A DNA stretch of 64,000 nucleotides from Macrostomum hystrix. Taxonomy: Eukaryota > Animalia > Platyhelminthes. Below, piece after piece: positions 1-64,000 of the stretch (position 1 is the stretch's first letter; the number at the start of each line of letters is the position of its first letter). Position numbers and translations under genes: made by a program. The notes beneath the pieces are model-generated. The model saw nothing but the letters and a program-made list of their open reading frames with translations, was not told the DNA's origin and ran no database searches. The stretch spans positions 11,594,001 to 11,658,000 of the forward strand of contig CATNEN010000038.1 in the NCBI GenBank assembly GCA_950097015.1, written 5' to 3'.

Positions 1-23
1 TAAAATATTTTCCTCATCCGCAG

Positions 24-3017
24 CTACTGGCCCGGCTCCGGGACGGTCGCCATGTAGGGCCGGGTGGCGTAGCTGCTTCGATCGTGTGGATAGGCGTAGC
101 TCGGGTGGCTGGTGTAAAGAGATGCCGCTTTGCCTGGCTTTGCGTGCACCGGCAGTGACGGCTCGCCGCGGCCCTGTCGGAGATAAAGTTCGGAGCTTTT
201 AGGCGGGTTGTGTCGCGGCCTCCACTGTCCATGGACTGAATTACAGCCGCAGACAGTATTTATGCATTGCCACTGGCCCAACACGGCTCATATGCTATTT
301 CTATTCTAAAATAATAATTATTGATGACACCTGCCCTAATCGGTTCAGATGTGCAGCCGACAGCACAGCCGCAGCTATTGCGCGGCGCATCTGAAGGCTG
401 CGTACGGCTGTTCAGTTCAGTCCATGGACTGGGGGGACGTCACATCCACCCTTAATTACCCCAGCTAATACTGGTACCCATTTAATGGCTGGATGAACTT
501 AAGCAACACAGAGTTACCCCCGACCTTCGAGTCTTAAGTCTGACGCTCTAACCACTAGGCTACCATACCTCCATATATTCTATAGAGCATGGAGGCTCTA
601 TGTGGCTATCTTGGCACCACAACACAATTTTGTTGACATCTACAATCTCTGACTCCTCACTATCTTCCTTGACTTTTTAATAGCTAGGCAATTACCGGCA
701 GGCGCTGCATCTGGTCTTCGAGCGAGCCGTACAGGTGGACCTCCAGCGGCCAGTTCTGTGTGTACAGGCCGCCAGTGGCTCCGTAGCCCTGGTGGCCACC
801 GGCTGCTAACTTGTCGGCCACATAGTGAACGGACTGCGAAGGTCAAAGTAATTTTGTGAAGTTGCAAGAGTGAAAAAAACGGTACTTAAACTGAGATTCT
901 TCATGTTGACACTGGAATAGAAAGTGGAATTTCTCCACCCCATGAACAGAATAAGGCAGGCACACGGCAAACAATAATCATGTCTTAAACTCTCCAGGAC
1001 TTGCATGTGTACGAGTAATCTAGTTGCTGACGTGATTCAGAACAAACTTGGCCACCTCTGCTAGGCGGTGCAAGAGGTCAATAGCGACTGTCGGGTTGAA
1101 CATCTGTGTTCAAAGATTCTGACAGAATGTCTGCAAAAACAGCATTGCATTTGAAGTAATTAAGTTTCATTGGCTTGTCGAACACATTTTCCTGGATCAT
1201 CTCAGCCTAGAACATTGTCGCACCAAGGTCACTGAGCTCGATTCCACAGCGAGGCCACATTCATTTGAGGAGCAGCCGCGGAGAGAAGGTTTTGGGGGCT
1301 TGTCGTGTAATTTACGAGTGCACCCTAGACAGTCAAACTCCAAGGCACTGACTGTGAGAATGTACACTGCCTGACGATGAGAAAAATCTGGGTAGATGTA
1401 CACACCTGTGTCAGCGTGTGCCTGCTTACGGTATCAGTGTGCGTGTGTGCAGAACTGCCTCCTCTCTGCATGGCTGCAGGTCTAGTGTCAGATAATTTCA
1501 ATGTGCCTTGGAGGTTGGCCCTGAAGGGCGTGAATCGCACAAGCCCCAAGCCTTTTCTCTGCGGCTGAGCCCCAAATGAATGTGGCCTCGCCGCAGAATC
1601 GAGCTCAGGGACCTTGACGCGAGCGTCATACGCGCTAACAGCTCTGCCACAGACTCCCTTATCCCACTTTAATTATGGACTGAACAGTAACGAATGTGAA
1701 AAGCGCGTTCTCATCTCACAGCAAAATTAACTTGAATGACAATCTTACCGTCTGCGCAATGGCCAGGGCGCACTGTTTATCTTTCTCATTGTCGAACGCT
1801 GACAATAGAAATTCGACCCCGACAGTTGACTTGTGATCGATTAGGTAGCTGCAATAGCAGTCGCAATTGACCAGTTGTGTTTTTAAGAAATTACATTTTA
1901 TTATGCACCATATTTTTTTAACTGGTAGAAAGGTAGTTCAGTCCATGGACTGGGGGGGGCGCCACACCCATACTACATTTAACAGCTGGGTGAACTAAAG
2001 CAATGTGGATTTAGGTGTCTTAAGCACAAAAATTGTTCCCACAGAGTTGGGAATCGAACCTTGGACCTTCGAGTTGTGAGTCCTAGACCCTTGCTAACCA
2101 CTAGACAACAACCCCCTTAACTTAACAACCGCTAGTAGATAGATTTAAAATTATCAGCTGACCGTTTCAGACAATCCAGTGCAAAGACTCGATCGGTGCC
2201 AGACAGGGAAAACTCGCAGAGAATCTGCACGGCCTCCTGACAGGTCATGCGGGCAAAGCGCTGAAATTAACAGAGTTTACTCTATTCAGAAGTACACAAA
2301 TAGTTATTCAAGTTACTTAGTGAAGCATTGCCTTGCTACGAGTAACTAAAGTGTTACATATTGTGCTCACTGGTTCCAATAGTCGAATGGCCTTCACTTT
2401 GTCAGCAGCATCTTTGAAGCTCTGCAGAATCTCAATAGCCTTAAAAAGGAAACAAACTGTTTATTACAAATATTTCAACAAAGCTTTCTGCGAGCAAGAG
2501 TTTAATTTAATTTATTTTAAATATAGTTGATTCATAAATAAAATATTTCATAACAAAATTTCATGTTAATATAGGATTTTGAATTTAAACTAAATTCCAA
2601 TCGATAAAATTATTTTTTACTTCTACGAAAATATTTTTTATCTCGTATTCAGTGTAAATTTAAATCTTAAGTTGTTTAATATTTATTAATAACAGTTAGG
2701 AAATAATACTTTCGTACATGTAAGCCTCAATTTACGTCATAAAATGCTACATACATCTTTAACTGTAAACTAAGCTACCATTTAGTAAGCAACTGCTTAG
2801 AAGTATATTAGGCTTTGGAGAAGATTTGTATTTCAATTAAATTTTATTTTTAATTTTATTCTAAATTATATTATTTTTCATAGAAACTCACCTGCTGCCA
2901 ATTAACAGTTCCATTACTGTTCAACAAAACTTCAAACTTCTTGCGTTTGTCATTCGAAGAACAACTCAGACGCTTGGTAATGTCTTGAAATTCTTCTTGC
3001 GTGATAGGTCTAGTCAT
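24..3017 (-). CDS. DUF4476 / PROSER1-N-terminal-like protein, 6 exons (2892-3017, 2371-2439, 2163-2260, 1749-1848, 696-833, 24-173), ~226 aa
   Basis: All introns are GT-AG and the frame is continuous: MTRPITQEEFQDITKRLSCSSNDKRKKFEVLL...QQAIEILQSFKDAADKVKAIRLLEPRFARMTCQEAVQILCEFSLSGTDRVFALDCLK... The twice-repeated 'Q..EIL..F....DK..A...L' pattern resembles DUF4476 (family call from memory). Confidence 0.7.
315..570 (-). mobile_element. tRNA-derived SINE, family B
   Basis: Minus strand begins with a tRNA-like head (GTAGCCTAGTGGTTAGAGCGTCAGACT). The body CAGTCCATGGACTGAAC...GCAGCCTTCAGAT recurs near 1935-2105, 17275-17345 and 35398-35550. Confidence 0.6.
1215..1652. mobile_element. Two tRNA-derived SINE family A copies fused in opposite orientation (+ ~1215-1495, - ~1502-1652)
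   Basis: Both match the family body (GGAGAGAAGGCTTGGGGGCTTGTCGTG). The minus copy carries the head GTGGCAGAGCTGTTAGCGCG. Confidence 0.7.
1935..2105 (-). mobile_element. SINE family B, partial
   Basis: B-box GGTTCGATTCC on the minus strand and shared CAGTCCATGGACTG motif. Confidence 0.55.
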
Positions 3018-4182
3018 ATTTTTAGCCTAGAGAGAGAAAATAGGCTAAACTTTTATTACTTTCTACTGTATCTATGTATATACAATTTAACCCTCGCATT
3101 ACTTAATATTATATCAATTTGACTTGTTAAACTGGTGGGACTCTAAGCGCTATTTACAATGCCAGCAAGCGATAAAACAAATGTGCGGATTTTTTTAGAC
3201 AAAAGCTGAAATTGAAGAAACAAGGTGACAATCAGAATAAAGGTTTGGTTCAAATTACCTACTTTCATTTGATTTTTTCAGAGAGACGTTTTTTTCAAAA
3301 AAGACACTTCTATCATGCGTTAATAAGTTGTTGCTTATTTTTCGTACCTATCGCAAATATATAAGTATAAGTTGTTTTAATTGATTGCTTTCCTATTTCG
3401 TGGAGTTTTGTAAAATGAAAAAAATATTTTTGTATGTTTTTTTATTACTTGATTGCATTTCTTAATTCAATAGTCAGTTCTAAACTTTGTTATCCCAAGT
3501 AACGGAGATTTTGTACCTGTACTTCACTCTACTTTAATTGCGCTTGCTCGTACACGTTGCTGCAGCCAAAAGTGTTCATTTTTCTTTAAAAATATTAAAT
3601 TCGGAGCAATCCTGTGACAGAACAGACATCTACATACAGCAACTGAAGCGAGCGGAGATTTTATTTGCATCAGTTAAAGAATAAAAAAGAAGAAAGAATA
3701 ATATAATCCGAAGGTGTAAAATTGTCACCAATCGATTTTTCAGCTTTGTTTTTTCTTTTAAAAGTCCCATCGTTAATAAACACCGATAGCACAAATACAT
3801 GTTGTCCTCCATCGCGAACACTATTTCCGTGAATTTGTGTATTTTGTGAATTGGGACACAATATAATTAAGGTCAAGTTAGTTTTTTTGTTTCGTGCAAA
3901 ACCTATCTGAAAACTATTGTTGCTTTCAAAAAGCTGTTGAAACCATGTGATCAGCAAGTCCGGGTGCAAGTATAGTCGATCAGTTGATGAATCTGAACAC
4001 TCTGCGCGGGTCGGCCTCATCAAGACTATCCTTACTGGTGTCAAACGCGGCCACGACTCGATCCATTAATCGATTCAGTCAGATTCTGTGTGAAACCGCT
4101 CGATCCAGCCGATAGACAGGCAATAGGGCATGCCAGTCTGGAGAGTTAATGTGGCACCTTGATATTCGTGAGGAATGACTGA

Positions 4183-4870
4183 CTAGTCGATGTAGAATTT
4201 GAAGTCGAAATATTTCGGATCCGCTAAAGTATCGGTTCTATTTAGGGCAAGCGCAAAGGTAAATAACTGATTCGCATCGGCCGGCATGGCGGATTCCTTG
4301 GTGAAGAATCTGGCGAAAGGACTTAGGTGAGTGTAAACGCGGCTTCGTTCGAATTCGAAGTTTCTCTCGAGAATCTGCATGCACATGTTCTGAAAAGTGG
4401 TGCAGTCCGTCAACTCCATGAAGCAGTTGCGGTCGGGTTTCTGTTCTGCCGCATCACAATCGAAATGGAATTGATGCTGTACATCAGTCCGGCCAGCTAG
4501 GTCGACCATAGTCTCGATTTGTTAGTTCCATCCAGGCAGGGCCTCTCGCTTGTCCAGGTGACACCAGTGGAGGACAGCTCGCAGACCCGCTGATAGACAA
4601 ACAGACCTCAGGAGGCGGACCGCGGTCGTTCCACTGGGCGACAGTCAGATTCGTTGGCATGTATGATCGGCTGTGGGCTACGCAGTTGATGAGGGAGGTG
4701 GCGGCCGAGCGACTGCTGAGAGACTCATTCAGGCAGGTCGTGTGGAAAATGTAGAGCACGTTGGCAGTGGTTGCTAGCGGTTGCCACAGGAGTAGCAGGA
4801 GAAGCAGCGGCGGCGCCAGCGGTACGAGACAAAAAAGTAGAAAACCTACGAGTGCTTTAAAAATTTTCAT
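4183..4870 (-). pseudogene. Possible frameshifted gene for a secreted Cys-containing protein
   Basis: Signal-peptide-like N-terminus (MKIFKALVGFLLFCLVPLAPPLLLLLLLWQ) in ORF 4484-4981, with coding-like continuation in another frame (4183-4509). No family recognised. Confidence 0.3.
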
Positions 4871-5292
4871 TTCACTTTTAACGCAAGTTTCAGAGCAAGT
4901 GAACCCACTAGCTGTCTTTGATCTGCCAATTGTGGCAGCTGGGCAGTTGGTCATACGCGAATTTGGTTTATCAAAAGCCACTTCGCTGTGACATTTAATA
5001 GCGTTTTTAACTATACTACTGTGTTATACTGATGTTATCTATACTACTGTGTCGTAACAAGAACTAACAAATTTATATATTATATTTTAATATATCACAC
5101 TATCCATTTTTGATCAACTATCCATTTTTATTCACAATTGATCAAAATTTCTCTCTATGGTAATGACCTCTGAGTTTGATTTGAGTTTGACCTGTTTCAA
5201 CCATAGACAATGCCAGTTTATAATAGAAAATCTACGAGTGAAAAACTTATGAAAGTCTAAGCCAAAAATTATAAATGCCCTGGGTATTTATA

Positions 5293-6208
5293 TACTGTCT
5301 AACAAAAGTTCTTGTACGGTTGCTTCTGTTGCTTCTAGTATCCATAATTTCCAACCGATTCAAATGAAAATTAGTGCAAATGAAAGCTGGGAATCTCTGC
5401 AACATTTTCTGTTTCACCGTATTTTTTTTATTCTGGAGTGGCTCGGAACAGCTTGCCGTTAAGCACAGACAGGTCGAAAAAAAAAGTGACAGAATGACAT
5501 AGAGCAAGCAGTCTATGGCCAACTTTCTTCACGCGCTGACAAACTCCACAGAGTGTCTAGGAAGCCTTCTGTCGATCGATCGCTGTGTGTGGGGTTTGCT
5601 TTACTTCTTCACCCCAGGCGACATGTCTATGGCCTAAACTGTCGCACACTGTATAACCCTGTGCTTCCTCGCAAAGTTTCATGACTTAACTTGCCCTTTC
5701 TGAGAGACATGCCTGTTGTGAGCCAAGAAATTCGTTGGAGAATCGTTTCGCTTCGAGAGGACGCAGGCTGGTCGCTTGGCAGGATTGCAAACCATCTCGT
5801 CGTGCCAAAATCTACTGTTCAGCACTATGCGACCAAATTTGCGGCAACGAATTCTGTCACCAATGACCATATCTGATTATCTGTGAAGAAGTAAAGCAAA
5901 CCCCACACACAGAGCGATCGATCGACAGAAGGCTTCCTAGACACTCTGTGGAGTTTGTCAGCGCGTGAAGAAAGTTGGCCATAGACTGCATGCTTGCTCT
6001 ATGTCATTCTGTCACTTTTTTTATTCGACCTGTCTGTGCTAAACGGCAAGCTGTTCCGAGCCACTCCAGAATAAAAAAATACGGTGAAACAGAAAATGTT
6101 GCAGAGATTCCCAGCTTTCATTTGCACTAATTTTCATTTGAAACGGATGGAAATTATGGATACTAGAGGCAACAGAAGCAACCGTACAAGAACTTTTGTT
6201 AGACAGTA
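5293..6208 (+). mobile_element. Internally deleted Tc1/mariner element with ~320-bp TIRs
   Basis: TIR TACTGTCTAACAAAAGTTCTTGTACGG at both ends with TA flanks. Centre encodes only an N-terminal HTH (MPVVSQEIRWRIVSLREDAGWSLGRIANHLVVPKSTVQ). Confidence 0.85.
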
Positions 6209-6926
6209 TATATAAATGGGTATTTATAATCTTTGGTCTAAACTGTGTTTTATTAAATATATATTTTATATCTTTACGAAATTAATAACTTCACAAAAGT
6301 ATAAGATATTTTCGCTTGTCTATAGCTGCCTAGAGTTTAAAGAGCAGGCGAAAATCTAGAATCACATTAAAAAAAAGTTTTAGTCTGTTAATTATGTCAG
6401 CTGGACGCACGGACAAGCAAACACGCGCTTTCAAGCTGGCTTTGCATTATGCTGTATGAGCTTGGTGGGGAAACTGTAAAGACGAAAAATTCTCAGCGTG
6501 GGTAGCAACCAGGACAGTACAGTGTGGAGAGTATGTGTACAGTAAGCAGCAAGATACGGAGAGGGGCAGATAGTGAATGGATTTAAGCCCAAGTACTATA
6601 GGCTGCTTCTGAGTGAGTACATTATTGTGCAAGAGCGCACGAAAGTTGTTTAGTTTGTCTAAAAAAACGCCAAATACTTGCTCTTACTCTCGCATAAAAT
6701 GAGCTGACAAAACACATCTGAGACCATAAGACTCAAGGTGTGAGCATTAAATATTGATTAATGTTTCTATGCAGAGCCTTAGCTAGCCTCCAGCCAGGAC
6801 ACCGCGGGCCCAAGCGACACGTCTCAAAACTTGAGTCCGTCTCCAATGACGACTGTACATAGGGTGTAGAGAAAAGTGTGACGTCCACCCCAAGAGAAAG
6901 CTTGTCACCCCCCGCACTCATGGCGG

Positions 6927-7492
6927 CATAAAAGCTGGCACAGTCAAGGAGCGCCCGATTCCCTCCAAGCAGAGAGAGCGCAAGGCCCAGTAGGAGCTGT
7001 GAGCGTCAGCTGGCCCACGCCATGACTGACTGGAAGTGGGTCCTTTCATGGATAGAGTAAAACCCCTTGTGTCACCACAGCGCTTACTTCGTTTATGCTG
7101 CGGCTTTCAAGTTCGCGGCGTTGCCAATTTCCATCTGGAGCCTCTCGCTTCGGTTCCGGAGGGCGCCAACGCACGGACACCAGCGACCCCGCAATCACAC
7201 CGTCAGGTGTGCTCAGGGGTGTCCTGTTGGCTGCTCTCTGGGACCACAGCTGCTGCTGCCGCCCGCTCGGGCTGCCTCGAGAGACTCCCGATCGATATAT
7301 CGATCGAGCTCGGTGACTCTCGGGCCAGCTCGGCGGTCTCCGTCCGTCACCGCACGGGACTCGCAGAGCGCGGCAGCTGTGGAACCAGACCACTCGACTG
7401 CTCCCTCCGGAGCCGAGGCGAGACTCCAGCCCCACCCCACTCCCTCTGAGCTGTCGTGAGACGAGGGGCTTCACTTTATACTTGAAAGGACC
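6927..7492 (+). ncRNA. Putative long structured hairpin-RNA gene, copy 1
   Basis: CATAAAAG box at 6927; shared core; 7039-7081 pairs with 7450-7492; AATAAA near 7616. Confidence 0.5.
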
Positions 7493-7751
7493 GAGCTGGC
7501 AGTATGGCCAGCGAAAATACTTTTTGAAACTGATGTGGATCTTGCAGTGTTTGGGACTTATTGTAACTTTACCAAATAAGGTTACAATAATGGCGGGTGA
7601 CTTTAACTTCTAGGAAATAAAACTGGAAGAACTGATGATCTCATCGCAAGTTAGCACAATATGCTAAACAGTCATGATCAGGTGCATCCAAATTGCTTAG
7701 TCAGGAGTCATAATAAAAATAATGAATGCCGGACGTTTGCGATCAATGTCG

Positions 7752-7990
7752 CATCATTGGTGACAATAGACCCGCAGCCAGCAAGGAGGCGATTCTGCTT
7801 ATTCCGCTGACTCCTGAGCACACACGCACTCGGATACTGTACGCAGGCATTCACTCACACAGGTGTGCACATCTGCCCTGACTTTCTCATTGTCAGGCAG
7901 TGTAAAATCTTCTGTGCCTTGTATGTTGGCCCTCAATGGGCGTAAATTGCACGACAAGCCCCCAAGCCTTCTCTCCGCGGCTGCGCCCCA
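7752..7990 (-). mobile_element. SINE family A, 5'-truncated
   Basis: Matches the family A body. Confidence 0.7.
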
Positions 7991-8305
7991 AAAAGCTCGC
8001 TGGGGGGTAAACTCGCTGGGGGGAAAACTCATGTACCTAAAAAATTGACTTGTCCCTGTGTGTAGGTGCTTATGACTACTGAAGTAACTTGCAGTATAAT
8101 CTACTTTAGTAGTCCTTGATGGCCGCAGATGTGTCAGATATGTCGACATAGTAATCCTTGGTAGACGCTAGGACTAACCTATAGAAAAAGAATATATAAC
8201 TTACTACTATAGTTAAGTTTTCGTAGTGGTACGAAGGACCACTAGAAGAAGGACGGACAAACATGTGTCGCACGAATGAAACATGTCGGCTGTTGATGCT
8301 ATAAC

Positions 8306-9178
8306 TAGAGATGCCAAAAACCGGCCCTTTTTGAGAACCGGTTAACCGGTTTGAAAACCACCTTTTATAAGAAAACCGGTCTTTAAAAACCGGTTTGCGT
8401 GCCAAGTTTTTAAAAAGCACTAAATAAGCATAGAAGATTGAACTTATATACAATCGTGAATTTGTTGAAGGTGTGCGTGCCGATTAATAATAATAAAAGT
8501 TTCTTGGAATTATTAATTTTAAATTTGTTATAGTTAGGTTTCGCGGAAATTGAATATCGCGCCAATTCAAATTTTCCGTGGACTTTTCTTCGGAATCGTT
8601 CCGTAGCCAATGCGAACTAAATGCGAACTAAAATAAAGACCCAATGCGAACTTAATATAAATTTAGATTTAGTTCGGATCAGTTCTTAACTAATTCGCGA
8701 ACTCTTAATTTTGCTGAATAATAACTTTAAACGTAATGATGCACTGGTAGCAATGATTGATTAATTTGATGATTTTGCCCAAGGCAAACTGGTCACAGTC
8801 TCGAAATGGCGGTACCCTGGGATGGTTAGATTAGAAACGGCGAACCCTTGATGTTTTTAGGTTTAGACTTAGATAGTTTTAGATTAGGCCCCAATTTAGA
8901 TTTATACTTCAAGTTCAACTTAGATTTAATTTGAAGTTTAATTTTAAGTTTATTGTTCCATTTGAAAGGACTTAGTAGCGCTGCCACCACGAAGCAAATT
9001 TTGTTACCAGTTATTTTTTCTTTAAAGTGCAAAAATGGTGACTGTGTGAGACATAATTAAAATAAAAAACCCATTAAAAACCGTCAAAAATCCGGACAAA
9101 AAACCGGGTTTTTTAGAACCGGTTTTCCTGCTAAAAACCGGTTTTTTAAGCCGGTTTTAAAATCGGTTGGCATCCCTA
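8306..9178. mobile_element. Non-autonomous hAT-type transposon
   Basis: TIRs TAGAGATGCCA / TGGCATCCCTA, 8-bp TSD GCTATAAC / GCTATAAG (7 of 8 match), clustered subterminal AAAACCGG motifs at both ends. Confidence 0.8.
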
Positions 9179-10161
9179 GCTATAAGTATAACCACTCAAC
9201 ATCTTAAGGGCAATGGAAAACAGATTTAAGCATTTTTATTTGTTTAAACTAGGCTAGTAATGAAGTCGGTGACTTATTACGGGATGAGTGAGCCGTGATG
9301 CATAACAAATACTGATGAAGACTTATTAAAGACTCTCTCTGACTGACCCCTGCCCTTCCGTTCTCTCTCCCAGACCCGCCATAAATCTCTTGGCGTTCAG
9401 TGATTTCTCAAACTTTCAATAAAGAGATGGGGCGCAGTGTTTCTTCGAATGATCTTTAATCATTCGTCCAACTTTCTTAACTAACAATCCCCGCTATATC
9501 AAAGTCTAAATTTCTATCGTCTGTTAAAGTACGGCCCATTTCAATAAGCCATATACAACAACATTTTAACATGTTGTATTTTAACAACGCAAAGGAAAGG
9601 GACCCTCTCTGCACTGCATGTGGAGAGAACTTAGATAAGACAATCTGAGCTGGGCCATGTAGATTTAACAAAAGGGAGGGGCTGGCTGGCCCGCTATAGC
9701 CCTCCTTCAAGCCACAGACACTCAGGCTGAGAGAACCCCCCTCCCTCGATTTTTATCGATCGGGCGGCACAGCCATCCATTCCATCCAAGCGCAAGCGAA
9801 AGCGAAAGCCTTGGCCCCAGCTTATGTACATTCAAACCTCAATAGACAGAAATCTCGTCCCCACAAACAAACACTGACAAATGCATGGAGGGCTGTAGGC
9901 CTGTAGCCTGTGTATTCTATTTTTAAGTCAAGCTTCAACAAATAAAATTTTGGTTTCAATTTTCATGTAATGCAAAAAAGTTAATCGCAAAAAAATAGGA
10001 TGATCTTTCATTAATTACTGCTTACTTCATATTCATACTTCATCAGATAATTAAACTTCCAAGACTAAAGCACCGTATTCATTTCAATGCTGGGCACACA
10101 ATTTATATGCGAAACTTACATGCGATTACTTAACCATTTTAGCACAATTTTCACTCAGGGT

Positions 10162-10300
10162 TAGGGGTCGCAATCCCGGGATCCCGGGATCCCGAAATCC
10201 CGGGATTTAGACATTTTTCGGGATTACGGGATCCCGGGATTTCCAGTTTTTTAATATCGGGATCCCGGGATTGAAAAAAGCCGGGATTTTGCGACCCCTA
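10162..10300. mobile_element. hAT-type MITE (139 bp)
   Basis: TIR TAGGGGTCGCAA / TTGCGACCCCTA, perfect 8-bp TSD CTCAGGGT, internal ATCCCGGG repeats. Confidence 0.9.
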
Positions 10301-12286
10301 CTCAGGGTGCATTATTTGTGTGCATGAAAAAAATCACGTTTTATAATTGAAAATCAATACTGTACATCTGAAATGTGATGCACAGCTTTAAGTGATATGT
10401 CATTGTCTTGGAAACATCTAGACGCATCTATTTAAACCATTTTAAATGACATTGGGGCAAAGAACAACATTTTATTAGAGTAAACTCGAAAATGCTGCTT
10501 CTCTTAAAAGTACTGCATCGTGTTCGTGTACTATCGCTCAATCAATGTTCACAGGCAGGCATGGGTGCTGTGCTGTCCTTTTGAAGAGGGCTCTAAATGC
10601 TATCCAATGACACAAAACTTGATCCGAGAAATTGCACCACTAAAATCTTATGAGTAATCTTACGAGAAATTGGCATAGGCCCCGGGTGTGAAAAACACTG
10701 AAAATTGCTGCAATGTGCCTTCCATTTCGAAAAATCGAATTTTCCAACACTAATGCAGCTGCTCATCGGATGCAGCATAGTATTGGGTACATTTTGTCTT
10801 GCAAAAAAATTCGCAAGTCCGTTTTTACAAAATTTACCTCTATAGGTTCGAAAATTTGCATGATTTATTCAATTTCTACGAAAACAACACGTTTTCCAAC
10901 TGCAAATCAAGATTTAGCATCTTGAATGTGACGCTGACTTTAAGTTTGACGTGTCATTCTCTTTCAAACATCCACATGTGTTTATTGACACCATTTTTAG
11001 CTCAATGCGACAAAGTGCACTATCGTAGAGGCAGAAATGGCAAACTTTTTCTCTCATGCGTACACCTGTACAGGTACATATTTTAGTACAGATGGCCAAC
11101 TACTGAATGTGTGTACACGAGTCTAGTATCAAATGAAAGAGGGTCCTTTAAATGCAATTAAGCAACGCTAAGCGAAACACCAACGGATGAAGTAATCAAA
11201 AGTTATGACTGATCCCGTTTTACATGCTTTAGCCCCCCGGGGGTCAAAATTTGGGATTTTCACATCGACCTTCGGGGCAAGTGGATGCTTAGAAAATTCA
11301 AAATATACAACTTGTGTGCACATCTGTTGCACTTCTAAAATCTGAAGCCGCATTCGAATCGCACACCAAATACGTTCTGGCCATGCAGTTTGTACCTCGA
11401 AAAATGACAAAAAATGACCAAAATCACGTTTTTGGGATTTAATTACCCACATCTTCAGTAAACAATCCAATCAGTCTCAAACCAACATTGTCGTATAGGC
11501 GACACCCAAGAAAGTTGGTTGACATGTGTTGAAATGCAATTCAAGTCACATTTCTGTGCCATAGAGGCGTCCAAAGTGCACCCTGAACTAAAAGTACTTT
11601 AAAGTGCACATATTTTCAATCACAAAAGTACACGGTCAAAAAATTTCTTCACCATCAAGTAGGCCCATGTGTTGGGGTTACGACCCAGTCAAAGTTAAAA
11701 AACATGCACATTTCTTCAACCTCAAAAACCCGTTTTTTGACCCTTTGACCCAGAAGATGGGCCAGCAAGAAAAAATCCATATCAAATCATTGTAGGCTTC
11801 TATAGCCCGCATCGACTGGATAGTCACTTGGCGACACCATAAAATGCCGAAAAAAGCGCCGAGAGACCAATTTTTGTCATGTCCAAAAATCATGTATTTG
11901 GTTGCCATGGCAACGCTTTTCACTTTATTGCATACCTTAAGACCAAGTATGTCGCCATATAATGCACTACTTATCTTTGATTCTAGCTGCAAGTGCTCTG
12001 AAAGTAGAAAATATCGAAATCACCAAAAAATGCTATAGAAATCTTCAAGGCGTGTATGAGCACTTGCTTGAACGCTTGAGTCACTATCTGTTCGCAGCAA
12101 TTCTTTCTAAAGAAAAAGCCAAGAATAAAGCGAAATCTGAGCAAGTCAGAGCTTGCACAATTGCTCCGCTTAGTTTCGTCAGTGTCGCTAAGCTAAATGT
12201 ACTATTAGCAATCTGTTTAGACCGACCTTTGCGCTGGGGGGTGGTCTGCAGTCTGCAGGCCTGCAAATTCACAGCTCACGCCCAGG

Positions 12287-12296
12287 CTAAAAATAG
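12287..12296. promoter_or_regulatory. MEF2 consensus site upstream of hairpin copy 2
   Basis: CTAAAAATAG matches YTA(A/T)4TAR, ~135 bp before the CATAAAAG box. Confidence 0.45.
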
Positions 12297-12430
12297 CTGC
12301 TACCACCTCTACCCCTGCTAGGGCCTGCCTGAAAAGCAAGCCTCAACACAACCCAACCCAACCCAACCCAACCCAACCCCGCCCGCTCGGGCTGCATGGC
12401 ATCCGCCCCAACTCCGTAGCGACGCTTTGG

Positions 12431-13036
12431 CATAAAAGCGGCAGCTCTGCAGCTGCCCAGAACTCTTCTCCAAGCAGAGAGAGCGCACGGCCCAGTAGGA
12501 GCTGCTTCCGTTAGTCGGCCGACATCATGACTGACTGGAAGTGGGTCCTTTCAAAGAATAAGCAATACCCCTGTTTCATTGACAACCGCTTACTTCGTTT
12601 ATGCTGCGGCTTTCAAGTCCGCGGCGTTACCAATTTCCATCTGGAGCCTCTCGCTTCGGTTCCGGAGGGCGCCAACGCACGGACACCAGCGACCCCGCAA
12701 TCACACCGTCAGGTGTGCTCAGGGGTGTCCTGTTGGCTGCTCTCTGGGACCACAGCTGCTGCTGCCGCCCGCTCGGGCTGCCTCGAGAGACTCCCGATCG
12801 ATATATCGATCGAGCTCGGTGACTCTCGGGCCAGCTCGGCGGTCTCCGTCCGTCACCGCACGGGACTCGCAGAGCGCGGCAGCTGTGGAACCAGACCACT
12901 CGACTGCTCCCTCCGGAGCCGAGGCGAGACTCCAGCCCCACCCCACTCCCTCTGAGCTGTCAATGAATCAGGGGCACCGCTTGTTCTCTTGAAAGGATTC
13001 CGGTGCAGGAGAAACGAATGAAATTAATCAAATAAA
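12431..13036 (+). ncRNA. Putative long structured hairpin-RNA gene, copy 2
   Basis: CATAAAAG at 12431; nested stems 12546-12584/12958-12997, 12641-12669/12909-12935 and 12744-12762/12876-12894; central palindrome CGATCGATATATCGATCG at 12795-12812; AATAAA at 13031. Confidence 0.55.
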
Positions 13037-13084
13037 GCAATACTCTTCTGCGACAGCTCTCATCCGCCTCACCTCTGCCTACCT

Positions 13085-13690
13085 TTATCTCTCCCCTGTC
13101 GGATCTTTTCCCGTTTCCCATCTCCCCGGTGTCTCATCTCTCCACTGTATCATCTCTCTGCTGCCTCATCTCTCCCCTGTTCATCTCTCCCCTGTATCAT
13201 CATCTCCGCTGCCTCATCTGTCCTCTGTATCATCTCTCCACTGTTTTATCTCTCCCCTGTCTCATCTCCCCCTCTGTCTCATCTCTGCACTGACGCATCT
13301 CTCACCTGTCTTATCTCTCCTTGTCTTAGCCTCTCTTTTGTTTCATCCACTCTTGTCTCTCCATCTATAATCCAATCTCTCATCTATTTCGTGTCTTGTC
13401 TCTGAACTGTCTTATCTTATTTTTCTTATATTTTTCCCGTGCCTCATCTCTCCGGTGTTTCATCTCTCTTCTTTCTCTTTCTTATCTCTCTCAGGTCTCA
13501 TCCCGCCCCTATCATGTTTGTTACCTGTCTCAACTCTGCCAGATCTCACGTATACTGTATCTTCTCATTTTCCCTCTCTCTAATCTGACCCGTGATTTAA
13601 CACTCCCTTATCTCGTCTCTCCCCTATCTTATCTCTCCCCATTGTCTCATCTTATCCTGTATCTCACCTTGCTTAATCTCTCCCCCCGTT
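13085..13690. repeat. Degenerate CT-rich ~18-bp minisatellite
   Basis: CATCTCTCCCCTGTAT-like units; inverted counterpart at 15027-15260. Confidence 0.8.
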
Positions 13691-14040
13691 AATCAAATGT
13701 ACTGTTGTTGTTCTTTTGTATTTCTGGCCTACAATTCAAGGTCCGCTCTATATGCTTGCGAACTAAATAATGCTAGATAATTATGCTTGTGTGGCTCATT
13801 TTTAAGGTATTAGTCGCTTATTTACATTTACTCTACTTTCAGCAGTGCTTTAACAATGGTTAGTTGTCTATATGGTTTCAGAGTTCGCAACGAGTGGTTT
13901 TGAGCGTTGTCAATGATGAAACCATATAGACAATAGTATTGTCCTATTGATCAAGCCCACTCATAATGTGTGTGACAATTGTGCATTGTCACATATGTGG
14001 CAATGCATGTCTACTTTTTACCATAGACAACGTTGTATAG

Positions 14041-14650
14041 TTGTTCCCCTTCATAAAACTAGTCTGTGCCTTCGCTACTGATTATAAATTTGAGATTACA
14101 ACGATGATAAACTGGAGTCATTTGCCTGTTGACTCCCTTGATGGTGTGTCAACAACGCAACTGGAAGTGATAAGCGAATTGAGTCGTGAAGACCATAGTA
14201 AGGATAAAGAACTAGAGCGCTTTATCCAGTTCATCACCGACTTTAGCAAGAATGACGACAGCATCGCAGGATGAGGCTTAAAATGATACTACATGGACAG
14301 AAATTTGTGGACTACCTTAACTCTCTTGGTTACCCACTGGACGCTATACGTATTATGAGAGTAGAGATGCTGAACGAGTTTCTTCGTCTCTACTACTTCC
14401 GATTGGTGAAACCTGATGACAACATGTACTCTGCGTCAAGCCTCGTCTGTATCAGGGCTGGGATCCAGCGATTTTTTCGCTACATCGTGAAGCGAGAGGT
14501 CAACATCAACATCATCGACGCGCCTGAATTTGGCAGCGCGAATCGCATGCTTCGCATGAAAGTCCGTGACAAGCTTCAGGCAGAAGTGTGAAGCGATTCG
14601 AGCCAATCGAGGTGGCTGACCTCAAGAAGCTTTTTGAGTACTTTAATCGG
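14041..14650 (+). pseudogene. Degenerate Crypton-type (DUF3504/ZMYM-like) tyrosine-recombinase fragment
   Basis: LNEFLRLYYFRLVKPDDNMYSASSLVCIRAGIQRFF...EFGSANRML, then after a frameshift KRFEPIEVADLKKLFEYF. This resembles the Crypton N-terminal region. No catalytic R-H-R-Y portion is visible. Confidence 0.65.
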
Positions 14651-15026
14651 TTTGCGTACTTTTGTATTAGTATTTTTGCGTACTTTTACGCCAATACGCT
14701 GAAAAACGAATGAGCAGATCGTAGTCTACGGTCATAACATCAATGTCTGCGTGTGACAATAAGAAGCGTTGCTAGTAGGCTTGATCTATGTGACAATTTT
14801 ACTTGTAACTTTTTGTTTAATAAAAATAGTTCACAAAGTTGTTTTTACCGCGATAAATTTTCTAATTAACCAGTGATAATTTAATAAGAATTGTCATCTT
14901 ATTTTTCGACTAAAAATCTCTATCATATTTACCTAAGTCAGGAGTAAGCAACACTATTCGCTGAAAAAAACTGAATGAAAAGGATGGGATTCATTATTTA
15001 GATATAAGATGGAAGAGATTAGTCTT

Positions 15027-15260
15027 GGGAGAGATGATACAGGGGAGAGATGATACAGGGGAGAGATAATACAGGGTAGAGATAATACAGGGGAGAGATA
15101 ATACAGGGGAGAGATGATACAGGGGAGAGATGATACAGGGGAGAGATAATACAGGGGAGAGATAATACAGGGGAGAGATAATACAGGGGAGAGATAATAC
15201 AGGGGAGAGATAATACGGGGGAGAGATGATACAGGGGAGAGATGATACAGGGAAGAAATA
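15027..15260. repeat. 18-bp minisatellite GAGATAATACAGGGGAGA
   Basis: Direct tandem units. Confidence 0.9.
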
Positions 15261-15309
15261 ACGGAAGGCAGAGGTGAGACGGATGAGAGATGTCGCAGAA
15301 GAGTATTGC

Positions 15310-15904
15310 TTTATTTGATTAATTTCATTCGTTTCTCCTGCACCGGAATCCTTTCAAGAGAACAAGCGGTGCCCCTGATTCATTGACAGCTCAGAGGGAG
15401 TGGGGTGGGGCTGGAGTCTCGCCTCGGCTCCGGAGGGAGCAGTCGAGTGGTCTGGTTCCACAGCTGCCGCGCTCTGCGAGTCCCGTGCGGTGACGGACGG
15501 AGACCGCCGAGCTGGCCCGAGAGTCGCCGAGCTCGATCGATATATCGATCGGGAGTCTCTCGAGGCAGCCCGAGCGGGCGGCAGCAGCAGCTGTGGTCCC
15601 AGAGAGCAGCCAACAGGACACCCCTGAGCACACCTGACGGTGTGATTGCGGGGTCGCTGGTGTCCGTGCGTTGGCGCCCTCCGGAACCGAAGCGAGAGGC
15701 TCCAGATGGAAATTGGCAACGCCGCGGACTTGAAAGCCGCAGCATAAACGAAGTAAGCGGTTGCTATGGACACTTAATTCTTGAAAGGACCCACTTCCAG
15801 TCAGTCATGATGTCGGCCGACTAACGGAAGCAGCTCCTACTGGGCCGTGCGCTCTCTCTGCTTGGAGAAGAGTTCTGGGCAGCTGCAGAGCTGCCGCTTT
15901 TATG
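15310..15904 (-). ncRNA. Putative long structured hairpin-RNA gene, copy 3
   Basis: Reverse complement of the unit; 3' arm and flank as in copy 2, 5' arm as in copy 4; AATAAA (minus) at 15310-15315. Confidence 0.5.
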
Positions 15905-15930
15905 CAGTCGGCTGAGGTCCCTTGCTTGGT

Positions 15931-16468
15931 CTATTTTTAGGTCCATTCGTCAAGCAACTGTGACACATGTGCAGTTTGCCTCTGCACCCTTGTTTGCAGT
16001 GTTTCAAGCATTCTATATTTACTGCATTGCAAACCTCGGGTAGTGACGTCTTACGAAAGTGTTCTTATCAATTCTTGACGTTATTGAGCACTAATTTCGC
16101 GAAATGCAAGTGCAGTTAGTTTAAGTGCAATATCATTTTCTTCTCGACTCGCAATAATTTGATTGACAACTCAAATGTTAACGAATTCAATTTACAAAGC
16201 TTGCCTGACCTATTCATCAATGTTAAAGCATCTGAATTCAGTGCTTTATTGAATCATAATAATCGTAAAAATATTCATATATTGTAGGCAATAAGTTAAG
16301 CCGAACAAAACCGGTTCGGTTTTGAAAATCTGGCCCGGAAAATAATAGAAGCATTGCTAAGTTGATTAAGGAATTACCCATGATCTAAAAATAGATCATA
16401 GCTTTTGGCAAGCTAGGATTGCCGCATGGTGGTGCAATTCCCTCGGCGTCAGTTCAAGCTAAAAATAG
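15931..16468. promoter_or_regulatory. Putative bidirectional promoter with three MEF2 consensus sites (15931, 16385, 16459)
   Basis: CTATTTTTAG or CTAAAAATAG three times between divergent copies 3 and 4; the outer two start ~36 bp upstream of the CATAAAAG boxes. Confidence 0.5.
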
Positions 16469-16494
16469 ACCAAGCAAGGGACCTCAGCCGACTG

Positions 16495-17020
16495 CATAAA
16501 AGCGGCAGCTCTGCAGCTGCCCAGAACTCTTCTCCAAGCAGAGAGAGCGAACGGCCCAGTAGGAGCTGCTTCCGTTAGTCGGCCGACATCATGACTGACT
16601 GGAAGTGGGTCCTTTCAAGAATTAAGTGTCCATAGCAACCGCTTACTTCGTTTATGCTGCGGCTTTCAAGTCCGCGGCGTTGCCAATTTCCATCTGGAGC
16701 CTCTCGCTTCGGTTCCGGAGGGCGCCAACGCACGGACACCAGCGACCCCGCAATCACACCGTCAGGTGTGCTCAGGGGTGTCCTGTTGGCTGCTCTCTGG
16801 GACCACAGCTGCTCCTGCCGCCCGCTCGGGCTGCCTCGAGAGACTCCCGATCGATATATCGATCGAGCTCGGCGACTCTCGGGCCAGCTCGGCGGTCTCC
16901 GTCCGTCACCGCACGGGACTCGCAGAGCGCGGCAGCTGTGGAACCAGACCACTCGACTGCTCCCTCCGGAGCCGAGGCGAGACTCCAGCCCCACCCCACT
17001 CCCTCTGAGCTGTCGTGAGA
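16495..17020 (+). ncRNA. Putative long structured hairpin-RNA gene, copy 4 (3' arm truncated)
   Basis: Same promoter and core; 3' arm starts like copy 1 (CTGTCGTGAGA) and then diverges. Confidence 0.45.
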
Positions 17021-17420
17021 GGAAGGAAAATGGGCTCAGTCCAAAGTTGATGCCAACTTGCTTATTGTGCTGTACACTCATCTACTCTACCGCTTGAGTT
17101 GGTTCAAGCACTGCCGTTGTCTTACCTGCGATTTAGGCCCTTATGGAGCTTTATGCCGTGAGTTGATACTGTACAGCCTTTGTGTTTCAGTCTGTAGTTC
17201 ATATTATTACATCTTTTTAGTTAGAGAGTTGCTAAAAAACCTGGTGTAGATAGACCCCAATGACGGAATGCTGTGTACAGGCTGTTCAGTCCGTGGACTG
17301 GGGAGGTCGCCAAACCCTGGCCATTTATAGCTGGGCGAACTAAAAAACTAAAAAACGAGGGAATGACTCGTTAAATTACGAGCGCGTTCATAGCATATTT
17401 TTATATTGTGCAGAGATCTA

Positions 17421-18739
17421 CACTCAGCAACAGTCAAAAGTTGCACACCTATCGCGCCTAGTCAGAGATTACTTCTCGCTCACAATTTAACCCGCGAGTT
17501 ACGCAACTACGCCGCGAGGAGGGAGGGGTGATTGAATCAATAATAAGCGCCAGTCGCACAAAATCACAAGTCTATTTTTATGCAAAATGCAGTTAGAATC
17601 GCAATGCTTCATTCCGCGTGAAGGATCCCCTTGCACGCAGAAGAGCGGCGACTCTGCGGGGCATCCCCAAGATAAGGCGGCGCAGAAAGTCCTGGGGAAG
17701 TTGCTGCCAAGCGTTTGCAATGGCGTGACGCAGCTCCGCAACATTCTGTGTTACATTCTCTTTTCGAATGCTGCGCTTTAGAAAGTCCCAGACATGCTCG
17801 ATTGGATTCATGTCTGGGGACCGGGAAGGCCTGCGCAGAGTGCGGATCTGTAGCTGCTCTTTCACTAGACCAACAGCATCGGCTCGGTGTGGCGGCGCGT
17901 TATCATCCTGTTGCCAATGCAGTTGCCAACTCCTCCGAAAGCAGCGTCGGCAAACGGTAGGAACCGAGTCTGCAGAAGATCTGCGTAGCTACTAGCGTTC
18001 ACGTTGGCATCCAGGAAGATGATGTCCGTCCTTGAATATAGCGAGATGCCGGCCCAAACGTGCACTGAGGCAGCCTGGCTCTCAGCGCACTGTACACGCC
18101 GCTGCAGCATCTCCTGCCGCGGATCTCGCCAAACGCGGGTGCGACCGTCTGCTTGCAAAAGTCGGAACCGGCTCTCGTCAGTGAAAACAACGCGTCGCCA
18201 CTGCTGCTGCCTCCAGTGGACGCGCTGCATCGCCCACTGCTCTCGGCTGGCGATGTGGGCAGGACTGAGTCGAGGCCGCTTGCGCATCTTGCGAGAGCGG
18301 AGGCCGGCCTCCCGAATTCGACATCCAATTGTCTGGGCGCTCAGGATGCTTCCTGCTCTGCTTCTCTCACCCACATCAGACGGAGCAGGGTGGCTGGCAG
18401 GGTGGGAGTTCGTCTTACTATTCGCAGCAGACGGCAATTTGCTCGGCTGTTGAGCCACGGAGATCAAGGCGCTGACTGCCTTTCGCAGCGTGCTCCACGC
18501 TGCCAGTCTCACACCGCGACACACCGACTTCCAGCATTCCAACAGCACGCCATCGCTCAGCATTAGTAATTTGCCGGACCATTTTTGAAATCGTGTGTTT
18601 GTGTGGATTAGACTGAAAATTTTGACTCTTGAAGTTACACAGTTTTGTACCATTACACAGACCCAAGCCCCCCAAGTGACAATAAGTGAGAAAAATTCCA
18701 TCTCGCTTGGAGGGTGGAACTTTTGACTGTTGCTGAGTA
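17421..18739 (-). mobile_element. Tc1-family transposon with frameshifted transposase
   Basis: TIR CACTCAGCAACAGTCAAAAGTT with TA flanks; motifs MVRQITNAERWRAVGML, VVFTDESRF and SPDMNPIEHVWD split over three frames. Confidence 0.92.
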
Positions 18740-18827
18740 TATTGAAACAGTCGGCTAATTGCAAATCAGTCTCAAAGCAAATTGCTGAATGCTTCTTTCT
18801 TATTAGATGGGATTAATAAAAATCCTA

Positions 18828-19182
18828 ATAATTAATAATTGCAGGAGGGCTGCGGGCAATGGCACATCATTTAGTGACACTAGACCCGCAGCCAGCGAGG
18901 AGGCAATTCTGCCAATTTCGCTGACTCCTGAGCACACACGCACACAGATACCGTACGCAGGCACACGCTCACACAGGTGTGTACATCTGCCCTGACTTTC
19001 TCATCTTCAGGCAGTGTACATTTCACTGTGCCTTGGAGGTTGGCCCTCAAGGGCGTAAATTGCACGACAAGCCCCCAAGCCTTCTCTCCGCGGCTGCGCC
19101 CCAAATAAATGTGGCCTCGCCGTGGAATCGAAGTTAAGGACATTGGTGCGAGAGGCAAACGCGTTAACCGCTCTGCCACCGA
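18828..19182 (-). mobile_element. SINE family A, near full length
   Basis: tRNA-like head GTGGCAGAGCGGTTAACGCG...TTCGATTCC, family body and AT-rich tail. Confidence 0.8.
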
Positions 19183-19821
19183 CCCTCTTATTAGATGGGA
19201 TTATTTACGAACTATTAATAGTATTCGAGAGTAAGCTTCTAAATTTTTTTGGATTGTCTACATATTCAATCAGTATGTCATTGTATATTGTAGGTCATAA
19301 ACATGTTTTCATCAAGATTTAAGACTAATCCACAAAGATTGCCTGTTATCAGTTAATTAAATAATATCTAAAGCGACGTGGGTGATAAGAACTGGAGCTT
19401 CACACCTCGCAGGTGTTCTACATTTTGACGAAGTGATATTTCTCTGACATTTCTGGTCTATTAGTGGCTATATTTAGTGATGAATGAAATTTAATTACAT
19501 TATAAACTGATTAATAAGGTGGGCTGATAAAAATAGAACTCTTTTCTCATTTCAGGCTCTTTGATGAAAACCTATTTTTTCATCAAGCAAATAAACTTTG
19601 AGGATATCAGGATATCGAGTTGTCGATGAGTAGGTCAGATATTTTTAACACAACTGCCTTCCATGGCTTAGCTAAATCTCGTATGTGTGAAAATTTACCC
19701 AGACAAAAGATTGCTAAACAAGCGATAATGCAGGTATGTTCACTTGTTGGTTCTAGTGAGTTGAAATTCATGCGAAAATGAATGTTGAGACTCGTCAGCT
19801 TAAAAATGAGATTGATGAGAC

Positions 19822-20995
19822 GAGATCTGAGAGAGTGAGTGATGAGATCTGTGAGAGTGAGTGATGAGATCTGTGAGAGTGAGTGATGAGATCTGTGAGA
19901 GTGAGTGATGAGATCTGTGAGAGTGAGTGATGAGATCTGTGAGAGTGAGTGATGAGATCTGTGAGAGTGAGTGATGAGATCTGTGAGAGTGAGTGATGAG
20001 ATCTGTGAGAGTGATGAGATCTGTGAGAGTGAGTGATGAGATCTGTGAAAGTGAGTGATGAGATCTGTGAAAGTGAGTGATGAGATCTGTGAGAGTGAGT
20101 GATGAGATCTGTGTAAGTGAGTGATGAGATCTGTGAGAGTGAGTGATGAGATCTGTGAGAGTGAGTGATGAGATCTGTGAAAGTGAGTGATGAGATCTGT
20201 GAAAGTGAGTGATGAGATCTGTGAGAGTGAGTGATGAGATCTGTGAAAGTGAGTGATGAGATCTGTGAAAGTGAGTGATGAGATCTGTGAGAGTGAGTGA
20301 TGAGATCTGTGAGAGTGATGAAATCTGTGAGAGTGAGTGATGAGATCTGTGAAAGTGAGTGATGAGATCTGTGAAAGTGAGTGATGAGATCTGTGAGAGT
20401 GAGTGATGAGATCTGTGAGAGTGATGAAATCTGTGAGAGTGAGTGATGAGATCTTTGAAAGTGAGTGATGAGATCTTTGAAAGTGAGTGATGAGATCTGT
20501 GAGAGTGATGAGATCTGTGAGAGTGAGTGATGAGATCTGTGAAAGTGAGTGATGAGATCTGTGAAAGTGAGTGATGAGATCTGTGAGAGTGAGTGATGAG
20601 ATCTGTGAGAGTGATGAGATCTGTGAGAGTGAGTGATGAGATCTGTGAAAGTGAGTGATGAGATCTGTGAAAGTGAGTGATGAGATCTGTGAGAGTGAGT
20701 GATGAGATCTGTGAGAGTGATGAAATCTGTGAGAGTGAGTGATGAGATCTGTGAAAGTGAGTGATGAGATCTGTGAAAGTGAGTGATGAGATCTGTGAGA
20801 GTGAGTGATGAGATCTGTGAGAGTGATGAAATCTGTGAGAGTGAGTGATGAGATCTTTGAAAGTGAGTGATGAGATCTGTGAGAGTGAGTGATGAGATCT
20901 ATCAGAGTGAGTGATGAGATCTGTGAGAGTGATTAATGAGATCTATCAGAGTGATTGATGAGATCTATCAGAGTGAGTTATGAGATCCGTGTAAG
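19822..20995. repeat. 22-bp minisatellite GAGTGAGTGATGAGATCTGTGA
   Basis: Direct tandem units. Confidence 0.95.
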
Positions 20996-21573
20996 TGACT
21001 TCATGAGATTAGCCCAGAATTATATGACATAATTATCGACTAATTTCCCATCGTAGTGTTACTTAGTGAGTTGCAAAAAATTGTTTATTTGATTTAGAAA
21101 AACCTGTAAATTGCAACCATCATCTTAATTTTCATTCAAACTTTAACATCGCCTGCCTGCTCTCCAGCCTCAGCACAGGTAGCTCTCGGCGCTGATTTCA
21201 CTGTTTCATCGGGTTTCAAGTTGCAGTTCAGTTGCCACTCCCAGGACCAACGCCCCGTCATGAATCGGTTTACAATATCCAGGCCAAACAAGACGCGTGC
21301 TCTGCGGCAGGTAGCTGGCTTGAGCAGTCTAAGCCACCCCGCCTGTTTGAGTAGTCATGATTCTCATCTCCCGGATTCCTCCCATCAGCTAATTCCAACC
21401 AATCGGGTTGCGCCTCATTCCGCACAAACACTGTCGAGCTGTCAGTCGGTCCGTCTCAATCTCTTCTCTCTCTGTCTTGCCTTTTGGATTTACTCTCTGA
21501 TTTTCTTTGTCAATCCTGAATTTTCGAAAATACGAAACCAAGAATACAGACTAAGGCGTTAGCTGGCTTCTAG

Positions 21574-21792
21574 ATGGACACTAGCGATGGAGACGATGTC
21601 AACGGCGCTGTTGGCGGGGCCAACACGAAGCACACTGAGGTGCGGGCTCGCCTGCAGGACTTTCTGCTCAGCAGGCGCAGCCGGCAGCAGCATCCGTCAT
21701 CCTCTTCCGAGACATCTGACGGCGGAGGCAGCGGCTGCGGCGGCGAAGCCGGAGGAGGAGCCATAGCCGGCGGTGGCTGCGGTAGCGGTGGC

Positions 21793-21824
<32 letters not shown>

Positions 21825-24800
21825 CAGCGGCAGCTTGAGCTACCGAGATCTGTTGCGCAAGGCTCGCTCCGAGCCGAACCTGAAGGTGCGCGCCGGCGTC
21901 ATGAAGCCGCGCCCTGTTCACGTTGGACGAATCGGTGGCGGCGGTGGCGTCGGTGTCGGCGGAGCTTGCGCCAATCTGAAGCGCTGCCACCAGAGCCAAG
22001 CCGGAAACGGAATCGGAAGCTACGTCAGCCGCGTCCCGTCTCTCGACTGGTCCTACACTTCGCTGCCGAACCTGCGCCAGATGTTACTGCAACAGCTCTG
22101 GCAGCAACAGCTTCAGCAGCAGGGAGCCGCTAGTCAGCACCAGATGGCCATGTCTCCACCGCTGCCATTGTCACTGCCGCTGCCACCGCCACCTCCACCG
22201 CCGCCGCCACCGCCGCCACCGCTGTCGATGCGGCCTCTCCTGCCGCGGCCGCTGAGCCGGACCAACTCAGCGCCGCTGCCAGGCCTCGGCCTGCCATGGT
22301 GCCGCCACCCGGCCATCCTGCAGTTCCCAGCCGCCTCTGCAGCCGCCGCAGCCGCCGCAGCCGCCGCGATGGCAGCCGCAGCGGCGTTCGCCTCCGCCAG
22401 CGGCCAAGCCGAGCTGCTGCAGCCCGACGGCATCGAGCGGACGAGCAGCACTCCGGTCATCAACCTGCCTTCGCCCATTGCGGAGGAGTCTGTTGGATCG
22501 CCGACAGCCACGGCCATCGCCTACGACCCTGGTATGCTGGAGCACCGATGCCTGTGCAACGGAGTCAGGGGCCTGCATCCAGAGTGCCCCGAGAGACTCG
22601 AGGTAGGCAGCAACAGCCTCATCAGATATCCTACCTGACCTATATCAGTTATCCTCATCAGTTATCCTCATCAGATATCCTACCTGACATCCTACCTGAC
22701 ACCTCATCAGTTATCCTACCTGACACCTCATCAGATATCCTACTTGACACCTCATCAGATATCCTACCTGACACCTCATCAGATATCCTACTTGACACCT
22801 CATCAGATATCCTACCTGACACATTTTGAAGGAACCTATAAATAAAAATAGACAGAAAACACCAATAAATGAGCATCTTATGATCTTATGATCATCTGAG
22901 TTATAATAGTTAGATAGAGAGTAAATGCAGAGTGTCAGGAGTGAGTTGAGAGTGACAAGAGTGAATAGAGAGTGACAGGAGTGAATCAAGAGTGACAGGA
23001 GTGAATAGAGGTGACTCGAGTGAATAGAGAGGAACAGGAGTGAATAAAGAGTGACAAGAGTGAATAGAAAGGAACAGGAGTGAGTAGAGAGTGACTGGAG
23101 TGAATAGAGAGTGACTAGAGTGAATAGAGAGGAACAGGAGTGAATAGAGATGGAGAGGAGTGAATTGAGAGTGACAGGAGTGAATTGAGAGTGACAGGAG
23201 TCAATAGAGAGTGACAGGAGTGAATTGAGAGTGACAGGAGTGAATTGAGAGTGACAGGAGTGAATTGAGAGTGACAGGAGTCAATAGAGAGTGACAGGAG
23301 TGAATTGAGAGTGACAAGAGTGAACAGAGAGTGACAGGAGTGAATAGAGAGTGAGAGGAGTGAATAGAGAGTGACAGGAGTCAATAGGGAGTGAAAGGAG
23401 TGAATAGAGAGGAACAGGAGTGAGTAGAGACTAGAGTGAATAGAGAGTGACAGGAGTGAATAGAGTGACTCTGAACGGGCCCCTCTTTCCGTCCGGTGAG
23501 CAGGCTGTCTGGCGCCACCTGACCGACACGGGCCTCGTGGGTCGCTGCATCCTGGCACGACCCCGCCGAGCCAGTCTCGAGGAGCTGCAGCTGAACCACT
23601 CGGATGCCTATTGCGCCCTGCACGCCACCCAACCTGCGCAACGATCGCACCTAGACCCGGCTCTCCTAGCCAAATTTCGCGCCGTCAGCTTGCCCTGCGG
23701 CGGAGTCGGCGTCGACGAGGACACGGTGTGGGCGGAGTCGGGCACGCCAGCGGCGTGTCGCCTTGCGGTCGGAGCCCTGCTGGAGCTCAGCCAGCGCATC
23801 GCACTCGGCGACTGTCGTAACGGCCTGGCGCTGGTGCGGCCGCCGGGACACCACGCCGGCTTCGATCATCCGCTGGGCTACTGCTACTTCAACGCAGTCG
23901 CCATCGCAGCCAAGAGTCTGGTGCGCTCCGGACAGGCTGCCCGCGTGGCCATCGTCGACTGGGACGTCCATCACGGCAACGGGACGCAGGTGAGTAGTAT
24001 GATCCCTCAAATCCCTCATTCCTGGATCCCAGATCCTACAATATGATCCCAAATGTCACATTCTGATCCCTGATCCCGAAATACCCATCCCAGATCTAAC
24101 ATTCTGATCCCAAATCTCACATTCTGATCCCAAATATCACAATCTGATCCCAAATCTCACAATCTGATCCCAAATCTCACATTCTGATCCCAAATCCCAC
24201 AATCTGATCTCAAATCTCACAATTAAATCCCATATCTGACATTCTGATCCCAAATTTCACATTCCGATCCCCTTATAGTCGGCCTTTTATTCGGACCCAT
24301 CGGTTCTCTACATCTCGCTGCACCGCTTCGACGGTGGTCGCTTCTTCCCCGGCACCGGCGGCATCGAGGAGGTCGGCCAAGCCGACGCGCGCGGCCGCAA
24401 CGTCAACATCGCCTGGGACGGGGAGCCGATGGGCGACGCGGAATATTTGGCCGCCTTCCGGACCCTGGTCCTGCCGATGCTTTCCGAGTTCGCGCCCAGC
24501 ATGCTGCTGGTGTCGGCCGGTTTTGACGCCGCCCGCGGCCACCCGAATCACCTCGGCGGCTACCGAGTCAGCCCGGAGTGCTTCGCCCTGCTGACCTCCC
24601 AGCTGGCTGCGACTACGCCGAAGCTGCTGCTGGCGCTGGAGGGCGGCTACGATCAGCAGTCGCTGCCGTTGTGCGTCGCCGCCTGCCTTCGCTCACTGCT
24701 AGGCGACCCGCCGCCCGACCTGCCCGCCTGGGAGCTGCGGCGTCGACCGAACGACAGCGCCGTGGCGACCATTTGCCGCGTGGCCGAGGTGCATCGGCCG

Positions 24801-24896
24801 TACTGGGGCGCCTTCCTGCGGCTGCTGCTGCCTGACTCCGTGCAGCTCAGCGTTGAAGAGGCCACTAGGCTTATCGGCAGCCTCAGCTTTAGGTAG
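21574..24896 (+). CDS. HDAC4: Class IIa histone deacetylase (HDAC4/5/7/9-like), exons 21574-22602, 23504-23989, 24279-24896, ~710 aa
   Basis: MEF2-binding-like EVRARLQDFLL; 14-3-3-type motifs RKARSEPNLK and SRTNSAPLP; catalytic motifs RPPGHHA, DWDVHHGNGTQ, SAGFDAARGH and LEGGY; phase-0 GT-AG introns. Confidence 0.92.
22616..23468. repeat. HDAC intron 1 minisatellites: 24-mer CCTCATCAGATATCCTACCTGACA, then 20-mer GAGTGAATAGAGAGTGACAG
   Basis: Direct tandem units. Confidence 0.9.
24000..24270. repeat. HDAC intron 2, 20-bp minisatellite TCTGATCCCAAATCTCACAT
   Basis: Direct tandem units. Confidence 0.85.
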
Positions 24897-24937
24897 AACC
24901 GGACTGACCTGTGATAAATGGGATATTAAGTAACAGG

Positions 24938-25095
24938 GAGTGGCAGAGCGGACTAACGCGTTTGCTTCTTGCGTCATGGTCCCTTAACTCGATTCCGCGA
25001 CGGGGCCACAATTTGGAGATTTCTCACTGGCTGACTTTGAAGAAGTCGGAGCACAGATGGGCACACAATGTGTGAGTGTGCGTCTGCGTACGGTC
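24938..25095 (+). mobile_element. SINE family A, degenerate 5' part
   Basis: GTGGCAGAGCGGACTAACGCG...CTCGATTCC head. Confidence 0.6.
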
Positions 25096-26132
25096 ACCTA
25101 CAGCCAATCAATGGGATCAATATAAGTTGTATGTTAAGAGGCAATGTAAGTGCGAAAAATTCTAATAGTGAGAGAACAATAGAATGCTGGTTTTGAGTAA
25201 TACTTGTATTTTTTTAGATTTAAGCTTCACTACAATCGTAGTCTCTGATTTGATTCTATTTTCTATTAGGTAACAATGCACCTAGAAGTCCTTTTGCGTC
25301 TCGTTTATGGCTTCGTTGTTCTTCTGTTTTGCTATTTTATATTTATACTTAGTCCAAAAAATGTACTTTTAATATTTTTTCGGTATGCAAGTATTCTCTT
25401 AAACGATAGATTCTTGAATGAAAATCACAACAACTCTCTGCAAATAGGAATACTCGACAGTGCAAGTGCGAGCGCTGCCGCTAAGTCGACATAAAAAGTT
25501 TGCGTACCTGGCGGTTGCAAAAACCCACTTCCCCTTTTTTTATGGGTCTTCTTTAGAACCTCTGCGGCCATGCACACCATATTGTTTATCGGTGCGGGGC
25601 TCATTGTCTGTGATCACGACTCGGGGCTGGCTGGTGGGATGTGTTTAAACAAACTAACTCTGTAGGAGTCGAAACGCAAATCCGTTGGGATTTTGTCGTA
25701 GTCTTTTTCCAGATCTGTACTTTAAGTATTTAACACTCTGTTTCATGCTGAATAAGAGCCCAAGTGCTGTTTTGCTGTAATAAAGGTTCTTGCACCATTA
25801 CATTTTTGTATGTTTATAATGTACGTTCATTCTCGTGCCCGTACAATACGTTCTTGGTCATACAAGCTTTGTCTCTAAAGTTTTATGTATTTTTATAATT
25901 AAAAAATCACACCTTGCTTTCAATATTAAGATTACTTTTAAATGAAATCTTTAGTGTCCTGTTTTTTGTGTCATATGTATTTCGTTGTTTTCTTTGATCG
26001 TTAAACAAACGTTTTTCGCTTCATTTTTTTAGCTGTTTTTAGTTTGATTTTGTCATAAATTTTAGGAGTCCTTCAGTCCTTTGTACTGTTTCTATTGTAA
26101 TTTTAATTATTGTTATTTTGATAATTAAGGGA

Positions 26133-27031
26133 ATGACTGAACGTACACTGTTGGCTTACAAGCTATCTGTAAGAGAAGAACAGGGTGCGGGGGGTGGGTT
26201 GTAGCCTCGGCTAGGAGGGTAAGGGCATGACTGAATGTACACTGTTGGCTTACAAGCTATCTGTAAGAGAAGAACAGGGTGCGGGGGGTGGGTAATTATA
26301 GCCTCGGCTAGGAGGGTAAGGACATGACTGAACGTACACTGTTGGCTTACAAGCTATCTGTAAGAGAAGAACAGGGTGCGGGGGGTGGGTTGTAGCCTCG
26401 GCTAGGAGGGTAAGGGCATGACTGAATGTACACTGTTGGCTTACAAGCTATCTGTAAGAGAAGAACAGGGTGCGGGGGGTGGGTAATTATAGCCTCGGCT
26501 AGGAGGGTAAGGACATGACTGAACGTACACTGTTGGCTTACAAGCTATCTGTAAGAGAAGAACAGGGTGCGGGGGGTGGGTTGTAGCCTCGGCTAGGAGG
26601 GTAAGGGCATGACTGAATGTACACTGTTGGCTTACAAGCTATCTGTAAGAGAAGAACAGGGTGCGGGGGGTGGGTAATTATAGCCTCGGCTAGGAGGGTA
26701 AGGACATGACTGAACGTACACTGTTGGCTTACAAGCTATCTGTAAGAGAAGAACAGGGTGCGGGGGGTGGGTAATTGTAGCCTCGGCTAGGAGGGTAAGG
26801 ACATGACTGAATGTACACTGTTGGCTTACAAGCTATCTGTAAGAGAAGAACAGGGTGCGGGGGGTGGGTTGTAGCCTCGGCTAGGAGGGTAAGGACATGA
26901 CTGAATGTACACTGTTGGCTTACAAGCTATCAGTAAGAGAAGAACAGGGTGCGGGGGGTGGGTTGTAGCCTCGGCTAGGAGGGTAAGGACATGACTGAAT
27001 GTACACTGTTGGCTTACAAGCTATCTGTAAG
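26133..27031. repeat. 94/97-bp tandem repeat with dimeric higher-order pattern
   Basis: About 9 units beginning ATGACTGAA(C/T)GTACACTG. Confidence 0.95.
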
Positions 27032-28439
27032 CCAGGGCAAGACAAGGACAAGAAGACAGGTGACAGATGACAGATGACAGGTGACAGGTGTATGACAAGA
27101 ACAGATGCAGGGTGAGGTACCCGAAAGAATGGGGTAGTATTCTGGAATTGTATTACGCAATAGAGGCCTGCTTAAAAGACATGGAAAAGTTCAGAAGGAA
27201 ATTGAATTCAAATTGCACCTAGGAAAGATTAATTTTTGGAAAATTAACATGAAAACGTTTTTAGTGCAGAAAAATCAAACTGATTTTGCCTTCTCATCAA
27301 TGTGAACTTCTATCTACTTTTCGCTCTTATGTTAAATAAAATCCCACTTGTCTAGTTCTCTTTTGCTATTGTCCTATTATTCGCCCAAGAAAATTTTTTC
27401 ATTATTCTAAACTACAAACTGTACTGTAGTTTGTTCCGACCGACTGCCCGAACCACTCGGATCCTACCCGTTCATACCTACAAAAATGAGTGTCGTCCTG
27501 CATGTTGCAGGAATAAATTAATCAATACAAAACATTAGAATATCGTAGAGTATTATTTCGTTTTGATTTTTTGCTGCTATATTTTAACGTTACAGTGTTT
27601 GATGTAAGTATTACAATACCTCTTAGTATAAAAAGCCATTAATTAGTAATGTTCTGTCTACTGAAATCTATTGAGAATCGAACTCCCGACCTCTCCCTAT
27701 GTTATGGCGTTCCCGAGGAGAGAGGGCATCATGAAGTCAGAAGAGTTTAGTACACATCTTCCGTCCTTAATCTCAGATATTGCTTCTGTTAGCTTTCAAT
27801 ATAGGCTTCTTCCCAATCAGACTAGAAAGCTCAGGTGAAATCGCGGATTACTAAATGTTCTCAAAGTCAGAGCAAACGAAAGACAGCCGCCACAGCAGCC
27901 ATGGCATATTGCGGGGCAGTTGCGCGTTTACTTTAATCTTGTTTGCCTCCAAGCGGGATTCAGTCGTATTTGAAGCATCTTCCGCATCTATCCGGAAAAT
28001 TGTCTGCTTCAAAGGACTCTAATTTTGTTAGAGCTGCAAAGAGCTGCAAAAATGCCCATATAATTAGGGGGCTTCAGGCCCTCAAAACTGAGAGTGCTTA
28101 ATGATTATGCTCTCAACAATCCATCCTTATTCTCTATGCTCAACTGCGCAGCCGTATTTGTCCGATGCAAATTTTCCACAGAAGCCTTTATCCGTGAGCC
28201 CGACTTTTAATTATCTCTTAGTCCATTGTGATGACTTGGAAGCATGACAATAGTAGCTTTAGTAGCTTTCTAGTGTTGCATTAAAATCAATTTAATTTCT
28301 GGTTTACTTGACGACGGTTTTAGCAGAAATCTATGACATCCCGATGGCATCAAATCTATTTCGAAAAGGATGGTACGAAGTAACGTAACTTAATCGAGGA
28401 TGTAAATGGTTGTGCGGGCTATTGTGAGACGTTAAGGTG

Positions 28440-29190
28440 GTGAATGCGTTTTCGAGGTCGGAGAATGCGGACTCGAGGCCAGAGAATGCGGTGTCGAGGC
28501 CAGAGAATGCGGTGTCGAGGCCAGAGAATGCGGTGTCGAGGTCAGAGAATGCGGTGTCGAGGTCAGAGAATGCGGTGTCGAGGTCAGAGAATGCAGTGTC
28601 GAGGTCAGAGAATGCGGTGTCGAGGTCAGAGAATGCGGTGTCGAGGTCAGAGAATGCGGTGTCGAGGTCAGAGAATGCGGTGTCGAGGTCAGAGAATGCG
28701 GTGTCGAGGTCAGAGAATGCGGTGTGACGGTGTCGAGGTCAGAGAATGCAGTGTCGAGGTCAGAGAATGCGGTGTCGAGGTCAGAGAATGCGGTGTCGAG
28801 GTCAGAGAATGCGGTGTCGAGGTCAGAGAATGCGGTGTGCCGGTGTCGAGGTCAGAGAATGCAGTGTCGAGGTCAGAGAATGCGGTGTCGAGGTCAGAGA
28901 ATGCGGAGTCGAGGCCAGAGAATGCGGAGTCGAGGCCAGAGAATGCGGAGTCGAGGCCAGAGAATGCGGTGTCGAGGTCAGAGAATGCGGTGTCGAGGCC
29001 AGAGAATGCGGAGTCGAGGCCAGAGAATGCGGAGTCAAGGCCAGAGAATGCGGTGTCGAGGTCAGAGAATGCGGTGTCGAGGCCAGAGAATGCGGAGTCG
29101 AGGCCAGAGAATGCGGAGTCGAGACCAGAGAATGCGGAGTCGAGGCCAGAGAATGCGGTGTCGAGGCCAGAGAATGCGGAGTCGAGGTCA
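28440..29190. repeat. 21-bp minisatellite GAGGTCAGAGAATGCGGTGTC
   Basis: Direct tandem units. Confidence 0.95.
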
Positions 29191-29409
29191 GGGCAGTTGT
29201 TGCGAGTATTAAATATTGAAACAGATAAATACGATTTAATATACGAGCCGTACGTTAATACGTTAATACGTTATAACATAAATGCACTCAACAGGTGATG
29301 GCGAAAAAGGACTTCAAAAGTGCCAGTGGGCCTTAGTCCGATGCATGTTTTCATGGTGTAGCGTCTAAAAATAGCTGCCAGTGCAATGTGATTGAGGGGA
29401 TTCCCTCAG

Positions 29410-29738
29410 GCCAGGGCGTGGAATAAGACCCACAAAATAGACTAGCCAATCAGAGGTCAGGGCGTGAAATAAGACCCACAAAATAGACTAGCCAATCAGA
29501 GGTCAGGGCGTGAAATAAGACCCACAAAATAGACTAGCCAATCAGAGGACAGGGCGTGAAATAAGACCCACAAAATAGAGTTGCCAATCAGAGGACAGGG
29601 CGTGAAATAAGACCCACAAAATAGAGTTGCCAATCAGAGGTCAGGGCGTGAAATATGACCCACAAAATAGACTAGCCAATCAGAGGTCAGGGCGTGAAAT
29701 AAGACCCACAGAATAGACAAGCCAATCAGAGGCCAGGG
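29410..29738. repeat. 46-bp CCAAT-containing tandem repeat, array 1
   Basis: CAGGGCGTGAAATAAGACCCACAAAATAGACTAGCCAATCAGAGGT, about 7 units. Confidence 0.9.
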
Positions 29739-31174
29739 TGCTAAATATACGGGGAGGGCTGACGGAGACTAAAACTTATTGCCTATCTTCTTCTGATGCT
29801 CACTAAAAAAATATGCTGCGTGAAAATCAAGTACGGTCGAAGAAGAAGGGGAATTCAATGTCTCGCCTCAGGAAACAATTTGTCTCTCATGGGCTGAGAT
29901 TCGAACTCACGATCACGATAGTCAGAATTCCGAAGCTTAATAGACACCAGGGAGTACTAAATACTCAAGATAAACAAGACTGAGCAATTCGTGCTCAGAC
30001 GGAACCTTTGGCTACAAATTGCCAAGCAGATTTGCCTCCGTCATTACTTTCCTTGTTTCTTGACTTGCGTGCCAGCGAAAAGAGCGAATAACAAAAGACA
30101 AGGGACTCGTGACGGCCGTGTCCAGCAAATGGAACCCGGTGTTTCAGCGAAGGCATTTTTGTCTTTTGCCGAGCTGCAACTGCATGATGAGAACTGTAAA
30201 ATATGCATATGGACAGTAATTGGGTCAGGTGAATGTTGATGTTTGATAGCGAAGGTCTCTGAGCTCGATTCCGAGGCGAGGCCGCAATAATTTGACGATG
30301 AGAAAGTCGGGGCAGATGTACACACCTCCTAGCAGAATAGCCTCCTCACTGGCTGTGGGTCTACTGGGCTTTCACAGACGCATAACCTAATCGGCGCGTT
30401 CCTACTCGGATTAATCCTACGCAATGTCTCTGCTATCCTGCAGTTTTCTAGCGGGGGGTGGATAATTAGAAATGTACTGCGCAGGTCCGCTTACTCCTGC
30501 TTATCTGTATAGCTCATTCTTTTCGTAGTCTCTCATCTCTTGTTTCTTTCTCGGGCCCTTTTATTTCGTCAAAATCCTGTCTGTCTTTTTTTCGTAGAGT
30601 TGCTTTTTCGTATCCCAAGTATCTCCACGCAATGGGACAAAGGTATTCCGGCCAACTGGGCATCTCTCTATTCGCTACGGCACAGGGAGTTATCCCTGCA
30701 CAGTTTATGCGTGTGTCCGATTTTTTCCTCTGTTGGCCAGTTCTTTCATTCGCTAACGCTGCTCATTGTTGGCACGATGTCCTATAGTTCCTTTGTTGTT
30801 CAACGATCCGATATTTGGGTAATATTTATAGGGCCACTCTAATCACCTGTGTGTCTAATCATGCTTTTATCTATTCTGCTTGCGATCTATTTGCCTCACT
30901 GAATGTCTTTATGCCTGCTTCTGTCGCGATTTCTCTTGTACCTTTGTACCTTTGTCCATTGTTGCTGCACAGAGGTACATACAGGGGCATTTCGTGACCC
31001 CTGACTCAGTTCCTGAAGCCATTATCAATATAGCGATGTAGTTATCGATTCATTATCCAGTATCGTCTAGAATGGAAACATATACTCGTAGATCTATAGA
31101 GTTATAAATGACCATGTGTAAGCCGTATATATGTACGTCCGAAAGCACAGCCGTAGCTATTACGCCGCGTAATC

Positions 31175-31930
31175 AACAGACTAGCCAATCATAGCCAGGA
31201 GCGTGAAATAAGACCCATAGAGCAGACTAGCCAATCATAGCCAGAGGCGAGAAATAAGACCCATAGAGCAGACTAGCCAATCATAGCCAGAGGCGAGAAA
31301 TAAGACCCATAGAGCAGACTAGCCAATCATAGCCAGGGGCGTGAAATAAGACCCATAGAACAGACTAGCCAATCATAGCCAGAGGCGAGAAATAAGACCC
31401 ATAGAGCAGACTAGCCAATCATAGCCAGAGGCGAGAAATAAGACCCATAGAGCAGACTAGCCAATCATAGCCAGAGGCGAGAAATAAGACCCATAGAGCA
31501 GACTAGCCAATCATAGCCAGGGGCGTGAATAAAGACTCATAGAACAGACTAGCCAATCATAGCCAGGGCGTGAATAAAGACTCGTAGAACAGACTAGCCA
31601 ATCATAGCCAGGGCGTGAATAAAGACTCATAGAACAGACTAGCCAATCATAGCCAGGGCGTGAATAAAGACTCATAGAACAGACTAGCCAATCATAGCCA
31701 GGGGGTGAAAAAAGACTCATAGAACAGACTAGCCAATTAAAGCCAGAGCGTGAAATAAGACCCATAGAGCAGACTGGCCAATCATAGCCAGGGGCGTGAA
31801 ATAAGACCCATAGAACAGACTAGCCAATCATAGCCAGGGCGTGAATAAAGACTCATAGAACAGACTAGCCAATCATAGTCAGAGGCATGAAAAAAGACCC
31901 ATTGAACAGACTAGCCAATCATAAGCCAGG
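31175..31930. repeat. 45/46-bp CCAAT-containing tandem repeat, array 2
   Basis: AGCCAATCATAGCCAG(A/G)GGCG...AATAAGACCCATAG, about 16 units. Confidence 0.9.
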
Positions 31931-32417
31931 AGTGAAGATAAGTACGTGAAGAATGCCTATTATTAATAATTTCCCTGCTTGATTACCTGATTGAGAAGAC
32001 CTGTGTGTTTGCTTAATAATTTTTAACCATGAAATTTTTCCTTTCTCAAAAAGAGAAAAATTAGAGTTATTTCCGCCATTAATCTAGGAGCTGTTGCAGC
32101 GGCACTCGCATATCTCGAAAAAGATCTGTAAACTTCGGACAAAATCTTAACTATTTTTATAATACTACTGCTAGTAGCTGGATTATCTGACAGAATTGTA
32201 TATACAATCAATTAAAACTGAATCAAGGTTGGAAAAAGGAGCCCACGTTGTAGCAAGTTACAATGAATGCAACTTTAAATCGAAGATAAGTAAGTGCTCA
32301 AGATTGCTCACTAGAATTTGTACTCACTATAGATTGTGAGTACACTCGTAATTACTTCGGCATCGTAAACTAATAGTGTACTTCTGGGCAGAACACGAGA
32401 CTGAATTCTACGAGTAC

Positions 32418-32905
32418 ATAGAATCCTACATATAATCTGAATCCTAGACTGAATCCAGATAGAATCGAAGATAGAATCCTAGATAGAATCCTAGACTGAA
32501 TCCTAGATGGAATCCTGGACTGAATCCTAGATGGAATCCTAGACTGAATCCTAGATGGAATCCTGGACTGAATCCGATATAGAATCCTAGACTGAATCCT
32601 AGATGAAATCCTGGACTGAATCCTAGATGGAATCCTGGACTGAATCCTAGATGGAATCCTAGACTGAATCCTAAATAGAATCCTGGACTGAATCCTAGAT
32701 GGAATCCTAGACTGAATCCTAGATGGAATCCTGGACTGAATCCGATATAGAATCCTAGACTGAATCCTAGATGGAATCCTGGACTGAATCCGATATAGAA
32801 TCCTAGACTGAATCCTAGATGGAATCCTGGACTGAATCCGATATAGAATCCTTGACTGAATCCTAGACTGAATCCTAGACTGAATCCTAGACTGAATCCT
32901 TGACT
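32418..32905. repeat. 12-bp minisatellite GAATCCTAGACT
   Basis: Direct tandem units. Confidence 0.9.
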
Positions 32906-32919
32906 TAATCGCAGCCTAG

Positions 32920-33190
32920 GCGCAGCCGCGGAGAGAAGGCTTGGGGGCTTGTCGTGCAATTTACGCCCTTGAGGGCCAACCTCCGAGGCACAGTGAAGTG
33001 TACACTGCCTGACGATGAGAAAGTCAGGGCAGATGTACACACCTGTGTGAGCGTATGCCTGCCTATAGTATCTGTGTGCGTGTGTGCTCAGGAGTCAGCG
33101 AATCGGGCAGCATTGCCTCCTCGCTGGCTGCAGGTCAAGTGTCACCAAATGATGTGCCATTGCCCGCAGCCCTCATGAAATAATAATTAT
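32920..33190 (+). mobile_element. SINE family A, 5'-truncated
   Basis: Matches the family A body and tail. Confidence 0.75.
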
Positions 33191-33597
33191 TATTTAGTGC
33201 AATAAATGAAACTGTAAAACAGCTTCGTTTATTACTGCATTGGGTTCAATTTAGTACACCCAAATAGCCGACAATAGGGCATTCTGAGGCATTCTAATAG
33301 GGCTGAACTATAAAAAGATAAAAATTGTCTACTGGGCTCAAGACCAACCCGAACGTTGCCATAGCAACCGAGATGCAACCGGCGCGAAGCAGCAAGAGAT
33401 GCCCTCAAAACAGTTCGCGCGCGTAGTCTATATAGGCAATTGTTTTAATATTGAAAATAAAAGCATGTTTTTACCGGTTAATCAGTACCTGACTGAGTCC
33501 ACAGTTCACTTTGTGCACTTCACGGGCGATCGGCGTGGCTACGTGAAGCTCCTCTGGGCCGCAGCCATCCTGGCCTCGGTGTCTAGACTGCTCACCG

Positions 33598-33772
33598 GTG
33601 TTGAGCACACATTCACACAGGTGAGTACATCTGGCCCGGGCTTTCTCATCGCCAGGCAGTGTACACTCTCACTGTGCCATAGTACGAGTAGTTGGCCCTT
33701 AAGAGAGTAAATTGTGGAATCGAGCTCAGGGACCTTGGTGCGAGAGGCAAATTCCTTTACCGCTTCGCCACT
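33598..33772 (-). mobile_element. SINE family A, degenerate
   Basis: Head and partial body on the minus strand. Confidence 0.55.
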
Positions 33773-33964
33773 GATCGCTAGAGTCCTGTGATTTTAAAGT
33801 TTGCGATTTATCCATTTTCATTGGAGGCAGAATTAGATTCAGAGCAGGTTAAACGGAACTGTCGTGCCACAAGGAGAGAAAATGAATTTCCTTTGGGTTG
33901 AGATCTAACGTACCGTTCGTGTTGTTTGGAGTCTAAAGTTCGAATTATCGAGGAAAAACCCCAG

Positions 33965-34190
33965 GCCCTGACCTCTGATTGGCTAGTTTATTCTGAGAAT
34001 CTTATTTTACGTAATGGCCTCCGATTGGCTAGTTTATTCTGTGGGTCTTTTTTATGTACTGGCCTCTGATTGGCTAGTCTATTCTGTGGGTCTTATTTTG
34101 CTTAATGTTCTCTGATTATCTAGTTTATTCTGATGGTCGTATTTCACATACTGGTCTCTGATTGGCTAGTCAATTCTGAGGGTCTTATAT
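33965..34190. repeat. CCAAT-containing repeat, array 3 (inverted, degenerate)
   Basis: CTCTGATTGGCTAGT...GGGTCTTATTT units. Confidence 0.75.
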
Positions 34191-34389
34191 CACTTGTTTT
34201 TTTCGCATTATGAGAGTACAATCAGCTTAACGGGGGGTTATTAGATTATTGAGAGGATTATTAAGCTTTTTAAGACCATAGTTTGCTTAACGAGGATAAT
34301 TAGCTTAGTTATGCTGGATGATAATGAGGGTGTTGCTACCTTAATTGCAGATTAAGAGGCTTGTGAAGAAGGACATTAGCGTACTCATG

Positions 34390-34910
34390 CGATAATTAGC
34401 TTATTGAGTGGATAATTAGCTTATTGAGTGGATAATTAGCTTATTGAGTGGATAATTAGCTTATTGAGTGGATAATTAGCTTATTGAGTGGATAATTAGC
34501 ATAGGTCGGTAACAATTAGATTATTGAGTGGATAATTAGCATAGTGGGGTAACAATTAGATTATTGAGTGGATAATTAGCTTATTGAGTGGATAATTAGC
34601 TTATTGAGTGGATAATTAGCATAGTGGGGTAGCAATTAGCTTATTGAGTGGATAATTAGCATAGTGGGGTAACAATTAGCTTATTGAGTGGATAATTAGC
34701 TTATTGAGTGGATAACTAGCTTATTGAGTGGATAATTAGCTTATTCAGTGGATAATTAGCATAGTGGGGTAACAATTAGATTATTGAGTGGATAATTACC
34801 TTAGTGGGGTAATAATTAGCTTATTGGGGTAATAATTAGCTTATTGAGTGGATAATTACCTTAGTGGGGTAATAATTAGCATAGTGGGGTAACAATTAGC
34901 TTATTGAGTT
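34390..34910. repeat. 20-bp minisatellite GATAATTAGCTTATTGAGTG
   Basis: Direct tandem units. Confidence 0.9.
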
Positions 34911-35397
34911 GTCCGGCTTCGCCCCTTCAGTTGTCCGGGCCCCAGAATGAAAAGGAATAAAATTTAATCTGGGAAATTAAAGCTGCTGGAAGTCATTGGA
35001 ACTTATTTGCAAGCCATGACGTGTCTCAAACAATGCTACATTTTCTGCCCCTGACAATGCGTTGAGGCGCGACCTCTTTCTGTTCGCGCTCAAGGAGAAC
35101 CGTCAAAGAAGAATTCCCATAGGCAGCAGCAGTGTTTGATAATGCGAGTACATCAAGGCTCTATGCATAGCAGAGTAACGCGCTGGTACGCGCTCATGTA
35201 GTTTTTGGACAACACCTTTTCGTAATGTCTTCCTGATCGCACAAAGTTATAATCAGTGTCCAGGCAGATGTTAATGCACCCGTAATGTCATATTTTGATT
35301 TTCCTCAACAGGTGGACTGATCAGGACGTCATCTACGATATGACCATGTCCACTCTGAGAGTGCACTTCAGTCCGTCTAGGCTAGCCTGCCTGCAGA

Positions 35398-35550
35398 TGA
35401 CAGCATTATCTGGGATAATTAAGGGTGGGTTCGGCGTCTCCACAGTCCATGGACTGAACAGCCGTACGCAGCCTTCAGATACGCTACGAAATAACTGCGG
35501 CTGTGCTGTGGGCTGCACACCCGGACCAAACGGGACAGGTGATACAAATA
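35398..35550 (+). mobile_element. SINE family B, 3' part
   Basis: Similar to the reverse complement of 315-480. Confidence 0.6.
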
Positions 35551-36394
35551 AAATTTTTCTTTATTATCGTCTGATGGATGCACATTTTTTTCTGTCATAA
35601 TGTTTCCGAACTCATTCTACTCATACTACTTAAAGTAGCGCAATGTGAGCTGGCATCTATTTAAACGTCTGAACTAATTTCTGTCCAAGAAAACGAAAAT
35701 AAATTTTTATATTTGTTTAAAAAATGAAGACATTCGAGTTTTCTTGAGTTAAATCCTAAAAATACTAAATATGTGCAATCAGCCCTACTAACCATAGTAA
35801 CGATTGCCGCGTTGTGACAGCAGTAAATACAAAAGACATCAATATTCGTATTTAGCCGTATCTCACAATGACCGAGCAGCATCTCAAGCTCCCAGTCTGA
35901 TGATGTTGTTGTAGTGCCATTACGCAACTTCAAAGGCGTCGGCGCCGCTGTTCAATAAATACAAGAGCGGACAGTATGTTTTTATTTAACATCAGCACTG
36001 AATTGCCCTCCCAAAGCCATCAACATTGCGAGTGATTTTACAACCAAATTTTAGGTACTGGACAATGTTTGCTTACAAAAAAAACTGCTTCGATACGGAG
36101 TCAGTGCGGCCCCAACTACTAAGCCTATCCGTGTTTTCACATCTTATCGGCCGCAAGCGGAGTCAGGAGAAGGAGAGCGAGAGAGCGGCCAAGTCGCCTT
36201 TGATGTTTTTTTCCTGCAGAAAATGTTCGCCTTCGCTGGCGTTGCCGCCTCTGAACCACTCAGCCAGGCCCTCGCGAAAAATACTAAGCGACGTCCGTGC
36301 TCATTGTTCGGCGGCCCGACCTTCATGCCAAGGTCCCGCCGCTGAAGCACTGGCCTTCCATTACTGAAGAACAGCCGAAAGTTTCAAATCGCTA

Positions 36395-37563
36395 AGTTTC
36401 TAGAATTGGTAAATTTCTAGAATCGGTAAATCTCTAGAATCGGTAAATTTCTAGAATCGGTAAATTTCTAGAATCGGTAAATCTCTAGAATCGGTAAATC
36501 TCTAGAATCGGTAAATCTCTAGAATCGGTAAATCTCTAGAATCGGTAAATCTCTAGAATCGGTAAATCTCTAGAATCGGTAAATCTCTAGAATCGGTAAA
36601 TTTCTAGAATCGGTAAATCTCTAGAATCGGTAAATCTCTAGAATCGGTAAATCTCTAGAATTGGTAAATCTCTAGAATCGGTAAATCTCTAGAATCGGTA
36701 AATCTCTAGAATCGGTAAATCTCTAGAATCGGTAAATTTCTAGAATCGGTAAATCTCTAGAATCGGTAAATCTCTAGAATCGGTAAATCTCTAGAATCGG
36801 TAAATCTCTAGAATCGGTAAATTTCTAGAATCGGTAAATCTCTAGAATCGGTAAATCTCTAGAATCGGTAAATCTCTAGAATTGGTAAATCTCTAGAATC
36901 GGTAAATCTCTAGAATCGGTAAATCTCTAGAATCGGTAAATCTCTAGAATCGGTAAATCTCTAGAATCGGTAAATCTCTAGAATCGGTAAATCTCTAGAA
37001 TCGGTAAATCTCTAGAATCGGTAAATCTCTAGAATCGGTAAATTTCTAGAATCGGTAAATCTCTAGAATCGGTAAATCTCTAGAATCGGTAAATCTCTAG
37101 AATCGGTAAATTTCTAGAATCGGTAAATCTCTAGAATCGGTAAATCTCTAGAATCGGTAAATCTCTAGAATTGGTAAATCTCTAGAATCGGTAAATCTCT
37201 AGAATCGGTAAATCTCTAGAATCGGTAAATCTCTAGAATCGGTAAATTTCTAGAATCGGTAAATCTCTAGAATCGGTAAATCTCTAGAATCGGTAAATCT
37301 CTAGAATCGGTAAATCTCTAGAATCGGTAAATTTCTAGAATCGGTAAATCTCTAGAATCGGTAAATCTCTAGAATCGGTAAATCTCTAGAATTGGTAAAT
37401 CTCTAGAATCGGTAAATCTCTAGAATCGGTAAATCTCTAGAATCGGTAAATCTCTAGAATCGGTAAATCTCTAGAATCGGTAAATCTCTAGAATCGGTAA
37501 ATCTCTAGAATCGGTAAATCTCTAGAATCGGTAAATCTCTAGAATCGGTAAATCTCTAGAATC
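36395..37563. repeat. 17-bp minisatellite AGAATCGGTAAATCTCT
   Basis: Direct tandem units. Confidence 0.95.
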
Positions 37564-37937
37564 GCTTCATTTCTATTATAGAACCGTGAAATTTCTGGAA
37601 TCTTCTAATTTAGAGCAATCTTGTATTTCTGGCTAAGCCGTAATCAATGAAAACTAGATTTCAGCAATTACAAGAATGCTTTGCCGCCTCGAGTCCTGAT
37701 CGCTGTCCAATTTGCTCAGCCAAACCTGAATAGCCTTTGACAAAATCGGTAACTCATTTTCGCCGCTCTGCCGCTTCAACACCTGCATCAGAGAATCCTG
37801 TTTGAACGTTAAAGAGAAGCATGCTTTGGCGAATGTTATTGGCGAGCAAATTAAACGTTGAAACACAACTTCACCTGAGACCCATTTTTCGGCGCTAGCC
37901 AAACTCCCGCTAGCTACTGTCTCCTTCTTTTACCTGA

Positions 37938-38680
<743 letters not shown>

Positions 38681-39484
38681 AGGGGTGTAATCCCAAGAGC
38701 CGCAGAACAGTTAAGGAGCTGGACAAACTGTGGCAGGCGCAATTTGATTGGCAGCCGTCAGTTAGCCCATTGCTAGTGTGAGACGCAGCAAGAACGGATT
38801 TTGATAAATTGCAGCTCTCTGCACCGGGGTGGGCGGGGCCCTGCGGAGTGAGGTTGGTGTCTTTGCGAAGTAAGTCAGACAGAGAGAGGGGAGAGGGGTG
38901 GGCCAGCTTGCTGCCCGCGACCCCATTACAATCTTCAACAAGCCCCTCTAATATATCCCTACGTTAGCTTCCCAATACTGGCCGGGCTCAAAAAGTGTTC
39001 TCGTATCGCACACCCCTACACGCATGAGGCCTCCTTGGCCGCGCAATGGCACTTGTGACTATCAATTTAGCCAGACTGACACTTCCTAATTGTTGCAAGA
39101 CTTTCACTCATTCTTTCAAATAATTTGCACCACCTTAGACCCAACAACAAGTAAATTTCACAATCCCTGCCCAAGTCACAGCCGAGCCTTGAATAAAATA
39201 AGTTTGTCGTGTCCTGCAAGAAGAAAGATTGCTGTGTCCTGAGGCAAATAAGCTTGATTTTTTTTATACAAAAAATTATCCAATCAAAGCAGCCTGAACC
39301 GCAGGTGCATGACGAGCTTGCAGTTGGTGCTTAGACTAAATCGCTTGTTATTCAAATAGGCTTTGAAATTGTAAGACTAAATTATCTTAGCCTGGCTATA
39401 AGTCTCGTAGCCTTTCTGATTGGCTGGAGCAATAAGGCTTGGGAAAAAAAACTAAGTCTGCCTCTAAGCCTGCCTCGCGACAAT

Positions 39485-39931
39485 GTAGACTCTATCATTA
39501 TTGAGTAGAGTCTATGATTGTTGAGTAGAGTCTATCATTGTTTAGTAGAGTCTATGATTGTTGAGTAGAGTCTATGATTGTTGAGTAGAGTCTATGCTTG
39601 TTGAGTAGAGTCTATGCTTGTTGAGTAGAGTCTATGATTGTTGAGTAGAGTCTATGCTTGTTGAGTAGAGTCTATCATTGTTTAGTAGAGTCTATGCTTG
39701 TTGAGTAGAGTCTATGATTGTTGAGTAGAGTCTATGATTGTTGAGTAGAGTCTATGATTGTTGAGTAGAGTCTATCATTGTTTAGTAGAGTCTATGCTTG
39801 TTGAGTAGAGTCTATGATTGTTGAGTAGAGTCTATGATTGTTGAGTAGAGTCTATGATTGTTGAGTAGAGTCTATGCTTGTTGAGTAGAGTCTATCATTG
39901 TTGAGTAGAGTCTATTATTATTGAGTAGAGT
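39485..39931. repeat. 20-bp minisatellite TCTATGATTGTTGAGTAGAG
   Basis: Direct tandem units. Confidence 0.95.
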
Positions 39932-40303
39932 TTGTTTCGTTTTCAATTCAGCAACTTTGAGGTGCTTTGGGGAAAACTGCGTACTAGGACCGACCGCACA
40001 GCACCCAGTGTTGTTCAGCTTTTGGTACAATATTTGTGGAAAACTGACATTAAGTAACCCCATTCGGAACTAACATTTTATCCCTCCTTTAGTGAAGCGA
40101 ACCCTATCATGGCTACAATTTTTATAATGTTAAATTGCCCTCTCGATCGCGGCATTTTTGCTCCTCTTCCAGTGTAGAGTAAAAGTTAACCACCAAATCA
40201 CACCCCTCCCAGGGACAGATACGGAGCAGACCTTACCAGTCCACTGCGGTGGGTCCAGTTGGCGACGGTAAGAAACTGAAAAATCCCTAAACTCCGCATG
40301 CGG

Positions 40304-40338
<35 letters not shown>

Positions 40339-40631
40339 GGTACCCGCAGGTATAAACGCAACTGCCTACCTTGCGACATTCGACTAACTGGGACTCGCTA
40401 TTGTAATTGAAACAGGGCGCCGCTAACGATGAAGCGCAGTTATTTTTGATTAAATAATTCCCGTACCACAACTCTGTTCTGGGGTGGTCCACGGTGTCTC
40501 GCAGCCACCGCTACATGTAGGCAAATCGATATAAAAATTTTTTATAAATTTCAGTGGAGCTTCATTTGATTTCTCAGAATTCAAGATAGCCCAACCCCAA
40601 AGGCGCAGCTTGAATTAAAAATGAATATAAT

Positions 40632-41641
40632 CAGTCAGTCACAGTCAGTCACAGTCAGTCACAGTCAGTCACAGTCATAGTCAGTCACAGTCACAGTCAT
40701 AGTCAGTCACAGTCAGTCACAGTCAGTCACAGTCAGTCACAGTCATAGTCAGTCACAGTCAGTCACAGTCAGTCACAGTCAGTCACAGTCAGTCACAGTC
40801 AGTCACAGTCATAGTCAGTCACAGTCAGTCACAGTCAGTCACAGTCAGTCACAGTCAGTCACAGTCAGTCACAGTCAGTCACAGTCAGTCACAGTCATAG
40901 TCAGTCACAGTCAGTCACAGTCAGTCACAGTCAGTCACAGTCAGTCACAGTCATAGTCAGTCACAGTCAGTCACAGTCAGTCACAGTCAGTCACAGTCAC
41001 AGTCATAGTCAGTCACAGTCAGTCACAGTCAGTCACAGTCACAGTCATAGTCAGTCACAGTCAGTCACAGTCAGCCACAGTCAGTCACAGTCAGTCACAG
41101 TCACAGTCATAGTCAGTCACAGTCAGTCACAGTCAGCCACAGTCAGTCACAGTCACAGTCAGTTACAGTCACAGTCAGTCACAGTCACAGTCAGTCACAG
41201 TCACAGTCAGTCACAGTCAGTCACAGTCAGTCACAGTCAGTCACAGTCATAGTCAGTCACAGTCAGTCACAGTCAGTCACAGTCAGTCACAGTCACAGTC
41301 ATAGTCAGTCACAGTCAGTCACAGTCAGTCACAGTCACAGTCATAGTCAGTCACAGTCAGTCACAGTCAGCCACAGTCAGTCACAGTCAGTCACAGTCAC
41401 AGTCATAGTCAGTCACAGTCAGTCACAGTCACAGTCAGTCACAGTCACAGTCAGTCACAGTCAGTCACAGTCAGTCACAGTCAGTCACAGTCAGTCACAG
41501 TCACAGTCAGTCACAGTCACAGTCAGTCACAGTCAGTCACAGTCAGTCACAGTCAGTCACAGTCACAGTCAGTCACAGTCAGTCACAGTCAGTCACAGTC
41601 ACAGTCACAGTCACAGTCAGTCACAGTCAGTCACAGTCACA
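40632..41641. repeat. ACAGTCAGTC / ACAGTC simple repeat
   Basis: Directly visible. Confidence 0.95.
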
Positions 41642-42309
41642 ATAATTTTGTTAATAGTAGTTTTTCGGTTAATCCCACTCGCTGGGAAGATTGATAAAAA
41701 ATGGATAAAAGCAGACTGAAGAGCAGTCGGGAATGAGCTCAAAGCAGAAACACTGTTCAGGCGCACGTTCCAATAGATAACGGGCAACTTTTCTTAGAAA
41801 AAATTCCACTAGTAAGGTATTAGGCCTGTGCTTGACTTTGGTTGGCGGCTGTGTGTGGGGTTATTTTATTACACCTGCCAGCCTATAGCTATCTGCTGAT
41901 TTGGGGTCGGTATCAGGGCCAGACTGTTGCATTTCCCCCTCTATCGAAATCAGCCCATGCTGTCCATACAATCGTGACAGACTCCCAAATTTTGTGGACC
42001 GCCGGACTTACAGCAATGTGTCACAGTCACCCGGGAAGGCATTTTGAAGTTTTAACTGTTGCCGCATTGTTGGACTAATTTTAGGACGTGACAAAAAGTA
42101 ATATTTTGTCCGTTGCTAGCACTTGTAGTTGTTGGAATGCTTACTATATTCACAGTTGAAATTGTGACAGCTGCTTAATCTATATATTGCTTAGCATACT
42201 AGTTCTAAGTAATTCTCTGATTTATTTGTGTTACAAATAGAACAATATTCAATAACTAGTTTCCCCCAATTCACAATTTTCACAATCCACAATTCTAAAA
42301 TCTTAAGTT

Positions 42310-45128
42310 TCCACAATCCACAGTATTTATAATCCGCAGTATCCATAATCCACAGTATCCATAATCCACAGTTTCCATAATCCACAGCATTCATAATCCA
42401 CAGTTTCCATAATCCACAGTATCCATAATCCACAGTATCCATAATCCACAGTATCCATAATCCACAGTATCCATAATCCACAGTATTCATGATCCAGTTT
42501 CCATAATCCACAGTATTCATAATCCACAGTATTCATAATCCACAGTTTCCATAATCCACAGTTTCCATAATCCACAGTATTCATAGTCCACAGTTTCCAT
42601 AATCCACAGTATTCATAATCCACAGTATTCATAATCCACAGTATTCATAATCCACAGTATTCATAATCCACAGTATTCATAATCCACAGTATTCATAGTC
42701 CACAGTTTCCATAATCCACAGTTTCCATAATCCACAGTTTCCATAATCCACAGTATTCATAATCCACAGTATTCATAGTCCACAGTTTCCATAATCCACA
42801 GTATTCATAATCCACAGTATTCATAATCCACAGTATTCATAATCCACAGTATTCATAATCCACAGTTTCCATAATCCACAGTATCCATAATCCACAGTTT
42901 CCATAATCCACAGTATTCATAATCCACAGTTTCCATAATCCACAGTATTCATAATCCACAGTATTCATAATCCACAGTATTCATAATCCACAGTATTCAT
43001 AATCCACAGTATTCATAATCCACAGTATTCATAATCCACAGTATCCATAATCCACAGTATTCATAATCCACAGTTTCCATAATCCACAGTATTCATAATC
43101 CACAGTATTCATAATCCACAGTATTCATAATCCACAGTATTCATAATCCACAGTATTCATAATCCACAGTTTCCATAATCCACAGTATTCATAATCCACA
43201 GTATCCATAATCCACAGTATCCATAATCCACAGTATCCATAATCCACAGCATTCATAATCCACAGTATCCATAATCCACAGTATCCATAATCCACAGTTT
43301 CCATAATCCACAGTATTCATAATCCACAGTATCCATAATGCACAGCATTTATAATCCACAGTTTCCATAATCCACAGTTTCCATAATCCACAGTATTCAT
43401 AATCCACAGTTTCCATAATCCACAGTATCCATAATCCACAGTTTCCATAATCCACAGTTTCCATAATCCACAGTATTCATAATCCACAGTTTCCATAATC
43501 CACAGTTTCCATAATCCACAGTTTCCATAATCCACAGTATTCATAATCCACAGTTTCCATAATCCACAGTATCCATAATCCACAGTTTCCATAATCCACA
43601 GTTTCCATAATCCACAGTATCCATAATCCACAGTTTCCATAATCCACAGTTTCCATAATCCACAGTTTCCATAATCCACAGTTTCCATAATCCACAGTTT
43701 CCATAATCCACAGTATTCATAATCCACAGTTTCCATAATCCACAGTATTCATAATCCACAGTTTCCATAATCCACAGTATTCATAATCCACAGTTTCCAT
43801 AATCCACAGTATTCATAATCCACAGTTTCCATAATCCACAGTATTCATAATCCACAGTATCCATAATCCACAGTATCCATAATCCACAGTTTCCATAATC
43901 CACAGTTTCCATAATCCACAGTTTCCATAATCCACAGTATTCATAATCCACAGTATTCATAATCCACAGTATCCATAATCCACAGTATTCATAATCTACA
44001 GTATCCATAATCCACAGTATTCATAATCCACAGTATTCATAATCCACAGTTTCCATAATCCACAGTATTCATAATCCACAGTATTCATAATCCACAGTAT
44101 TCATAATCCACAGTATTCATAATCCACAGTTTCCATAATCCACAGTATTCATAATCCACAGTTTCCATAATCCACAGTATTCATAATCCACAGTATTCAT
44201 AATCCACAGTATTCATAATCCACAGTATCCATAATCCACAGTATTCATAATCTACAGTATCCATAATCCACAGTATTCATAATCCACAGTATTCATAATC
44301 CACAGTATCCATAATCCACAGTATCCATAATCCACAGTATTCATAATCCACAGTATTCATAATCTACAGTATCCATAATCCACAGTATTCATAATCCACA
44401 GTTTCCATAATCCACAGTATTCATAATCCACAGTATTCATAATCCACAGTTTCCATAATCCACAGTATTCATAATCCACAGTATCCATAATCCACAGTAT
44501 TCATAATCCACAGTTTCCATAATCCACAGTATTCATAATCCACAGTATTCATAATCCACAGTATTCATAATCCACAGTATCCATAATCCACAGTATTCAT
44601 AATCTACAGTATCCATAATCCACAGTATTCATAATCCACAGTATTCATAATCCACAGTATCCATAATCCACAGTATTCATAATCTACAGTATCCATAATT
44701 CACAGTATTCATAATCCACAGTTTCCATAATCCACAGTATTCATAATCCACAGTTTCCATAATCCACAGTATTCATAATCCACAGTATCCATAATCCACA
44801 GTATTCATAATCCACAGTATTCATAATCCACAGTTTCCATAATCCACAGTATTCATAATCCACAGTATTCATAATCCACAGTTTCCATAATCCACAGTTT
44901 CCATAATCTACAGTTTCCATAATCCACAGTTTCCATAATCCACAGTTTCCATAATCCACAGTATTCATAATCCACAGTTTCCATAATCCACAGTATCCAT
45001 AATCCACAGTTTCCATAATCCACAGTATTGATAATCCACAGTATTCATAATCCACAATATTCATAATCCACAGTTTCCATAATCCACAGTTTCCATAATC
45101 CACAGTATCCATAATCCACAGTATCCAC
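42310..45128. repeat. 16-bp minisatellite ATAATCCACAGT(A/T)T(T/C)C
   Basis: About 2.8 kb of tandem units. Confidence 0.97.
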
Positions 45129-45475
45129 AGGCTTGGCCATCTGTCTGGGGTGGAGAGGGTGTGTGTCTGAGCCAAAGTCGACCGGCGTCACCCTCTATCC
45201 CAAGCCAGCCAATCAGGAAGCCAGGAAAAGAAAATGTGACTTCGTTCAGCCCGTTAAATACGATTCTTCAATTGGGGCCCCTATAAGCTTTTCCTTTTGT
45301 AGGGACAATAAAGCTGTCTGTTTAGTCAGCAAAACAAAATAAATTTTGTTGTGAATTTAAAATAAGAAACAGGCACTCCACTGAAGCTTTGCTTTGAATA
45401 ATCAAATTCGCTAAACTATTTTGTGGAACCCATCTTTTAGTTAGTAGATAAAAATTCAGGCCAGGAGCAGCAAAA

Positions 45476-45817
45476 ATGGGCATTTTTCCTAAAATTGCTC
45501 CCGGCCGAGTTCTGGTCCTGGTGTGTCCGCTGTGTTCATTCGTCACGCATCATATTGACCGTCTCGAGGAGCACTACACTGATCGCCATGCGCCAAGTAG
45601 CGGCTCGCGCTGCTTCACACTGCACCTGTGCAGCCTGTGTGATCGCCTGACCAACTCTGCCGAGTTTGTTGCCGAGCACTGCTCAGTGACGCATCCTGGT
45701 CAGGACGCGTCCAAGATTGTTGCCGCCGTCTTTCAGGCCTGGTTAAAGGCTCCGCATTGCGCTGATTCTTCGGCGTTTCGTCAACACGAACAGCTTAATT
45801 ATCACCATTATCATCAT

Positions 45818-45857
<40 letters not shown>

Positions 45858-48101
45858 TACCAGTTCGCATCTGCCTGTTCTGTCCCTATGCGGCGAGCAG
45901 CTGGGAGGACTATAGTCGGCACATGGAGTTCCACGGCCTGAAGAATCTGGTTCTCGGCGGACTGGTTGAGTCTCCTCGGCCTCACCAGGTAAGAGTGCCT
46001 GTTGATTCTCAAAGAAACGAGAGATTAGGTTAGGTAGATAGATCCGAGAAGATGATGCAGATAGATCTAAAAAGATTATGCAGATAGATCTAAAAAGATT
46101 ATGTAGATAGATCTGGGAAGATGGGGCAGATAGATCTGGGAAGATAGGGCAGATAGATCTGAGAAGATGGGGCAGATAGATCTGAGAAGATAGGGCAGAT
46201 AGATCTGAGAAGATAGGGCAGATAGATCTGGGAAGATGGGGCAGATAGATCTAAAAAGATTATGCAGATAGATCTAAAAAGATTATGCAGATAGATCTGG
46301 GAAGATGGGGCAGATAGATCTGGGAAGATGGGGCAGATAGATCTGAGTAGATAAGGCCGATAAATTTAGGAAGGCAGATTTTAACGTTGCGCGAAGTAAA
46401 ATGACCTTAGATGTTCATGATCTCGTAATTAAAGTTCAAGTTAAAGTTCAACTACTTTAATTTGAGATCCGTCAGGATCTGGGATCAGGATCTGGGATCA
46501 GGATCTGGGATCAGGATCTGGGATCAGGATCTGGGATCAGGATCTGGGATCAGGATCTGGGATCAGGATCTGGGATCAGGATCTGGGATCAAGATCTGGG
46601 ATCAGGATCTGGGATCAGGATCTGGGATCAGGATCTGGGATCAGGATCTGGGATCAGGATCTGGGATCAGGATCTGGGATCAGGATCTGGGATCAGGATC
46701 TGGGATCAGGATCTGGGATCAGGATCTGGGATCAGGATCTGGGATCAGGATCTGGGATCAGGATCTGGGATCAGGATCTGGGATCAGGATCTGGGATCAG
46801 GATCTGGGATCAGGATCTGGGATCAGAATCTGGGATCAGGATCTGGGATCAGGATCTGGGATTCCGATTTCATACGTTTCATAAACAACATGGCCGTCTT
46901 TCATTGGCAGGGCAATGGCATAGCCACTGCTGGCATTAGCGGCAATTCATACCAAAGCTTCGACCCAGTCAGCCTGAAGACAAAGCGTGAGAGTCGGGCA
47001 ATCAGCTCTCCAACGCCGACAGGATCCGCCGCTGCAGCCGCGGCTGTTGAAGATGGCGCAATCGAGGGCGTCTCATCCACCTGCTGCTCAAACACGGCTG
47101 GCGGCGACGTGATCGACGCCACACCGACACCGGCAACCGATGATGATGAGGCCGAGGCAGAGGACGAAGCTGTAGTGGCCGCCGCCGCTGAAATCGAGGA
47201 CGACGACAACGAAGACGATGGCATAGACGAGAGCAACTTTGAAGACGGCAGTCGTAGCCCTCTGGACCTGTGCCAGCCGACCTTCTCCTCCTCCGTCTTG
47301 CCGTCTAGCGGCGCTTCGTCGGCGTCCTTCCATGGGGATCATTCGGCGATGCCGCCGCCGACCGTGACAGCAGCCGCCTACGCGGCGGCAGCTGGGTTTC
47401 CATTCCTGACGCCAATGGCAATGCATCACTCGCTCCTTAGTGGCGCCGTCAACACGAGCTTCTCACAGAATCAGCGATCCTCACATCAGCAGGTGACGCC
47501 GGCTACGGCATCTTTATTCCTTCAGCAGCAGCAGCAGCAGCAGCATCATCATCATCATTTGTTAGCGCCGCCATCAACTATACCTAGCCATGGCACTAAA
47601 ACATTGCCGAATTCAGCATCTAGAAGCCCGACGTCGATTCAAAGCGACGCTTCGTCCTCGGTCGCGGAGTCGGCTTCCCGTCAGCCGGACTGGTGCGCAA
47701 TCAGGCGCGGCTCTCGGCCCAACCTGCCCTATTCGGCGCGGCGCAAGCTATTCCACTGGCTGGCCACCCACCTGAGCCAGCCTTATCCGTCTGAGGAGCA
47801 GAAGGAGTATCTAGCCAGGGACACCCAGCTCAGCAAGACTACAGTAAATAACTGGTTCATCAATGCGAGGAGGCGCTATTTGAAGCCGCTGCAGGAGGGC
47901 CGGATTGTGCCCGGCTTCGACTTGTTCCGCGCGGCGGGCCTGAAAGCTCCGTATCCGTTGCAGCCGGCGCTGCAGCCGCTTCTGGCACTGCCTCCGCCGC
48001 GGCCAATACCGCGTCCGATTGCGCAGTCTGCCATTTCTCAGCCGCCACCGCTGCTGCCTGTACTGAAACAATCGAATGAGAGCGGAAAGCTCAATCAATA
48101 G
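45476..48101 (+). CDS. C2H2 zinc-finger plus TALE-class homeodomain protein, exons 45476-45988 and 46911-48101, ~567 aa
   Basis: Exon 1 has three CxxC..H..H fingers. Exon 2 has HLSQPYPSEEQK...VNNWFINARRRY (TALE PYP loop, I50). CAG|GTAAGA donor and TGGCAG|GGC acceptor are both phase 0. Confidence 0.8.
46035..46861. repeat. Intronic minisatellites: 23-mer GCAGATAGATCTGAGAAGATGGG and 13-mer CAGGATCTGGGAT
   Basis: Direct tandem units. Confidence 0.9.
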
Positions 48102-48259
48102 ACTGATCGCAAATTAACGACCCTGGGACAAAACAATGGGTCTAGTCATCTTGAACTGAAAGATTTCTAATTCACTTGATTACAAAATTCTAAATTGTGT
48201 TTGTCTCTATCTAATTAAAAATATTGATTAAACCCACCTGTTTAAATTAGGCGATAAAA

Positions 48260-48735
48260 CACCAGATAATTGCTGTAGGATATTACGCACCTGATAATTG
48301 CTGTAGAAAATTACACACCTGATAATTGCTGTAGAAAATTACACACCTGATAATTGCTGTTAGAGATGACACACCTGATAATTGCTGTTGGAGATAACAC
48401 ACCTGATAATTGCTGTAGAAAATTACACACCTGATAATTGCTGTAGAAAATTACACACCTGATAATTGCTGTAGAAAATTACACACCTGATAATTGCTGT
48501 AGGAGATTGCACACCTGATAACTGCTGTTGGAGATTGCACACCTGATAATTGCTGTAGGAGATTGCACACCTGATAATTGCTGTAGGAGATTGCACACCT
48601 GATAACTGCTGTTGGAGATTGCACACCTGATAATTGCTGTAGGAGATTGCACACCTGATAACTGCTGTTGGAGATTGCACACCTGATAATTGCTGTAGGA
48701 GATAACACACCTGATAATTGCTGTAGAAAATTACA
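48260..48735. repeat. 28-bp minisatellite CACACCTGATAATTGCTGTAGGAGATTG
   Basis: Direct tandem units. Confidence 0.9.
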
Positions 48736-49299
48736 GATAAATGTTGTAGGAGATCGCACCATTGCAACGTCTTGATGCTTCTTTTTTTCTTAATAAAATA
48801 GAGTTTGTTGGTTTGTGTTGTGCCAATTTTTCTGTGTTTGTAAATCTCGTTTTTATGTAATCTACACTTTATGTACCTTTATGTGCTAAGAAAAAAACTG
48901 AGCGAAAAAAACCTTTTTTCATTTTCCCTGCAAATCTTGGTTTCGTCAATTGAGAATGAATTACGCAGCCGTCCCTTTTGTTTTTGCCTTTCGTTTGCGT
49001 TAAAATTTGAAGGTCATGCCACGACAGTTTTTAGTCACAGAGCGGCTGTTCAGAGCCAACCATTGTCCGATTTCCATTTGCTGTTTTTGTGCAACGGCTT
49101 GTATAACCTAGTTTCTCGGCCGTCTTGTCCTAGCGGCGTAAATGTCGAAACCGCGTGTTTATGAACAAAAATAAATGCGTAACTATGCAGGTCAGCTATT
49201 GTCTGCTTGACCCACAAAAATGTCAATTAATAAGTTAGTCCTTCATTCGAAAATGTATTCTCTACACATCTGATAAATAGTCATGTAACACTCTTACTC

Positions 49300-50065
49300 T
49301 CCAACCACCTCACTCCACCAGCCTTCTCACTCCGCCCAGCCACCTCACTCCGCCTAGCAACCTCACTTCATCAGCGACCTCACTGACAAGACAACAAACT
49401 TCACCAGCCACCTTTGTCCACCAGCCACCTCATTCGCTAGCCACCTCACTCCATCAGCCACCTGACTGACAAGACAACTAACTTCACCAGCCACCTCAGT
49501 CCACCAGCCACCTCATTCGCTAGCCACCTCACTCCATCAGCCACCTCACTGACAAGACAACTAACTTCACCAGCCACCTCAGTCCACCAGCCACCTCATT
49601 CGCTAGCCACCTCACTCCATCAGCCACCTCACTGACAAGACAACTAACTTCACCAGCCTCACTCCATCAGCCACCTCACTGACAAGACAACTAACTTCAC
49701 CAGCCACCTCATTCCCTAGCCACTTCACTGACAAGACAACTAACTTCACCAGCCACCTCATTCCCTAGCCACCTCACTCGATCAGCTACTTCACTCCATC
49801 AGCCACCTCACTCCATCAGCCACCTCACTCCATCAGCCACCTCACTCCATCAGCCACTTCACTCCATGAGCCACTTCACTCCATCAGCCACCTCACTCCA
49901 TCAGCCACTTCACTCCATCAGCCACTTCACTCCATCAGCCACCTCACTCCATCAGCCACTTCACTCCATCAGCCACCTCACTCCATCAGCCACTTCAATC
50001 CATCAGCCACCTCACTCCATCAGCCACTTCACTCCATCAGCCACCTCACTCCATCAGCCACCTTA
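49300..50065. repeat. 17-bp-based minisatellite CATCAGCCACCTCACTC
   Basis: Direct tandem units with longer composite units in the 5' part. Confidence 0.9.
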
Positions 50066-50697
50066 CTCCCGGGGGGAGAGCCGGGGGAGAAGAAAATATG
50101 CAAAATCTATTTATGATGAGAAACGAGCACCCAGAAAATAACGCGGCCTAGCCAATAAGACGGCAGTAAACAGGCAAATTTATTTGCGATCCGTTGGATA
50201 ACACCTTTGATTCTTGAGAAGCACCAGCAAAACATGTTAAAACTGTGAAATGACGGTGTTGAAAGCAACAAATATAGTAAACTGTACGAGAGTATTAGGT
50301 CCCGTAAAGATTTACCAGGCAGTAAAAATCTGGAATAAATCAAATATACTTATCAACGATTTTAGAATTCAAAATTTCAGGATTACGGGAGCCTAATAGG
50401 GAGGGCTTAAAGTACAGAAGTAGTGATTTAGGAATCTATGTTTTTTTTAATTGTTATTTTACGAGCAAACCTCTTGGCGATTAATAAATGGAGAGTTCGC
50501 ATTGAAAAAGAAAATATCTAGGCTCGTATGGGATATTCCTTACTATTCAATTAGCATGCGCAAGTATTACTAGTAGTAGTAAAAACCGAAGTGAAAAACA
50601 ACAGTCTAGTCGATGGCTATACAGATGGTTTCTACTTGGATATGCTGGGCCTGAGTACCTGGCAAGCCCTAGTATAATTCTCTGCGTGATGAGGGAG

Positions 50698-51045
50698 TGA
50701 GTGGCAGAGCGGTCAAACGCGTTTTCCTTTGGCACCAAGGTCCCGGAGCTCGATTCCGCGGCGAGGCCACATTCATTTGGGGCACGGAGAGAAGGCTTGG
50801 GGGCTTGTCATGTACAATTTACGCCCTTGAAGGCCAACCTCAAATGCACAGGGAAGTGCGCACTGCCTGACGATGAGAAAGTCATGGCAGATGTACACAC
50901 CTGTGTGAGCGTGTGCATGAGTACAGTATTTGTGTGCGAGTGTGCTCAGGAGTCAGAGAAATGTGCAGAATTGCCTCCTCGCTGGCTGCACGTCTAGTGT
51001 CACCAAATGATGTGCCATTGCCCGCAGCCCTTCTGCAATTATTAA
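50698..51045 (+). mobile_element. SINE family A, near full length
   Basis: A-box-like GTGGCAGAGCGG, B-box-like GCTCGATTCC, family body and AT-rich tail. Confidence 0.8.
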
Positions 51046-51198
51046 TATTATTAATATTATTAATGTTAATAATATTATATATTCTCTGGCTAAAGCACCA
51101 TACCATGACATGACAGTAATTTTTACGACCACTCTCGCTGGAAGAAACCAAAAAACAGCGGTAGTGAAAAATGTCAATCATGACTCGATTGCGTGAGC

Positions 51199-54100
51199 CT
51201 ACAAATTTGAATCCATTGTGCTGTCTTCCTGGGCCGTCTCCGGCAGGATTCTACCGGCCACGAATTCAGCCGCTTCCTCGCTGTCTTCTGGAGCTTGACG
51301 AGCCGACGAATCGGCCATTGACTCCGGCGATGACGTAGTCGATGCGGACTCAGCCGCTAACGACGTCTTCGGCAGGGATTGACGGCGTCGCTCCGGTGGC
51401 GGCTTCGGCAGCGTCAGCGGCGGTGACACTGACGGCATCAACGGCGGAATTGTCGCTGGCGGAGGCGGCGGAGTCACTGGCGGTGGTCGCGACGTTGGCA
51501 GTGGCGGTGGGCGAGTCAACGGCCGCTGTGGGGGATCGACTGACGGACGATCGCTCTCAACGTCCAGTACAGGATGTGGCGGCAACTTGGGTATCGGTGG
51601 ACGCTGCTGCTGCTGTTCCTGATTTTGCTCCTGCTGCAGCGGCGGCTGCTGAAACGGTGGCGGACGAGGCGGCGATTTTTTTTTAGTCTGAGTAACAACA
51701 GCGTATTCTTCCGGAAATTCAGCGTCTTCATAGTCAGCTTCAGGGATTTTCGAATCCTGAGGATCACTGTCGCTACTGCTGCTGCTAATAGTTCTCGCTC
51801 CATTGCGGCCACATCTACAGTGACGGCAAATGGAGCTGCCGCCGTTCTGAGCAGGTGGAGAACAGATGCGGCCAGTCAAATCTCTGACTAGGACAGCCTT
51901 CCTATCGCTGCTTTCAAGGATAAACTGAAGCGTGGCATGCCCTGTGCAGCTACGGGCGCCGAAGTCAAAGCTGACCGTCTGGTCGAGATGCCCGAAGCTG
52001 CGGGTAGATTCGGATGCTGATATATAGAAATATAACCAGCGACTTATAGAGACTTCAGGTATCTTGATAGACCTACTCTCCAGTGTCTGATAGACCTACT
52101 CTCCAGTGTCTGATAGACCTACTCTCCAGTGTCTGATAGACCTACTCTCCAGTGTCTGATAGACCTACTCTCCAGTGTCTGATAGACCTACTCTCCAGTG
52201 TCTGATAGACCTACTCTCCAGTGTCTGATAGACCTACTCTCCAGTGTCTGATAGACCTACTCTCCAGTGTCTGATAGACCTACTCTCCAGTGTCTGATAG
52301 ACCTACTCCCCAGTGTCTGATAGACCTACTCCCCAGTGTCTGATAGACCTACTCCCCAGTGTCTGATAGACCTACTCCCCAGTGTCTGGTAGACCTTCTC
52401 TCCAGTGTCTGATAGACCTACTCCCCAGTGTCTGATAGACCTACTCCCCAGTGTCTGGTAGACCTTCTCTCCAGTGTCTGGTAGACCTTCTCCCCAGTGT
52501 CTGGTAGACCTACTCCCCAGTGTCTGATAGACCTACTCCCCAGTGTCTGGTAGACCTTCTCTCCAGTGTCTGATAGACCTACTCCCCAGTGTCTGATAGA
52601 CCTACTCCCCAGTGTCTGGTAGACCTTCTCTCCAGTGTCTGGTAGACCTTCTCCCCAGTGTCTGGTAGACCTACTCCCCAGTTTCTGATAGACCTACTCC
52701 CCAGTGTCTGATAGACCTACTCCCCAGTGTCTGGTAGACCTTCTCTCCAGTGTCTGTTAGACCTACTCTCCAGTGTCTGTTAGACCTTCTCTCCAGTGTC
52801 TGTTAGACCTTCTCTCCAGTGTCTGGTAGACCTACTCCCCAGTGTCTGATAGACCTACTCTCCAGTGTCTGATAGACCTACTCTCCAGTGTCTGATAGAC
52901 CTACTCTCCAGTGTCTGGTAGACCTACTCCCCAGTGTCTGATTGACCTACTCCCCAGTGTATGAGTTGATAATGCTTTCGATTTTCTCCATTCCTTAAGC
53001 TATTCTAGGAGCCAAATTATTGAGTAATTTTTGATGCATCAGCATTTGCGTTTATTAAAATACATTTCATTCTATCATCTGTGACAGCATTGCTCGTAAG
53101 TAACCTGCCTTAGACTTAAGTGTCAACTTTGCCTTCTCTTGGTTTTCTGACGCACAATAAGCGCACAGAGAAGATACAGCTGAATAGATAGTAGATGAAA
53201 ATCTAGCTCAAAACTATATTTAATATTTTTAGGTAGAGTATTAGCATCCCTCTACCTCACCAAAGACAGACAGAAATGTACAGCAAATTAAGCCCCACAA
53301 TAATAAGTCGAGCCACCCTCGCATGCTGTTGCACATCTCCTTGTTACTGTTTAATTTTGGAGCTTTTTATAATTCTGTTTTTTGTTTTCTTCGCTAAAAA
53401 TAAGCAAGGCTTTCATTTGCTATTCAAATCCTTGAGCTAAGCGGCAGCAAGACCCGAGTACCTGCCCAATGCATTATGTGCTCGGAGCAGGCTAAAAGTG
53501 TGAAGATAAGAGCTGCGAGCCTGCAATCTCTATTTCAGTTTTAGTAGTTTGTGTGTGTGTGTACAATCAGAACTATAACCTGTGCTTCTGTTGGAATTGT
53601 ACCTTGCTGTGTAGGATCTGTGCGACTGTGCTATAGACTCGACATTTTACAAAATGGTTGAGCGTAAGGCTTACCAGAAAATTCATTAAGATAAACAATC
53701 ACGTTTTTTGGGGGGGGCTGTCAGCATGCTTTTTGAGGTTGTCAGCATGGATTTGGACGTTGTCAGCATGGATTTGGAGGCTGTCAGCATAGACTTAGAG
53801 GCTGTCAGCATGGATTTGGAAGCTGTCAGCATGGATTTGGGGTTGTCAGCATGGATTTGGAGGCTGTCAGCATAGACTTAGAGGTTGTCAGCATGGATTT
53901 GGAGGCTGTCAGCATGGATTTGGAGGCTGTCAGCATGGATTTGGAGGCTGTCAGCATGGATTTGGAGGCTGTCAGCATGGATTTGGAGGCTGTCAGCATG
54001 GATTTGGAGGCTGTCAGCATGGATTTCGAAGCCGTCAGCATGGATTTGGAGGCTGTCAGCATGGATTTGGAGGCTGTCAGCATGGATTTCGAAGCCGTCA

Positions 54101-55948
54101 GCATGGATTTAGAGGCTGTCAGCATGGATTTGGAGGCTGTCAGCATGGATTTGGAGGCTGTCAGCATGGATTTCGAAGCCGTCAGCATGGATTTAGAGGC
54201 TGTCAGCATGGATTTGGAGGCTGTCAGCATGGATTTGGAGGCTGTCAGCATGGATTCGTAATAAAAAGTAGTGTTATAGACTATTGTACTCGTAATTGGT
54301 TAATCGTCAATAAAAGAGCTGGATAATTAGCTTATTAATTAAATGCATACAACAAATGCCCAGCTATCAGAGAAGCAAACAACCCACCATTTAATCTGAG
54401 CGAACGGCCAGCTGCACAGCAGTCGCAAATCACTGTCGGCAGTCAGAAGCTCCAAATCCTTGTCGGCTAGGTACAGGTAAAACTGATTCGCAATGCGCAA
54501 GCCGATGCTATTTGCCGCGTCAATGCTGCCCTCGTATTTTTCCAGTCGGACAGCGAAGGAGCGAGCTGTTGTCACAGGGCAGGTGTTTAACTTGTATAGA
54601 ACTGTTGAAATTGCACAAATAAAATGATGTCATCGAATTACCTTGATCAAATGACTCATAAATTGTTGAGTTGATGTTAAAGAAGCTTCTATCGCCGCTA
54701 AGTTGGATTCCGCCCTCACTGACTATCGCGTAGTCACCTTCGCCGCCAGTTGGCAGCCATTCCGGCTCCGACTGCACTGGCGGATTCACTCTGACTTCCG
54801 GCCTGAATTCGGCTGTGGTTTCAGAAGTTTGTCTCAAAGTTTTAAAGAAAATTTCAAACTCTTTCTCGTCACCGGTCCTGAATATGTATCGGTCGCCAAA
54901 CATTGCGCGGCTTCGAAGGCTAATCACAAATTTGCCAACATCGATGTTCTTGGTTTTACGTTTTGCTGTCTTGCAATCCGCCAGTTTAATTTGCAACACA
55001 TTTGTGCCATCGGAGCTGCCGCTACTGCTACTTGGCTGCCGGATGTGCTCGTTTTTTGCTGAAACAGCTCCAGCTGACTTTGGTGTCGTTGGGGTCTTTG
55101 GCACTTTGTCGTATGTCACGGTAATAACTCTCGAGTGTTCATTCGCCGATACGAATGCCTTGGTCCAGGACTAAAAAAACAAGTAAAAAATATATAATTT
55201 ACATATTAGCAACTGCATTTATTGCGAATTTTAATTAAGGAATGCAATTTTTTATCTTAAAGTGGGAACAAAAAGTCAATAGCATAGCATAATATATTTT
55301 CTCCTTTTTTCTTATACTTTATGTAATCATAACGATCTTGTGTTGAAGATACCCGGGTAAAAGTCCTTAGCCAGCCGTTGGCCGATGTTGGAAATTATAT
55401 GCACGCCGTGATATAATTTCACAACTTAATCTTGGCTATCCCTATTAAAAACTGCCTAGTTGGGCCATTGTAGTTGCAATAAAGAAATTTGAGAGTTAAA
55501 TAATAATTATTGTCTTGACTTTAAACGGGAAGTAAACGGGAAGTACTATGCCGAAATGCGCGCTTGATAGACCTCATAGTTATTATATCGGCTGGCAAAC
55601 GTCCGACTGGCTAATGTCGCTCTCCCAATAAACCAAGAAGATTAACCAATGACCTGCAGCATGTTTAGAAGTTCATTTAAGTTCGTCTCTTAGTTCTTGT
55701 ATTTCATATTTTTTCATTAGATTAACAAGGCCTCAGAATATTTGACCAGTTTTATTTCCGTATGAATTCCTGGCAACTTAATTTTTCTAACGAACGAGAT
55801 GCATATACAAGCCGGTCACAAATAGTTTTTTAATCAGTTATCACGCTGGTGCATCAGTGAGACTGCTAATATTTCTACTTACGTCGCTCGATAAACCTTT
55901 AAGGGATTTCGTTTGAACTTCAAATGACGAGAAGTCCTTCTTATTCAT
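51199..55948 (-). CDS. DOK/IRS-like adaptor (PH-like, IRS-type PTB, Pro-rich tail), exons 55883-55948, 54642-55170, 54388-54601, 51199-51997, ~535 aa
   Basis: Spliced frame gives ...LLCSWPFAQIKCFGHLDQTVSFDFGARSCTGHATLQF..., resembling the DOK/FRS2 PTB motif WP...RRYG....FSFE.GR.C..G.G.F.F. N-terminus is PH-like; tail has YEDA and YAVV sites and PxxP runs. Confidence 0.7.
52066..52960. repeat. 23-bp intronic minisatellite GATAGACCTACTCTCCAGTGTCT
   Basis: Direct tandem units. Confidence 0.95.
53717..54256. repeat. 21-bp intronic minisatellite GCTGTCAGCATGGATTTGGAG
   Basis: Direct tandem units. Confidence 0.95.
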
Positions 55949-57900
55949 CTAAAAATATAGTTTTATTAAGTTTAGGAAGAAAATTTACTACTAGATTTGG
56001 ATTTAAAGTTTCAAATTTCCGCACCGATCAGTCCAAGTGTGTCTTAGAAATAAGCAAAGTTAAAATTGTTCGACGAAGCGATGAGGATATTAACCTTATT
56101 TTTTCAGATAGCATTATTCTAAAAAATAAAAAATTCTCATGCGATTTTTATTTTATATGGAATGCAATGAATTGTATTTTTATAGTAAAATTTCTAGACT
56201 AAACTCTTTTTTTTGTTTGTCTTGTTAGGCCTTTTGCGCTTTTCTAATTAATAAAAAATATTAAAATAACTGAACTGGCAATTCACTAAAAGGAACAAAA
56301 CTACTGGCCCCAGCTTAATCAGCCAATTGTATAAACTTTGTTCAAAGTCCAAGTGGGCTAACTAACCGTAATGAATAATGTAGCAGAACAATTTGAATTT
56401 AAGAATATCTAATTACCAACATGCATAAATGAATGCATTACATAATTTACATGCATAAAATGTAGAGCACTTACTTGAACTGCACTGCACTGAAGTGACT
56501 GAACTGCTACAAATATTATATAAAAAGTTAGTAGGCCTACTTGCGTTAGTAATTTGGTTTCGTTGCAGCGTTGCTTTAGCTAGTGTCAAAATATTGACCT
56601 AAAGGCTTCTATTTTAGTCTGGCTGGGGCCTTGGCTGAGACTGGCCCCAACCACAGCCAGCCAACCCATTTTTAACATTTTAGGACAACATTCATGTTTT
56701 TCTAGAAGTATTATTGTTATTGGCATATTTCGAATATATGTCTAACATTATTTTTATACAGCTATTACAGGATTTAAGACAACATTCTATCTTTTTTGTT
56801 TACCAATTAAGTGCATCACAGACAAGTCTTTATTGTTGGGCCAAGTGTGTCATAATTTTATGTGTTTTTTTAGAAATCAATGTATAAATGTACATTTCTA
56901 TTCTTATCATTGGCTTGCTTGACACCAAAATTTTGTTTGCCATTCCTATGTTTAAAGTTTGAACTGATTTAAAGGCCTATAGGCCTACTCTGTTGTCTAG
57001 TGTAGGGTTCTTTGTACTCAGTTTGTCTTATTATTCATTTATTATTGATCAAACAATTCAATGTCAAAGAAAGAATTCACAATTTTCAGTGCACAAAAAT
57101 TTGGGCCAAATAATAAAGTTGCTATAATGATGCAAATCAGATTTAAATAATTAAGATAAAGGAAGTTCATTAGCTAGATCTGGCCCACAGTCTAGAGATC
57201 CATTGTGGTCTCTTGTTGTTGGTCCATTTTGGTGTTTATACAGACGTTATGTAATCTGCTTAAATGTGTTTTTAAGCTACAAGAATGCTATGCAGTCTGC
57301 TTCACATTTTCATATTTTTATAGTTTTAGATAATGATTAGGTTGTAGTTGCTTTGTCAAAGTTGATTTATTACTTGCATGTTGATTAAGTTGATTTTTGC
57401 TTGTCTATTCTCCTCATGATACTCAACTCAATGAGTTTTCCAAATGTACATAGTTTTGTAATAGACATTCATTGCACATTTCCTATGTTTCCCATTGATA
57501 GTATTAATCACTTAGGAGATTTAGTTTATGATTTCATACTTTGGCTTAGATTTCTGATTGCTGACTTGAAAGGAAAACAATTTGAAATTTTATCATATTC
57601 TGAAAGGCATTTTTAGGATTGTCATTGTTACAAAAGTGACTTTTTTATAGTTGAATACATTTTTAGACTAAGGTTTCTTTTATGTAGGCAAAAGCAAGTT
57701 TATTTTTGTTTACACTGGTTTACGCTTATTTATTAAAATATGTTCCATGTAAATAAAAGTTTAAAATTATTTTTATACAATTTTTAAAAAATTTTAATTC
57801 AAATATTTTTCTGGCTCTCACTAGCTCATCAAAACTGACCTTTAAAAAAGTAAAAGAGAGAAAGGATTGTTTCTAATATAACAAAAATTTGTTTGGATGA

Positions 57901-62377
<4,477 letters not shown>

Positions 62378-63281
62378 TTGATGTGTTTATTGACTGTCCG
62401 TCTGACTGACACCTGTTCGTGTCTTCCGGTTTTAGGTTCGTGTTGGTATGTTGGTAGAGAAGTTATGGTGCAGATTTTCAATGTGACTTTTTTCCCATGG
62501 TAGAGGCTAGATGTTGTCTATTAAGATGAGATTTGGAAGAAAGATACGAGTATGTATTTAGAGTCGCTTTGAAAAGCCGTTTTCTGCTATTCATTCTGTT
62601 AACAAGGGTTGCTTCCGCGTTCACCCAAGTTTAGAAAATGTGTGATAAGATAAGTTTATGTGAGGTCAGAATTATCGCATTGTTATAAATGAGAATCTCG
62701 TGCAATATTTTTGTTTACAACTTTTGTTTTATTGACGCTTTACACTGGTTTTGTGTGTATTTTTCTGTTTCCACCATATATTACCCGAGAAATAGCTTTT
62801 GCTTTTCTCATGAAAAAGACGAATTATACGAGCTATATTTTCTGTTGTTTTTTGTCGTTGGTGTATTCAGTACTTTGCTGGTCTCGAACCACTCGTTTTT
62901 CGTTTTTTGTTTAAATGATTTAAGCTGGATTTTGTGTCAAGAATCGTGAGAAAATATTATAAGATCATCGATATTATCGATTATACTCTTATAAAATATT
63001 ATAAGAGTAGAATTATCGATAGGAATAATTAGTGTCCCGTAGAATTATCGCTTAAATTCATTGGTGTTCCGTAGGATTATCAATGGTTATTATATTTTTC
63101 AAGCGGGAGGAAAAGGAAAGATAGTCCATTTTGTCTCTAAGGATTTATTTACCTTGTCGGATTATTGAGAATTCGCTGTAATTGAGGAGCAAATTAAGTT
63201 CATAATAAAACTTGACCCGCAGCAGCAGTGACGTCATTGAGCTAAAAATAGCTCCATTTGCTTAGCTACAATTTGAAAGCT

Positions 63282-63932
63282 ATGCGCCGTTCGGTGCCGC
63301 ATCGCCAGGAAGCCGACGATGCGTCCTCGGCTGCTGGCACGACTGCGTCGGCTGCTGCCGCGGCGATGCGCGCCGAGATGGCCGGCATCGGCGCCGGCGA
63401 CAGCTTCGCCCGCCTGTTGGCCGCCGCAGAGGCTGCTGCCAAGGAGTCCAATTCGTCCTCTTCTTCTTCGACTCCTTCGGCCTCGCCATTCTCCCTGGCC
63501 AATGTCTGCTGGCTGTTGGCCGCACTGGCTCTGTTGGGCTACACGGATCTGGTGCCGCTGGTTCTGTTCGACTCTTCCCGGCTTAGGCGCGGCTGGCTCG
63601 CTGCTGGCGCCGCGTTTATCGGCGTCACCCTCTGCCTGGCGCTGTACTGCGCCATCTACCTGACTACTTACCTGCGAGTGCCCTCCAGTCAATGGGAACA
63701 CCGCCATCCGGCCCTTATACCAATAGCTGCGGCAAGCTTTGTACTGGGCAGTCTGTGCCTTACCTTCGCTCTGTGGCCAGTGTACCACCTGCTCACGCTG
63801 CCAATATTGTTTACCTTGTTAGTGGCTTGCGCTATACTAGTTGCTATGATACCCACCAGCTTGCTGCCTGACGCCCCGGAGCCCGAAGATGCAGCCTCTA
63901 ATGATGAAGATGATGAACGAAAATCTGACTGA
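63282..63932 (+). CDS. TMEM128: Transmembrane protein 128-like, single exon, ~216 aa
   Basis: Four hydrophobic segments with YCAIYL...HPALIPIAAASF..G..C...ALWPV...LT..ILFT, matching the TMEM128 pattern from memory. Confidence 0.8.
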   Translation: MRRSVPHRQEADDASSAAGTTASAAAAAMRAEMAGIGAGDSFARLLAAAEAAAKESNSSSSSSTPSASPFSLANVCWLLAALALLGYTDLVPLVLFDSSRLRRGWLAAGAAFIGVTLCLALYCAIYLTTYLRVPSSQWEHRHPALIPIAAASFVLGSLCLTFALWPVYHLLTLPILFTLLVACAILVAMIPTSLLPDAPEPEDAASNDEDDERKSD

Positions 63933-64000
63933 AAATTCAAAGCTGAATGAGCGAAAGACGGATTAGATAGAGGTTGTGTCAAGCTGGAATCCAACTTTGA

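What the first reader, a model, noticed from the sequence alone, without database searches (positions are those of the whole stretch)
6927..17020. Four-copy family of Pol II-like units predicted to fold into a ~450-nt branched hairpin RNA
Seen: four copies (6927-7492 +, 12431-13036 +, 15310-15904 -, 16495-17020 +). Each starts at a CATAAAAG box; AATAAA follows copies 1-3; the ~370-nt core differs by only a few substitutions. In copy 2 the RNA closes on itself through nested stems (12546-12584/12958-12997, 12641-12669/12909-12935, 12744-12762/12876-12894), with side hairpins at 12601-12627 and 12671-12737 and a perfect apical palindrome at 12795-12812. Many mismatches are G-U compatible on the sense strand. 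The reading frame from the shared ATG is not conserved, and no TSD or TG..CA ends are visible. Inference: a structured non-coding RNA family, by analogy with Drosophila hpRNA endo-siRNA loci. I cannot match it to any known RNA class.
Basis: partly seen in the sequence, partly recalled or inferred. Interest (0 to 1): 0.85.

Follow-up and report, generated by a model that had tools for sequence, protein, structure and literature searches.

The report
Conserved hairpin-leader units upstream of HDAC4 gene
Four local copies of a promoter plus a non-coding, strongly self-folding ~460-base leader sit just upstream of a flatworm HDAC4-like gene and are conserved in a sister species, so they are a real, probably regulatory RNA element of unknown function rather than a proven small-RNA factory.

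Summary
The 220-Mb genome has exactly four copies, all in this window. They share the CATAAAAG box, a leader with one short ATG and a 375-nt core with only four variable sites. The unit folds far better than shuffles (z about -10 to -11). In copies 1 and 2 a ~40-bp closing helix differs in sequence yet stays paired: 9 two-sided changes, none broken.

New context: an HDAC4-like gene starts 4.5 kb downstream of copy 4, on the same strand. Two Macrostomum lignano "histone deacetylase" models carry translated pieces of the same units, in the same +,-,+ order, ahead of the HDAC start. About 92% of the left core half is identical between the species, while reading frames shift, so it is conserved and non-coding.

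Copy 3 is a mosaic of copies 4 and 2. It forms 556-bp (100%) and 530-bp (98%) inverted repeats with its neighbours, which points to gene conversion.

The hpRNA/siRNA reading is untested. The intra-unit fold is branched, its longest unbroken helix is 21 bp, and no target-like match exists elsewhere in the genome. Best reading: a genus-conserved structured non-coding leader/RNA family tied to the HDAC4 locus.

The parts
6927..7502 (+). Copy 1. CATAAAAG 6927-6934; shared ATG 7022-7024; candidate donor TGGAA|GT at 7036; closing duplex 7038-7080 / 7449-7491; core 7081-7455; GTGAGA 7456-7461; CAG 7500-7502. First canonical AATAAA lies further on, at 7616-7621.
12431..13037 (+). Copy 2. CATAAAAG 12431-12438; ATG 12527-12529; GT at 12541; closing duplex 12543-12584 / 12958-13000; core 12587-12961; CAG 13006-13008; AATAAA 13031-13036.
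15310..15905 (-). Copy 3, a mosaic. Its 5' part (TATA 15904-15897, leader, 5' arm, core) is identical to copy 4. Its 3' arm, AATAAA (15315-15310) and 16-nt minisatellite are identical to copy 2. The closing duplex is only half formed.
   Evidence: (I1, I2)
16495..17020 (+). Copy 4, nearest to the HDAC gene. CATAAAAG 16495-16502; ATG 16591-16593; GT at 16605; core 16640-17014, followed directly by GTGAGA (17015-17020). No 3' arm.
15385..17014 (.). Head-to-head inverted repeat c3/c4: arms 15385-15940 and 16459-17014, 556 nt, 100% complementary, 518-nt spacer.
   Evidence: I1
12583..15763 (.). Tail-to-tail inverted repeat c2/c3: arms 12583-13112 and 15234-15763, 530 nt, 98% complementary, 2.1-kb spacer with inverted 16-nt minisatellites.
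   Evidence: (I2)
21574..24893 (+). HDAC4-like (class IIa type) histone deacetylase gene. The start ATG at 21574 is preceded by TTCTAG. Coding blocks are 21574-~22600, 23507-23989 and 24279-24893, and the introns are full of minisatellites. This is the matched part only; the gene continues downstream.

Best explanation
The four units are local paralogues of one genus-conserved module: a TATA promoter, a ~95-nt leader with a short non-conserved ATG frame, and a non-coding ~460-nt sequence. That sequence folds into a closed, branched hairpin made of a variable closing helix and a constant 375-nt core. The module belongs to the HDAC4-like locus. Copy 4 lies 4.5 kb upstream of the HDAC start codon on the same strand and is most likely its distal promoter and leader (first exon or outron). 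Copies 1-3 are duplicates that can end at their own poly(A) signals and would give short stand-alone RNAs. Gene conversion keeps the copies alike, as shown by copy 3 being a c4/c2 mosaic and by the perfect inverted repeats. Selection also acts on the core, because it is about 92% identical in M. lignano. Inferred and not shown: the folded RNA acts in cis or locally on HDAC4 expression, by blocking or controlling scanning or processing of the leader, or through double-stranded RNA formed between oppositely oriented copies. Shown: copy number, fold stability, covariation of the closing helix, non-coding status, conserved linkage to HDAC4. Inferred: transcription, transcript ends, splicing, function.
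For: There are only 4 copies, all at this locus. The fold has z -10 to -11. Between c1 and c2 the consensus structure has 154 pairs: 9 changed on both sides, 6 on one side, 0 broken. 44 of the 46 differing columns lie in the closing duplex or tail. No frame is conserved and there is no Pfam or homologue hit. phmmer of a core ORF hit M. lignano A0A1I8IUY7, named 'histone deacetylase'. That model and its paralogue P0003 carry, ahead of the HDAC start, translated CATAAAAG + leader + MTDWK, the antisense core half and the sense core half, in +,-,+ order like c2, c3, c4. The HDAC exons lie at 21.6-24.9 kb on the + strand, with HDAC4 as best solved relative. M. lignano's left core half, rebuilt from two overlapping frames, has 119 of 135 nt fixed and 9 differences, mostly in loops, bulges or wobble pairs, while reading frames shift between the species. 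Mosaic c3 and the 100%/98% inverted repeats indicate gene conversion.
Against: The M. lignano models may be ab initio paths through open GC-rich frames. They prove conserved DNA and order, not transcription or splicing. Copy 4, the one next to HDAC, lacks the closing helix. As a leader, a -200 kcal/mol structure with upstream ATGs would strongly hinder scanning, unless SL trans-splicing at TTCTAG|ATG removes it. The core shows no covariation (it is too conserved), and 2-3 M. lignano changes break predicted pairs. The strand of the RNA is not fixed by the structure.
Confidence: 0.45

Rival explanations
1. hpRNA-type endo-siRNA locus. Read-through transcripts spanning oppositely oriented copies (c2+c3 or c3+c4) fold into 530-556-bp near-perfect dsRNA that Dicer cuts into siRNAs. 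These would act on unit-containing transcripts, including an HDAC4 leader from copy 4. The imperfect fold inside one unit could add a few small RNAs.
For: The inverted repeats are 556 nt at 100% and 530 nt at 98%. The same +,-,+ order seems conserved in M. lignano, and model P0003 strings sense and antisense pieces into one transcript model. hpRNAs in Drosophila are inverted duplicates of their targets (own knowledge; PMC12553114 describes hpRNA versus long miRNA hairpins).
Against: c2 and c3 each have a poly(A) signal before the spacer, so read-through is needed. There are no small-RNA data. Inside one unit the longest unbroken helix is 21 bp. No other genomic target matches the arms or core. 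The strong cross-species conservation of one core half is unlike fast-evolving hpRNAs.
Confidence: 0.15
2. Intron-derived RNA. The whole hairpin is an intron of a tiny non-coding host transcript. The donor is at the conserved TGGAA|GTGGGT at the foot of the 5' arm, and the acceptor is a CAG 10-11 nt after the 3' arm. The closing helix brings the splice sites together or protects the excised RNA. The excised RNA is then a stable intronic RNA, or a tailed mirtron-like precursor whose variable basal duplex yields copy-specific small RNAs.
For: GT lies exactly at the foot of the duplex in all four copies, and model P0003 uses that position as a donor (MTDWN|...). c1 and c2 both have a pyrimidine-rich 3' arm followed by CAG at +10/+11, although the surrounding sequence has diverged. 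The intron lengths would be 467 and 468 nt. The exons would be short and unconserved, as in snoRNA host genes (own knowledge; sisRNAs in PMC4621838).
Against: GTGGGT is a weaker donor than the GTGAGT/GTAGGC donors of the neighbouring HDAC introns. c2's terminal exon would be only ~45 nt. c4 has no matching acceptor. For a miRNA-like product the duplex should be conserved and the 'loop' free to vary, whereas here it is the reverse. No RNA data.
Confidence: 0.15
3. DNA-level element. The units are duplicated CpG-rich promoter/enhancer modules of HDAC4. The self-complementarity and the 'compensatory' changes come from DNA processes (template switching in quasi-palindromes, gene conversion between arms), not from selection on an RNA fold.
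For: The core has 65% GC and CpG o/e 0.97, against 44% and 0.76 for the window. Both strands fold almost equally well, and G-U versus A-C mismatches do not favour a strand. Gene conversion is clearly active at the locus. The conserved left half behaves like a conserved non-coding element.
Against: The fold is branched and asymmetric, not a decayed simple inverted repeat. There are nine two-sided changes with none broken in a 40-bp helix whose arms are 375 bp apart. The module always comes with TATA box, leader and, in three copies, a poly(A) signal, which suggests a transcribed unit.
Confidence: 0.15
4. Relic of a mobile element: a foldback element, MITE or solo LTR carrying a promoter and a poly(A) signal.
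For: TATA ... AATAAA in ~600 bp and internal inverted repeats. The genome is rich in hairpin-ended Cryptons according to earlier notes, and a Tc3-type transposase remnant lies at 17865-18764.
Against: There are only four copies, all in 10 kb. No terminal repeats or target-site duplications are seen, and copy borders differ. The position upstream of HDAC4 is conserved in another species.
Confidence: 0.04
5. A small protein-coding gene family: a micropeptide starting MTDWK, or a longer frame through the core.
For: ATGACTGACTGGAAG is invariant here and kept in M. lignano (MTDWK/MTDWN). Several frames are open through the GC-rich core.
Against: The frames after MTDWKWVLS end after 12, 14 or 142 codons. 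A T/C difference opens or closes another frame. Frames shift between the species. There is no Pfam or homologue hit.
Confidence: 0.03

Closest known systems
Drosophila hairpin RNA (hpRNA) endo-siRNA loci (e.g. hp-CG4068, hp-CG18854)
   Same: Pol II-type units with long self-complementarity. The local inverted duplicates (c2/c3, c3/c4) could form several hundred bp of near-perfect dsRNA. There is possible origin from, and action on, a neighbouring gene's own sequence.
   Different: The fold inside one unit is branched with helices of 21 bp or less. The core is strongly conserved between species, whereas hpRNAs evolve fast. No separate target with extended complementarity was found. siRNAs and Dicer dependence are untested.
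Mirtrons and giant miRNA hairpins of invertebrates (PMC12553114)
   Same: A ~40-bp basal duplex under a very large structured 'loop'. GT lies at the foot of the 5' arm and AG shortly after the 3' arm in copies 1 and 2.
   Different: In miRNAs the duplex is conserved and the loop is free to vary. Here the duplex varies by about 35% between copies and the 'loop' is constant. No known miRNA family matched in Rfam. No small-RNA evidence.
Intron-encoded stable RNAs and their non-coding host genes (snoRNA host genes, sisRNAs; PMC4621838)
   Same: Short, poorly conserved exons around a conserved structured RNA closed by a terminal helix that covaries.
   Different: There are no snoRNA boxes and no Rfam match. 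Splicing is unproven. At 460 nt it is much larger than snoRNAs.
Long structured 5' leaders / outrons with upstream ORFs
   Same: Position between a TATA promoter and a regulator gene on the same strand. It carries a short upstream ATG frame and an extreme predicted stability.
   Different: It is multiplied four times, one copy is inverted, three copies have their own poly(A) signals, and it lies 4.5 kb from the start codon.
Palindrome arms kept identical by gene conversion (e.g. primate Y-chromosome palindromes; own knowledge)
   Same: Inverted copies that are 98-100% identical while the flanks diverge, and a mosaic copy 3.
   Different: The scale is hundreds of bp rather than kb to Mb. This explains the identity of the copies, not what the unit does.

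Membership tests
hpRNA (endo-siRNA hairpin locus) | Extended, near-perfect inverted repeat giving a long dsRNA stem | tested here: inconclusive
   Not met inside a unit: it is branched and its longest unbroken helix is 21 bp. Met at the DNA level between copies: 556 bp at 100% and 530 bp at 98%. Whether one transcript spans both arms is unknown.
hpRNA (endo-siRNA hairpin locus) | 21-23-nt Dicer-dependent small RNAs from the stem | not testable with these tools
hpRNA (endo-siRNA hairpin locus) | Extended complementarity to a target gene elsewhere | tested here: not met
   The core, the leader and all four arm regions match only the four copies in the 220-Mb genome. The sensitivity is that of a BLAST-type search.
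miRNA / mirtron | Conserved mature duplex, variable loop | tested here: not met
   The duplex differs at about a third of its positions between c1 and c2, while the 375-nt 'loop' is 99-100% identical.
miRNA / mirtron | Hairpin ends coincide with splice sites | tested here: inconclusive
   GT lies at the foot of the 5' arm in all copies, and CAG lies 10-11 nt past the 3' arm in c1 and c2. No RNA junction data.
Any Rfam family | Score at or above the family's gathering threshold | tested here: not met
   There were 0 matches in the whole window. With relaxed thresholds on copy 2 the best hit scored 21.9 bits against a threshold of 40, which is chance level. No tRNA-like gene was found.
Transposable element (MITE / foldback / solo LTR) | Dispersed copies with defined ends, terminal repeats or target-site duplications | tested here: not met
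   There are four copies in one 10-kb locus only. Copy borders differ and no terminal repeats are seen. The position is conserved in M. lignano.
Protein-coding gene | A conserved open reading frame or a recognisable domain | tested here: not met
   Frames are not conserved within or between species, and there is no Pfam or homologue hit.
Promoter + 5' leader of the HDAC4-like gene | Upstream, same strand, linkage conserved in a related species | tested here: met
   c4 ends 4.5 kb before the HDAC ATG on the + strand. Two M. lignano HDAC models carry the unit sequences ahead of the HDAC start.
Promoter + 5' leader of the HDAC4-like gene | Transcripts joining the unit to the HDAC coding exons | not testable with these tools
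   Only candidate sites exist: GTGAGA at 17015, GT at 16605, and the acceptor TTCTAG|ATG at 21573/4.

The most novel reading that the evidence does not exclude
The module is a 'constant scaffold, exchangeable duplex' RNA cassette. The conserved 375-nt core recruits a processing or effector machinery, and the fast-evolving but always paired ~40-bp basal helix supplies copy-specific small RNAs. Together with dsRNA from the inverted copies, this would form an RNA-based feedback loop on the HDAC4-like chromatin regulator in Macrostomum.
Probability: 0.1. Interest if true: 0.75.

Novelty: new variant of a known kind. Interest (0 to 1): 0.45.

Why it matters
If the units are transcribed as predicted, this is a genus-conserved, very stable structured RNA with no Rfam relative. 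It is physically tied to a class IIa-type histone deacetylase, a key chromatin and developmental regulator, in an emerging regeneration and stem-cell model group (Macrostomum). It offers a clean natural case of a covarying closing helix on an invariant core, and of gene conversion shaping a small promoter/RNA family. It also shows that the first ~260 residues of the UniProt M. lignano HDAC model A0A1I8IUY7 are translated non-coding leader. If the units are not transcribed, it is an ordinary duplicated promoter region with an odd palindromic build.

Tried and rejected
- **Rfam:** nothing at gathering thresholds on the whole window, and only chance hits at relaxed thresholds on copy 2.
- **ARAGORN:** no tRNA-like gene.
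- **Pfam:** no family on any of five ORFs through the unit.
- **Word-indexed protein search** with the 142-aa sense ORF: no hit.
- **Full phmmer** of the 168-aa antisense ORF: only the M. lignano HDAC model, plus one low-complexity chance hit, P0002.
- **Genome-wide search for targets or further copies** with the core, the leader, both arms of c1 and c2 and their 3' tails: only the four copies.
- **Search for a fifth, decayed unit** elsewhere in the window, or a distant 3' arm for c4: none.
- **Exact-pattern scans:** viral contigs gave 0 hits. Metagenome contigs gave 20 hits, all 18-23-nt chance matches in GC-rich contigs.
- **Strand assignment** from G-U counts and fold energy: not decisive.
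- **Cross-species covariation in the core:** not obtainable, because M. lignano DNA was available only as back-inferred nucleotides from two protein models. The few changes are neutral to slightly unfavourable for the fold.
- **Bacterial promoter/terminator scan:** irrelevant for this eukaryote.
- **Telomerase RNA, snRNA, SINE and viroid-like readings:** considered and dropped. There is no template for TTAGGG, no Rfam match, no tandem or dispersed copies and no ribozyme hit.

Full report
**What is there**

A repeat search and an alignment confirm four copies:
- c1 6927-7502 (+)
- c2 12431-13037 (+)
- c3 15905-15310 (-)
- c4 16495-17014 (+)

The assembly holds 220 Mb in 42 contigs. Searches with the core and with the leader find only these four copies, so this is a single-locus family and not a dispersed repeat. 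All copies share GCATAAAAGC, a ~95-nt leader and the string ATGACTGACTGGAAGTGGGTCCTTTCA. They also share a 375-nt core (c2 12587-12961) that has only four variable sites among the four copies. Outside the core the copies diverge. The c1 leader is about 85% like the others, and the ~40-nt stretches on either side of the core differ at about a third of their positions.

**The fold**

- c2 (12540-13000) folds at -246.5 kcal/mol, against -168.6 +/- 6.9 for shuffles (z -11.3).
- c1 folds at -243.2 kcal/mol (z -10.2).
- The structure is branched and asymmetric, so it is not a decayed simple inverted repeat. Its longest unbroken helix is 21 bp.
- The antisense strand folds nearly as well (z -8.1), and G-U counts do not favour a strand. 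The structure alone therefore does not tell which strand is the RNA.

**Covariation**

I aligned c1 and c2 from the GT at the foot of the 5' arm to the CAG after the 3' arm.
- The consensus structure has 154 pairs: 9 changed on both sides, 6 on one side and none broken.
- 44 of the 46 differing columns lie in the closing duplex or tail.

The closing helix is thus kept paired while its sequence drifts, and the core stays constant. This agrees with the earlier first-stage note on the same stretch. Of the four variable core sites, two keep a pair through G-U, one is unpaired, and one (c4 only) breaks a pair.

Only c1 and c2 have the full closing helix (-52 to -56 kcal/mol). c3 has half of it. c4 has none, and no 3' arm was found anywhere down to 21.6 kb.

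**The copies exchange sequence**

c3 is identical to c4 from 36 nt upstream of the TATA box to the last core base. From there on it is identical to c2, through the 3' arm, the AATAAA and a 16-nt minisatellite. This gives two inverted repeats:
- a head-to-head repeat c3/c4 of 556 nt at 100%;
- a tail-to-tail repeat c2/c3 of 530 nt at 98%.

Gene conversion is the simplest cause. It also explains why the cores are 99-100% alike while the flanks are not.

**Non-coding**

From the shared ATG the frames run 12 (c1), 14 (c3, c4) and 142 (c2) codons. Other frames are open only because the core is 65% GC. A T/C difference opens or closes one of them. None has a Pfam match, and the sense ORF has no homologue.

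**The key new context**

A full phmmer search with the antisense ORF of c4 gave one real hit. It is a 1016-aa Macrostomum lignano protein model, UniProt A0A1I8IUY7, named 'histone deacetylase'.

Laying that model on the window shows its HDAC part at 21607-24890 on the + strand, at 70-90% identity. The catalytic exon is closest to human HDAC4 among solved structures. The units therefore lie directly upstream of an HDAC4-like gene. c4 ends 4.5 kb before the start codon at 21574, which is preceded by TTCTAG. The interval holds a Tc3-type transposase remnant and a 1.2-kb minisatellite, much like the minisatellite-filled HDAC introns.

The first ~260 residues of the M. lignano model are not HDAC. 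They are translated unit sequence: an antisense core half, then HKS (= CATAAAAGC), the leader and MTDWK, then the sense right core half and a 3' arm ending in ...CTTGAAA, then the HDAC start IMDST.

A paralogous model, P0003, adds one more sense leader + MTDWN in front. The order +,-,+ then HDAC mirrors c2, c3, c4 then HDAC here. These models may be ab initio paths through open GC-rich frames. I take them as proof of conserved DNA, orientation and linkage, not of transcription or splicing.

**How conserved**

P0001 and P0003 translate the same antisense stretch in two different frames, which fixes most nucleotides. Of 135 nt of the left core half (12631-12765), 119 are determined and 9 differ, giving 92% identity. 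Between 12641 and 12757 there are only 5 differences.
- Changes that leave the fold intact: a tetraloop (12711), a bulge (12679) and two unpaired positions (12633, 12738).
- One change removes a terminal G-U pair (12731).
- One change turns G-C into A-C (12644).
- Three changes lie at the inner end of stem 3; at least one of them cannot be compensated.

Reading frames shift between the species, so the conservation is non-coding. It is as high as in the HDAC catalytic domain. It gives no covariation for or against the core fold.

**Organism**

The hits place the genome in Macrostomum. Earlier notes of this scan name M. hystrix, and a highly contiguous M. hystrix assembly is public. I did not verify the species beyond the M. 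lignano matches.

**Candidate processing signals (sequence only)**

- TGGAA|GTGGGT lies at the foot of the 5' arm and is invariant. P0003 uses this position as a donor.
- c1 and c2 have a pyrimidine-rich 3' arm followed by CAG at +10/+11, which would give possible introns of 467 and 468 nt.
- c1 and c4 have GTGAGA immediately after the core (7456, 17015).
- The HDAC introns nearby use GTGAGT/GTAGGC ... TAG/CAG.
- The poly(A) signals are at 13031 (c2), 15315 (c3, the same by duplication) and 7616 (c1). The site nearer to c1 is AATAAG, not AATAAA.

**Interpretation**

The best-supported reading is a genus-conserved, non-coding, strongly folding promoter-leader module belonging to the HDAC4-like locus. 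It has been multiplied locally and homogenised by gene conversion. Copy 4 is probably the distal promoter and leader (or outron) of HDAC4, and copies 1-3 are probably short stand-alone transcripts (confidence 0.45).

The rivals are:
- an hpRNA-type siRNA source built from the inverted copies (0.15);
- an intron-derived stable or mirtron-like RNA (0.15);
- a purely DNA-level promoter/quasi-palindrome (0.15);
- a transposon relic (0.04);
- a coding gene (0.03).

The inter-copy inverted repeats are the better candidates.

**What could not be done**

I did not try other forms of the request, so read laying was unusable.
- Scans of viral and metagenome contigs gave nothing related.

**Verdict**

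This is a real, well-defined and conserved element with an interesting architecture and a newly found genomic context. Its function and even its transcription remain unshown. It is a new variant among structured non-coding RNA and leader elements. I score interest at 0.45.

Noticed in passing
M. lignano protein models P0001 (UniProt A0A1I8IUY7) and P0003: The N-terminal ~260 residues of P0001 and residues ~640-870 of P0003 are translated non-coding unit sequence, sense and antisense. P0003 is also fused to an unrelated upstream gene. Both are annotation artefacts in the public HDAC models.
   Followed up: yes
window 21574-24893 (+): HDAC4-like gene whose introns are almost filled by 20-24-nt minisatellites (22689-22822, 22929-23465, 24025-24271). 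The whole window holds about 25 separate minisatellite arrays; one of 16-nt units runs 2.8 kb (42306-45127).
   Followed up: partly
window 13087-13320 and 15027-15261: The same 16-nt minisatellite (ATCTCTCCCCTGTCTC and its complement) flanks the tails of c2 and c3 in inverted orientation. It is part of the 530-nt inverted duplication, but the two arrays have since diverged (74% vs 94% internal matches).
   Followed up: partly
window 12349-12380: An (AACCC)n microsatellite lies directly upstream of copy 2 only. It is not the TTAGGG-type telomere repeat.
   Followed up: no
window 17865-18764 (-): A 299-aa ORF with a Tc3-type transposase HTH domain (PF01498). It is a Tc1/mariner remnant between copy 4 and the HDAC gene.
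   Followed up: no
window 8320-8400, 9060-9170 and 10170-10300: Short palindromic AAAACCGGTT-rich and GGGATCCCGGGATTT-rich blocks, MITE-like, in the AT-rich spacer between copies 1 and 2.
   Followed up: no
window 46890-48101 (+) and 58581-59279 (+): A TALE-class homeobox ORF (Homeobox_KN, E 8e-18) and an exon with an SRP54-type GTPase domain (E 7e-39). Both are neighbours of the HDAC gene.
   Followed up: no
window 16800 (c4; equivalent to 12761 in c2): The only pair-breaking core substitution, G>C, is private to copy 4. It gives the same base that M. lignano has at the homologous position. The HDAC-adjacent copy may therefore keep an older state, or this may be coincidence.
   Followed up: partly
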